Positions 1 to 64,000 of a DNA stretch of 64,000 bases are shown in pieces. Every line of letters begins with the position of its first letter. Positions within the stretch are counted from its first letter, which is position 1. The stretch is taken from positions 248,001 to 312,000 of the forward strand of contig CDROCS010001053.1 of NCBI GenBank assembly GCA_977020255.1, in the 5' to 3' direction. The DNA comes from Obrimoposthia wandeli (Eukaryota). Under the pieces are notes generated by a model, which saw only the letters and a program-made list of their open reading frames with translations, was not told the origin of the DNA and did not search any database. Made by a program: the position numbers and the translations under genes.

Positions 1-559
1 TTGCTCTGTGTACATAACGACCATATCCTTTCAATAATCCTCGTGCTACGTATTTGTACGTCAAGTTATCTTGACTGTGTTTTACCAATTCCGTTCACAA
101 TTCTTCCAATTTGTGCTATTTAACTTTTTGTAACTTTATCAAGACTTATGTGGCTTTGCTTGCTTCCTTCAGCGATTGACTCAATATTTCTTTAGCTTCA
201 CTAATTATTTTGTGTGCATATTCGATACTCTTTGCATTTATTGCTGTTTCTATATGATCAGTTATAGGTTGTGCGTTACAACTCTTTTCTATTGATGTCT
301 CGTACGCTTCTAGTACTCGGTTCGTTAAATCATTAAAATCTTCTCTAGTGTGATGCTTTTTTTCCTTTGTGTGAAAACGTAGATGAATTTGCCATCTTTG
401 TATGTGGTGAATTTTAAATTATTCTCAACATTCGTTCGAATTTATTATCATTATCTTTGAAATCTATTTCACGTCTAAGTTCTGTTTCACAATTCCTGTT
501 CCTGTCATCATTTATGTAACTAAATTTTCATTTTGGTTTCGGTGAGCTCTCACGATTAT

Positions 560-1997
560 TCATCTGATCAACGTTATTATTATATCCTCCTTAATTATTT
601 TATCTATCAGCTCCTTGCTGTCTGTCTGCATAATTATTATATCTTCCTGGTGACTGTTGTCTATCCATCTACTGATTATTCGTTCTCCATTGCGGTAGAG
701 TTTATCTACCACCTCTATTACATGGTGGGGTGAATTATATCCTCTGTAATTATTTCCCAAATTATTATTACTAAATTTACCATTACCGAATTCCTTACCT
801 CTTGTACAATCTCTCGGGTAGTGACCCATTTGTTTACACGCAAAACACATTATTCTTCCCCGGATATATATCTTATCCTATTCATCTTCTAACTGTACTC
901 GCCGACTATTCTGTATATTGTCATAGCGTCCTCTAAAATCGAATTGAATCTTCTATCACTATATCCTGCATTATTTTTGAATCAAGAGTCATTTCGCTCT
1001 CCTCTGTTTACATTATAATTCCGATTGTATCCTATCCAGGGTAGGCGATTTTCAGAGTTGTCTTTATTTAAATTAAATCTATTTCTTAAATCATCTCTAT
1101 TATTATTCCACGGATCATTATTATTTCTAGCTCTCGAATCGTCTCTATTTCTACCTCTGAAATTATCTCTATTTTCATTACTAAATTCATTTCTTTTCTC
1201 GAACTTATTTCTGTCTCTAGACTCATTTTGTCCATAATTGTGATTTTGAAAATTACTTGGTTTTGTATTATTTACAAACACTTTTTGTCTTATCATCATA
1301 ATTTGTCGTTACTGTGTAAATTGCTAATGCTTCATTATTCTTTATATTCTTCTCAATTTATCTCACCTTTTGCATGGCGTTGTCAAAATCATTTGTATCC
1401 GATACAGCTAATAACACTCGAATATATATTTTTTCAGTCGACTTCTAAATATATATCTGACAGTACCACTACCATTTTGCCTTGATTCTGATTATCTTCT
1501 ATTAATTGTACAGCTGTTGCTACAGGTTCGCCTGCAGAAGTTCTCAATATTTTTCTTGGATGCGCTTGTGCTGCCAAGGTTCTCAAAACATACGCGTATT
1601 CATTCACACTCTCGTCATGTTTCTGTTTCCGTTTTCTCAAAATTCGTTTAATCACTTTTTCTAAACCTCCCAACACCAATTTTCCTATAAAAGCATTATC
1701 CAATGTTTCCCAATTTTCACGTTCTGCTTCTGTCATGTGTTTATACACTTCAAGTGCTAATCCTGTCAAATGCACTTGTACGAGGACACATTTTTCTCTT
1801 TCGTTCTATCCTTGAACGTCTGTGCAACTCGAATATTCCGCGAGGAAGTCACAAATACTTTCTTCATATTCTTTAAACTTGGCTAACTGCAGTGATCCAG
1901 TAAAGTCGGGTTTCAACATCACATTCAAAACTTGTACCAACTGGTCTGCATTCATATTACCTACATTATTTCTGACGTTATTCCTTGCATTAGCCAT
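560..1997 (-). pseudogene. gag: LTR retrotransposon gag (fragmented), with CCHC zinc knuckle
   Basis: Consecutive minus-strand ORF pieces 1806-1997, 1434-1775, 982-1299 and 560-850. The last contains CFACKQMGHYPRDC (CX2CX4HX4C). It lies downstream of a PBS and LTR. Confidence 0.8.
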
Positions 1998-2596
1998 ATT
2001 TTAAACTATTTATTCAATTATATTCAAATAAATTTCCTCAATCTCTTCTGGATTGTCAATTTCAATTCTCCTTGATTTGCAACTTCAATAACTTCAATTT
2101 ATTCTTGGTTAACTTCAAAAACAAGTAAGTCAATTCAAAACTCTCAGTTGAAACTGCTGACCGATTAACGTCTCTTTCAGATACTGTTTCTCCAACTTTA
2201 ACTTATTCTATTACTTCTTTATCTGCTCAAGGAACCTGTTCAATTCGGCTCTGACTATTATTATTTATATATTTTCGGGCAATCTGCTTTGTCTTCTAGT
2301 ATTAAACGTGGATCCTCTTTGACTATCCGCCGTCTTATCAATTGTGTGTTTGTTTATTTCTTACGACTTCGATTCACTTATTTCTTTTATTTTTTATTTC
2401 TCAACTATTATTTTACGAATTCCTATTTCAATTTATCTATTCGAGGAACTTATCAACTCGATTTACAGACTTATTCAATTTACTTACTTATTCAAATTAC
2501 TTATCTCAATTTACTTATCTCTTCTTATTCTTTTTCTATAACTTATTCTCAATTTGCTGTCTTATTCTATGTGAAAAACGCTGTGTCCGACGAGCT

Positions 2597-2615
2597 ATCG
2601 TCACTCGGGGCACCA
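2597..2615 (-). promoter_or_regulatory. Primer-binding site, probably elongator tRNA-Met
   Basis: Minus strand reads TGGTGCCCCGAGTGACGAT next to the LTR end. This resembles the complement of the 3' end of eukaryotic elongator tRNA-Met (TGGTGCCCCGTGTGAGGAT). Confidence 0.6.
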
Positions 2616-2623
2616 ATTTAATA

Positions 2624-3313
2624 TATTGGGGTTTCTATATGAAACTCTTCAGTTAGATCCTCGTATGGAGGTCCCCAGCGTGAGTTCTGTAGCGATAGGG
2701 ATTACAGATGGATGTGGTCTACCTGTTCGAGTCCTACTTAATCCCAGTCTCAATCTGAAGGTTTTGTGTTTTATTGTTCTGTGGTGTGTTCAAGAAGTGT
2801 GTTCACAGAATAGCTAGTAGGGCCCCAAAGCTAGTGTGGTGTGATGTAACGCAGAGTGGATAGTTTATCAGCTGAGTTAGCTTTTATGCCAGAAGGGTCT
2901 GGCAACACCAAGGCCGAATATCGATTAAACAGAGCCGGGACCAATCGACATAGACAATACTCCTCTGAATCTGTCAGCACGTGGAATATTGTCTCGTTGG
3001 TTGTCCCTCGGCTAATCTATATGTTAGGGGGCACACTAATTTTACAAAGAACTTAATTCGGAATGAATCTTCTTTTGATTTCACTAAAATAACTATATTT
3101 AACTTAGCACACTTAAAACTTCCTAAAATTATTACAGAATTCACAATAGGGGTGACACTTTTCTATGCGTATATTTTTCGCTACGATAAGATAAAATAAA
3201 TAACATTTAGATATTTTTGAGACACATCAGGATAGGCCTTCTAAACTAGTCACATACATCTTAGAACTCCCGCAGATGCTTCCTTATGAAGTGTTACAAC
3301 TCTGGTCCCAACA
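2624..3313 (-). repeat. 5' LTR of the gag-containing retrotransposon (~690 bp)
   Basis: Bounded by TATTGGG(G)...CCCAACA inverted ends and adjacent to the PBS. A related copy starts TGTTGGGGTTTCTATATGAAAC at 44299. Confidence 0.7.
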
Positions 3314-4916
3314 ATGTGAATTTAGAAATGGAAAAATAGCTCTTAAACAATGATACAATAAAAGTTTCTTACACAGTCAAGAATAATATCTCTGGACAAA
3401 AGTATAAATGCTAATTATTAGTATAGTACCTGAAAGGTGACAGATAGTACTTGTGTTCTAAAGAAAGATTTGTTTAATTTGCTAGAGACGATATGTTAAA
3501 ATTCAATTTCACCAGGTATTTTGATGTCAAGTATTGTATAGTGATGTTGAGAGGAGAGGCACAAACATGTATATGTGGTTGAGTTATTGAATAGCGGTCC
3601 AGATGGGGTTGGAAACTAGAATACTTTCCGATGCTTCTGATAATGGAAAACATTAGATGTGATTAAAAAATGGGGTTTAAAGAATAAATTGAGACAAGCA
3701 TGCACTTAGCGGTTTTCTCACAAATAAAGTTTAGATTTTGTTCATCCAGATCATTTGTTTAAAAGTAAGGTTTATTGGACTATTATTTTGTTTCGTTTTA
3801 AGTATAGTTGATGTATTAATATATTTTGTATTTTATGTCATTATTACTTCACTACTGTAACCTAAACATATCCCTACTCACGTTTCATTGAAAAACCGAG
3901 ATTTAAAATATGAATGAATCCCACAATAAAAGAAACCTGGAGACATAATCGATATTTTTAAATCAACAATTTCTAGGCAAATGAATGCACTATAATTAAT
4001 GGACTATTGTAGCTCACTTAGCAACGCTAACTTTAATATGGCAGCGATAAATTTCAAGGCCATAGGTTGTCTCTGAGACAACTCCATTGGAATTTGTATA
4101 ACAGTTAGAGAAACACTCACAAAATGGCCACTGATGGAAATGTAAAAACGGTGTCTTGATTGGATGAAAATAAAACCGACAGAAAGTTATTGCTTGGTCA
4201 GAATAATAATACTAAAATTTTCACTTAAATTTATAGAAAATGTCCTCATTAAATATTTATTTAGCGTGACTGAATAGTTTCAACAGTTGTTTATAATTTT
4301 TTCTAAACGTTAAAATTTATATTTTTGTTTTAAATATCCACTTCAAATGTCAATTATCAAATTGATCATTTTATATCAAATGAGATACTTATGCACCAAA
4401 TAGAATATCATTTTTTTAAAGTAACCATGGTGCGTAGCACGTTTCATGCAGTTGATATTTGTAATTTTTTTGAATGTATGGTCAGAGGAAGGTCCTTTAC
4501 TAAATTCTTGGAAGTGAAAGATGGAATCCGGACATCACTCGATGCTTCTTCTCACCGTTGCTACTTCAAATGACCATAATGTAAGGTATATGTGTTAAAT
4601 GGTCTAAGTAGATATTCGAAAACAGTTCGTCTTATTTCAAGGAATACAGCTGATTCTTTATATTTCCCAGAGTATTGATTGAAAGAATTCTATCTTTATT
4701 CCTAACATCACACGATCGTATCTTCGACGATTAGTGACTTCATTTAATTCGTATTCATAACAATTTAATCTGAAAGATTTCTGACTATTTTCTACTCTTT
4801 AATATATGCGAGGTCGGCGCCATTTCTAAGACAAAAGCATATCAAATTATGTAAATAATTTCATCGGGGTTCGATTTCTAAATTGAAATTTCTGCAACAA
4901 AAAACGAATAACAGTT

Positions 4917-5010
4917 AGTAGGTGGATGTATCCGGTCTAATCCACACACCCCCACTGTCCTTTAAAAGCGTGCATGTGTAATTTTGAAATTTTGTGTATG
5001 TGTGTAGGAG
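4917..5010 (+). repeat. Polinton terminal inverted repeat
   Basis: AGTAGGTGGATGT(A/G)TCCGGTCTAATCC-[C-rich]-CTGTCCTTTAAAA..GTGCATGTGT. The same motif occurs at the 14916, 21045, 22943 and 58579 ends; 5'-AG...CT-3' termini are typical of Polintons. Confidence 0.9.
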
Positions 5011-5293
5011 AAAAAATTCAAAAAGCATCGAATAATAGGGGGGGGTGGGGTCTCCCCCATATTTTTATTTTACTTTGAAATTTATCTCAAAAGTGGTTAG
5101 AGAAGACCACGGGAATCCATATTGACCGCGGCAGCTTATTGCAGACGAGATTTCAAATATATTACTACTATTTTTATGAAAGATATTAGATTACTACACG
5201 TTAAATATTTAGGTCAGATTTATAAGAATAGATCTTTATAATTTAGAGGAGAAAAAACAAAATACGAGTCAAAATTATTTTTCAAAACATTTA

Positions 5294-5697
5294 TTAAACA
5301 TAAAACAACATGTCGGCTTCACTCAAAGTCCAGAGAGGCTGCATTTTCCCGTCATCAGCAAAATATCCATTGAAACGTATTGAGATATTCCATAGTTCTT
5401 CATCTAGAATTGGAGCAATCAAATATCCTAGATCATCTTTAAATCCAGACTAGGATCAGTTTCAAGCTGGAAACAATTCCCTTCATATATATAATCAGGA
5501 ATGTAAAATCCCAAAATATTTTTCAATTGATCAAAATCAGATGTTGTTAAAATTTCGATAAGATAGTTATTCTCCAATTTAGATATTTTCACAGGATTCA
5601 TAACTCGTATAATTTGATGCCTCTTTAATATATTACATAGTTTTCCTTTTGAAATTCTTTCTGGATAATAAAAATTTGCTACACATATCTTATCCAT
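5294..5697 (-). pseudogene. Polinton accessory ORF (~135 aa), frameshifted copy; unknown function
   Basis: MDKICVANFYYPERISKGKL..., frameshift near 5430, C-terminus ...LWNISIRFNGYFADDGKMQPLWTLSEADMLFYV. Further copies at 13960-14364, 21490-21660 (C-terminal part) and 44762-44997 (partial). Confidence 0.7.
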
Positions 5698-5842
5698 TCT
5701 AAAATAAGAAACTGATTAAAAACAATGTTTATGAAAAAAATACATATAAGATACATATAAGACACAAATATTTAAAAAAAAACTGATTATTAAATGAAAG
5801 AAACATAGTAAAACCGATTACAATTTATTACACGCAAAAAAG

Positions 5843-6325
5843 TTAAAACATAGAAATATGAGCTCGTTCAATTTTCCACATAGGCAACTTTGTTCCCATT
5901 TCATCTTTCTTGTAACCATAAAATCGAATTGTTACAGTCCATTGCTTCTTTTTTGGAAACGCATCAATATCAACATATCTTCCATAGTCATCTAGAAATG
6001 CTTCATCGGGCCCTCGGATAAAAAATTCGTTCTTATTGAAAGTAAAATTCGGAACTGCCTTTTCAACTTTCTGTTTAAGATATTGAAAATCTGGTTTTTG
6101 AATATTTGATAGATAGTAGCTGAACTTTCTTCTTTCAATTGTCACAGAATTTACTAAAGCAATCAGTTGAGCCTTCTTCAAGAATCTGATTTTGTATTTT
6201 AAATATTGTTTCACTTCTTCATACATATCCTTATCCGATTCTTCAAACATTTCCGAATCTTCGTCCCCGCTTAATATCCGTTGGCTATCCTCCATCGTTG
6301 ATAATTGTCTTTGATATGAATGCAT
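5843..6325 (-). CDS. Polinton accessory protein, 160 aa, unknown function
   Basis: Intact ATG-to-stop ORF. Also intact at 45175-45657; the copy at 13332-13814 has one internal stop. Confidence 0.75.
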   Translation of the reverse strand: MHSYQRQLSTMEDSQRILSGDEDSEMFEESDKDMYEEVKQYLKYKIRFLKKAQLIALVNSVTIERRKFSYYLSNIQKPDFQYLKQKVEKAVPNFTFNKNEFFIRGPDEAFLDDYGRYVDIDAFPKKKQWTVTIRFYGYKKDEMGTKLPMWKIERAHISMF

Positions 6326-6339
6326 TTACTGTGATTTGT

Positions 6340-6575
6340 CCTCCAATGGTGCATTCTTTTATACTAATTTCTAACAAAGACATGAATCTCATTGGTTAAT
6401 ATAACTAAAGCATTGAATTTGATTGGACTAAATCCATATTAAAAATCAAATTTGATTGGAAGCAATATATCATCTAATTATAATAGGTTTGCAAAATAAT
6501 TACAAGAAATGTGCAATAAAAAAGCAGGTTCATAACATATATAAAGAAGAATTTACAGAATACAATTTTAGTCTA
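6340..6575. promoter_or_regulatory. Putative bidirectional Pol II promoter between ORF160 and the TBP-like gene
   Basis: CCAAT/ATTGG at 6343, 6391, 6422 and 6455; TATATAAA at 6538; ATG at 6576. Confidence 0.45.
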
Positions 6576-7062
6576 ATGAAACTCGTAAATATAAATTATA
6601 AAGATGATGTTTCGTACTTAGCATTCAATGAATGGAAGCCGAGACAATATGTGAAAATGTTTGATGATTTTACAGTTGTTATTTTCCTCGCATGTTAGTT
6701 TTTATTTTATTTTCATATTGAATTATTTTAGGAAGTTGTCGTGTTATGGGATACAAAATACCTTTGGATGAGTTCAATTTACCACTTGGAATTCAAATCA
6801 GTGCCATACTTCCAATCACAATTTCACCTAATATCGGGAAACAAATAAATCTTTATAAAATTGCAGAAAAATGAAAGAAGAATGCATGTTTAAACCGGAG
6901 ATTTTTCTTGCTTTCAGATATTTGAAGTTTAAACCGCTTTGTGTAAATATATTTTCCAGTGGTAAAGTTATGATATTGGGATTGAAAATTTTTGATTATC
7001 CAGACATTGTTGATATGATTTTAGAAAATATATCTTATTACATCTTGTTATCTTTTCTATAA
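6576..7062 (+). pseudogene. TBP-like gene, copy 1 (frameshifted; 38-nt intron 6694-6731)
   Basis: Homologous to the intact copy at 12614-13110. Contains VNIFSSGKVMILGLK; 1-nt deletions near 6685 and 6870. Confidence 0.75.
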
Positions 7063-7081
7063 ACAAACCCGTTTAAACTTA

Positions 7082-7372
7082 TTGTTTCAAAAGAATAATA
7101 CTATAAATACAGACAATGAAGTAAAGCGTCTTGTCAATGAAATATTTTCTGGAAAAATTAAGGGTAAACAAATTGTATCAGAATTAAAACATAATGATAT
7201 AACAAGAGATAACATTGAAATATTGGTTAGATCACACGTTATTCGAGAATTTAGAAATCGTACACAAATAAATAAAATTATAGCCAAATATTCATTAATT
7301 AATTTTTTGTATTTCATCTACAATAGCTCTAACATTGTACATTTCAATAAGGAAATTTCTATGATAATATAA
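7082..7372 (+). CDS. Polinton accessory ORF (~90 aa), unknown function
   Basis: Conserved between the TBP-like gene and the ATPase in three copies (also 12313-12585 minus and ~46423-46705 plus). Confidence 0.55.
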   Translation: MFQKNNTINTDNEVKRLVNEIFSGKIKGKQIVSELKHNDITRDNIEILVRSHVIREFRNRTQINKIIAKYSLINFLYFIYNSSNIVHFNKEISMII

Positions 7373-7401
7373 ACAATATTAAAAATGAAAGAGTATATGC
7401 A

Positions 7402-8049
7402 ATGGAGCTAAATAATAATGCTGTATTTCAAATAGTTTGTCCCAGTGGAAGTGGAAAGACACATTTCGTATGTAAATTGTTGCAAAATGAATCTCTTTTC
7501 AAATCTAGTTTCAAAAATATTTATTGGCATCATGGTGGAGGAGGGGAAAGCGGATTAACCAAAACAGAAGTTTGCAAGTTGAAGGGAATACAATTTATTG
7601 AAGGATTTGATGCAAATTGGTGTGAAAGATTGAAAAAATAAGATGTAATAATAATTGATGATTTGTATCAGGAAGCTAACAAGGAATCGGATTTTAATAA
7701 TTTATTTACGAAGATTGCAAGACATTGTGAAGTAACAGTTATATTTATCACTCAAAATCTTTTTCACCAAGGAAGTCACCATAGAACAAGAAATCTTAAT
7801 GTACATTACATAGTTTTATTTAAAAATCCTAGAGATCAAACAGTTGTAGATTTTGTGGCCAGACATGCATTTCCCCAAAATAAGAACTTTCTAGTTGATT
7901 CATTCCACGATGCTGCTAAACAAGCACATGGGTATATATTTATTGACTTTACACAAGCTTGTACAGATGATTTACGTATTTTAACCGACATATTTAATTT
8001 GAAGGCAGTAACTGTTTATAAACAAATAGAGAACAATTATAAAAAATAA
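7402..8049 (+). pseudogene. A32/FtsK-like genome-packaging ATPase (internal stop)
   Basis: Walker A (C)PSGSGKT, Walker B VIIIDD, and ARH..VTVIFITQNLF...NVHYIVLFKNPRD. A TAA at 7639-7641 splits the ORF. Confidence 0.9.
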
Positions 8050-8515
8050 ATTTACAATTCATTTTAAGAAGTTGATAGTAAAACGTAAAGCAAAGCCTAA
8101 GAAATCAAAAAAAAAGAATCATTAAGAAAATAGAAGTGAAAAAATTAGTCAAATCTGTAGTTAGAAATAAAAAAAACTTAAATGGCTTCGAATATAAACA
8201 ATATTTAAATTGAACCTTTTTTATTAAAATGAAGAAAATACATGTTGTAATATGTTGTAGATGATTTATTGGAAGTTTTGTATAATATAGTTTTGGGTCG
8301 AGTAAAAGTTGGAAATCGGAAAAATATTTTAAAGAAATATAGAAAAACTCTTCTAGATATTGCTAATGTAAAAAGTAAAAAAAGGAAACGAAATATTATT
8401 CTTAAACAGAATGGTGGTTTCATAGGGGCTGTTATTCCAGTTGTTGCTTCAATTATCAGTAGTATTATAGCTGCGACACGTTCATAAACAATTATTTATA
8501 AAATCAGTTAAAGAT

Positions 8516-9602
8516 ATGGGTGCTAACCCTTCTTTACCTAAATTTAAATTATCTTTCTATTCAAATTGTTGTAATGGAGAAGATATGGTTCAACCCAAAA
8601 GATCCAATTGGCTACACCAGAGTTTCAAAATTAGCAAAAAGAACAAAACAAATATACAAGAAAACGTAGAAATGGCTGAGCAACCAGTTAGCCTACAGCC
8701 TGAACAAGCCGATGAGAAGAAGGTTTCCAACTAGAGCTTACAATACCAGCGGTCCTAATAATTTATGGCAAATGGATTTGATGGAGATGATCCCATATTC
8801 TTCCATTAATAAGGGATATCGATATATTTTAACATGTATTGATGTATTTAGCAGGTTTGCTCGTGCAATTCCAGTTAAAGCAAAGTCTTCAATAGCTATG
8901 CTTGAAGCCATTAAAGAAATATTAAAAGAGGACATTCCACAAAATATGCAAACTAATTTAGGAAAGGAATTTTATAATAAGCAAGTTCAATCTTTATTTA
9001 AACAAAATAATATAAATCACTACTCTGTGTTTTCACAGTATAAAGCAGCAGTAGTAGAAAGATTTAATCGTACTTTAAGAGATCGAAAAAAACAGTATTT
9101 CACAAAAGAAGGAAATAAAAAATGGATCCAAGTTTTACCTAAAATAATACATGCCTATAATCACTCGGAACATAGAGGTCTCAAGGGAAGGAGACCTGTT
9201 GATGTTACTAATAAAAATTCTATGGATATTTGGATGAACAGGAATAAAAAAGAAAATATTAAAAAAGCTAAATATAAGAAAAACGAATATGTCCGAATTT
9301 CGAAAATTAGCTGTACTCCATTTATTAAAAACTTTGATCAGAATTAGAGCGATGAAATATTTTGTATAAGTAAAATTGATCAAAAGAGTAATCCAATAAT
9401 GTATACTATTAAAGATGCTGACAATAATATCGTTCACGGTAAATTTTACGAGCAAGAACTACAAGTAATATCAAATAAACCTAGCGTTTTCCGTATTCAA
9501 AAAATATTAAAAACTAAGGGTGCCGGTAAACATAAATAATACTATGTTAAATGACATGGTTATTCAGATCCAACTTGGATATCAGCATCTAATATAATGT
9601 GA
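8516..9602 (+). pseudogene. int: Retroviral-type (rve) integrase with C-terminal chromodomain-like tail
   Basis: WQMDL...YILTCIDVFSRFA, KEFYN, KAAVVERFNRTL. Degraded tail YYVK*HGYSDPTWI; frameshift and stops. Confidence 0.9.
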
Positions 9603-10369
9603 AGTCTATGTATATGGTTTTACCTAGTAACGGGTGTCCGAAGACTCAACCAGATAATGACGCTAGTAGCTTTATTATCGATTGGGAAAATTCTATAAAT
9701 CTTCAAGGAGAATGGGAAGCGGCTTTAACAGAATTTTCCTTTTATTATTCTCCAATTACTATTGGAAAAAACTCATATATTTCGTTTACTAAAGAAGTTG
9801 ATCATGAAAAATCAATTGAAGTTGTGATTGGGTTTGATAGTAAAGGAAAATTCTATTACAATTTTATAGATAAAGAAGTGAAAGTAATATATGAAAAAAA
9901 CAAAGTCAGATTTAAAAATCGACTAAAACATTTTTTAAAACCTATTCAAATTATATTTGGATCTGATAGAGAAGCTCTTCAATTCGGTTTTGACAGTGGA
10001 CATGTAGTAGGTATGAAGAGATCTGATATATCCTCATCTAAATCGTTTAAAAATGTTCCTGATAGAGTAACAAAAGTGTTGTTACTTGAATCGAGACCAA
10101 AGACTGTAGTGGAACTGAAAATGTTTTCAAAAGATTATAAAATAGATAGTGAAGTGAATTTCTGTAAATTAATACAGAAGGAATGTAGTGAATATTTCGA
10201 TAAATGTGTAACATTAAAAAATAATAAAATAACGTTTACAGTAAAGAGCAATATAATACGAGTTTTATTTGATGATAAACTCGCTAAAAACCTTGGTTTA
10301 AACAGAAATGCCTTTAAAACCCATACAATAAAAACCATAAAAGCTAAAAATAATGCAGAACTTTCTGTA
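9599..10369 (+). pseudogene. Minor capsid (penton) protein, N-terminal part, truncated at the palindrome centre
   Basis: MYMVLPSN...FIIDWENSINLQGEWEAALTEFSF matches the Polinton minor-capsid N-terminus pattern (LPSN...L.GEWEVAL.E). Confidence 0.75.
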
Positions 10370-10951
10370 TTCCTTCTGTATTAATTTTCATAAATCCACT
10401 TCACTATCTATTTTATAATCTTTTGAAAACCTTTTCAGTTCCACTACAGTCTTTGGTCTCGATTCAAGTAACAACACTTTTGCTACTCTACCAGGAACAT
10501 TTCTAACCGATTTAGATGAGACTATATCCCGTTTATTACGAGCTACTGTTTGTTCACTATCAAAACTGAATAGAAGAGCTTCTTTTTTAGATTCAAAGTT
10601 AATTTTAATAACTTGAAGATATTTTAATCGATTTTTAAATCTGACTTTGTTATTTTCAAATATTACTTTCACTTCTTTATCTATACAATTGTAATATAAT
10701 TGTGCTTTACTATCAAACCCGATCACAACTTCAGTTGTTTTTTCATGATCAACTTCTTTTGTAAACGTAATATGTGAGTTTTTTCCAATAGTAATTGGAG
10801 AATAATAAAACGAAAATTCTGTTAAAGCCGCGTCCCATTCTCCTTGGAGATTTATAGGATTTTCCCCATGGATAATAAAGTTACTAGCATCATTATATCG
10901 TTGAGTCTTCGGGCATCCGTTACTAGGTAACACCATATACATAGACTTCAT
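10369..10951 (-). pseudogene. Minor capsid N-terminal part, right-arm copy
   Basis: ORF 10388-10951 is colinear with 9599-10184. Confidence 0.75.
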
Positions 10952-11627
10952 ATTATATTAGATGCTGATATCCAAGTTGGGTCTGAACAACCATGCCATT
11001 TAACATAGTATTGTTTATATTTACTGGCACCCTTAGATTTTAATACTTTTTTAATAGAAAATTTAAATTTAGGTAAAGAAGCGTAAGCATCCATATCTTT
11101 AGCTGTTTTTGAAATAATTGTTTATGTACGTGTCGCAGCTATAATACTACTGATAATTGAAGCAACAACTGGAATAACAACTCCTATGAAACCACCATTC
11201 TGTTTAAGAATAATATTTCGTTTCCTTTTTTAACTTTTTACATTAGCAATATATAGAAGAGTTTTTCTATATTTCTTTAATATAATTTTCGATTTCCAAC
11301 TTTTACTCGACCCAAAACTATATTATACAAAACTTCCAATAAATCATCTACAACAAAAGATGGAAATGCTTTAAGAATAATCATTCTCTTATGAGAAGAG
11401 GCTTTGACTAAAGCTTTAAAATAGGGTATGCTCTTTGTATTTTCTTCATTTTAATAAAAAAGGTTCAATTTAAATAGTGTTTATATTCGAAGCCATTTAA
11501 GTTTTTTTTATTTCTAACTACAGAATTGATTAATTTTTTCGCTTCTTTTTTCTTAATGATTCTTTTTTTTGATTTCTTTGGCTTTGCTTTACGTTTTACT
11601 ATCAACTTCTTAAAAGGCATTGTAAAT

Positions 11628-12275
11628 TTATCTTTTATAATTGTTCTCTATTTGTTTATAAACAGTTACTCCCTTAGAATTAAATATGTCTGTTAAAACA
11701 CGTAAATCATCTGGGCAAGCTTGTGTAAAGTCAATAAATATATACCCATGTGCTTGTTTAGCAGCATCGTGGAATGAATCAACTAGAAAGTTCTTATTTT
11801 GAGGAAATGCCTGTCTGGCCACAAAATCAACAACTGTTTGATCTCTAGGATTTTTAAATAAAACTAGGTAATGTACATTAAGATTTCTAGTTCTATGGTG
11901 ACCTCCTTGGTGAAACTGATTTTGAGTGAGAAATATAACTGTTAATTCACGATGTCTTGCAATCTTTGTAAATAAATTTTTAAAGTCCGATTCCTTGTTA
12001 GCTTCCTGATACAAATCATCAATTATTATTACATCTTCTTTTTTCAATCTTTCACACCAATTTGCATCAAATCCTTCAATAAATTGTATTATCTTCAACT
12101 TGCAAACTTCTGTTTTGGTTAATCCGCTTTCCCCTCCTCCACCGTGATGCTAATAAATATTTTTGAAGCTAGATTTGAAAAGAGATTCATTTTGCAACAA
12201 TTTACATACGAAATGTGTCTTTCAACTTCCACTGGGACCAACTATTTGAAATACAGCATTATTATTTAGCTCCAT
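11628..12275 (-). pseudogene. Packaging ATPase, right-arm copy
   Basis: GPSGS*KT (TGA in Walker A); downstream ORF 11628-12098 carries VIIIDD and TVIFLTQN. Confidence 0.88.
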
Positions 12276-12613
12276 TGCATAAACTCTTTCAATTTTAATA
12301 TTGTTTATATTATCATAGCAGTTTCTTTATTGAAATGTACAATGTTAGAGCTATTGTAGATAAAATACAAAAATTAATTAATGAATATTTGGCTATAATT
12401 TTATGTATTTGTGTACGATTTCTAAATTCTCGAATAACGTGTGATCTAACCAATATTTCAATGTTATCTCTTGTTATATCATTATTTTTTAATTCTGAAA
12501 AAATTTCTTTATCCCTAATTTTTCCAGAAAATATTTCGTCGGCAAGCCGATCCACTTCATTGTCTCTATTTATAGTATTATTCATTTAAAACAATAAGTT
12601 TAAACGGGTTTGT

Positions 12614-13110
12614 TTATAGAAAAGATAACAAGATGTAATAAGATACATTTTCTAAAATCAAATCAACAATTTCTGGATAATCAAAATTTTTCAATCCCAA
12701 TATCATAACTTTACCACTGAAAAATATATTTACACATAACGGTTTAAACTTCAAATAACTGAGAGCAGGAAAAATTTCTGGTTCAAACATGCATTCTTCT
12801 TTCACTTTCTCTGCAGTTTTAAAAAGATTTATCTGTTTCCCAAGATTAGCCGAAATCGTGATTGATTGTATTGCAGTGATTCGAATTCCAAATGGTAAAT
12901 TGAACCCAAGCATTGGTATTTTGCATCCCATAACACGACAATTTCCTAAAAGAATTCAATATGAAAATAAAAAAACTAACCTGTAGGAAAAATAACAACT
13001 GTGAAATTGTCAAACTTTTCCACATATTGTCTCGGTTTCCATTCATTGAATGGTAAGTGCGAAACATCATCTTCTGTTCTACCTTTATAATTTATATTTA
13101 CGAGTTTCAT
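12614..13110 (-). CDS. TATA-binding-protein-like protein, 153 aa, two exons (13110-12981; 12945-12614)
   Basis: Removing a 35-nt GTTAGT...TTTAG intron gives an uninterrupted ORF. Repeat 1 is FTVVIFPTGNCRVMGCK; repeat 2 is FEPEIFPAL...VNIFFSGKVMILGLK (compare TBP YEPELFPGL...LLIFVSGKIVLTGAK). Confidence 0.8.
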
Positions 13111-14495
13111 TAGACAAAAATTGTATTCTGTAAAATCTTCTTTATATATGTCTGAACCTGCTTTTTTATTGCACGTTTCTTGTAATTATCTTGCAAACCT
13201 AATATAATTGGATGATATATTTATTCCAATCAAATTTGTTTTTTAATATGGATTTAGTTAACCAATGAGATTCATGTTTTTGTTAGAAATTAGTATAAAA
13301 GAATGCACCATTGGAGGACAAATCACAGTAAATGCATTCATATCAAAGACAATTATCAACGTTGGAGGATAGCCAACGGGTATTAAACGGTGACGAAGAT
13401 TCGGAAATATTTGAAGAATCGGATAAGGATATGTATGAAAAAGTGAAACAATATTTCAAATACAAAGTCAGATTCTTGAAGAAGGCTCAACTGATTGCTT
13501 TAGTAAATCCTGTGACAATTGAAAGAAGAAAGTTCAGCTACTATCTCTCAAATATCCAAAAACCAGATTTTCAATAACTTAAACAGAAAATTGAAAAGGC
13601 AGTTCCGAATTTTACTTTCAATAAGAACGAATTTTATATCCTAGGACCAGATGAAGCATTTCTAGATGACTATGGAAGATATGTTGATATTGATGCGTTT
13701 CCGAAAAAGAAGCAATGGACTGTAACAATTCGACTTTATGGTTACAAGAAAGATGAAATGGGAACAAAGTTGCCTATGTGGAAAATTGAACGTGCTCATA
13801 TTTCTATGTTTTAACTTTTGCGTGTAATAAATTGTAATCGGTTTTACTATGTTTCTTTCATTTAATAATCAGTTTTATTTTTTAAATATTTGTATCTTAT
13901 ATGTATTTTATGTGTATTTTTTTATAAACATTATTTTTAATCAGTTTCCATATTTTAGAATGGATAAGAGATGTGTTGCAAATTTTTATTATCCAGAAAG
14001 AATTTCAAAAGGAAAACTATGTAATATATTAAAGAGGCATCAAATTATACGAGTTATGAATCCTGTGAAAATATCAAAAGTGAAGAATAAATATCTCATC
14101 GAAATTTTAACAACATCTGATTTTGATTAATTGAAAAATATTTTGGGATTTTACATTCCTGATTATATATATGAAGGAATTTGTTTCCAGCTTGAAACTG
14201 ATCCCAGTCTAGATTTTAAAGATGATCTAGGATATTTGATTGCTCCAAGTCTAGATGAAGAACTATGGAATATCTCAATACGTCTCAATGGATATTTTGC
14301 TGATGACGGGAAAATGCAGCCTCTTTGGACTTTGAGTGAAGCCAATATGTTGTTTAATGTTTAATAAATGTTTTGAAAAATAATTTTGACTCGTATTTTG
14401 TTTTTTCTCCTCTAAATTAAATAGATCTGACCGATTTTTTATCCTATAAATTCTAAAACTGACATAGATATTTAACATGTAAGGATATTTGATCA

Positions 14496-14774
14496 TCACT
14501 TTCACCCATCACCCACCGATTTTCACCCAACACCCGTCGACTTTCACCCATCACCCAACGACTTTCACTCAACACCCATCGACTTTCACCCAACACCCAT
14601 CGACTTTCACCCAACACCCATCGACTTTCACCCATCACCCAAGGAAGTCTGTGATATACACTAGTCCCGAGCCTTTCGCCCATCACCCAAGGAAGTCTGT
14701 GATATACACTAGTCCCGAGCCTTTCGCCCATCACCCAAGGAAGTCTGTGATATACAGCAGTCCCGAGCCTTTCG
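14496..14774. repeat. Subterminal tandem repeats: ~21-bp units, then three 48-bp units
   Basis: (CACCCATCGACTTTCACCCAA)n, followed by CCCATCACCCAAGGAAGTCTGTGATATACACTAGTCCCGAGCCTTTCG x3 at 14631, 14679 and 14727. Confidence 0.9.
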
Positions 14775-14916
14775 CGCCTAGAGACGCGAAAAATGTTTTT
14801 GGGATCCCCCCTGTCCTTTAAAACCATGCATTAGTGTGGAGTGAAATTTCACTCCACACACATGCACGGTTTTAAAGGACAGGGGGTGTCGATTAGACCG
14901 GACACATCCACCTACT

Positions 14917-15170
14917 CACGGGTAATCAGTAGGCATTTTGTAATGTCTTGGTCTCCCAGAATCCCGGATCTTAATCCAATAGATTTTTACTTCTGGAGTT
15001 ACCTGAAATATAAAGTGTATGAAAAATCGTTTAACTCATTGGATCAAAAAGAAAGAATTAAATTCTGTATTGAAGAAATAAAACTATTAGATTTCGAAAA
15101 AGTGATAAAAAATATACCGTTAAGACTTCAAGCAATTATTGAACAAAATGCGGACATATTGAACATTATG
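14917..15170 (+). mobile_element. Tc1/mariner-superfamily transposase C-terminal fragment
   Basis: SWSPRIPDLNPIDFYFWSYLKYKVY...RLQAIIEQN matches the WPPRSPDL.P.DF.LWG.LK.KVY motif; cut by the Polinton end. Confidence 0.8.
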
Positions 15171-15489
15171 ATAGATTTATATAAATCCCTTTTTGTTTAC
15201 AATCTTTCTATTAGTGTTTTTTAAAATATATATATTATATTGCTTTGTGATTTGAATTTATAATAGTTAATTTTTCTGTAAGACACTATATGGAATTCAT
15301 TTTTCATTATGATATTCATTTATGGGGAATGGTAAGTTTTGATTAGTGTGCGTTTATCGTTAATTTAACTTTATAATAGGTTATGGAATTCAGCTTTATA
15401 CCCATATTATTCAGTTTGACCCAGTGTATTTTTTCTAAACTGTCTTTCGAGAAAACGTGTATGTCAATATGTATTACATATATAGTACA

Positions 15490-16455
15490 TACTGTTTAAT
15501 TTGATTTTTTTTCTTCTTCAATAAACAAGTACAAAATCGACACTGAAACAAATTAATAGACAACTCCTTTATATTTGATGCATACAAAATATAGTGTGAA
15601 TATAGAATCAGATTTGGGACAATCAATTGAAAACTAGGAATACAGTAAATTGAAGTTTTTAAAATATCTAAAAGAAAAGAGTAAAATAATAGTTAGAAGG
15701 ACAAATCAACTTCTTTGTGACTGCGTATAATCAGAAGCCCAATCTTGTGGACAATGGTAGACCAGACTTGGACTATTGGTGTTTAACTGTATTTGTAAAA
15801 CAATATTAGCACATTTTAAATTTTCCATAAAAAGTTCCAAAATATATTTAACTAAACTAATATTTGCTTGTCTAATTTGTCTTACAAAACAACGTGAATG
15901 TGAATAATTTAAACGAGATGTAGGTGAGCTAAATAATTTCATGAGTTTAAATTTGCAGATACTTTATGTTATAGATATAAGCAAAATAATAAGTGGACTT
16001 AGCAATTTAAATTGGGTGTATGCAAATTCTCAATAAAGTCCAAGAGTCAAAGTTGAAAGTTTTTTTTCATTTTAAACCATGTACTAAAATAGATTTTGAC
16101 AAAATAAATATTTGTTCAAATATATATGTTACAGACAGTATAATTTGATTTTTCATCTTCAAAAAACAAGCTCAAAATCGACAATGAGATAAATTAATAG
16201 ACAACTCCTTTATATTTGATGCATACAAAATATAGCGTGAACGTAGAATCAGATTTTGCACAATCAATTGAAAACTAGGAATACAGTAAATTGAAGCTTT
16301 TAAAATATCAAAAAGAAAAGAGTAAAATAATAGTTAGAAGGACAAAATCAACTTCTTTGTGACTGCGTATAATCAGAAGCCCAATCTTGTGAACAATGGT
16401 AGACCAGACTTGTACTATTGGTGTTTAACTGTAATTGTTAAACAATATTAGCAAA
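15490..16455. repeat. Direct duplication of ~320 bp (15490-15815 and 16138-16455)
   Basis: Near-identical blocks, e.g. AATTAATAGACAACTCCTT...CTTCTTTGTGACTGCGTATAATCAGAAGCCCAATCTTGTG. Confidence 0.85.
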
Positions 16456-16703
16456 ATTACAAATTTCCATATAACATGTTATAACACTAAACTAATACTC
16501 ACAGGTCGGATCTGTGTAAATTCCAGAATAAAATTGAGCAAAATCCAAAAATCTTCAATATAATACAACCGTAATGAAGAATAAATCATGACCGAAGCAA
16601 TATTAAGCTAGTAAATAAGCTATAAAAAACACAAAATATGTACTACTCACAGGTTTAAGCAGACTGTAATTAGTGAAAATATACTATCAGATTATTGCCG
16701 AAA

Positions 16704-16865
16704 TCAAACTGAAACTTTAATTTTGTCACCGTACAATGACATCAGTAAAATGGCCAGGTATCCGAGTATAAGGCCGAAATTTTGAATAACGAATACAGTA
16801 AAATTCGACATATATGCCATCTCTTCTTGAGAACGATTCTCCAACAAGGCACTTATTTCTGGCAT
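16704..16865 (-). CDS. ZIP transporter last exon (TM8)
   Basis: CCAG|ATGCCAGAA...[27 protein letters not shown]. Confidence 0.9.
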   Translation of the reverse strand: MPEISALLENRSQEEMAYMSNFTVFVIQNFGLILGYLAILLMSLYGDKIKVSV

Positions 16866-19800
16866 CTGGTAATGGAAGAGAATTATTTTTAATGTTATTT
16901 GAAACTGTTTAATGCAATTGTTAAAATACAAAAAATAAATGTTAATCAAATTTTTAAATTTTATAAATGTAAACTTTTCTATTTGAAGGAAATTAAGATT
17001 TATTTATTATTTATTGGTTGCTGTTAGATTCAATTACAAACGTGAACCAAGTATTTCAGTTTACTGTTTACTGTTATTTTTTCAACTCATAGCCTGTATT
17101 TGAAGTACCATTTCATATAATCTTTTCGGTATCTACTCACCATATCGACGAGACTGATGTATAGGAACATTCCCCCGGCTATTGCGAATACCCAGACCGC
17201 TCCTGAGGTTAGCTCACCCAAAACAGCACCGATTATGAAACCCAGATAACATGTACACGCAGATATCCAGTTCCAACAAAGCGCCTTTCGAACCGTCATG
17301 CCGGCATTGAGGAGGATCGCAAAGTCACCTAGAAGAAAATTAGCAGCCATACTCAGGAATTTATAAACTAATCTTAGATTTTAAGAATGCTTCTGTCAGT
17401 GACCAGTATATTACCTCAAATCACGTTGTAGTAACTTTTGATTTAAAAATATTAACTTTGAAAGAACACACAAAAGAAATGATTCGATATCTATTCAATT
17501 ACAATAAATAATTTTCCAATTGCACTCAAATAATTATTAGAGATTTCCCAAAACACCACAGATGATGTAACAGAACTAAGAAGTGAATGCAATTCCTTTT
17601 CAGAAAAGATTTTCACAACAGAAACTTAAGCATGTTCCGAAGCATTTAGAAATTTAAATTCCAGGTTCAATCAATTTAAGAGTATATAAAGTTAATAAAA
17701 GATTTATGATTAAAGAATGATTAGGAAATGACACTGCAATATTAGATGATTAATGCTCATGATCTATTCGGGAAATAAGGTAATACACCACCATGTTTCG
17801 GCCGCCTTCTAATATCGGATCTACAATACTCGAGTACACATATTTGATTATATCCATTTTTGAAATTTATTGCCGTCTTTGAAGACAAATGTTCATTACC
17901 TAGGATCCAATAGAAAATTTTATGCATCAAGACCTAAACTGACTGATATTTTTGAGTCAAATGCAACATCTACAACACCAAAACATTTTCCAATTTTTAA
18001 AGAATTTAAATATCAACAAACTTACACAAGTTACATTCTTTGAGAATCTGTGAAAAATAAACATAATTTTTTTATTACAACATAAGGTTTTAAAAATATT
18101 CCTCATCAATATTTACCCTCTTCAATTGTACAAATAGATTCTTTCATTAAACTCTTACAAGCAGTTTTAAGATCATTTTTCTTTACTATACTTTTATCAT
18201 TATCAACAATATTCTTAGGAAAATCATTAATCCCTGTATCCTGATAAGGATTTAAATATATTGCATTTCATTTTTTGATTTCATAATATAAATTTCAGTT
18301 TTTAACTTTCCTGTCTAAGCATCATTTTTCTTAGACTATATAGCCTTTTAAACTACAGTAGCAATCCCACCAGCAGCACCTGCAGTTCCTCAAACAATTG
18401 TCATTTTTAAAGCTGCCTAAGGTAAAATACATTTTTAAGCTTCTTTATCTTTTACAATTTTTATAATGTTTTATCAATCCAAACTTTTTTTACCATTTAT
18501 TTATATTCTTTTCGCTTTTCCCAAGTTTATTAAATAGCTTAATTTTTCTTCCATTTTTATCTATAAAAATATGGATAACATGTTGTTACCTGTATGGAAA
18601 ACTAAATATAGTTTAAGAATAAAATATTATCTAATAATTTCAGATTGCCAATTGTAGGATCTCCTGAATTCACTAAAAATATATTTATGTTAAAAAATAA
18701 TGCTAACTAATAATTTCTTCGATTATGAAAATTTAATATTTTTTAGTCCCACTATAAATCAAAAAGAATTCAAAATTGTAAAGAAAGTTTTAATAAAAAG
18801 AATTTAATAATATTTAATCATGTTGCAAATATGAAAGATCAATTGATACAGAAATCGTATTTTACACGGGAAAAACATGATAACTGTAATATCATCTATA
18901 TCTCAAAAAATTATTACAGGCTTAATAAAACGATATTCGTCAAGATTCATATTTTTTAAACTTTCTAAACGTGATGCAGATTTATCATGATTTATTTTCT
19001 AATATTGAACAAGATACAAAAACTTAGTACATTAGAATTTTTATATATTTACTTGATTCGTGAAAAAGAAATTGTCCTAGATACCCTATTTTAATTTACT
19101 ATGGGCTTAGTACAAATAAGTATAAACTCGACTGAGAAAATAATAAACAATTTAAATATATTTTAAATAAAAGTGCTATTCTTAAATTTCAACCTTATAG
19201 TAGTACTAGAACAAAGGTCAGGTGAGATAATATTTCAATCTGCTCAAAATCCTAATCCTTTAGATAATTGTAATGCATATTTATATTATAAGATAGAATT
19301 ACAAGATATTACAGATGGTGAAAATGTTACATTGGAAAATAATTTATTTCCGAATCTATTTTCTGATTTGAAATTAAAACTTGAATCTTCTTCAATTGAA
19401 GAAATTACAGATTTTAGACCTTTTAAAAGAATGTTAAATCTTATATTTACTGATAAAGATTATAAAGATACATACGGGCAAGCATCCTGATACTGATAAA
19501 GGATATACAGTCGGTAATGAATGATTTCACTTAAGAAAGCAACTATATAATAAATTAGATATATTTGAGGGATACTTTCCTTTAAAACGTATTTGAATTT
19601 TTACAAAATTACAATAATTTTATACATAATTGTTTTTATACAGTTAACCTGTGTTAAACAAATAAGTAATGAACGACTGATTTTGGTGCTGCAGGAACTG
19701 AAGTTAAATTAAAATTAACAGATTTAGAATTATAAATACTTGAATGGACTTTAAATCTTACAATTGAATTAAATTTTTTAATCAGGCTAACAATTAATAA

Positions 19801-22800
19801 ACCCTAACAAAATTAATTATCAAAATATAATATGTTCATCATGTGATATTTCATCAGGATCAAGTATATCAGGTAGACTATGTTCATTAGCATATAATCC
19901 TAGATATATTCTGATGGGGTTTAAAGAGAAAAACATTACATTTCAAAACAATAATGACTTATTTACACAATATTCTTCAACAACTAATACAGCAAGTTCA
20001 CCAGTAACAAACAAACAGTATTTATAATCCTTACAGATTCAACTAAATAATACACTCCTATAGACTTTAATGAGGATACAAATCTCCAATTCTTTCCATA
20101 TCATAAATATATAAACATGTGTAAAACATCAGATTGTAACCCCAAATTATCATTAATAGATTTTTTCATTTTATATCCTATTTATTTGTTTGATGTTAGT
20201 GATTAAGATGATAGGTTGTCAATAAATAATATTGATGTATATCTCCATATCACTTAATATTCGAATTTTGAAGCTACATCGTACGCTTTAATCTTAGAAA
20301 ACTAAAAAGTGAAATAGGACTCTAAAGGATGCTAAGATTTCGTTCATAGAAAATATTAAAAGGTCTATTAAATGTATAGTTTGTTTATAAATATAGATTA
20401 ATATCAAAGGTTATTGATGATAGTGTTAATAAACTTTTGATAAAGGCTTTGAAATATTGTAAACTTAATGATGATAAAATCAAATATCTAAAAAACTTTT
20501 TAATAATTGCAGAGCTTACATATTGAAAATTAAAATCTAAACAGAATATGTAAAAGTTAAAAATCGTAATGTACCATTCGTATATAATCAGAAAATAAAA
20601 ATTATATCGAATTAGCAAAATAATATAGAAAATTGTATTAAATCAGAAATCTGTAGTTAATCAAAATATCCATAAGGATATGTGTTAATGCCATTATTAG
20701 AAATTACTATTTTATCATCGAAAGGACACAAAACATTTTTATTTGTTCTGTTAGAAACATTTTTTGATAATCACTTGATATCTTTAATTATTTAAATATT
20801 TGGTTTCTTTATTAAATAATGTATTACAGATTTGCTGAAGTAAAACTTACGTTTACCATTATCACGTTTTACATTTATAATATCAAGTAGAGCTTTACGA
20901 TGTTTTTCGAGTGTAGACTTGTGTTTACCAACATTAACGTTACCTTTGACGATATTGAACAGAGTTTCAATCTATCTGTGATTAACAAAAGGTGGAAAAG
21001 ATGTCAGAATACGTAATCTATGTGAAGATTGAGTTTTCAATAGAAGTAGGTGGATGTGTCCGGTCTAATCCACACCCCCTCCCCCCCTACTGTCCTTTAA
21101 AACCGTGCATGTGTGTGGAGTGAAATTTCGTGTAGGTGTGTGGAGTGAAATTTCGTGTATGTGTGTCTTCATCCCACCCAAAGGGGGGAAGGAAGGGGGG
21201 TACCCCCCCACCACATTTTTTAAAAATTTTACCACGAATCTCAAAAGTGGTTAGAGAAGACCACGAGAATCTATATTGACCCCGGCGGCTTTTCGCAGAC
21301 GAGATTTCAAATATTACTACTATTTTTAAGAAAGATTTTAGATTAATAAATTACTACATGTTAAATATCTATGTCAGTTTTAGAATTTAGAGGAGAAAAA
21401 TCGGTCATTCTCCTCTATAATTTAGAGGAGAAAAAAACAAAATACGAGACAAAATTATTTTTCAAAATATTTATTAAACATAAAACAACATATTGGCTTC
21501 ACTCAAAGTCCAGACAGGCTGCATTTTCCCGTCTTCAGCAAAATATCCATTGAGACGTATTGAGATATTCCATAGTTCTTCATCTAGAATTGAAGCAATC
21601 AAATATCCTAGATCATCTTTAAAATCCAGACCGGGATCAGTTTCAAGCTGGAAACAATTTCCGCTCTTGCTGCTGCTTCTCCTTCGTCTCCTTCGCTCAC
21701 CACCGACGAGTATTGTCTAAGTAAGTCAATGTACTGCGCCGGTGGTGGCGTTCGCTGCTGTACTGGAGAGAGATCCCCATACAGTTGAACCTCCGTCTCT
21801 TCATCCAAATCAACGTTGTTGAAAATTGACATTATTTATTCTTGATTAATGATATTTGATTTATGAAAAATAATGAAAAGAGGTTTCCTTATATACAAAA
21901 ATAATAGACTAACCTCTTTTGTCGTCCAATGAGAGCGGGTTATTCAAATAATTTATTTGAAAATCAGTTGGCTTTTCTCAATTTTTTAACTATGTTTGAA
22001 TGCTGGAATGTCATTGGATAAAACATATTTTATTCGAAAATATAACTATTTTCTTAAGATTTTGTTGCTTAAGTTTAACGTCCAATGAAAACGTATTATT
22101 CAAAGAATTTATGGTATTTTCTTAAATTTTGTTGATGTTTGAATACATGTATATCTTTGGATTTAAAATAGTAATATTTTTTTGACTGTACATGTTTGGA
22201 TGGTATAAAAAATTCATGAACTCATTTAAGGTCAAGTTAAGGTCATGACCTTATGAGGTCATTACAGGTCATCATGAGGTCAAGGGTACAAAGTTGTCTA
22301 GGTCATCATGAGATCAAGATCATTTATGGTCATTTAAGGTCATCGTGAGGTCAAGGTACAAAGTTGTCTAGGTCATCATGGGGTCAAGATCATTTAAGGT
22401 CATGATGACTAATTTGATGACTCACCAAATAAAAATGAAAATTATTTCGAATTTATGTAGTTGATTATTTAAAATTTTTTGCGACCCTATATATGTATCT
22501 TTCTTATAAATTCTTATAAAGAAAATTTTTTTTACCACCTTATATATATGTATGGATATAAATTTTTATAAGAAAAATTTTTTCGCCCCCCAGGCCGCGA
22601 AAAATTTTTTTTCGCGAGCCTGTATGTATTACTCGATGATCCACCGCGGACCCGGAGAGCGCGCGTGGCCCGCGGTGGCCCAATGAGCGCAGCGAGTTGA
22701 TCCACCGCGGGCCCAGAGGGCACGCTTTGGCCAATTTACGGCCTCTCAGGACCTTAATCAAAATTTTGGGAGCATTATAAGTTTTTTTAAATTTAAAGGG

Positions 22801-25800
22801 TGTTATAAGGAGTTAATTTTTTTTTTGAGTGTTTGGGAGGGGGGGTAGAAATTTTTCTACACACCTGCACTAAATTTCACTCCACACACATACACGGTTT
22901 TAAAGGACAGTAGGGGGGATTAGACCGGACACATCCACCTACTAATAGAGTTTCAAAGTATGGAATAACGGAAGGGATTTTGATGTCAGACACCAAGTTT
23001 TATAGATTGTTTATGCTCGGCTCAGCCATTGGTCAAAAGCATCACCTTTTTTCGTCAACTTATACCATTTATTCGGCCTTTTCTTTGTTTTTTCTTCTAT
23101 TTCTAACAGATTTATTCCGTTTAACAACTTTTTTACTTTAGCATTGAATTTGCTGTTTTGTAACCCTGTATAACGACCTGATTATTCTTATCTCTAAACA
23201 ACTGATTCTCACTTTTACAGACAGGATTATCAGGTTTCCTTTTAAAGCCTGTCTGTGTGGCAAAAAAATACATATTATTAAATGACATAATTACTCATTT
23301 TAAAGTCTTAGCTTTTTTTAGCACAACCCCGGAAGAGAAAATAGTTTTATAGTTTATACCATTAAATATGATATTTCTTACTCGTAGTATAAGAAATATT
23401 TTACAATATGAATATGTAATAAAGCGGTTTCAGCATGTACAACATGTTTTTAAATATCCACTTGGTAAAAATGCTACTTAAACTTATTTAATAAAATTAA
23501 ATTGATTCGATCTCGATTGTAATAACGTTTCAACAAATTGATCTGACGAGTATCTATTTAAGCATCAATTTCATCATTACTAAGGTGATATCCAACAATA
23601 CATATATTTTTATTCTCATACTAGATTTCATACATCCCTATGTACGAGAAACTCTCTCTCGCATAGTCTTAATAAAGTCAAGACGATATATTACTTTCAT
23701 ACAAAAACAATACCAATATGAACTAATTCAAGTATAGACATGCAACAACAAAAACGATAATGTAAGAATTTCAATATGCTCAAATCATTATTACGTACAA
23801 CTACTTTATCAGGTGAAGTTGTATCAAAATTTATAACATAATCATGGTCTTCAACAACCACTGGTTTATTAGAAACACTGATTTGTATAATGAATAGACA
23901 TAAAGGAAACACTTTCATAGGTTTTATCACAGTGTTACCAATTTGCTAATGAGCATATACAAGTAATCTCATATTTTAATAAATTTGATGCTGTCTTGAT
24001 AATTCCTGCTTTGCTAATTCTTATTTTTGCCCTAAACCCGTATAACTTCTACGTTATGATATTAGTGTAGCCTATTCGTTTTTAAAATCTTAATTTTTAA
24101 CCCTTATATCAGTTTAATGAATTCGTCTAATCCTATATTTTTCACCATTTCGCCACACATAATGCGCAATAAATTCAGATAACTTCAGTGAATCTTGAGT
24201 ATTAGGAGTAGATCAAAAGTATTAATCAAAACAAGTTTGAACTCAAAATCTCAATTAATGACATTATCATCAAACATTAGGATTCTTCCGAGTAGATCAT
24301 GAGCATTAATCATAAAATATTAAAGTGTCATTACCCGCTCCTTAGCTCAGTAGACCTAGACCCTTGACACAAATATTGACCCCCTAGACTCATGAGTCAT
24401 GAGCTATGAGTTTAGCACTTGTCAACACCCCACCTAATAAGAGTTCGACTTATAGTTCATAGCTCATGACTCAGAGGGGTTCTGCTTAGCTAATGAGCTA
24501 GATATGACACTTTACTCTTATTTCATGGAATCTGCCTAGGTCCTTGTCGAATATGTGGTGTTGTAATTAAGAACGAATTGATACGTACCAAGTTCATGGG
24601 GAAGCTCCTCGCACAAAACCGCGATTGATAGACTTAGCCCTGTGAAAATGTCACGAGAGAAAGCAGCCCCGATCGATAGTCCATCGATGAAATTGTGCAG
24701 TGCATCACCAAATATGATCATCCAAGCGATGGGAGCTACTTTCTGGAGAGAAGAGAACATAAAATATCTCGATCAATCTCTTCTTTGGACCATTCTGGGC
24801 CTTGTCAAAAATAAATGTGAACAAAAATTTTAGGATGTTATCACTTATACACTGTTAACACAAGAACGCGCCATGCTTTTATGAATACGTTCTTTAATCA
24901 AATCGGGTTTTAAATTTAGCTGTGAAACGTGTAAATCAAAAGCAACGCGTTTTATAAAGTATTTAATTTTTTAAGATTGCCAAAATTCTTTTGTTATAAG
25001 AAAGACTTCTCCGCATTTATTTTGGAACAGGAAATTTCCATTCTTTAATTAGATTTTGCATTTAATGAGCTATGAAACGTGTAAATCGTAAATGTAAACG
25101 TTCCATTGAGTGTTTTTTTAAATTGCATACATATGATGCGTCAAAGGATAGAAACTTTGCTCTCATCTTGGAATGGTTAAGAAATGATCGTCTAATTATA
25201 ATTGAAAGCATTCTTTCAAACCCAGGTAAGATTTTTTATATTCTCTCATGATTTTAAAAATGGTAAAAAAAATATTGAAATGAATCATATTAAGAAAATA
25301 ATTAGGAGATTTAATGTTCAAGATCATACTTAAAATCAAGTTAGCTAAATATTATTACACTTTTTACTGCTAATTGTAAACTGTTGTGAAGTTTAAATGC
25401 TAATATCTCAAAAATTTGATATTATTTCTTCGATTTGGATACTTATACTGTCAGTTGTTTTAGTTTATTTTTCTAGAAATTTTTACAATTTGGTTGCAAC
25501 TTTAAAACTTGAAATTGTTGAATCAGTATATGTATTTTAGACTCTATTTGAGCATTTATCAACAAATCAACTAGTTCAATTGTATAGTTTTTAAGTTGTT
25601 TTTCTTTTATAGATTATTGTTTCTCTAAATTTTGCATTTACAAAGATTGAAGTATACTTCAAATTTTTATAAGATATCTTATTCGCTATAGATGTATTAA
25701 TAACCTGGGTAAATCCTGATTCCAGGAGCCCAGTTTCATCAAATGAATCTCGATAATTACTATTTTACAGTGGATTTTTTAAAATTATTATTACTTTATA

Positions 25801-28800
25801 TAATTTTTTGCAAAAAAGCTTTTACCAATCTTTACATGTTTGATAAATGAGTGACATGAGCTGTGAAGATGAATTTCATATGAAAGCGACAGTGAAACAT
25901 GTCTAACTTAACACCAGAAGCAATACGAGAGTGACGATTCTGATGATGATGTTAATTATGGGCCAGATGAAGATGAAACTGCAGTATTTAGGGATCTACA
26001 GTTGACAATCTGGACATAGTTACTCAAAGAAATAAGTAATATTGGGGAAAAGAATTGTTTTATTGTTTGTATGTATGGAATTGTATATTACCTAGGTTGT
26101 CAATAAATGCTTAGTCGTCTTTTCATTGAATTTATCTTTTATTACAAAAAATTATAATATACTTTAAACATTCTTGTACAATTGAACATTTAAACTTACT
26201 AAAGAACCAGAAAATTTGGCTCAATATGCCATCAAGTACATGTTTATAGAAATGAAACAAGTCAAAAATTGTCATAAATAATATACTTATTAGTGTTACA
26301 AAATTACGTTATATTCCTTTTTTAATAATTAAACAAATAAAAAAGGGAAAACTTTATAAAATTAAAATACATAGTACTCACGACTTTGGATGCCTTGACC
26401 ACTTCCACGCTCGTATTGTCCTTTCCGTTTTTCTTCCCTTCGCTTAATTCACAAACCTAGAAAAATGTTATCATCATCATCCTTGCACTAACCACCTCAT
26501 CCACTGTATGGTCTACAGTTACATCCAGTGACTCGCTCCTCTCCATTCGCGACCTTGATTGCCGATGCGCATTCATTGAGCCATGGTGCTGCTTGTCGTC
26601 ACCGTGACTTCGAAATGAAAGCTGCTTACTCTAAATGAGAAAATCCCCATGTTATATTTGCAAAATTCCCCCCACAATGGCTCAATATGAGTGACATAAT
26701 CAGAATGAGGTTTTTAATTTTATCAAAATATGTTATTTTTCAAAGTTATATTATATTAAAAATCAAATTGCATATGAGACACAAAGTTAGTTGAAGGATT
26801 TAATAATATTGAGTAAAAGTTCAAATTAAATTACCTTTTTTGAAGCTTTAACTAAAAAAATATTCCCAGTTTACAATGCATAGTTTTATAACAAATTAAC
26901 TTTAAATACTTAGGCTGTCTGATAAGTTCTAAGAATGCACGCACACATAATTGAAACAAGTATACTAAATATTTATAAAACATGTATAAATATTAGGGTG
27001 GTCCTTAGCAATGTTACAACAACAAAAATTTCGATTTTTAAGTGTCTCACCCTCTTATATGGTTTCTATTTACATTGAAAAGCAACATCCAAAATTTGAT
27101 TAACTTTACTTAATATTTAGGGGTAGCTCAAGCGATCCAAAATTTATACATTGTACTCGTTTAAGGAAAAAACATGAAAATTACTAGTGTTCAAAATGCA
27201 AAGTGTCATAAAAGTTTATATCAAAGTGTTCAATTGTTCATAATAGTTTATAATATTTTGTAATGCTAATACACCTACACTACAGTCCTACAATTTGTTA
27301 TCCAGAATATTTAACTTGAAGTATGAAAAGTTAGAGCAGCAACGATTTCTTGCAGAAAGGCACACGATTTCGGTTATCCTGAACGACTTGTATAAGAAAT
27401 TGTTTTTGTTGTTCATCGGTAGTAATTTTATCGTTAAACTGTTCCATGAGAGCGACTCCCCTCTCTGCATTGTCATTGACCACACGTAACTGGTTCACTA
27501 CCTGCAGACCAGAACAATAATATGGACAAGATTGCCAGGTTTCCGGATCAGAGTCGAGAAATGATGTATCAATTTGAAGCTTGGTAAAGAAATTCATGGT
27601 ATTCTTTGTAACAAAATCACTGATAGTTATGTCAACAGCTTTATCAAGGTCCAGTCGAATTCTTGCTGGAGGTACACGTACTCCATCCTTCTCCTTCATC
27701 GCTTTCACCATGGCACGCTTGCATGTGGTAGAGATGGCTGCATCGAAAAATCCCATCGCCACAAGCTCTTCACTCAGATACCAGAGATGTGCGCAAAATT
27801 TACAGCAAGCAACTTTGGACAACGTGGGATTCGTGTTCTTATACTTGATAAGGCGTCGCAAGAACAAAAGATCATTGCGTGGTGCTGAAATAGGTAACGG
27901 TGCTGTAAACCACGCCTTGACGTATACAAGAACAATAAAGAGGCAAACATCCTCTATACCTTTTTGCTCTTGTTCAGTAAGCTGAAATTGTTGCTTGAAG
28001 AGCCATATTTTTAGGCAATACAATGCTTTGGCCAACCATTTTGCATGATGCATGGCACCTGGGGATCTAAATCGCACCCCATTTGGAGGAATCTTTGTGA
28101 ATGATTTGTGATTAATTTTAGTGCATCTGCATGGGCTATATCAAAAAGATTGTCTAATTCTTCCACAAACACACTTTCATTCTGCTTCTGTTTCCCACCA
28201 CTTCGGCTTGCATTTTTCTTAAGTAATGTCCAATTTTGGTGGAGCACTTCAAGTTTAGCGATTGAGTGCTGCTCCTGGCGCATCGGTATTCGTGCTTTGT
28301 GCCAAAATAACGCCACCTCTCGAAGTACAGATGTCGAGCTCTCACGAATTGTCTTGCTCAATGTTTTATGCGGGTAGCAGAACACACTCAGGACTTGTCT
28401 ATTTGAAGGAAGCTTGACACCACTCAATGACTTTTCTTCTCCTCCAATTAACCATATAACTTTCTTACTTCTGGTATCAGCTGCTGATGCAGTTGCCATG
28501 TTCTTGTAATGTGTTGTTTGCCTCTGTGAACTGAATGATTAGCGATAATAGAATAAATTTATCACTAGTTGTAGTATTAACTATTAACTAGTTGTATTTG
28601 TTTACCTTCAAATATAAACGCCAATTAAGTAATTTTTCAAAATAGTTTAACTCACTAATAGTTTGTCTAACAAGTATTAGCAGAATTATTAAAATTGTTT
28701 AAACTACAAAAACAATTAGGTCAGTAGTAATAACATTTCTAACGTGATAAACAGTGCGAAAGTTCAAGGTCACTGAGCGACCACTAAATATTAATTATTT

Positions 28801-31800
28801 TCAACAATATTTTGCCTGGATAACTTTTATGTATATAGGAACAAAATGAGAGGGTGAGACGGTCAAAAATTAAAAGTTAAATAATAAGGACCACCCTAAT
28901 AAATATACTAGTTACGTAATTACTAATGAAATTTCAGAACATATAATTATATTTCATTTTTCAGCAATCACAATTTGCATAAATATTACGTTACACCGTT
29001 TCTTATCGTTTCTCAGACTCATTTCTGAATGGTTTTAAATAAAAATCTCTACCATGACAACATTTACATTGAGTTGAATGATGTTCGCTAACCATCTGAA
29101 ATTCATGAGAAACTAAAGCACTCTGGTATTGGATTGCCTTCTTAATCAACTGTATTTGATTGCTACAAGTGTTTCAATGAATTTCGCAAATCGCTAGATG
29201 ATGACATGTGAGTTGGGCGACCATACAGTTCAACTACAACTGCTAATGTATGTCATCGGGAATTTTGTGGGAAAAAAACAAGGATGTATCTTTGTATGTT
29301 TATTGAATCTGCAGAATTGACAGAAGATGTAATCATCAATATTCTCCGTCAGTACCTCGTTTTACGTAAGGTATAGATTCCACATCATCTTCCCAACGAA
29401 AACAAACGTGAGAAGGTGGAATGTGCCGAAAGATTTTTTCCAACTATTCAGAGATCACTCAATTGAATGTCTACAGAAATCCTAGGCATCAGAAGATTAA
29501 AGCGGGTTTATGCATGCTACAGCTCTGACTAAACAGCAGAACATGGCATGGCATCATTCTACAGCACAAAAACAGACAATTATTCGATCGAAACTGACAA
29601 ACCAGAAAACTCTTCTGATAGTCTAATACAATGCAAGAAAAATATATTTTAATATAATGTTGAAGGAAGGCTTTTGTGACACTTTGGTCTCAAATATCTC
29701 GTACAATAATGTTGGAGTTCGCCTCTAAATAATGTGTGACCATTAAATTCCGACGCTATGTAAATATATCTTATCAAATCTTCTTGTTGGCGATTATTTG
29801 TGAAAATGTACAATAAATATGTGAAGAAACTTTTTATTAATTATACGTAATACAGAGAATTGATAACATTGAAATGGGAATAAGCTTATTTTTGTTTCGA
29901 AGTATATTTTCAGAGTTGTATTTGTGCAAATAATAAGACATATTAACTAAATTTTCCATTTTTGAAAAATTCCAGATTGTTGATTTACGTTTTTAGTGAA
30001 AATATGTATATCAAATAAATGGAATTTATGACATCTGGTGGACGAGTAACCTTGCGATTGAGAATCCATTTGAGGAATCTTTCGAGGAGGAAAAAGAGGT
30101 AGATGCCACACATGACGACTGTGGCTCTCCACTTGTAGCTGACTCCTGTATGGCTTTTAGCAGCCCTTTCTAGCTCCGCTAGTTGCATGGCCTGGAGAAG
30201 ANNNNNNNNNNNNNNNNNNNNNNNNNNNNNNNNNNNNNNNNNNNNNNNNNNNNNNNNNNNNNNNNNNNNNNNNNNNNNNNNNNNNNNNNNNNNNNNNNNN
30301 NNNNNNNNNNNNNNNNNNNNNNNNNNNNNNNNNNNNNNNNNNNNNNNNNNNNNNNNNNNNNNNNNNNNNNNNNNNNNNNNNNNNNNNACTGGATAAAAAA
30401 GTGAGAGAATGTAAGTAAGAGTTAATGTGAGTTAGTGAATAGGATTAAGTGAATTCAAGTGAGAGTTAAAGTAAGAGTGAGTTAGTGAATATCAGGGAGA
30501 AAATGAATAAATGCGTGACTGAGTTATTAAGTGAAAGTTTGAGAGTGTTTCAGGCTAGATAGAAGAATGAGTGAATGTAAGTGGGAGTGAGAGATGAAAG
30601 TGAGTGAGTGAGAATGAGTTGAAGTAAGTTAAAGTGAATGAAATAGTTGGTGTGTAAGTGAGTAAGTGATAATGTAATATTGAGAGTAAATAAGTTAGTC
30701 TTTGGATGAATAAGTGTGTAAATGACTAGATAAGAAAGTGTGTGAGATGATAGTGCGCGATAACCGCTCTCCACTCACGTCAGGGATGAGAATAAGGAGA
30801 GCACTACCAGCCAATGAACCAATGGCTAGAGAGATCATGAAGGTCATCACTGTCTTATAGAATGACCGTTTTATCATCGGAATGAAGAGTACCCCCAAGG
30901 CCGCGCAGCAGTTGATGAAGGTCACCGAGAGGAGACCGTATAACCACACTGCACAAACAGAGATTCGACATTACTCACTATAGTCAGTAGTAGATCGCAG
31001 AAATTCCATACCATAAGAAATGTGTTCGGCTAGTTCATAATAAATTGTTTTAAAGTAATCAAATATCTAGAAATGTTGGCTGATAAAAAAGTCTAGATTC
31101 TAGAAGTTTTTTCATATGCAAAACCATTTTGTGAATTATATTTGAAGTGTGTAATTTCATTTGTATATATGGTACTTCGTATCGTTAAGCTATGATATAT
31201 CTCGATATTAAGCAAAGAAATTTGACATTCGAATATGTCAAATTTTCCATCACTTTGGTCTAATGATCATGTATTCACAAAAACATGTCGACATCTCGTG
31301 TAAATTATTTAGAGAAACTCAATATTTATAAAATTACTATTCATAAAATTTTGAATTTTTTTTCGAATGCTATCTGAAATTAATAAAATTATAACACAAG
31401 ATAGAGCATAATAAATTGTATATTTCTACAAATTTAAGTTTATATTAATAGTAGAAACGACATATAGAAGCAGTTGAGCATTGATAAGTAAAGGTTTTTC
31501 TTAGAATTTATTTTGAACATCTCGATCAATTAAGTCACAGTTTCGCAATAAAAAACTAATACACCTTAGCCATATTATCAACAACAATAAAATTGTATTT
31601 AATTGGATATGACAATGGGACTGATAATTTGGGAAACGACATTTATTTCCAATATGGCATTAATATTGAAATTGAATTATTTAAATATTAGTAGTTTTTG
31701 AATTTTGCCTGGATAAATTCTTATTTTTTGTTTTGAATTTCAAACAAAATTGTTGTGAATTGAAATATTGCAATTTAAAGTTTTAATTAATTAATCGAAG

Positions 31801-34800
31801 TGTCCACAGTCAAATGGTGATTTTTAAGACTGCGATGACCGGCTGTTATATCCTGCTAGAGAATGGGCAAATTGCCCGTGAAGTAGGAGATAACACAGAA
31901 AGAATTTCTGCCTCCCTTATTGATATTTCCTAACTGCCCATTTTCAAGTGCACACACCTGTAATTTTACTTTCTCTGTCTGTGTAATTTTACGTGTGTTT
32001 GCCTGTAAATTTATATAATGTAACTTACGACAGAAAAATGAATATAAAATTGGTTAGCATAGAGAGATATTTCATAACTGGTAAGGCCAGTTTTTAAATA
32101 GTTATATAAGAAAAAGAAATTATTACCATAATTAATACAGTTATAACAGAAAACTGAGATTATTGCTGACCATAATTATTACTGTTATTACAGAAAACAG
32201 AGATTATTATTATTGCATTTATTGATTAAAACGTCATTTTTTTCTGATAATTATTATGACAGATTATTTTTAATGAATTAGTTGGAAATAATTACCCATT
32301 AAAAATATAACAATTTAACATTTTTAAAATATATGAAAATTTATATCAATATACATTAAATAGTAAGAATGACCCAGACAAAATTATTGAATGAAAAATA
32401 ATTAATATATGTTAAGAATAAAGTTATCAACACATTTTACAGCGAGTGATAAGGTCCTCAAATGTACTTTTGAAAAACTTAGTCTTCAGATTATTGAGAT
32501 AATCACTCACTTTCAACTTCAATTCATACTTGACAGTCTTCCCTTTCAAGTGCTTCTTTAAGTGCCTGTATTAGTAAAAATGGCTATGGATGAGATCTGG
32601 ACTTTATGGAGAATTATCGAGGATCCAGTCAAGCATTCAGGATTGTTTGCATCGGTCAAGTACCTTTGTGAATGTGTGCGTTGTGTTGAAGTAACCAAAT
32701 TGAAACATTTGTGTTCTACATTCTTGCTTATCTTTTTTTGTACTTTTCCATTCGATCAGAGTACTGATCAAAGTTTTAAGAGTTCAAATTGATAAAAACA
32801 ATACTCTTCGAGTACTAAAACAAACAATATTTTATTTATTTGTAGTTATATATATGAAAGGTTTCAAAAATATTGAAAATTTCGCTAATATATTTTCTCA
32901 CTACTTAATATTCTTCGGGCTCAAGTGTGTCAATGCTATCTGCAGAGAGTTTGGATGGGAAAACTCCGAGTGCAGACTGTGAAAGCAGAAATTATCTTAT
33001 CACTCAATAAGTCATAATTGATATTATCTCTCTGCCAACATGCAAAATTCAGGCAACAACCCAATACATTTTTTAACAATGTTGTTTGCAACACACACAG
33101 CTTTTAACAGTTTGTAGATTTATCAGGTAAGAAATCAATAAATAAGTTTCATCTCCTAAAATTTATTCTAGCGTTCCTTTATTATAAAATATTTCAATAC
33201 AGTAGATTTCAGATATAATTAATTTCAGCGGACCTTTGAAAAAGATTCGTTGTAACCTTAATGTAAATAGACTTATGTTAATTGGTCATGACTAAAATAG
33301 CACATTAGCATAAAAGGATTAAGAAAGTTGGTATAAAATCTGAATTTGATTAGATAAAACTGTAATTTGTAATTCCCTCTCGTTTCAGGATAAATCGGCC
33401 TATCAGTCCAAAAATTATTGTGCACAATCAATACAATATATTCTCAATGCTGGTTACATTTAGTGACATTGAGAAAAAACGCAGTGAGATTATTTTTCGA
33501 ATATTTTTGAGACACTTGTTTGTTAAATTATTTTATTAAAATAGAAAAAAAATTATTCGAAATTAATCCAATACAATAGATTTCAAATATAACGAATTTC
33601 AGCGGACCGTTGACAAAGATTTGATATAGTCAAAATGTAGAAATTATTTATGTTGTGCTTGTGATTATAGTATATTTATGAATTTAGCATAATTATAAAA
33701 GTTACATTATATTATTTCACGTTTAATACTGCAATATTTTAATATTTTACGTTACGTTCTATATCGTAAAATGTTATGTATTTAAGTTCTACCGCAAAAA
33801 AAATGTAGAAATCAATTCATCAGCACACTAGGAAAATACAAAATCTTGTGATGAGAGATGTGATAGAGAGTTATTGAAGTATAAACTTTTTCTGCCTTTG
33901 ATTTTATTGAATTAACGAAATCAGTGATTCTTGTATCTACTTACTGGCTTATTGATCAAAATATATTATATATAATTAATTCATCACTCAACCAGTCGAG
34001 TATTATACCAGTAAACTTACATTATTTTAGATAGAATTTTAAGATGGAAAACATTTATATTCGTTCGATTTATTTTTATGAATGGAAACTCGGTCATAAT
34101 GCATCTGACGCAACCAGAAACATAAATAATGCATTTGAGAAAGTACAGCTAACGTTAGAACCCTTCAACGTGGATTTAAAAAATTTCATAATGGAAATAC
34201 AAGTCTCCGAAATGAGGACCGAGACTATCCGGAGTCCGTCGCTGATGACACAGTTTTAAAGGACTTAGTAGAGTCTGATCCTCAGAGGTTTATGGAGTTT
34301 AGATTGCGGCTTGATAAACTCAGATCAGAAATCAGACCAAATTCACATGACAAAACTGTTACCAAAGCTGAAAACTTTTTAAAGAAAATCCAACATCACC
34401 AAAAAGACTCGGCATTTAAAATAACTGAAAGGGGAAATTTTCAGCACATATTAAAGTAATTATATTTTAAAATAAAATTTTAAACCTTTATATAGATTGT
34501 CAGAAATATACTAAAAGAAAGCACAGGAATATTTTATTTCACTGAAAACTTGTGATATTTCGAAAGAACCATACTGTATACTCATCTACAGTTAGACCGG
34601 TCCATAGTGAATACTAAGTTTTTTTAAATGGCTGTCCATAATAGAGCTAACATGAACATTTCATTGTAAATATTCCTAAATAACATTTTTAATACATGTT
34701 GTATGTTTAAGTAAATATATTTAATTATTTGAAAAAAATTCAAAGGTCATCTCAGATTTAATATTATTTAACTACGAAATTCCCAGTTTCTCAAGATTTC

Positions 34801-37800
34801 TCGTTTTAAACCCTCCTGGAATTTAGGATTTACTTATTATAAATGGACTTAACTTATGTTCGGTCATATCAGCAGCCAAACATATACTTACTCGCTATTT
34901 GCTAAATTGAACTAAAATTACATTTTCATATAGAAGTATCGGACTATGTAAAAGGGTCTCTTACTAAACGTTCCATCGTTACAACATACCAGCCGGTTTC
35001 TTCTTTGATGGAACAGATTTACATTGATTTGTTTCCGTCATCTCCTGAATGATCCTTACTTCATTTGCTACAAAAAAGTTGTTATCTACTGTGTTGTTTA
35101 ATCCACAAATATCTCAACTGTAATCGATCTATTTCATCAACTTTTACTTGGAGATACATCTCTGATACATCACATACACCGCAATCCTATTGTAAGTTTG
35201 ACGCACAATGAATCGTGTCATTCAAATATTTTTCATGGCTCTTTGCCACTGCGTCAAACACAATTTGTAACTTGGTTGATTCTTTGTCTTGTTGTATTAC
35301 AGGAAAATTTGGTAGATACCAACGAGATTTTTGTTGTTCTCCTTGTTCAATAACCGAATATAACTTTTTACTTGCTCCAAGATTACTTTGTCATATTCCT
35401 CTTTTAGTTGTTTATCTTTAGTCATCCTTCTTTATAAACTTTGTAATCTTTTCATAGGCATTTCGTAATTTACTTGACATTACTCTTGATCATTTTCCTA
35501 CGGAATCATGACAGTAAATCCATGACTTTCATTGGCTTTACATGTTCGGCATATAAATTCTATTTTACTTTTTCCATGAGCAATCATTGTTGGGAATTTG
35601 TTCGACTTCCTAAAACTTGCTTAGCCTAAAACTGTCAAACATCCTTATTTATCTGATATATCATCGTTTTTTCTTTTTGTCAACACAAATATAACGACCA
35701 CACTTCATCAACTCTTAATAGCCAAACGCTGACACTATCACACGCACACACACAACACCTAAAAGTGCATACATTCTCGGCTCAATTGGCAAAATTCTAA
35801 TTCTAACAAAATTCTAATTTGAGTTAATTGCTGATAGTTGTATTTAGTCATATTTATCTTCAATGTTCACACTGTTCATAATATAATATTTAATATAATA
35901 TCTATTTTAAGGTAACATATATCTAAATGTGTCATTGTTGATGACTAAAACCTGATTAAGCAATTTATGTTTATCAACAATTAGTGATAAGTAGAAATTT
36001 GGAAATGGGTTAATTAGGTTTCAACAATTAGTGATAAGTAGAAATTTGGAAATGGGTTAATTAGGATGAGCTTGTTAATCGGCACTTTTAAGTTCTTTGT
36101 AATCGCACAAGTATGCATATGTGTGATTGTGTAAGTGTCTGGCTATATAATAACCCGAGAGGAATGAAGAGTTCCAGTAGTCTGCTGTCAGATGTTAACG
36201 AAGTAGTTTACGTGATAAAGTTAAGAAGAAAGGAAATATGAATTTATGATTTATTAGTTGTATTGTGGATAATTTAAAATTTTCACATTAGACATAAATT
36301 ATATTAACAGAAAAAAAGTATGGCCTCCAAAATTTCTAAGGGCTCTTGGATATCAGTATCACGATTCCAATAACAAATGACTCTGGATATGAGCTAATAT
36401 TTTATTATTACATTTTTACGTTTCAACAATCTCTTTTCACCTGACAAAGAATTTCAAATAAGTTAAGATCTGGGTTATTCCTAGATCAGTCAAGCACCCG
36501 TACACTTTTGACTTCCTGAACGTTAAATTTTATCTAGACAGCAAGACCGTATTTCAAGTTGATAGTTTAATTTTGGAGAAATTGAGGTCTTAGTTGAGAA
36601 ATGTTTTCAATGATGCTACATCCTGACACTGGGAATTTCCAATTGTATAAAGCTCAAAACGATGAATGTTCCTCTGATCATCCTTTTGTGATATAAACAT
36701 TGTCCCAGTTAGAAAAGATCTGAACAAGAAGATCAATAGACGATGTGTAAATAAACAACACTAGACATCATTTAATGTGGTATGTTTGTTTTATGACATC
36801 GCAATACAGATCTAATATACAGAGCAAATGGTCTTTGAAATTAACATATCATCGATGTTGAGAAATTTAGATATTAATTCACATTCGGACATTTCATTCA
36901 TCGACTCTCTGTATGAGTTTTCAAATTTCGATGAAAGCGGTTGTAAAGTTTTAGTAGTCAAAATTTCAACACCATGGACTTGCCAAGAGCAATATATGAT
37001 CCAGTTGTTAACCCCCGCTATCCTGTTGATCAACACCGATAATAACATTTTTGAATTATGACAATATATGTTCTAAACGATTCATTAAATTTAATATCAT
37101 TTTGCTTCTTATTTTGGTCCTGAAAAATAATGACCAACATTTCCATCTCGAGCAATAACTTTCTCAAACATTGCAAAAATGTCATCAAGATAATCACAAT
37201 GTGAAAACCGGACTTTCTTGTCGGACACATTTTCCCCGAACTGTAAGATAAAACCGTTTGTTATTTCCAATACATCTTATGCATATACCCAAGTGAAACA
37301 CCAACAACTCTTTCCCTGTTTATACTATTACTTAAATTATTAAGTAAGGCGACAATTGGATCAAACTCATGACTTCAACTCATATGCACACCAAACGGCT
37401 GTAAATGAGGCAATTTAAAGTGCAATTCGTTTTCTTACCTGTCCTCTGCAAACATAATACATATGAAGAGCATTTTTCAAGTACATCTTAAGCAAAGTTT
37501 TGGTTTATATGATTCGAAAAATTTAGGTAATTCAGATATAGAAAGATAATTAGTAAATTTGTGTAAAGGTCTTTTAAATTAATATAAAATATTTCAAATA
37601 AGAAAAAACCTTTTTCGCTTCAACGCATTATAAAAGGAACACTGAGAAATGTGGATCTACGTCTAAATATTTAAATATTTCATTGTTATGTATCAAAATA
37701 TATAATTAATGTATACTTTAACTTTTTTTTACAACTTCACAACAAATTTTAGTATCATTTATGATGCAATAGAATAGAAACCCTATTAAAATAAGATTAT

Positions 37801-40800
37801 CTATAAGAATACGTTTTTTTATATAACCGATAATTTGCTAAACAGTGAAATTTGTTCTATCTGCCATTGAGTTAATAAACTTGAAAATTACATTTTCTGT
37901 TAATTAATTTCATTCTATAACAATTGGAGTTCCACTTTTATATTAGATACTTTGCAACGAGCACATACAGCCCTTATCAAAACATCCCATCCAATCTCAA
38001 TTGGATTCAAGTTCGAATATCTACAAGGCCACTTAAAAGGAACAATATTATGCTGCTCAAACATCTGAATTGTAGAATGAGATACATACACACTGGCATT
38101 TTCCTGCAATCTCATCTTGAGAAATGTGATGGAGAAAATGATTATCCAGCAAATCCTGGTATTTTATTGAATATTTTCCCACAAATTCCCGACCAGATCA
38201 TAACAGAACTACCTCTATGAGATTGCCTAAAAAAATATTAATTTCTCATATCATGCCAGTAATAATTTTGATCATCTAAAGTTTAGATTCTAAACCCTCG
38301 AGACAAAATTATTTGTCTTTAAACCAAAAAATCCATATTAAGTCTGCAAAAATCCAAAAGATTCTCTCGATGTTTCAGATTTCTTCAGTTTTACATTAAT
38401 TTTATTTAATGACATATCAGTATCTTTTAAATTGCTCACTTACTGCTTTGAGCTTTTATAGGTCAATGTAGTCACTCTTTTATTTCTTTTAGACTATTTT
38501 TCTTGCCACCTTTGTAATTGTTACAATATTTTGTCTATATGATTTTATAACATTTACTGAACGACCAATTTCCCTTAATTACATTCTTTTCGAATTCACC
38601 AATTTTTAACTCTTCCTGATTTAAACACCAGAAATAATCTATATGTTTAATATAAAGCTTATCAAATATGTAGCACCCAAAATAATATATTCAATAAAAA
38701 TAAATTAAAAAGCTAATTTTTAAATATGTACTTATTTATATGCGTCATTTAAACAAGTACGGTATTACTAACTAGTTATATAATAGGATTAAATATTATA
38801 ATATAGAGTTTATTTCTTGAAACTTAATAACTTTCGTAAATTCAGAGTTTATGTATTACCTTAAACAAAATAAATTAGAATGAGTCTCGGTGTTCCTATT
38901 TAAATGTTATGGCTTTGAATTTATTAGTTAATTTCACTTTTAAAAATCTGGGTCGATAATTTATATTCTTTAAGATATTGAAATTTGTTTTTTAATTTTA
39001 ATTTTTAATGGTGTATAAAATCCAGACATCTTAGAAATATGGTGATAGGTACCATTAAAAAGTCAGTAAAAACTCTAAAATTTAATTATTCATTCCACAA
39101 CATCACGAATTTTTAATTGTATAGAAGCATTATTGAATGTAAATTACCATCTAAGATAGTATTTTACTATATTTGAACTATGAAAATATAATTCCTACCA
39201 TAGAATACTTTGATTCCAGATGACTTTTAAGTTCTTAATATTCTTTGTTGAATACAAAAGAATAGTTTCGGTTTTGTCTTTGTTTATACATTTAATTTAA
39301 CTAATAAAAATCTAACGAACGATTTCAAAAAAAATGAAATGAGATATTTTAAGCTGACTGTATTAATAGTAATTGGTGTTGGTCTGATAGGCTCCTTTGA
39401 GTGAAAACATGTGATTATCATTGTTTAGTCCAACAGGTCTCGAATCTAGGTATCTAACCCGATGAAGTACTTCGATCAATCAAGAACACAAGTGATCCAG
39501 ATCCATCATGTGATAGTGTCTTCAAGAAACCGGAAACCGACAACTTCAGACACCTCAAAATTGATTGAAGGTCCTAAATACACAATCACTTTCATTTGGT
39601 AAATACGTCGGGAAGATAGATGTATCATAGTACCTATTTTGAGGACAGATTGACACTGGTGTATACATGATAGCATATTAACAGGTCTGGTGACTTTATA
39701 AACTTAGAAATAACAAAATATTTATCTATAACAACACTCATATAATATTTTGCTATTACTAGAATTTTCTATTCAAAATAACCCCCAATTATTTGAAACA
39801 ATCAGCTATGAAAAAAGTAGAGGAATTCTAAGTATCTGGTTCAATATTTTCAATTTCCATTTCATTCTTTTTCTTGAAATTATGTAAATTATTTGCCGGA
39901 TATTGATATACGTTTCTTTGAAATCACCCAATACATAAAAAGTGTATACAGTTAGGTCTGAGGCGCAAAACCAATTAAATTATAAACTCAATTATCTGAT
40001 TTTTTCTAAAAAATCTTCTGATGTATCTAGATGTATGAGAAGCCTAATTTCGATTAAAAATATTCAGGTTTTTCTTGTATATTTTCAAAAATGTATTATT
40101 ATAATTTTCAATCATCGATACGTGATTTATCTATTTAATTGTCTCTCCAATGGCAAAAAAGGACGATGGGACAATACATTTGGATGTATAAGATATTGAA
40201 ACTGTAAGTTTTTGTGAAAATAAAGGTCTAGCAACATTAATATGAGAATTTTTAGATTCCAACTGAGTTGTTAATCGAGGACAGTTTACCATTAACATAA
40301 ATATAGTTTGAAATTAAAGATTTGCCTTGTAATTTTTCTTTTTGTTTTAAAACTAATACGCAAAGACGAAAAGATTTATCCGATATACCCGCAAAGTTTT
40401 TTGAAAATCGATTATCCAAACTTTCTGAAACATGATTATCCATATAATCAAATAAACTGAGGGTCTTCCAGTTATTGCTGTATTGTGCAGTCAGAGAGGG
40501 TTTTAAAAATTTAATAACTTAATAATTGTAGACTTAATGAAAGGGGGATTTTAAATGATTAATTCTAACTAAGCAATTTTAATTTTATATTGAAATTAAT
40601 TGTATATAATATTTAAAATTATAACTGTTTAAAGAACTGTTCTATTTAGTGTCAACGTATGAGAACTTTATACAGTTCCCGATGTAAAAAACCATCATGT
40701 TCTTACTTAGGACTTTAATTCCGGGTCTCACAAAAACAGCCATAAGTTGAAATAAGATAAGATAAGAAAACTATATTCATAGTAAACACATGCGAGGAAC

Positions 40801-43800
40801 TAAATTCCCTGTAGCAATACACCGTAAGTATAACAAAGGTATATCGTAACAAAACTCAAAATACATGACGCTGAAATATTCCCTTACTTTATATAATTTC
40901 TTTGTTATTTGTTAAATAATTGCTCTTCGGTTTTGATACTTATGTTTAATTTAAATGACTTAGTAGGAGTTTTGAATCTTTCTAAACAAGCTGAAATACT
41001 CAGCTCACGTTTGCAAACATGGAATATATTAGAATCATTAGAATTAGATTCGGTGTTATAAATAAATATACTGTTTCATTTATAAGTCACATCGTTATTT
41101 TGTGAATAAAAATTGGATTCTGACCAGGTAGATGGTTATGTAAAAACATTTTCGTAATAATTAAGATAATTAAACTGATTATATGCAATTTCGAGCAAGA
41201 AAAATGAATCATTTGTTTTTTTACAGTGTAATATCAATTTGAAAATCTGATAGTGAAATGGATTTCAAAACCGTACTCTTTATTTCACACACCTTTTCAT
41301 ATGTACAAAAATCCCTGAACAAACACTGGAATAAAATTTCTTCAAGTTTTACTTGACTCGTTTTATCATTTTGGAAATCTAAAAATATTAAAAAAAGTTT
41401 ACAATAACAATTGAAACTTTGTAAAATTAGCCAAAATCCTTTTAGGCAAAACACCAAATAATTTTCAGCTAAAATAATTTTTCCTTAATATCATCCGAAA
41501 TAAAGAATTTTTCAGTCTGCCTTCCTAAATTCCTTATTTTCCCAATCTCATAATTTAATTGATTTATTTTCACTTAAAAGATTTCAATCTGATTTACAAT
41601 ATTCCCTTGCAGATGAATTTTCTAACTAGTAACTTTACAGGGACCACAGATAAATTATAACTCCGTGTGCCACAATAATACAGATGGAAACAGTAATTAA
41701 AACAATAAAAGTTATCCATGGACAAGCGTGAAACCATTGAAATTTGTGTTGCAATGCTTGAAAAGGTTGATAGTGAGTAGGGATAAATATTTTATAACAA
41801 TAATGTCTGCTGGTTAAGTCGAAATCACAATTTTATTGAATCAATGAAAATGGCAATGGTGTACCCAACCCTCACGCTCTACCGTATCATCGTGGTTGAT
41901 AGGAATTTCTGACCTACTTTGATAAGATTGTATAGAATAGGTATCTGATTGAGATGGTGTTGGAGAAGAGCTATTCTGCTGGGGCAAGCGACAGAACGGC
42001 AAAAAGACGTTTTCCGTCACCGTCCGTAAAAGAGCACTCGATCCATTGCTGGACCAGTTCACTGAATCATCTCCCCTGCGACACTTCTGTCAAACATATA
42101 ATTCAACAATAAAGAAAAAAATAGAAGAAAAATTAAAAATATATTTAAAAGTTATTCGAATCGTAGCATAAATATTTAAAACACTAATCGACCGCAAAGG
42201 TTTTCGGATAGAAGAAAATAATCTATTGTCAATCACAGTTTTATCGCCTTACTTATGTATAATAGATTGAAAAATTAAGTTTTAATATAGTTGTGAAAAA
42301 GTAATTTTATTTAATATTTTTTCGATGCCATTATTTAGATAATGAATCCTAATAATTTGCTAGTATATGAGAGTTTGAAGTTAAAGTTATTTCCAAAATA
42401 CACTGGTAGCCAAACATGTTTTACAAAAATGTGTTTAAATTACAGGATTTCAGATATCTACATGGTCAGAAAAAACATTTTTATACACAAAATAACAATT
42501 TGACGTATATACGAACCAAATATGTTTGGTTATAACAATGAGTCTAATTCTAATGATTGCAATGTATTCAATTGTTGCAAATTTGAGCTGAGTGTTTCAG
42601 CTTGCCACTTAGAAAGATTCAAACCTCCTACTAAGTCATTAAACCGACTCTCATTTATTAATAAAGGTTCTCTTTACAGCGGCATTTCAAACTATGTATC
42701 CGTAATATCAGTTTCCATAATAATCTCTTCAGCATCTAATTCAGATATAGAAATTTTACCGATTAGTGATAATTTAATTAAATAAGATAAAAATGTATTT
42801 TTTATGTTTTGGTCGTGACGATTCATTAAAATTTTCGTATTCGTAATTAGTCTGTAAAACTATTGCTAAACGTTTATTTTGTGCTGTGTTATCTACAAAG
42901 GAAAGAGAATTCCATTGTCTGTCGATAGATGCTCGAACAGAGTAGTAAAATACTTTAATTCATTCATAGTCACCCCTTTATTTGGATGAACTTCCAGAAA
43001 TTGAACTTCCCAGTTTAACTAATTTAAGAAGAAATGACAATAAAAGAAGACTGCAGGTTCAAAGTCTAAATCGAAGAAAGAAGAACGTGTTTTCATGTCT
43101 ATGCATAAAGGTTTAACAATAGTTTGCCAAAAGAAGTGAGAAAGTGTAATAATACTGAAGAAGACACACCAAGACGTTCAGGTTGCTGATTTGTAGAGTG
43201 TTCTTGAACTACTAAGAAATAGGTGCTATTTTAAATATAGTTTGATGTTTTTATTATGTATTAAAACTGTCGTGGGCAAAAGAAAATAAACTATTAAATA
43301 TCTAAACAACTGACAGATTTTATAAAGCAAAGAAAGCCACCCTAGCTGAGCAGGAGCAACACCATTTTACTGACATTTGCTTGGAAATCAAACAAAATAT
43401 GCACCCTATCAAATCGCACTAAAACCTTCATTTTGTCATTTGTAACCTGCTACATTTGCCTGTAAGGGTATGAAATATAATGAAAGTTAAATAACTAAAT
43501 TCGACAACCATTATAAATAAAAAATACGAAAAACATGAAAAGACTTTCTTCTAAATCAGTTGTTAAATCAAACGGTTTAACTAGCTTAAAACCTAACCAA
43601 TATAACTCAAATTACCCATATAACTTGTAATATTGAAACCATTCACTTTTAAATCCACATAAATCAATTTTGCACACTCAGTCGAGTTTACTAACCTCAA
43701 TAGTTACATTTTGCGTTTCAAGAAACCCACGCACTTTCTCTTCATCAAGCTTCTCTGAAATTGCATTAAAAACGTATTTGACAAACTCCGCTGTGTTTTG

Positions 43801-43869
43801 CTTGGGATTTGTCTTCATAGAAAAGCACAGGACAAACACTAAACAGAAAATAATGTATCGAAGTAGCAT
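16704..43869 (-). CDS. SLC39A8/14-like: SLC39 (ZIP) LIV-1 subfamily metal transporter, ZIP8/ZIP14-like, multi-exon host gene
   Basis: Phase-compatible GT-AG exons: 30779-30948 (TM1 [10 protein letters not shown]), 30051-~30201, 26496/26493-26630, 26382-26456, 24589-24742 ([10 protein letters not shown]; CEELPHELG), 17141-17328 (DFAILLNAG...[12 protein letters not shown]), 16704-16865. Probable N-terminal exons: 43696-43869 (signal peptide) and 41883-42086. The EELPHE motif, instead of HEXPHE, is ZIP8/14-like. Confidence 0.9.
17141..17328 (-). CDS. ZIP transporter exon (TM5 end to TM7)
   Basis: CTAG|GTGACTTT...GATATG|GTGAGT; [25 protein letters not shown]. Confidence 0.93.
18100..24000. mobile_element. 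Older, highly decayed Polinton remnant(s) in a ZIP intron
   Basis: ATPase-like relic ~18840-19000 ([17 protein letters not shown]). Major-capsid-like 19173-19490 ([17 protein letters not shown]...IEEI). A pX-like gene on the minus strand ([19 protein letters not shown]...[17 protein letters not shown]) is split by the 21045-22943 insertion. Boundaries are approximate. Confidence 0.6.
21045..22943 (+). mobile_element. Non-autonomous mini-Polinton (1.9 kb) with 6-bp TSD AATAGA
   Basis: AATAGA|AGTAGGTGG...CCACCTACT|AATAGA. The left part matches 4917-5478; the right part matches the 59040-59285 promoter/ORF in inverted orientation. Confidence 0.95.
24589..24742 (-). CDS. ZIP transporter exon (TM4-TM5 metal site)
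   Basis: CCAG|AAAGTAGCT...GAACTTG|GTACGT; [28 protein letters not shown]...[11 protein letters not shown]. Confidence 0.95.
26382..26630 (-). CDS. ZIP transporter TM3-TM4 loop, two exons separated by a 36-39 nt intron
   Basis: [22 protein letters not shown]... | [25 protein letters not shown]. Both are phase 0 and join the flanking exons in frame. Confidence 0.75.
26911..29460 (+). mobile_element. Decayed mariner element interrupted by the hAT insertion
   Basis: TTAGGCTGTCTGATAAGT resembles the Himar1-type TIR. Transposase relics after 29060 include [10 protein letters not shown]...DDDM*VGRP and LRKV...IPHHL. Confidence 0.55.
26994..28898 (-). mobile_element. hAT-superfamily (hATm-like) DNA transposon, internally deleted, with 8-bp TSD
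   Basis: ATAAATAT|TAGGGTGGTCCTTA...TAAGGACCACCCTA|ATAAATAT. ORFs 28011-28499 (N-terminus) and 27331-28077 (PGAMHHAKW...[10 protein letters not shown]); the central catalytic part appears to be missing. Confidence 0.88.
30051..30201 (-). CDS. ZIP transporter exon (TM3), 5' end lost in the assembly gap
   Basis: [29 protein letters not shown]|GTTACT. Confidence 0.85.
30202..30387. other. Assembly gap (186 N)
   Basis: Run of N. Confidence 1.
30400..30760. repeat. GAGT/GTGA-rich low-complexity tract
   Basis: Repeated GTGAGT/GAGTGA/GAGTTA motifs beside the gap. Confidence 0.7.
30779..30948 (-). CDS. ZIP transporter exon (TM1-TM2)
   Basis: GCAG|TGTGGTTATAC...CCTGAC|GTGAGT; [18 protein letters not shown]...[21 protein letters not shown]. 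Confidence 0.92.
34044..34285 (+). mobile_element. Mariner transposase N-terminal (HTH) fragment
   Basis: [26 protein letters not shown]...[13 protein letters not shown]. Confidence 0.75.
34980..35620 (-). mobile_element. BEL/Pao retrotransposon RT fragment
   Basis: Minus strand [28 protein letters not shown]...LNDTIH...DVSEMYLQV matches the BEL/Pao WYLPHHPV...K.R.VFDAS motif. Confidence 0.7.
37915..38115 (-). mobile_element. Tc1-like transposase DDE fragment
   Basis: QENASVY...[19 protein letters not shown] (compare QDNAP.H...WP..SPDLNPIEN.W). Confidence 0.7.
40940..41460. mobile_element. Decayed DNA-transposase fragments (possibly CMC/Chapaev3-like)
   Basis: Plus strand [26 protein letters not shown] resembles a widespread invertebrate transposase motif; family assignment is from memory and uncertain. 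Confidence 0.35.
41883..42086 (-). CDS. Probable ZIP ectodomain exon 2
   Basis: ACAG|AAGTGTCGC... is open for 68 codons and phase 0, compatible with the upstream signal-peptide exon; the donor choice is uncertain. Confidence 0.5.
43696..43869 (-). CDS. Probable ZIP exon 1 with signal peptide
   Basis: [21 protein letters not shown]...NVTIE|GTTAGT; LIV-1 ZIPs begin with a signal peptide. Confidence 0.55.
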
Positions 43870-44298
43870 GTCAGAAAATTTAAATTGTATCGAAATAATG
43901 ATATAGAATGAGGTATAATGATTGAAATATTAAAACAAATTCATCATTTAAGGTTACAAGAGTTAACTAACATACAAATAATAAAAAACCTTCACAAAAT
44001 AAATTTAAACAAGCAAAAGTAGTTGTGCTAAATTAAAATGTAATCATGCGTAAAATTATTTTGTTGATCTGTTACTTAAATAAACTATTGTTTGTTGTTT
44101 TGATTTGGATGTGATTAGCTTTAAGTATACTTCTAAAGTTATATTGTAACAAAAAATATAAAAATTATATCATGTTTGTAATTCCTAATTTCTCCCTAAC
44201 CAGTAGAAGCAGTAAATTCTGCTAACAGTGCATCATTAATTGAGACTAATTGACTAACGTCGCTTTGTGTATCTTATAGGCTTTTTATTCGTTTCATG

Positions 44299-44760
44299 TG
44301 TTGGGGTTTCTATATGAAACTGTTTCTAATATATATCTTCTGAATGGAGGGCCCCAACGTGAGTTCTATAGAAGCAGGACTTGTAGATGTTTGTGGCCTA
44401 CTTAATGTTATGCTTGCCTGTCTGAATTCTTAGCTGAAGGTCTGTTGTCTCTAGATTTGAAGGGTCTGTAATAAAGCTGTCTAGTTGTAGGAAATCGTTT
44501 ATTACTAAGCACACTAAATTAAAACGTCTAAGAACGTTCTAAAAATTACAATACAATTCCTAAGACTTCCGTAAGTCTCTACACAAGAAGGGATGATCCA
44601 CGTAACGATTTTATTTTAGGGTTGGTTGGTCACTAGAGTCTTTACTCTAAAATGTGGCAAGGTTAAAGTAGTAGGTTTTTTGGAGCGCTGGTTGCTCTAA
44701 AATAGGAGTAGTTTAGAGAGCTGGTGCTCTAAAATAGGAGTTGTTTAGAGAGCTAGAGCT
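44299..44760. repeat. Truncated LTR related to 2624-3313
   Basis: TGTTGGGGTTTCTATATGAAAC...GGAGG.CCCCA.CGTGAGTTCT is shared. It ends abruptly at the Polinton junction and has an internal ~32-bp duplication at 44690-44756. Confidence 0.7.
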
Positions 44761-47700
44761 CGAAACAATTTCCTTCATATACATAATCAGGAATGTAAAA
44801 TCTCAAAATAACTTTCAATTGATCAATATCAGATGTTGTTAAAATTTCGATGAGATATTTATTCTCCACTTTTGATATTTTCACAGGATTTATAACTCGT
44901 ATAATTTGATGCCTCTTTAATATATTACATAGTTTTCATTTTGAAATTCTTACTGGATAATAAAAATGTCCTACATATCTCAGAAGAGGATCCATTCTAA
45001 AATAAAGAAACGGATTAAAAAACAATGTTTATAAAAATTGCATATAAGATACATATAAGATACAAATATTAAAAAAATAAAACTGATTATTAATTGCTAA
45101 ATGAAAGAAACATAGTAAAAATAAATAAAACCGATTACAATTTATTACATGCAAAATGAAAGGAAAAAAAACTGTTAAAACAAACGGATATGAGCACGTT
45201 CAATTTTCCACATAGGCAACTTTGTTCCAATTTCATCTTTCTTGTAACCATAAAGTCGAATTGTTACAGTCCATTGCTTCTTTTTCGGAAATGCTTCAAC
45301 ATATATTTCTCTTCCATAGTCATCTAGAAATGCTGCATCGGCTCCTCGGATATAAAATTCGTTCTTATTGAAAGTAAAATTTGGAACTGCCTTTTCAACT
45401 TTCTGTTTAAGATATTGAAAATCTGGTTTTTGAATATTTGATAAATAATAACTGAACTTACTTCTTTCAGTTGTCACAGGATTTACTAAAGCAATCAGTT
45501 GAGCCTTCTTCAAGAATCTGACTTTATATTTGAAATATTGCTTCACTTCTTTATACATATCCTTATCTGATTCTTCAAACATATCTAAATCTTCATCACT
45601 GCTTAATTTACGTTGGCTATCGTTCATCATTGATAATTGTCTTTGATATGAATGCATTTATTATGAGTTGTCCTCCAATGGCATATTATTTTATACTAAT
45701 TTGTTAAAAAGACATGAATTTCGTTGGTTAATATAACTAAAGCATTGAATTTGATTGGACTAAATCCAAAATTAAAAATCAAAATTATTTGGAAGAAATA
45801 TATCATCCAATTATAATAGGTTTGCAAGATAATTACAATAAATGTGCAATAAAAAAGCAGGTTCATAACATATATAAAGAAGAATTTACAGAATACAATT
45901 TTAGTCTAATGAAACTCGTAAATATAAAATATAAAAATGAATTTTCGTACTTACCATTCAATGAATGGAAGCCGAGACAATATGTGAAAATGTTTGATAT
46001 TTTACAGTTGTTATTTTCCCCGCATGTTAGTTTTTATTTTATTTTCATATTGAATTATTTTAGGAAGTTGTCGTGTTATGGATGCAAAATACCTTTGGAT
46101 GACTTCAATTTACCACTTGGAATTCAAATCAGCGCCATACTTCCAATCACAATTTCATCTAATATCGGGAAACAAATAAATCTTTATAAAATTGCAGAAA
46201 AATGAAAGAAGAATGCATGTTTAAACCGGAGATTTTTCTTGCTTTCAGATATTTGAAGTTTAAACCGCTTTGTGTAAATATATTTTCCAGTGGTAAAGTT
46301 ATGATATTGGGATTGAAAAATTTTAATTATCCAGACATTGTTGATTTGATTTTCGAAAATATATTTTATTACATCTTGTTATCTTTTTTCTATAAACAAA
46401 CCCGTTTAAACTTATTGTTTCAAATGAAGAATACTATAAATACAGACAATGAAGTGGATCGTCTTGTCGACGAAATATTTTCTGGAAAAATTAAGGGTAA
46501 ACAAATTGTATCAGAATTAAAAAACAATGATATAACAAGAGATAACATTGAAATATTGGTTAGATCACACGTTATTCGAGAATTTAGAAATCGTACACAA
46601 ATAAATAAAATTATAGCCAAATATTCATTAATTAATTTTTTGTATTTTATCTACAATTGCTCTGACATTATACATTTCAATAAAGAAACTTCTATGATAA
46701 TATAAATAATATTAGAATGAAAGAGTATATGTAATGGAGCTAAATAATAATGCCGTATTTCAAATAGTTGGTCCCAGTGGAAGTTGAAAGACACATTTCG
46801 TATGTAAATTGTTACAAAATGAATCTATTTTCAATTCTAGTTTCAAAAATATTTATTGGCATCATGGTTGAAGAGGGGAAAGTTGATTAACCCAACAGAA
46901 ATTTGCAAATTGAAGGAATTAAATTTATTGAAGGATTTGATGCGCATTGGTGTGAAAGATTGTAAAAAAGAAGGTGTAGTAATAATTGATAATTTGTATC
47001 AGGAGGCTAACAAGGAATCGGACTTTAATAATTTATTTACAAAGATTGCAAGACATCGGGAAGTAATTGTTATATTTATCACTCAAAATATTTTTCACCA
47101 AGGAGGTCATCATATAACAAGAAATCTTAATGTACATTACTTAGTTTTATTTAAAGATCCTAGAGATCAGAAAGTTGTAGATTTCGTAACCAGACAGGCA
47201 TTTCTCCAAAATAATAACTTTCTAGTTGATTCATTTCATGATGCTACTAAACAAGCACATGGGTATATATTTATTGACTTTACACAAGCTTGCCCAGATG
47301 ATTAACGTATTTTAACAGACATATATAATTCTTAGGGAGTAACTGTTTATAAACAAATAGAGAATAATTATAAAAAATAAATTTGCAATGCCTTTTAAGA
47401 AGTTGACAGTGAAACGTAAACTTAAAATAAAGGCAAAGCCTATGAAATCAAAAAAGGAATCATTAAAAAAAGAAATGAATAAATTAATCAATTCGGTAGT
47501 TCGAAATAAAAATAAACTTGGATGGCTTCGAATATAAACAATATTCAAATTGAACATTTTTTAAATGAAGAAAATACAAAGAAGCATACCCTATTTTAAA
47601 GCTTTAGTCAAAGCCTCTTCTCATAAGAGAATGATTATTCTTAAAGCATTTCCATCTTTTGTTGTAGATGATTTATTGGAAGTTTTGTATAATATAGTTT

Positions 47701-48720
47701 TGGGTGAAGTAAAAGTTGGAAAACGGAAAAATGTATTAAATAAATATAGAAAAACTCTTCTAGATATTGCTAATGTAAAAAGTAAAAAAAGGAAACGAAA
47801 TATTATTCTTAAACAGAATGGTGGTTTCATAGGAGTTGTTATTCCAGTTGTTGCTTCAATTATCAGTAGTATTATAGCTGCGACACGTACATAAACAATT
47901 ATTTCTAAAATCAGCTAAAGATATGGGTGCTAAAACTTAAATTTTCTTTCTATTCAAATTGTTGTAATGGAGAAGATATGGTTCAATCCAAAAGATCCAA
48001 TTGGCTACACAGGAGTTTCAAAATTAGCAAAAAGAACAAAACAGAATTACAAGAAACCGCAGAAATAGATGAGCGATCAGTTAGCCTACAGTTTGAACAA
48101 GCCGATAAGAAAGTTTCCAACAAGAGCTTACAAAACCAGCGGTCCTAATAATTTATGGCAAATTGATTTGATGGAGATGATCCCATATTCTTCCATTAAT
48201 AAGGGATACCGATATATTTTAACATGTATTGATGCATTTAGCAGGTTTGCTCGTACAATCCCAGTTAAAGCAAAGTCTTCAATAGCTATGTTTGGAGCCA
48301 TTAAAGAAATATTAAAAAAAGTACAATCCGCAAAAATCTTCACACTGATTTAGGAAAAGAATTTTATAATATGCAAGTTCAATCATTATTGGAACAAAAT
48401 AATATAAATCAGTTCCGGTGTTTTTGCAGTACAAAGCAGCAGTAGTAGAAAGATTTAATCGTACTTTAAGAGATTGAATAAGAAAGTATTTCACAAAAAA
48501 GGAAATAAAAAGTGAATCCAATTTTTGCCTAAAATAATACATGCACATAATCACTCTGAACATAGAAGTCTTAAGGAAATGAGACCTGTTGATTTTTTAC
48601 GAAAAATACATAAAAAAAAACAGAGAACAATAAGATACAAATATTTATTAAATCAAAAAGAAAAAATTAAGTACAATAAATTTGTGACATATAAATTCAA
48701 ACATACAAAAACAATCATTC
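44757..48720 (+). mobile_element. Third copy of the Polinton left-arm gene block (ORF135 partial, ORF160, TBP-like, ORF90, ATPase, pX-like, integrase partial); no TIR
   Basis: Colinear with 5465-9200: ORF160 45175-45657, TBP-like from 45909, ATPase 46734-47380, integrase from ~47922. Confidence 0.9.
47565..47894 (+). CDS. Basic 109-aa protein ending in a QNGG|F hydrophobic tail (adenovirus pX/mu-like core protein candidate)
   Basis: Intact ORF ...KSKKRKRNIILKQNGGFIGVVIPVVASIISSIIAATRT. Damaged copies at 8229-8487, 11122-11449 and ~20830-22990. Confidence 0.7.
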   Translation: MKKIQRSIPYFKALVKASSHKRMIILKAFPSFVVDDLLEVLYNIVLGEVKVGKRKNVLNKYRKTLLDIANVKSKKRKRNIILKQNGGFIGVVIPVVASIISSIIAATRT

Positions 48721-51700
48721 AAGTGAAATCTGGATATCGGTGACCGGATTTTTTCTACGCAGTTTCTCTTATCGTCATTGCTACTCATTGCGATCTTACT
48801 CATATCTACAGAATAGAGATGGGGAATTATTGAACTAATGCGTTGTTGTTTCACTTGTTCACTAACCCCACTCTCATATGTAGCTAAATAATTCACATGG
48901 CGTAGCGCAATCTGCTTGAGGCTAATTCTTTTTGCTCTTATTCGGGACTTTCCGTCTATAGTTTCTAAGCTATATGATTTAGGGCGTAAAAATACCCATT
49001 GCTTATATATACAAACACCCTTACTCTCATCTTTAAACGTGCTTATCGTAAATAAAGGATTGTTTATAGGAAATTTTGATGTGTCTAAAAACCCATCCGA
49101 AATCATTGTTGGCAACAGTGGAGCTAGCACATATACATGATCACACTTTAGTAAAAAAAACTATCAGTGTCACCAGCAATTATTCGAATATCGCAATTAA
49201 ACTGACCTATATATTATTTAATTAAACATATTGAAGCTCATACATTCTTAACTTACTCAAATCCTGAACTGCCTGACCTATATAACTAGGACGATCTAAA
49301 ACGACAGTTTCCATATTTAATAAAACAGCTATTATGTTAGTGTTAATTTCCATAGTCTTACAGAATTGTGCCTTTATACAATAAGTAACAAACTTTTGTG
49401 ACATAATACAAATACGGAGGCTAATTCTTTTCATTAAATTCTCTATTAGCTTACCAAACAGATAATTAACCTTCAATTTCTAATATTCCCGCTCGAAATC
49501 ATTTGCAGCATTGGCCCTTTTTGCGGAATTATTCTCAATATGCTTGGCAAAAACCGTATTGCTCTGTGTACGTAATCTACTTTCATATCAAGTCTTATGT
49601 ACAATTGAATCAATATGAAATGCACAACATAATGCTTTTTAGGGTAATGGGTCAGAAGTAGTTTTGGTTGTTTACTACAAATAAGGCATTCCTTTCGTGG
49701 AGCTAAGGGGAGGTCGTCTAGTTTATCGTGTAGGTCTTCAGAAATGGATACATCCACATCTATCAAATAAGCAAAGCTACTACAACTTAAATCCTTAAAT
49801 GAGAGCTCAGAAATTATAATCTCTAACTCTAACCGGTCAGTTATTTAAAAAATCTCCACATATAAAAATTGGGACATGGTCCAACATAAAGATTATTCAC
49901 ATCAATGTATGAAAGCTCACAATCATTCACTGCATCAACTTTGTGCTCGTACTAAAATGTCATCCCTCCTCTGATGCCTTCACAAAATAAGGAGTACATC
50001 TCTGGATCTTGAACGAACTTCACTTCGATCTCATGTGGTGATGAACTAGAGGAAGTAAATACTTGAGAGCGCTCGCGAATGATAATCCTAGGAAGGAAGA
50101 AATGAAAGATTTTTTAAAAAGAATTGCTACAGAATATTACAGAAAATCAATTACTTAAAATGATTACTAAAATGAGATTTTACTAATAAAATTTACCAGA
50201 AATCGAGAGAAAATTGAGTGGCTCCAGTGAATCGTCGTCGATGGCCTTCTTCCGGAAAGTTTTAAAAAACATCGACAGAGATGTATACGTCGATCTTCAG
50301 GTACAGGAGCATGTAATCCCAAATATATATATAGATGTATTCTTCTCAAACCTTCAGTGCTTGTTCATACTGAACATCTTTGATAGCTTCACTCTATTTA
50401 GGCGGTAGATTTGTGATTGACCGGAGAGCAGTCTCTGAAGTTGTCATGTGATACGGGAATATGCCCGTATATGAATATGAATATGAGAAGACATAATGCG
50501 TAAGTGGAATAACATCCATATAACTAATGAGTTAATCAAGAGAGCTATTTAGAAACTGCAGCAAATCTATAAATTGAATACTCATTCCATGAACGTGCAC
50601 GATCATAGCCTGAAATTTCTCAGTTGATTGGGTTATGATTGAAATATCTCAATGCGAAAACTGAGTTATTGCATGCTTAAGAATATGGTGCATATCATAT
50701 CCTCTTAAGTTATAAAAAATAACAAGAAAAAAACGATTTATTCAACGTGATAAATTACACTTTGAAATTGATACTTCAGGTATTCACGGGTCATAAGGTC
50801 GTGATCCCTGACCTTGTTGACGCAGCGCTTGTTACACAGATAATAAGTAGTAGCTGCATGGAAACTAGCTACCTGCTCCGGTGTCAGCGAGCGCATTACA
50901 GCAAACAGCATGATCTCGATACCATCGAAGAACAACATCCTTAGCCAATTCCTCCAATTTGTTAAGGAAATACACCATACAAGATTCCCCTGTGTAAAAA
51001 GAGTAGTCTTGTGTAAATCCATTCAAAGCAGCTCTGATTGGAGACATCATCATACAGAAGATGAATCTGATGATGAATCCCATGCGGCAGTAAAACTGTT
51101 GCGAAGTTGACATAAACGACAAACGGAAGTGATACCGTTTTACTGAAATCAGTAAAAGCTATATATTTATTCGAAGGCATCTAATAGAGAGTACTTGGCA
51201 TAACTAACTGGATTCCTAAAGCCATGGAGACCCTTATGGCATCAGGTTAAGTGGCAGGTCCCTTATTTCTAAAAATAAACAGAATAATGTTCTAAAATAA
51301 GAAGATTTACCGGTGTTCTCACTCTCAAATCGCGGTAAATTCCCCAGTCACATCGGCATATCGGCCTCATCATAGAAGAGCTCTGCGAAAAAGCACTCAT
51401 ATGGATGAGGTCTTGTAGGGTTACTTTTAAATAAATTCTTAAATTGTACAGCTAAAATACTGTATAAAAAGCAGAAAACGTTGGAACAATACTGTACGTT
51501 CATCACAGCGTGTAAAAGTTGGAATTGGAATATAATTTCGTCCCTGAAGATAATTCATTGTAGTTGTTTTTGTGACAATAAATGATATTTCATGGAAACG
51601 GGATACTTGCCAATTACTCCCATTCTGAGAGTAATTCTTAATTTTTAGATTAAGAGATGCAATTCCATCGGCAATAAACTCACTAATAAATGGAAATCCC

Positions 51701-51870
51701 TTGTATGAAACATTCAATTGCTTTTTCTCCCTATCCTTGGTGAATTCCACCTTCACTCCAAACTGTACCTTAGAGGTAGTAAATTTAGAAATACCTGTGC
51801 GCAGAGTATCAATAAAATAATCTGGCTCATCCAAAATCATTATCTCTTCATTTGAAAATTCAAAATAGAG
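48700..51870 (-). pseudogene. polB: Protein-primed family B DNA polymerase (pPolB), decayed
   Basis: QNGSNWQV...LQGRNYIPIP; FVVYVNF; VRDHD; DDLPLAP...KLLLTHYPKKHYVVH; RPSYIGQAVQDLSKLRMY; LRPKSYS...KIAMSSNDDKR. Confidence 0.85.
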
Positions 51871-51989
51871 TGTTTCTGTTGAATCCCTTAAGCCCGATCT
51901 AATTGATGTATTAGGGTGTACTCTTTACGCAACACAGCTAGCAGGGATAACACTCCGACAATCCCCCGCACTAATTCTATTTGATGCAG

Positions 51990-52463
51990 AGCTACCTGAA
52001 GTGGGCATAACATTTCTCTATCGGGTAGATGCACTACTAAATGTTCAAAGAAAATGGTTACGACCTGCTGGAATGCTTGTGATGGCGACAGGAATAGTAT
52101 GAGGTATATCAGCAGTAATATGAGCAGTAAAACCAACAGTAGAGAATTTGGTGATAGCAGATCGTGCAGCAGGAATAGCTTTGGCGAGAGAAGATCGTGC
52201 AGCATTGAAAATGTATTTCTTGCCTTGAAACTGGAAATGCGTTAGGTGATCTCCATGTCGATCTGCAAAACTCATCCAGTCGATCTGTTCTGCTGACTAA
52301 CACACTGGGCAGACAAAGAATATTTTCTCATTGTTGAGTACTTCAAAATACTGCTCCCTCTGAGCTTGACCCTCGTCGTGATTCGTGTTGAAACACAGCT
52401 TTCTTCGCATATTGCAATTCTAAAATAAATTTAAAATACTTTTTGGGAAAACAATCTTACCAT
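51990..52463 (-). pseudogene. Small spliced Polinton gene with FFVCPxC...HGDHL motif
   Basis: ATG|GTAAG 41-nt intron (52460-52420), then ...EKIFFVCPVC*...DRHGDHLTHF; homologous to 61678-62330. Confidence 0.55.
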
Positions 52464-52619
52464 TTTCTAAGTTTGTTTGTAGAAGAACTGATTTCTACTT
52501 CGTCGAACCTTCTATACTAAAAAGACGATGTGTGTTAATTACATACAAGCAATTAACTCCTACCATAATTCAAGCACACATGTTTGTATTGCATAACTTT
52601 CAGCATGACAACTAACATT

Positions 52620-53108
52620 GCCGCTTCAAAATTAAGAAATCCAAACTAAACTTAGACATTTCTTATATGCACAATGCATTCCATGTTCTTTAAATGGAAA
52701 TTTAATATTATAGGGAATGGGAGCTAACTGTTTAAATGTTTTGGAGTAATTAAATGTTTATAATTCTGGGAAATGTTTCTTAATTTTTTAAACTTTTTCT
52801 TCAACATGTTCATCTAAAATATAGAATATTGCCTTTGAAACATCACACATGCATTTGATTTCATAATTTATTTCAACTATATTGAAATAACAATTCCCAT
52901 TAGTTAAGTCCAATTTATGATAATGATTAACTAATTATCTATTGATTTTACTTGATTTACGACTTATTGAATTCCAAATAGATTTCATTTTAAATACATA
53001 ATTCCATGGATGTAAAATATTATCTACATTCATTATACATAATTCCTTTATTACAAATGCATTATCTTCTTTGAATACCTCAAAATCAATAAACCCTGTA
53101 CTCATGAT
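52620..53108 (-). pseudogene. DEDD/DnaQ-like exonuclease-type accessory gene
   Basis: MSTGFIDFEVFKEDNAFVIKELCI...HP...HGMHCAYKKCLSL; homologous to 61021-61419. Confidence 0.55.
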
Positions 53109-53129
53109 GATAAAAATTTCTTGTTTCTA

Positions 53130-53450
53130 CTTTTTTGTTTTTAAAGTCAGCATAATAGACAAAGCTGACCGTATGATCTTGTTAAAATGTTTTGAACATG
53201 TGTTTTATTGAAATACACTTTTTTATTAGAATCAAGTACTTTGGATGTTAATTTTTATGGATAATATAATCCAAGATGACCAACTATTTCTTTTTTCTCA
53301 AGATGTATTGCAATCCAATGTTCACCTCGTAAATTAGATGAATGTGTATTGATTACATATCCACCCAGGTGAGTCAATGATGGGATACAATCAAGACTGA
53401 AAACTCTATTTAAACGCAATCCTATTAGTTTTCTCCCTCTTATTTATATC
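53130..53450 (-). pseudogene. Adenain-like cysteine protease (virion maturation)
   Basis: GGYVINTHSSNLRGEHWIAIHL (catalytic His) and VQNILTRSYGQLC (oxyanion Gln; the catalytic Cys position appears mutated to Tyr). Confidence 0.75.
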
Positions 53451-53469
53451 TCGTTGAAACTAAACTATA

Positions 53470-54775
53470 TGTTAATTTATTCAAGTAAATCGGACTTACT
53501 TCATTTATATCTTATTGTCGCTTTCATTCTGTTTATACTAGTACAGTTTCGCCCTAAGTGATTTGTATTTCAAAATCAAGTACTCCATAGATTATGATAT
53601 TAGTTGGATTTTCAAGTGCTTTTCTAAACTTGATTTCTACTTTCAAATTTCTTTGTTCGGAATTTGAGCTTGATTAATATCGAAATTCGGAGAAAGAACA
53701 AAATAAGAATAGTGTATATTTATCTTTGACAACTTTCAATGAAATACCGACATTAGAATCCTTATCCAAATGACCAAGATTTATAATTAGAGATTGCACA
53801 TAAGAAGAAACATAATCATCATTTTCAAAGTCATTATCGTTTATTGATAATCATTATTACGTGCAACTTTAATTGAGTTCATATTCATATACCAAATTGA
53901 GAAACTTCCTTTATTGAGCATCATCCATAGGTCGACTTTCCCTGGAAAGTAATCAAATCAAAGTTTGGGAGATGCATATCGCCGAAAATTTGGTTCTTGT
54001 AATAGAAAAGCGCTCCCATGGGAATTTCATAAAAAACAAAATGAAAAAAAAAAGTTTTCTTCTGGGATAACATGCATTTTGCTTCTATATACTCATTTGG
54101 TGTCCGATAAGTACTGGCCGTGTTACTTTTACTCTACAAACCATCAACTTTGCTTCTTTAATCTCAATTGCAGGAGTAATTGTTTCAGCACAAACAATAC
54201 TGAAACCTACTAGGTTTCTCTTCATTATAATATGGACATATATTCCAGGCAAAATATACATTAGCTGCTTAAACAAATCCAAATGAAGACTTTCACATTA
54301 TGACAATATCTTAAGCTTTTCAATCCACGCTTTTCTGTTCTCTTTGTCATCATCAAATCCAATAGCATCAAGATTAATCAATTTCGTATCATTACCGTAA
54401 TTCAGTAATGTTTCAATCATTGTTTTATGCGTATAACTAGTATTATTTCCTTCAACCTTTACATTATTGAAACTGAAAATCACATCCTTAAATAAAGTAT
54501 GAAACATAAAATTGGCCGCTTTGATTTCCCTATCATCATCTAGTTTATCTACTCCTTCCTCTGTAACCTTCAATTTCACAAGAGGTAGACTATCATTCAA
54601 GTCAAGATATTGAGAATTCGATCTATTTATATAGATTTCCAAATCCGGAGAAGAAGTTCCACTAACGGTATTTGTTGGAAATATTTCCTCAAAACTAGCA
54701 CTATGAATTACTACATGAGGTAATGGTTTATCAAAAATACACAATTCGATTTTAGCACAACTCATTTCGTGAAAT
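53470..54775 (-). pseudogene. Major capsid (double jelly-roll, hexon-like/PY) protein, decayed
   Basis: SCAKIELCIF..P...FEEIFP...EIYI..S.SQYLDLNDS...KLKV matches the Polinton major-capsid N-terminus; the 3' boundary is approximate. Confidence 0.75.
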
Positions 54776-54779
54776 TTGC

Positions 54780-56290
54780 ACCTTTCAAACGCTTGTTTAT
54801 ACCTGTTCTTTTAATTGATTTCTTACGTTTATATCCACTTCTTTTTTGTTTTTTCAAAAATCATCTAGATTAGGAAAGTTTTCATCTACCTCATCCAGAG
54901 CCGAATTTCTGAGCGTTGGAAGAAATTTTTCGTTTCCAGATAAGTACTTGGATCAAACTTTAGCAATACATTTCTCAAGTCGTTTAAGTAGAGGGAAAGG
55001 AAAGTGACCACAAACTTTCATCGATCCTGATCCATACTGTTTTCCATCAAAATAAGGTAAATCACATCCTTGCATAGGTTTACTATATGCATTAATTATG
55101 CTTGAATCAATCATATTTTTCTAAAATGTATTGTTAAATTTGTTTTAGCTCCGAATTAAAATTTAATTAATCTTCCAGAATCATCCCAAATATTAACTTC
55201 AATGTTGTTTATAAAGCTTGAACTTACTGAAATATTCATTGGATTGTCAAATGGAATATGTACAATATCTCCATACTTGTACTTTTCCTATTGTACCCAA
55301 ATAGATTTTATTAATGGGAGTTTATTTCCACCTACAGATATCGGTCCAGTAATACTTGCGTAAATATAAATCTGATTATTTGTATTACTTAGCTTTAACC
55401 AATTAGATACTTGGAAAACTTAATTAAGATTTTTAAAAATGTTTTTTATTGAATCCAATAATTGTAGCTAAATTTTTATCCATAGTTATTTATTTTATAT
55501 GTAGTTTCAATTTAAACTTAATTATCTCCTTTTTAACATAAAAAACTTTCAAATATATTATCAATATTTTTCATGAAATATTGACAAAGACTTTCAACAT
55601 TGGAAAATAAGCAATCATTTCCGAACGTATACTGCTCATGCACATCCTCTTGATTATAATGATACATCTTTATCTTTAAAGTCGGTAATCCATATATTTG
55701 ATCAGGTAATTCCGATTCATTAAACATACTTTCAATAGCAGCTTCTTTCTTGCCGTAACTTAATGCTAAACTTTTATTATCAATTTTTAATTTGAAAGCA
55801 TGTTTTTTAAAGCGAGTTATACGTATTTTTCTTTAAGGTATATAACATATTTATTATTATTTGGAGTTATATACTTGACGTAAAATTATCCATGTTTCAT
55901 TTTCAAACCCGCTTTTACTTCAGTTTTATTGTTTTTTCCTCTTCATTATCTAATATTATTCCCCTTTAAGGGATAAATGAGAATAATTAAATGAAAATTC
56001 TGTTAGAGCAGCTTCCCAATGCCCAGGTAAATTTATTGAACTCTGATAATTTACAAGTTTATTTACAACTTCACACTGATTACGTTGTTGCCATATTTCC
56101 ATAGCATTTTCGTTGGAAATATCTATCGGCCTCTTACCCTCCAATGATGAGTGCTCATTGTGTTTATATGCATGTATAATTGTAGGTAAAACGGTGATCC
56201 AAACCTTATTACCGACTTTAGTGAAATACCTTTTCAAACGTTATCTCAACGTTCGAATAAATCTATCAACTAGCGCAGCTTTATAGCCAA
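54780..56290 (-). pseudogene. Integrase C-part, minor capsid (internally deleted) and QxGxG-motif small protein relics
   Basis: KAALVDRFIRTLR...KVWITVLP; INLPGHWEAALTEFSF; IYIYASITGPISVG...NIEVNIWDDSG; QGCDLPYFDGKQYGSG. Confidence 0.65.
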
Positions 56291-58578
56291 AATATTTTTT
56301 TTCCATTAACTGTATTCTTAAACGGGCCACAAAAATCTCTATATAAACTTTCTTATGGCTCATTGGCAGATAATGTTATAACATTTTCTTTATTACGTCT
56401 TGTATAAGTCTTTCTTTTCTGACAAATCGTTCATGATTTAACTATACTTCTGGTCATATTTTCCGAATCTTTTATATAAAAACTATTTTTAATCTGACTT
56501 AATACTTTCATTGTGCCAGTATGAAATAAATCTTTGTGCAATTGACCAACAAAAGCTGACATCTCTTCTAAGGGATGTATATTTTCCAACTACGATAAAT
56601 ATTATCAGAATGTATACTGAATTCACAGTTTTCATTATTGTCAATTGGTTTTCTGATGTTAAATATCTCTTTTGAAAACTGTTTTAATTCGTGAATTTTT
56701 GATACTTCTGATATAACTAACATTCTCGTTTTCAACTTTTCTGTCTTTCGATTTATATGCGTCAAATGGCATTGTTTACATGTGTCAATATTCATCCGTG
56801 AAAGAGCATCAGCATTTCCATGCAAGTCTTTTTTTTTAATATCAAGACTACTCAAAAGGTTCATCCAATTTTGAAATTGTGATGTAATCGGCTTTTTTGT
56901 TGTCATCATGAATGTAATTGCCTTATGATCCGTTCTTAGAAGAAACTTTTTCCCATATAAAAAATGTTTAAAGTTCTGAGTAAAATGAAATACTGATAAA
57001 AGTTCCTTACGGGTTATACAATAACCGATTTCATGTTTACTCATACTCTTCGATCCATACGCAATGACTCTTTCATTGCTATTTTCATTTAACTGCGATA
57101 AAACTGTTCCAATTGTGTCAAAACTGGCATCTGTATATAAGATAAATTCCTTCTTAAAATTAGGATGAGCTAAAATTGGAGATTTTAACATTTGCAGTTT
57201 CAAAATATTAAAAACATTTTTACATTTCTCGCTCCACATCAATGTTTTCTCTGTTGTGGTAGTCAAACTTTATAATGGCTTGGAAAATTGCGAATAATTT
57301 TTAATGAAGTTTCTATAATAATTCGCAAGACCCATAAAGCTTCGTAAGTGTTTCACACGTGTTAGTTTCTTGAAATCAACTAATTACTTTATTTTTTCCT
57401 GATCAGTTTTTATTCGTTCTTTATTTATAACGTGTTGAAGAAACTTCAATTCATCAACACAAAATTTACATTTTTCCGAATTAATCCTCAGTCCTGACTC
57501 TGCTATTCGTCCAAATAATTTTCGAAATCTTATTTTATGTTCTTTTATAGAATTAGTAAATATTAAAATATCATCTAAATATACTAAAGCTTCAGTTCAA
57601 ATCATATCTTTAAAGATAATTGTCATTTATTTTTGAAATGTTGACGTAGCTGCTGCAATTTCGAAAGGCATTCTATTGAAGCAATATTGTCCAAACTTCG
57701 TAGAGAAAGCTGTTTTATGTTTACTTTCTTCATCTAATTCAACCTGATAATAAACACCTTCTATGTCTATTGATGAAAAGTATTTTGCGCCATAAAGTGC
57801 ATCAAGCTTTTATTCAACATTAGGAATTGGTAAAGCAGGTCTTATGGTATTTTTATTCAATAATCTGAAATCTAAGCACATTCTAATATCTGTTGTATTT
57901 TTATTTTATATGCATAGTATTTATTATGCATAGTAATTCCACAGTGATTCACATTTAGATATTATTCCATTTTCTTCGAGATTTTCAACTAATTCTAGAA
58001 TCTTTGTTTCATAGTGCATTTGTTGTTGACGAGGTTTGATATTTATTAGAGTACATTCATTCAATATTCTATGTTTTAGTACCTCGGTTTTTCCTATGTC
58101 CTAATTATCTTTCATAAATATATTTCCAAATTCTTTACAGATTGGTAAAACTTCCTTTATATTTTCGGTACACGTTTTCAAAAATGTTTTACAACGATCA
58201 TCTTGACTTACTGAAAAACCAAATTTATTTTCTAAATTATTTACTTCATTTAATAATTTTTCATCGATGTTTTTCACGGAACTTAAACGATCAAATTCGG
58301 CCTATTTAAAATTCAACTTTACCAAAATATTGAATCCTAAAATTATGCTCGGTTTAATTTCTTTCGCAACTTAGAAAAATCCAACTATGTTTTTTAATTT
58401 GTGATCCAAAGCTGTACATAATGTACCTAATATTTCCTTTAGCAGATGAAACGTTATTTTTATTCATAATCTTATTCATTCTACAATTAATTATATCTAA
58501 AACATCTTTACTTATTACACTTATTTTAGCACCAGTATCTAATAAACAACTTATTTTTATATTATTCAACTCAATGTT
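56290..58578 (-). mobile_element. pol: Ty3/Gypsy pol fragment (protease, RT, RNase H, start of integrase)
   Basis: LLDTGA; YFSSID...KTAF...RMPF; VYLDDILIF; ILYTDAS...IAYGS...KELL...LRTDHKA; DFCGPF. Cut at 58578 by the Polinton insertion. Confidence 0.9.
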
Positions 58579-59121
58579 AGTAGGTGGATGTGTCCGGTCT
58601 AATCCACCCCTCCTCCCGCGGGAGCTACAACTATCCTTTAAAACCGTACATGTGTGTGGAGTGAAATTTCGTGCATGTGTGTACGCGAATTTTTATTTTT
58701 TTTAAATTGAAAAAGCAACGAATAGGGGAAGAGTACCCCTTTGGGGCGGGCTTTATTCTAGTTTTCCGGGCGCGAAAATAACTAAAAAAATAATACCCTC
58801 CGATCGCTATAGTATTTTTCTTTCACTTTAACCATCTATACATACCCCCAAAAAATACCACCCACCGAATAATCCACACCCACCGAATCACACCACCCAC
58901 GACCCATACCCCACCCCAAAAAAGGTTTTTCGCCCCTCCTGGGGCAAAACACTCCGCCAACTGCCCGCCCCTTCGGGGCGGGCTTTATTCTCAATCTTGA
59001 GGTGTGAAAATAACTTTTTAAAAAAATTTAATAAAACGCTCTCATTGGACTATTAAAGAGGGTTAGTAAGATGTTTGTGTATATAAAGACACCTCCGTTC
59101 ATTCTTTTTCATAAATCAAAA

Positions 59122-61014
59122 ATGCCATTCTACAACAACGTCACTTTGGATCAAGAGACGGAGGTTCACCTGTATGGAGATCTCTCTCCAGTACAGCAGC
59201 GAACGCCGCCACCGTCGCAATACATGGACTTACTTAGTCAAAACTCGTCGGTGGTGAGCGAAGGAGAAACAGCAGCAAGAGCGAACCTGTTAGAAGAAGA
59301 AGCCCCATTGGCCAGCTCAACTCCTAGAGAAGAATCACTGGATGTGAGAGGTGGGATACAGAAAACCCAATATATCAACCTGACTAGTCAGGATTCGATT
59401 GAGAATTGGGAAGACTGTACTCCCCGTCAGAACCCATAAGCCACTCGTCCAGCAACATCGGCAGTAGCAGCAAGGAGATCCAATCTCTTCGACAATTTTG
59501 AGGCGGCAATCAAACACCCCTGGAAATTGATCCCGCTCTCTTAGCTGGAGATAGTCCTCACACCAGACTCAGATGAGGAGCTGTTCACTGATGACGTACC
59601 GTTGGATGGGGAGGAGGACTGGACTTCATTCATCGACGAATGGATACAGCCAAGTATCGGAGCCCCAGGAGCCAACGATTCGATGGTAGCAGAATTGGAC
59701 GAAGACGAGTGGCACCTGTTCACCGACGATTGAGATGGCCTCACTCCAACTCCGAAAGCGGATAATACAGTGCCTGAACCATTCAAAAGGCCGAAATATC
59801 CGATACGTGCTGTTAGGAGAATAAAAGTGACGAATGAGGTTAGCCTATTAATTTATTTTAAATGTTTTTTAATTTCATTTTCAGAAACTTCAACTGGATT
59901 TGGCACCGTCAGTGACCACGACGGAGAAACTGATAGAATCGCAGTACTTGGCGAGTCAATGCAGCCAGGAGCTGCTAAGGAGTGAGCTCCAATACCTAGC
60001 GTCTCCAGATAATTTTAACGTAAATTATTTTTTATTTAGATATTAAATTTAATAATTCATTTAGGTGGAGATTATTCTCAAAGAGGTGACACATATTCAA
60101 CCAGTGGATAGGAAGCAAGCGGCGGTTAAAAAACCTCGACGCCATCAGGTCAAAACCCACACGATCCATCGGAAGAAGACTAAGTTGGTGAAACAGGCTA
60201 ACCTGCCCGTCATTGAGGTAAATTATTTATATGTTTAAATTTTATTAATATTTTTGTTGTAGGAACCCGTCCGGATAATTGAGGAGACATGGGGAGAAAT
60301 TACTCCTTTCCCCAAGAAACAGATGAAGCGAGCAGAGGTGAAGAAGACGAAGCGCTCGAGAAAATTCTGCACCACAATTCGCCATTCTTCTGAGGCGGTG
60401 ATTAGTCAGCAGAAGATTCTTCCATCTCCAGTGGATGACGGGCCAATTCTGTACGAGAGAATACATGTCTCTCCGATCGAGATTAGTCCACCACCGAGTC
60501 AACGACGCCTTCAGGAGACAGTACGGGCTCCATTAAATATCAGTCAAAATTTGGCTAGGGATTGGGGGCTGCTTCTCCTCGTCCAACAACCAGCCAGAAC
60601 TTGAAGAGGGCCTGGGATGAAGCTGGATTGGACAAATTCCTGGCGGAACTAGATACACCAGCAATGCTTCCAGATTCGCGAGGGCAACAAGATGCTGTCT
60701 CATGTCAGCTTCAGCGTGAGAAGGAGGAGAAACTAAAGAAAGCTCTGCAGGAGAGGAAGGCTACTACTTCTAAGTCGGGGCCATCAACATCGGCTGCACC
60801 TCCTCCCAAAAAGTTGCGGCAACTACTGCTAAAATCTCAGGCAACGTCAATTATTGCACAACAACCGGTGAAGCCGAAAAAGAAACCTGGCCAGCCAAAG
60901 AAGAATGAGCCAGTACTGCTTTCTCCAATTAAAAACAGTCAAAGGAATTTCGATGAGGATGATCCCAGTGATGACTTTGTGAGGATTTTTAAAAATATAA
61001 TTTATAAAAAATAA
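59122..61014 (+). pseudogene. Large multi-exon Polinton accessory gene (acidic, Pro/Ser-rich and Lys-rich blocks)
   Basis: Starts MPFYNN. Three phase-0 introns (59839-59884, 60020-60064, 60218-60262) keep an open frame; stops and frameshifts occur at ~59437-59740 and ~60560. Confidence 0.7.
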
Positions 61015-61020
61015 TTTCAT

Positions 61021-61419
61021 GTGTTTCATCCTTTGCATTTCATATTTCATATAGATATCCCGTTTAGGAGTTTAGATTATAAGAAAAAAATTACTAATTT
61101 ATATCTAACTAATTATTTCCATTTATTAAAATGGAAAGAAGGACTAAAGGCTTTTTGTGAAATATGTATTTTCGATACAATAAAATCTAATTTTGATATA
61201 GAAAATAGAATTTTTTATGTTTTAAATGAAATGGATGGCAAAAAGTATAAAACTTTAAAAAAATATTTTCCAAATTTGAGGTTGAATACTTTAAATATTT
61301 CACGTGATCATCTATTAAAAATTCCACAAAATATTTTCTGTCCATATCGTAATCATGGTGACCATTGCGCATATAAAAAATGTTTAAGTCTATCTTATTA
61401 TTACTTGACATGTAGATAA
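61021..61419 (+). pseudogene. Exonuclease-type accessory gene, probably 5'-truncated
   Basis: HPLHFIF...NLYLTNYFHLLKWKEG...CPYRNHGDHCAYKKCLSL; homologous to 52620-53108. Confidence 0.55.
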
Positions 61420-61677
61420 ACAATTCTTCTAATTGGAGAAAATCATTATTTACAAAATACATTTTTCATCCAATTACAATTATAAATGACCAATCCTTTT
61501 AATTGGAGGAATAAAATATATTAAAAAATAAAATTATCAACCAATAACAGATAAACAATCCTTCTCAGTGGAGGAATAAATTCCTTTTTTTCATCCAATA
61601 AGAAAAGAGCATGTGTGCATAAATTTTAGTATATAAGCAAACACTTTCTTCATTTAAATCCCCGACTATTTGAAATA

Positions 61678-62330
61678 ATGACTATGGTAAGAAACTATAT
61701 TTATTATTTCTTTATTAATATTTATTTTTTAGATTATGTGTGACCTGTTTCCAACCTATTGTGGTGCTTCGGCTCCGCATGGAAAAGAGTCATGCATGGA
61801 GCTAGTGTCTGCCTACTATCGGAAAAAGTCTCATGGGCTTCAATTCTTCGTATGCCCCTTCTGCAGAACAATGGAGGAGAGGGAGTTTCGAGAATTCTTC
61901 GGTGAACATCGAGATCACCTATCGTGTTTCACTGCCAACAACAAGAAGAGGGCTATCATGCAATTGGTGTGCGATTCGCAGGTCGCTCAAGCTCCTTCCC
62001 CTGTTCCAGTTGCAGTCGTTCAACCCGTGTACGGTTCTGCGATTGGTCCTTCTCTCCCGTCTCCTGATTCTGCAGCTGCCTCATCTACTCAAATGACTAA
62101 CAATGAGTGGATGAACGACATCTCCCAAGAATATTTTGAGGAGTTGGCGCCAGCAACCCAATTCTCGAACAATAGAAAATATCACCCAGTCAGATTTCGA
62201 GATGGAGCAGCCTCAGTGGAGCGACAACAGCTGGTTGGAGACCATCGAGAAATCCGATTTCGTCGAGTTAACGGACGACAGCTGGATGGATGAAGAGGAC
62301 TTCTAACCAGCTACAGTTGGATTGCCTTCA
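61678..62330 (+). CDS. Spliced Polinton gene with FFVCPFC...HRDHL motif and acidic Trp-containing tail
   Basis: Micro-exon ATGACTATG, 46-nt intron 61687-61732, then in-frame IMCDLFP...; upstream CCAAT boxes and TATATAAG at ~61629; possible frameshift near 62160. Confidence 0.6.
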
Positions 62331-62424
62331 TTAGGTATTTTTTATTATTTTTTTTCTGATTATTTTTTAAAATTGTAATTATCGATATTTTATTTTTATT
62401 TTTTATTCAGGAAATACGATATCT

Positions 62425-64000
62425 ATGCCTCTCCCAACGCGAGTACCTACATCGATGTTTACACGTCTTAGAAGTAATACTTTTTTTAAAAAAAAATTTT
62501 TCATGTATTTATTTCAGCAGCATCAAACTCTACAACAGCTGCTTCTTCGTCGAAAATGTCGGCTACTACCTCATCTACTCCAACTTCAAATGTAGCCTCT
62601 ACAACTGCCACTGTTTCATAATCTGCGGCAGCACCTACTACAGCAGCACCGTCTACATCAGCTGCATTTACCTCAACATCGGCTGCACCACCAATAGCAG
62701 CCCCTTCCACATCAGCTGCGATTGCCTCAACATCGACAGCACCAACATTTAATATAAATCGTTGTCTTCCCGTTCAATTAGGGGGAGGTTTGTCCGCAAC
62801 TGTAGAAAGAAAGAGACGAGGCCAATTTCTTAATAAGGTCCCACCAAAAGAACGTAGAGAAAACGGTGCTACTATAGATTATAACCTAAATAATAAATAT
62901 GTTAAAGTTAATTTGCCATTAGGAAATAAAATTTTATTAAACGTAGGTGTAGATACAAATATTGAAAATCTTTTAAAATCAGATGGGATTAAATTAGGAC
63001 AGGCTAAGGTTCAATTTTACGCAACAGTACAGTTTAAAAATGTCAATGAGGAGACTACAACTTGGGTAATTTCACATAAAGCAACTGTTTTCTATGATAA
63101 TTTTGTAACTGAAATTGGAAGAAACCTAGATGAAAAAATTGCTAATTATAGCGAGTTAAGTAGTGGATGGACTCTAGTTAGAATTCACGATGTTAGCTTT
63201 GTTCTAACAAAGTTCACTGACATGATATATCTTTCGGGGAGTTCATACATTCCTTCACCTAGATCTCTTCAACTTTCACGTTCCATGGTTAACGTACAAA
63301 ACAGTGATAACCTTTGCTTTCTGTATAGCATGTTGGCCATCTCAAAAGGGATGTAATTACTGAGAATAGAGAGCGTGTCAGTAAATATATTCTTTTTTAA
63401 ATGAATTGCAGTATCATGGAATACATTTTCTTGTTAAATTAACTGTGATATCAAGATTTGAACACCTTAATAACTTGAGTATTAATGTATTCAAATATAA
63501 TACTGATATCCCAGTTAATGTAACAGATGAAGAAAATTTTAAAAATCCTTTTGTAGATGTAATTTATAGGAGCAAAAATGAGGAGACTCATGTCAACTTA
63601 ATTTTGCTCGAACATAATAAAAAATTCCATTATGCTACAATTCTCAATTTAGATCGTCTTCTAAATTTAGATAATGGAGCCTTACCGGTTAGGATAAGGT
63701 GTAAGTGGTGTCATAGATGTTTACATGTATTCCGATCCGAGCTCTCTTACAAAAAAATCTGACATTATGTACACTGAATCCTGATGACAATACGCTATAT
63801 AGCATGCCTAAGGATAAGGATTTTAAATTCAGGGATTGGGCAAAATGCTTACTCGTGGAATTCAGGGGGTATGCTGATTTTGAGTCAATTCTAGCATTGC
63901 ACGACCAGTATGAGAGTATTCACCTACCGGCTTCAGCAGGACTACTATTCTTAGGCCCCAATATTACACAGTATCATAAATTTTCCGGTCCAAATTGTAT
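62425..64000 (+). pseudogene. polB: Protein-primed DNA polymerase B, N-terminal region to exonuclease I motif
   Basis: SSGWTL...LSGSSYIPSP...VNVQNSDNLCFLYS; SRFEHLNNLSINVF; HVNLIL...FHYATI.NLDRLL; CHRCLHVF; GYADFESIL. Stops at 62619 and 63354, plus frameshifts. Confidence 0.9.

Follow-up and report, generated by a model that had tools for sequence, protein, structure and literature searches.

A high-copy Polinton of Obrimoposthia wandeli carries a gene for a small TATA-binding protein (TBP) of a family under purifying selection, and most of the virion genes of this and related elements are preceded by a YATAAAC box that hardly ever occurs before the TBP gene itself. The protein, here called the mini-TBP, is probably a one-protein early-to-late switch for the virion genes, similar in principle to that of herpesviruses. 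Our evidence comes from a 64,000-nucleotide stretch of contig CDROCS010001053.1 (positions 248,001 to 312,000; hereafter the window), from other copies in the same genome, and from related metagenome loci.

A TBP-Like Gene with a Predicted Intron

The gene lies on the minus strand of the window, from an ATG at 13110 to the TAA stop that closes exon 2 at 12614. Exon 1 (12981–13110; 130 nt, or 43 codons plus 1 nt) encodes most of the helix-less N-lobe and aligns with the N terminus of intronless relatives, and exon 2 (12614–12945) encodes the end of the N-lobe and the full C-lobe with its acidic TFIIB stirrup; a predicted GT–AG intron of 35 nt in phase 1 (12946–12980) separates the two, all on the minus strand. 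The unspliced frame hits a stop directly after exon 1, and the joined exons give a protein of 153 aa, with which intronless relatives align across the predicted junction. The gene span, the 35-nt GT–AG segment, and the 153-aa product agree with a first-pass annotation, made from the sequence alone, which had also claimed homology to TBP. The homology is borne out by the match of exon 2 alone to Pfam PF00352 (42.8 bits, E 4.6e-11, cut-off 22.9), by matches of the same exon to TBP chains in the PDB, and by the predicted fold of a relative (see below).

Among four Polinton families of this genome, the TBP intron measures 35–40 nt across the 21 copies of the present family and 37 and 39 nt in two others, and the fourth family is intronless. 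In metagenome relatives the protein is a single ORF in 69 of 80 loci, the rest being partial (9), frameshifted (1), or interrupted (1, L093) by a 40-nt GT–AG segment at the same codon and in the same phase as the intron of this family. The 37- to 40-nt introns of three other families occupy that codon with sequences unrelated to this family's intron. Intron conservation, which the first-pass annotation had proposed as a check, thus holds for one codon in four families, and in 12 of the 21 copies of this family both exons are open and the GT–AG ends present. With these ends, a restored frame, and a position common to families, the 35-nt segment is well supported as an intron, its splicing being a prediction from sequence. 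The alternative, that the segment stays unspliced and the TBP gene of this family is a frameshifted relic, could draw on the remaining 9 of 21 copies, which are broken, and on the roughly neutral divergence of close copies. It sits badly with GT–AG segments that differ in length and sequence at one codon in four divergent families, with copy L048, whose 40-nt version leaves both exons open, and with the 47-nt length of a host TBP intron, and we give it almost no credence.

Four sequencing runs (one sample, type unrecorded) had a DNA-like flat depth over genes and spacers and are uninformative on expression; three joints were listed in them, none at the predicted TBP intron. As to a single or repeated gain of the intron, the four intron-bearing TBP rows were scattered in a free tree, and their grouping in a single clade was not rejected (p-AU 0.84); as the constrained tree scored above the free one, the tree search was incomplete.

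The Element and Its Copies

The placement of the gene within a Polinton, another claim of the first-pass annotation, is established by copies with core genes, termini, and 6-bp target duplications. The gene order of the element is left terminus, orfL1, orfL2, TBP, a 90-codon ORF, ATPase, PZ, integrase, minor capsid, major capsid, and protease, followed, in copies fetched from the genome, by pPolB on the opposite strand. Sister copies matched the Pfam families DNA_pol_B_2 (E 5e-26), rve (E 3e-13), and Pox_A32 (over the cut-off), and the rve integrase domain was detected in the window itself. The protease gave a weak Peptidase_C5 match, below the cut-off; in this family its homologue is encoded between the capsid and polymerase genes. 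A capsid check returned only a weak DJR-like match (E 0.014) in a related family, and the minor and major capsid genes are putative, named from gene order and from motifs (N-terminal in the minor capsid). Termini start with AGTAG; AG-starting inverted repeats and 6-bp target duplications were seen in two deleted derivatives, and these, not a full-length copy, are where both termini were found together. One is a 3,165-bp non-autonomous derivative (L013:8747 to L014:1911) that keeps orfL1, orfL2, TBP, and the 90-codon ORF; the other, at 21045–22943 of the window, is a 1.9-kb non-autonomous derivative with both termini and a 6-bp target duplication. A first look for TBP gene DNA in the genome gave 2,017 candidates, and the 40 that were scored were all 97–100% identical; the TBP gene sits inside a high-copy Polinton.

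The copy described here is a partial Polinton (14916 to about 10370) lying head-to-head with a second partial copy. Its left terminus (14365–14916, minus strand) has 5′-AGTAG at 14916 and subterminal tandem repeats, and the paralogous orfL2 and orfL1 (13332–14364, plus strand) point away from TBP, with one stop each in this copy. The second partial copy (4917–10384, plus strand) extends from the left end to the minor capsid gene and includes an integrase at 8582–9410; a third lies at 44732–48605 (plus strand). The first-pass annotation had listed element copies of the TBP gene starting at 6576, 13110, and 45909. All three starts were found as claimed, but the genes at 6576–7062 and 45909–46395 are broken in exon 2, where the frame runs for no more than 46 and 37 codons, respectively.

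The region 4917–14916 as a whole forms a 10-kb imperfect palindrome of two left halves joined at the minor capsid gene (about 10370–10384), and no matching 6-bp duplication was found at its flanks. Elsewhere in the window, decayed remains of a different Polinton family (polymerase, protease, capsids, integrase) and a right end from the TBP-bearing family occupy 48771–56285 and 61021–64000, and Gypsy-type retroelement pieces occur at 1434–1736 and 56568–57239. The orfL product is a conserved domain of about 115 aa, often duplicated, seen in 25 of 86 loci scanned and mostly beside the helix-less TBP. A fragment of it had no match in the Atlas, and its profile against the PDB gave a best E of 0.2 and no family match; it might be a TBP partner or have a single-strand DNA-binding fold, conceivably an OB fold. 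In relatives (L066, L067, L077, L085, L092, and others) orfL has apparent GT–AG introns of 43–46 nt, and short introns may, judging from these sequences, be a mark of early genes in this lineage; none caught the eye in virion genes. A small ORF before the integrase (8516, plus strand, and 11094, minus strand) is likewise preceded by a YATAAAC box of its own. In most families its product starts with Met-Gly and contains a Cys-Cys motif, a pattern that suggests a lipid-modified virion protein.

The element shares with described Polintons/Mavericks (adintoviruses) pPolB, the rve integrase, the A32 ATPase, an adenain-like protease, AG termini, the 6-bp duplication, and two putative capsid genes. 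Unlike them it has a TBP gene, YATAAAC boxes, and spliceosomal-type introns, none of which is described in the Polinton papers searched. The terms TBP and TATA had no occurrence in PMC11161782, PMC10748475, PMC11131425, 10.64898/2026.06.19.733378, or 10.1101/2025.04.19.649669, a search lying outside figures, Repbase, subscription papers, and bioRxiv supplements. The one prior mention found is a "TBP" label in the legend of Fig. 5 of Starrett et al. (2021, PMC8502044; preprint 10.1101/697771), which concerns a MELD virus with an adintovirus-like PolB. The likeness, in that an element related to Polintons has a gene labeled as TBP, is known from the legend entry only; the article passages searched contained no TBP analysis, promoter, or intron, and its supplement text had no hits for TBP or TATA.

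Fold and DNA-Contacting Residues

For the fold we used an intronless relative, P0001, which is 51% identical to exon 2 and stands in for the window's own protein. Its model (pLDDT 96.3) has a complete C-lobe and an N-lobe of strands only, with no helix in residues 1–79. It aligned with TBP in 5fur_A over 153 residues (Z 13.0, rmsd 2.8 Å; best non-TBP Z 6.0), Foldseek also paired it with TBP (E 4e-9), and in the Atlas P0001 matched TBP clusters only. The model thus predicts a two-lobe TBP saddle from which the N-lobe helices H1 and H2 are missing. Canonical TBP has both helices in both lobes, and the alignment has gaps at the N-lobe helices. Of the two TBP half-repeats recognized in the first-pass annotation, both are present, the first being strongly remodeled and lacking both helices. 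Deeper-branching members such as L126 retain sequence at both N-lobe helix positions, so the loss is graded.

Residues were compared across 58 family members, with positions in the family alignment given by yeast TBP numbering. The TATA-intercalating phenylalanines, which the first-pass annotation had singled out for checking, are conserved in part: the equivalents of F116, F190, and F207 are kept in 58 of 58 members, but the F99 position is Pro in 57, leaving three intercalating Phe rather than four. On the DNA face, the changes V71N (54 members), V122R (57), T124M (57), N159S (53), V161T (53), and L205N (58) recur throughout. Judging by yeast mutants, V122R would weaken ordinary TATA binding, a point against promoter recognition by this protein. 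We assume that the N-lobe meets the 7–8 end of the box, which is the end where YATAAAC leaves the consensus. TBP kinks DNA at steps 1–2 and 7–8, according to PMC10005294. The glutamates of the C-lobe stirrup are almost invariant (E186 equivalent 55/58, E188 equivalent 58/58), and these two acidic positions are given as TFIIB contacts in PMC7221094.

Distribution, Phylogeny, and Selection

A profile search returned 47 clusters at a threshold of E ≤ 1e-30; relaxing it to 1e-10 raised the number to 352, ordinary TBPs included, and all 70 aligned relatives matched PF00352 (E ≤ 0.01). A Polinton core gene was present on 39 of 81 TBP loci and on 29 of the 38 loci of at least 3 kb. The helix-less TBP is a widespread, mostly intronless accessory gene of a Polinton lineage; the first-pass annotation was right that the element brings its own TBP, and the gene occurs in many other elements as well. 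Among viral collections, IMG/VR gave no relative with P0001 or A2 as query, one canonical-type TBP (L143) with A3, nothing with the ATPase alignment, and one weak match with the capsid; a phage collection gave no match. Four Polinton-like contigs came out of a scan of prokaryote genomes: the first encodes a TBP of the present type, another a TBP of a different type, and two are incomplete. These contigs (L174–L177) are in records titled bacterial metagenome-assembled genomes and are probably mis-binned eukaryotic DNA. L175 encodes, at 11568–12713, a full-size divergent TBP with four Phe in a different Polinton, and this protein groups apart from the helix-less family.

In a phylogeny of the kind that the first-pass annotation had called for, the 58 family rows separated from 13 eukaryotic, 9 archaeal-like, and 3 other viral rows with an SH-aLRT of 99; this was a quick search (LG+G4, no bootstrap), and an earlier tree had the same split. 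The cellular side of the tree also holds the two TBPs sampled from IMG/VR. We rejected a recent capture of the host TBP, given that the family stands apart from all cellular rows and that the two host TBP introns seen both fall in the C-lobe. The placement of the partial host TBP differed between trees: one put it with flatworms (83), the other beside a mollusc and a brachiopod (94). Two host TBP genes form a pair in divergent arrangement, and the host has several diverged paralogues of TBP as well, of which two lack introns (L033/L034 (G000:C238), L035/L038, L036, L037).

Selection, also on the list of proposed checks, was measured between related elements, where dN/dS was 0.10–0.48 in 12 measurable pairs and 4 further pairs were saturated. 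Close genomic copies were near neutral (pN/pS 0.5–2.3, few changes), as expected after insertion. By these sequence comparisons, the gene is the TBP of a distinct Polinton lineage under purifying selection.

A YATAAAC Box before Virion Genes

The TBP-bearing copy has YATAAAC(A) boxes starting at 12618, 12309, 11660, 11485, and 11126, 32–40 nt before five ATGs, all on the minus strand. The first (12611–12618) overlaps the TBP stop codon and stands 33 nt before the 90-codon ORF (12313–12585), which is present in 11 related metagenome loci and has no Pfam match. The second (12302–12309) is 34 nt before the ATG of the A32-type packaging ATPase (11628–12275), which is broken by stops and aligns by tblastn at 92% to a copy hitting Pox_A32 over the cut-off. 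Next come a box (11653–11660) 40 nt before a 51-codon basic ORF (11620–11465), a box (11478–11485) 36 nt before the PZ/protein X-like gene (about 11449–11125; broken, with a weak Adeno_PX match below the cut-off in another copy), and a box (11119–11126) 32 nt before the small ORF at 11094, behind which the integrase is deleted. A further box, at 11019, stands 68 nt before the ATG (10951) of the putative minor capsid gene, whose truncated 5′ part completes the segment 10388–11019 and has no Pfam match. The TBP gene itself has a canonical TATAWAWR box (TATATAAA; 13141–13148, minus strand) 38 nt before its ATG, a candidate early promoter, with CCAAT-type words farther upstream near 13207–13230.

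We scanned 150 nt upstream of projected gene starts, with near-duplicates dropped, and compared the sense strand with the antisense strand and with shuffles; since the elements are related by descent, motifs they have in common are not independent events in the counts that follow. YATAAAC was found on the sense strand before 23 of 27 ATPase genes (shuffle mean 1.4) and 11 of 12 major capsid genes (shuffle mean 0.5), as well as before minor capsid (8/10), orfR2 (7/9), PZ (5/8), integrase (9/18), and protease (2/9) genes. On the antisense strand it never occurred before the virion-gene starts scanned, including those of the ATPase and major capsid, with shuffle means of 0.5–1.4 overall. It preceded the TBP gene in 1 of 54 cases only, even where a co-oriented gene lies upstream, and there the canonical TATAWAWR was found instead in 23 of 54, compared with 7.5 in shuffles. 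An unbiased 7-mer scan ranked ATAAACA first (62 of 93 regions vs. 4.2). Over the 73 kb of 15 cassette stretches, the density of YATAAAC was 1.44 per kb in sense and 0.095 in antisense, and 36 ORF starts lay 30–44 nt behind 106 sites; at the same spacing, control motifs gave 1 start for 82 YATAAA[AGT], 6 for 163 AATAAA, and 5 for 148 control sites. The sites are spread over two reading frames and stretches beyond long ORFs (33, 36, and 37 sites), so that protein sequence does not account for the box.

The box could instead be a poly(A) or termination signal of the upstream gene, its link with the TBP being a coincidence of common ancestry. TATAAA and CATAAA are minor poly(A) signal variants, and ORF stops do cluster near the box, with 22 at 0–14 nt and the one at 12618 in the window. 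Such a signal would not explain the need for C at position 7, the many boxes well within upstream coding sequence, the tighter tracking of start codons than of stops, or the absence of the box before TBP despite a co-oriented upstream gene, and we consider this origin very improbable.

In the elements compared, the box also varied with the type of TBP. In L174, a divergent element with the same TBP type, it precedes 7 of 7 virion genes, whereas it precedes 1 of 10 genes in L175, whose TBP is of the full two-helix type, and 0 of 7 in L176, an incomplete relative of L175, a contrast drawn from one element and one fragment. ATAAGA occurs before 3 genes in L175 but has no strand bias (5 and 5). 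A TBP-less Polinton was sought as a control, and all four families examined in this genome carry a TBP gene.

A more serious contender is that YATAAAC is a core promoter for host TBP, a TBP paralogue, or a Forkhead factor and that the element's TBP competes for TFIIB or damps transcription. We take ATAAACA to fit the Forkhead consensus as well; the commoner form GTAAACA is not enriched (2/27 before the ATPase), and the box is one-directional, both of which count against this reading. The host does have additional TBP paralogues, and the retained TFIIB glutamates would suit a decoy too. A cellular TBP was crystallized on a C(−25) TATA variant, by the title of PDB 1qn3, and TATAAAcg retained 27% activity in a plant assay in PMC10005294, from which it follows that host TBP can use a box with C at position 7. 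A decoy leaves unexplained six fixed DNA-face changes alongside three kept Phe, and also why the box is missing from the element that has the other TBP type. The decoy function that the first-pass annotation had offered as an option is further weakened by the loss of the N-lobe helices used by cellular regulators and TFIIA-side factors. We hold this host-driven promoter to be unlikely overall. The other option in that annotation, a redirection of Pol II to viral TATA promoters, gains indirect support from the matched box and the kept TFIIB glutamates, with the amendment that the target would be YATAAAC and not an ordinary TATA.

A mini-TBP bound to YATAAAC might also act as a repressor or DNA-bending factor that silences integrated virion genes or organizes packaging DNA, with no preinitiation complex formed. 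The loss of both N-lobe helices and one Phe could block a productive complex, and Giardia TBP illustrates that a divergent TBP can adopt other DNA-binding modes (PMC12209930). The near invariance of the TFIIB-contact glutamates and the TATA-like spacing of the box speak against this, and no second activating motif stood out; repression or DNA bending is improbable, more so than a host-driven promoter.

Discussion

For the early-to-late switch that we favor, the steps we infer are as follows. Host Pol II would make the TBP mRNA early from the host-type canonical TATA promoter, and the intron would be spliced out. The mini-TBP would then bind the YATAAAC boxes before the virion genes (capsid, packaging, integrase), where its acidic stirrup would recruit host TFIIB and then RNA polymerase II, and it would avoid host regulators dependent on the N-lobe helices. 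Genes for TFIIB or RNA polymerase did not turn up among the element ORFs scanned. Counting against the switch, the protease genes and half of the integrase genes are without a nearby box, and the box has ORF stops clustered near it as well as starts.

The nearest functional parallel is found in beta- and gammaherpesviruses, whose TBP mimics (KSHV ORF24, EBV BcRF1, HCMV UL87) serve TATT late promoters, as set out in PMC12529657. In both systems a TBP-fold protein encoded by the virus goes with a short TATA-like box of non-canonical sequence ahead of virion genes, early genes having host-type promoters, and in the Polinton, too, the non-canonical box lies before virion genes and not before the TBP gene, with the early/late order presumed. 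ORF24, as depicted there, is a large, multidomain protein. It works in a complex of six factors, contacts Pol II directly, and has been modeled as TFIIB-incompatible; the Polinton TBP is a single domain of 153 aa with clear TBP sequence likeness and kept TFIIB glutamates. By this comparison, the Polinton system would be an analogue of the herpesvirus late system and not a member of it. With cellular TBP the protein shares the two-lobe saddle, the C-lobe helices, three of four intercalating Phe, and the acidic stirrup; it differs in lacking N-lobe H1 and H2 and F99, in its polar DNA face, and in its separate branch. Like Nucleocytoviricota TBPs, it has an N-lobe without host-regulator signatures, for which an escape from host regulators has been proposed, but those proteins have diverged TFIIB contacts and often come with their own TFIIB (PMC7221094).

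We see an even chance that the finding extends to a large animal Polinton lineage with the smallest private switch known, in which a TBP of about 150 residues, stripped of the helices gripped by host regulators and retuned on its DNA face, recognizes YATAAAC and relies on the host's TFIIB and Pol II to turn on the capsid genes. If so, different TBPs would be matched with different boxes in other Polinton lineages. The system would be a natural orthogonal TBP–promoter pair, a demonstration of the extent to which the TBP saddle can be trimmed and retargeted, and, after herpesviruses, a second and independent instance of an altered TBP put to use by a virus for late genes. To this the window adds an intron position common to four families and the counts of residues and spacings.

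The TBP–box pair makes the control of Polinton virion genes, and the existence of a viral life cycle in these elements, testable in a small system of one small protein and an 8-base motif. Planarian Polinton transcripts go up upon smedwi-2 knock-down, according to PMC8532177. If the switch is real, endogenous Polintons would have a defined early-to-late cascade, which would be strong evidence that they are temperate viruses.

Follow-up and report, generated by a model that had tools for sequence, protein, structure and literature searches.

A degenerate copy of a putative multi-intron accessory gene at the terminus of a Polinton from Obrimoposthia wandeli

The adenovirus E1A gene lies at the left end of the genome. 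According to the available part of PMC8097293, vertebrate Mavericks carry intronless genes, and accessory regions flank their core modules. The core genes of nematode Mavericks are also described as intronless in the accessible portion of bioRxiv 10.1101/2022.07.12.499685, which describes a high-GC region, flanked by the left repeat and the integrase, whose cargo genes contain introns. Nematodes thus already offer a precedent for GC-rich genes with introns beside Maverick termini. The Oncoids of adintoviruses, as presented in the available part of PMC8502044, are defined by LxCxE, CR1 and CxxC, and their genes are located upstream of PolB; the accessible part of the supplement of that paper makes no mention of introns, splicing or TBP. 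Introners populate Polinton-like (eupolintoviral) elements of dinoflagellates, as stated in the accessible part of PMC12166617. Questions raised by animal Polintons include how their genes are controlled and whether the elements pass through an autonomous nuclear cycle.

The gene considered here (the terminal gene) lies in a stretch of 64,000 nucleotides that was analysed as a whole and is called the window (Table 1). The AG(T)-starting terminal repeat that marks a Polinton or Maverick was found at 58579; the right end of this copy lies beyond the window. The end sequence at 58579 is common to four other ends in the window, two on the forward strand (4917, 21045) and two on the reverse strand (14916, 22943). 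Near ends of the same family, Pfam searches identified an rve domain at 8670 (E 5e-11) as well as weak matches to Pox_A32 at 7642 and to Capsid_N at 19167; integrase, packaging ATPase and capsid genes were absent from the part of the focal copy that is visible in the window. No match to the terminal repeat was found in bacterial and archaeal genomes, and Rfam gave no match on 58400-64000. Two claims of a preliminary description of this DNA were borne out: the Polinton setting, by the shared terminal repeat, the target-site duplication of a mini-element and the downstream polymerase fragments, and the location at the element terminus, since the gene is the first one inside the repeat, behind CCAAT and TATA boxes.

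Table 1. Coordinates of the terminal gene, its surroundings and related features in the window
Feature	Position	Strand	Remarks
Left terminal (inverted) repeat	58579..58683	+	starts AGTAG; interrupts minus-strand Gypsy-like protease frame
GC-box module, two copies	58736-58791, 58968-59027	+	77% identical repeat
E2F-type site	58770	+	in first GC-box module copy
Core promoter	59044..59086	+	CCAAT box (reverse, 59044), TATA box (59080)
Exon 1	59122..59838	+	239 codons, acidic, disordered; stops at 59437, 59542, 59731
Intron 1	59839..59884	+	46 nt, 17% GC, phase 0, GT-AG (GAG/GTTAGC..CAG)
Exon 2	59885..60019	+	45 codons; only open forward frame; codon model
Intron 2	60020..60064	+	45 nt, 9% GC, phase 0, GT-AG, in-frame stops inside
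Exon 3	60065..60217	+	51 codons, 25% K/R, NLS-like
Intron 3	60218..60262	+	45 nt, 11% GC, phase 0, GT-AG, in-frame stops inside
Exon 4	60263..61014	+	basic, Pro/Ser/Thr-rich; frameshift ~60560-60604; 3' end uncertain
Neighbouring gene	61015..61419	+	stand-alone ~160-aa family, N-terminally truncated here
5' part of polymerase unit	61630..62520	+	TATA 61630, ATG 61678; frameshift and one or two stops
Polymerase-unit introns	61687-61732, 62335-62410, 62474-62517/20	+	GT-AG candidates
Ser/Thr/Ala-rich linker and presumed protein-primed DNA polymerase	62514..64000	+	fragmented, runs off window
Second copy of promoter and first ~57 codons	21662..21955	-	inside 1.9-kb mini-element
TBP-like gene	12617-13185; ~6640-7050; 45975-46390	-; +; +	beside ATPase and integrase

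The mini-Polinton at 21045-22943 is a non-autonomous element with both terminal repeats and a 6-bp target-site duplication (AATAGA), and it arose by an internal deletion that joined two terminal regions. The 5' end of the gene reads inward from one of its termini, and both CCAAT and TATA are retained. The presence of the promoter and the gene 5' end in a second insertion indicates that the gene is resident in the element family. Comparison of the two copies over 47 codons gave 33 identical codons, 4 synonymous and 10 nonsynonymous differences; purifying selection was not significant over this length (pN 0.10, pS 0.16, p=0.35). The strict E2F-type word occurs twice in the 64 kb (14770 and 58770), each time within 200 nt of a Polinton end, and shuffling of 58579-59121 gave P=0.035 for the site at 58770. 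Two further genes of this element family likewise have TATA and CCAAT boxes upstream, so the promoter does not mark the terminal gene as early.

Other elements were noted in the window. One Polinton module forms a large inverted duplication (5230-14428 and 9487-11061, about 93% over 3 kb) and has a third copy at 44757-48596; the termini at 4917 and 14916 showed no matching target-site duplication. Two apparently related small genes, at 5843-6325 (-) and 5250-5465 (-), lie close to the other terminal repeat and have further copies, and one of the two has a triple CCAAT and a TATA box upstream. Gypsy-like retroelement pieces are found at the window start (560-1805, reverse strand, with a gag-like zinc knuckle) and at 56568-58578 (-), where RT-RNaseH is accompanied by a protease frame, assigned by its motif, that the Polinton insertion cuts. 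Two ORFs at 27331-28538 (-) resemble a DNA-transposon transposase remnant, and the one tested gave no Pfam match.

The preliminary description had placed three AT-rich GT-AG introns of 45-46 nt in phase 0 within the gene, and all of them are present at those positions. Within 59122-60960, exactly three troughs have a GC content of 20% or less over 45 nt, and they coincide with the three introns. With 20,000 shuffles per intron, the probability of finding both a donor and an acceptor no more than 4 nt from the edges of the trough came to 0.093, 0.075 and 0.119 for introns 1 to 3, which corresponds to a joint chance of about 8e-4 if the three are independent. In exons 2, 3 and 4a, two of the three forward frames contain stops, and the one left open is the spliced frame. 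A leave-one-out codon model, which was trained on the same element and is not fully independent evidence, favoured the called frame in 4/4 segments of these exons and in 11 of the 12 training segments overall. Each intron contains a branch-like TTAAT word 16-18 nt upstream of the acceptor, and the features of U2-type introns (GT-AG ends, a branch-like word and junctions that restore the frame) were found in all three. A GT-AG scan of the whole window returned 13 rows, representing about 10 places, and at least one of its candidate introns was demonstrably coding; the case rests on frame logic and not on GT-AG ends alone. On these grounds we consider the predicted three-intron structure well supported. 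The three introns are not mutual copies (P 0.30, 0.42, 0.06), and an introner origin was rejected.

A further, GC-rich intron of 201 nt (59344-59544), the removal of which would take out two of the exon 1 stops, was also considered. The segment has a plausible donor and acceptor and flat codon periodicity, the codon model weakly favours the exon frame (0.016 vs -0.042 and -0.078), and a motif typical of the element lies in frame inside it. Codon evidence thus leans weakly against this putative intron, which we regard as improbable. With it removed, one stop and the exon 4 frameshift would still remain.

The preliminary description had read a continuous frame over 59122-61014 and missed that the copy is broken: three stops interrupt exon 1, exon 4 is frameshifted, and the 3' end belongs to a truncated neighbour. 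Even so, exon 1 has far fewer in-frame stops than the average of 11.8 in shuffles (P=0.002). The reading frame of exon 4 ends at 60602, and from about 60560 the coding sequence carries on in another frame. The final stop is at 61012, and the last codons are in frame with the neighbouring gene, which is truncated at its N-terminus. Since these codons lie in the frame of a neighbour that has lost its start, the true 3' end of the gene is uncertain; the two genes were probably joined by a deletion. We conclude that the terminal gene is very probably a broken (fossil) copy of an element gene. A minus-strand gene at the locus was rejected because a coherent open frame is absent.

The neighbouring gene is 35% identical to a gene of a second Polinton family (53108-52635, reverse strand), and a search covering proteins of 86-279 aa found 13 unnamed homologues of 155-190 aa among 78 candidates. 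Its profile match begins at position 33 of 166, so that the first 32 positions are absent. All 13 homologues are stand-alone proteins and this copy lacks the start of the neighbour; in-frame fusion as the normal state was therefore rejected. This conserved family sits upstream of the polymerase in both Polinton families. Its tested members gave no Pfam match above the cut-off and no PDB match, and none of 25 candidates from bacterial and archaeal genomes was a homologue. An acidic N-terminal motif of the family is reminiscent of DEDD nucleases.

The predicted product of the terminal gene has about 585 codons, with only 4 cysteines in all. FoldIndex was negative in four of the five exon pieces, and a single-sequence AlphaFold model of the last piece (pTM 0.22) consisted of isolated short helices and one coiled-coil-like helix. 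These predictions point to a protein that is largely disordered; its N-terminal third is acidic and the rest basic. Residues 142-203 contain 34% D/E and no K/R. The acid-aromatic block of exon 1 (about 59545-59730) contains LFTDD twice, and this repeat carries three synonymous differences (P=0.023 for the whole exon, 0.006 for the acid block). CK2-type acidic sites are also present.

The acidic block with W and F residues and the Lys-rich, NLS-like blocks reported earlier were both found, and the activation-domain predictor proposed as a check gave a positive result for the acidic block, as it did for two other ORFs. The predictor was the Staller rule (PMC10550315 eq. 1), which asks for a 39-aa tile with a charge of -9 or below and at least 7 W, F, Y or L residues, combined with a diagonal term; it was built on human transcription factors, and its revised form has a PPV of 0.2-0.7. 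Among 201 tiles of exon 1, 19 passed, 9 of these without an X. In stop-free ORFs of at least 60 aa across the whole window, 18 of 11,647 tiles passed, half of them from this block; the passing tiles come from three ORFs, namely the acid-aromatic block, a polymerase-side tract and an unrelated ORF at 14131. Shuffling exon 1 (2,000 times) yielded at least 19 passing tiles in 0.6% of cases and at least one in 16.5%. The product is likely to have been a nuclear regulator; a role as a transcription regulator specifically is a tentative assignment, to which we give somewhat less than even odds.

Introns do not appear to be confined to the terminal gene. The preliminary description had contrasted it with intronless core genes, a contrast that does not hold here, as tiny GT-AG introns are also predicted in the 5' portion of the polymerase unit and in a TBP-like gene. 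In the polymerase unit starting at 61678, the first candidate intron is in phase 0 and directly follows the third codon, and the phases of the two later ones lead into the polymerase frame. This 5' part encodes a CxxC..HxxH finger, followed by an acidic W/F tract. The fragments at 62514-64000 are homologous to the polymerase of the second Polinton family, and their motifs suggest a protein-primed polymerase. The polymerase pieces gave no Pfam match, and the N-terminal piece had no homologue among 975 candidates. The divergent second Polinton (about 48.6-56 kb, reverse strand) has a candidate GT-AG intron of 41 nt right after the ATG of the homologous unit, and its finger matches that of the focal unit (43% over 35 aa, E 3e-7) and lies in one frame with the polymerase, with 4 stops in 326 codons. 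An intron within the first codons, a CxxC..HxxH finger and a Ser/Thr/Ala-rich linker are thus common to both families (61678-62520, forward, and 52463-51441, reverse). Another candidate intron in the polymerase of the second family (51310-51269) was rejected, as the segment proved to be coding.

The TBP-like gene, which is found near ends of the same family, was recognised by Pfam TBP with 42.8 bits (cut-off 22.9). It contains a GT-AG segment of 35-38 nt, the removal of which joins two open frames in one of the three copies; the other two are broken at this segment. The junction falls at a TBP-type motif, and the upstream piece alone gave no Pfam TBP match. The gene may possibly encode a late transcription factor of the element. 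The tiny introns of the polymerase-gene 5' extension and of the TBP-like gene seem, from the sequence, to be the newer observation, and their reach into these genes is more unusual than the terminal gene itself. The keyword passages and search listings of the literature that were consulted contained no report of a Polinton core gene with a spliceosomal intron.

The explanation we favour is that the locus preserves, in decayed form, an accessory gene resident in an animal-type Polinton (Maverick); taken together with the activator role set out below, this reading has in our view a probability of roughly 0.45. Spliceosomal introns together with TATA/CCAAT promoters imply host nuclear transcription. 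We strongly infer that, while the family was active, the host nuclear machinery transcribed the gene from an RNA polymerase II-type promoter and spliced it and, with moderate confidence, that the K/R blocks took the protein into the nucleus. There, the acid-aromatic block may have bound coactivators or general transcription factors. As a recognisable DNA-binding fold is absent, promoters would have been reached via partner proteins or by non-specific chromatin binding, and the outcome would have been a raised expression of the replication and virion genes of the element. The product would have acted as an early regulator in the manner of a motif hub and not as an E1A homologue.

An element-encoded TBP-like protein would be in keeping with a programme that controls its own transcription. 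A broader version of the proposal, which we consider doubtful, is that this lineage has an adenovirus-like, splicing-dependent nuclear gene programme. The terminal spliced activator, under E2F-type and GC-box control, would turn on the spliced polymerase unit with its zinc-finger and acidic extension, and the element-encoded, also spliced TBP-like factor would drive the virion genes. If so, this would be an animal Polinton with its own early/late cascade, and introns would mark autonomous nuclear transcription.

Several other explanations were weighed against that of a resident accessory gene with a regulatory product. A spliced element gene may have encoded a disordered scaffold, an anti-silencing or a chromatin protein instead of an activator, with hydrophobic-acidic patches that bind SUMO/Atg8-family-like partners and a basic part involved in DNA binding or in the organisation of replication foci. 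Some two thirds of the product are basic and rich in SP/TP, a similar acidic tract is found on the extension of the polymerase, a less likely place for activation, and the product contains the SIM-like words YINLT and EIVLT (FVELT in the polymerase-side tract) as well as a LIR-like word. Yet general SIM patterns matched at chance (P 0.17-0.44), and only a pattern tailored to the sequence looked significant; the LIR-like word sits in the uncertain 3' junction. The SIM consensus (hXhh/hhXh cores with acidic flanks) follows the available part of PMC8616421. We regard the scaffold explanation as rather unlikely. That the AT-rich segments were never spliced, and represent small insertions or decayed patches in a pseudogene, is the least credible proposal. 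A look-alike, the rejected candidate at 51310-51269, proved coding and an antisense GT-AG pair overlaps intron 1, but all three troughs have proper ends, similar size, phase 0 and the only open frame, and two divergent polymerase units each have an intron within the first codons at the same position.

Capture of a host gene as cargo, with introns inherited from the host as in nematode Mavericks, would account for the high GC content of the gene (47-50% vs 28-34% in neighbouring genes), for its introns and for its position next to the repeat, all of which match the cargo region as portrayed in the available part of bioRxiv 10.1101/2022.07.12.499685. Against this, exon 1 had no homologue in 1.84 billion representatives, among which eukaryotic host proteins are perhaps thinly covered, and the GC-rich style, the tiny introns and a 17-nt identical stretch recur in the polymerase unit. 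Exon 1 (with X at stops) likewise had no homologue among 1,995 candidates of 420-2000 aa. Pfam searches of the exon pieces, exons 2-4 included, gave no more than PCNP (E 0.02) and TilS_C (E 0.15), neither of which reached the cut-off; in PDB sequences, the best E was 0.93 for exon 1, and there was no match for the last piece. The identical 17-nt stretch is shared by exon 4 and the polymerase linker, a length reached in none of 1,000 codon shuffles, and a common 10-mer lies in the same codon phase at all four places. Both favour an element-born gene over fresh host cargo, and the sequence suggests such an origin; capture of a host gene appears improbable. The last alternative is a true retinoblastoma-binding protein of the E1A/Oncoid type whose motifs decayed in this copy. 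Its end position, splicing, disorder, upstream E2F-type site and CK2-type acidic sites would agree with this, as would the location of Oncoid genes 5' of PolB in the accessible part of PMC8502044. In the five exon pieces of this broken copy, however, LxCxE next to a CK2 site had no match, and the CR1 pattern (DEN)(LIMV)xx(LM)(FY), the CxxC of a paired zinc site and PxDLS were all absent; the protein has few cysteines, and the CxxC close to the polymerase is part of another unit. The gene product is not an E1A/Oncoid member, the earlier label "E1A-like" stands as an analogy only, and we consider decay from such a protein very unlikely.

The copy is a fossil, intron-bearing terminal genes have a precedent in nematode Mavericks, and the activator role is a prediction from composition. 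With intron junctions, RNA of the element can be told from its DNA in ordinary RNA-seq data. Should the polymerase unit be spliced, its start and its zinc-finger extension escape ORF-based annotation, and the rule of intronless core genes, as stated in the available part of PMC8097293, would not be general.

Compared with known systems, as portrayed in the accessible parts of the respective sources, the element resembles vertebrate Mavericks (PMC8097293) in its AGT-type ends, the 6-bp target-site duplication of the related mini-element, flanking accessory regions and mostly decayed copies. With the adintovirus Oncoids it shares an accessory gene upstream of PolB and acidic CK2-type sites, whereas the LxCxE, CR1 and CxxC of the latter are all missing. 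Adenovirus E1A (PMC5930299) is a spliced, motif-based nuclear protein, as the product of the terminal gene is predicted to be; unlike E1A, the product described here is about twice as long and is without sequence match, LxCxE, CR1, zinc finger or PxDLS. Dinoflagellate introners (PMC12166617) also provide spliceosomal-type introns inside Polinton-like elements, but the three introns of the terminal gene are not mutual copies. The nematode cargo region (wasp/krma) is alike in being high-GC, poorly conserved, intron-containing and located between the repeat and the core genes. Nematode cargo consists of host-type proteases and kinases, in contrast to the orphan disordered protein found here, which shares sequence with the polymerase unit; and whereas the core genes of nematode Mavericks are intronless, the polymerase unit of this element carries candidate introns.
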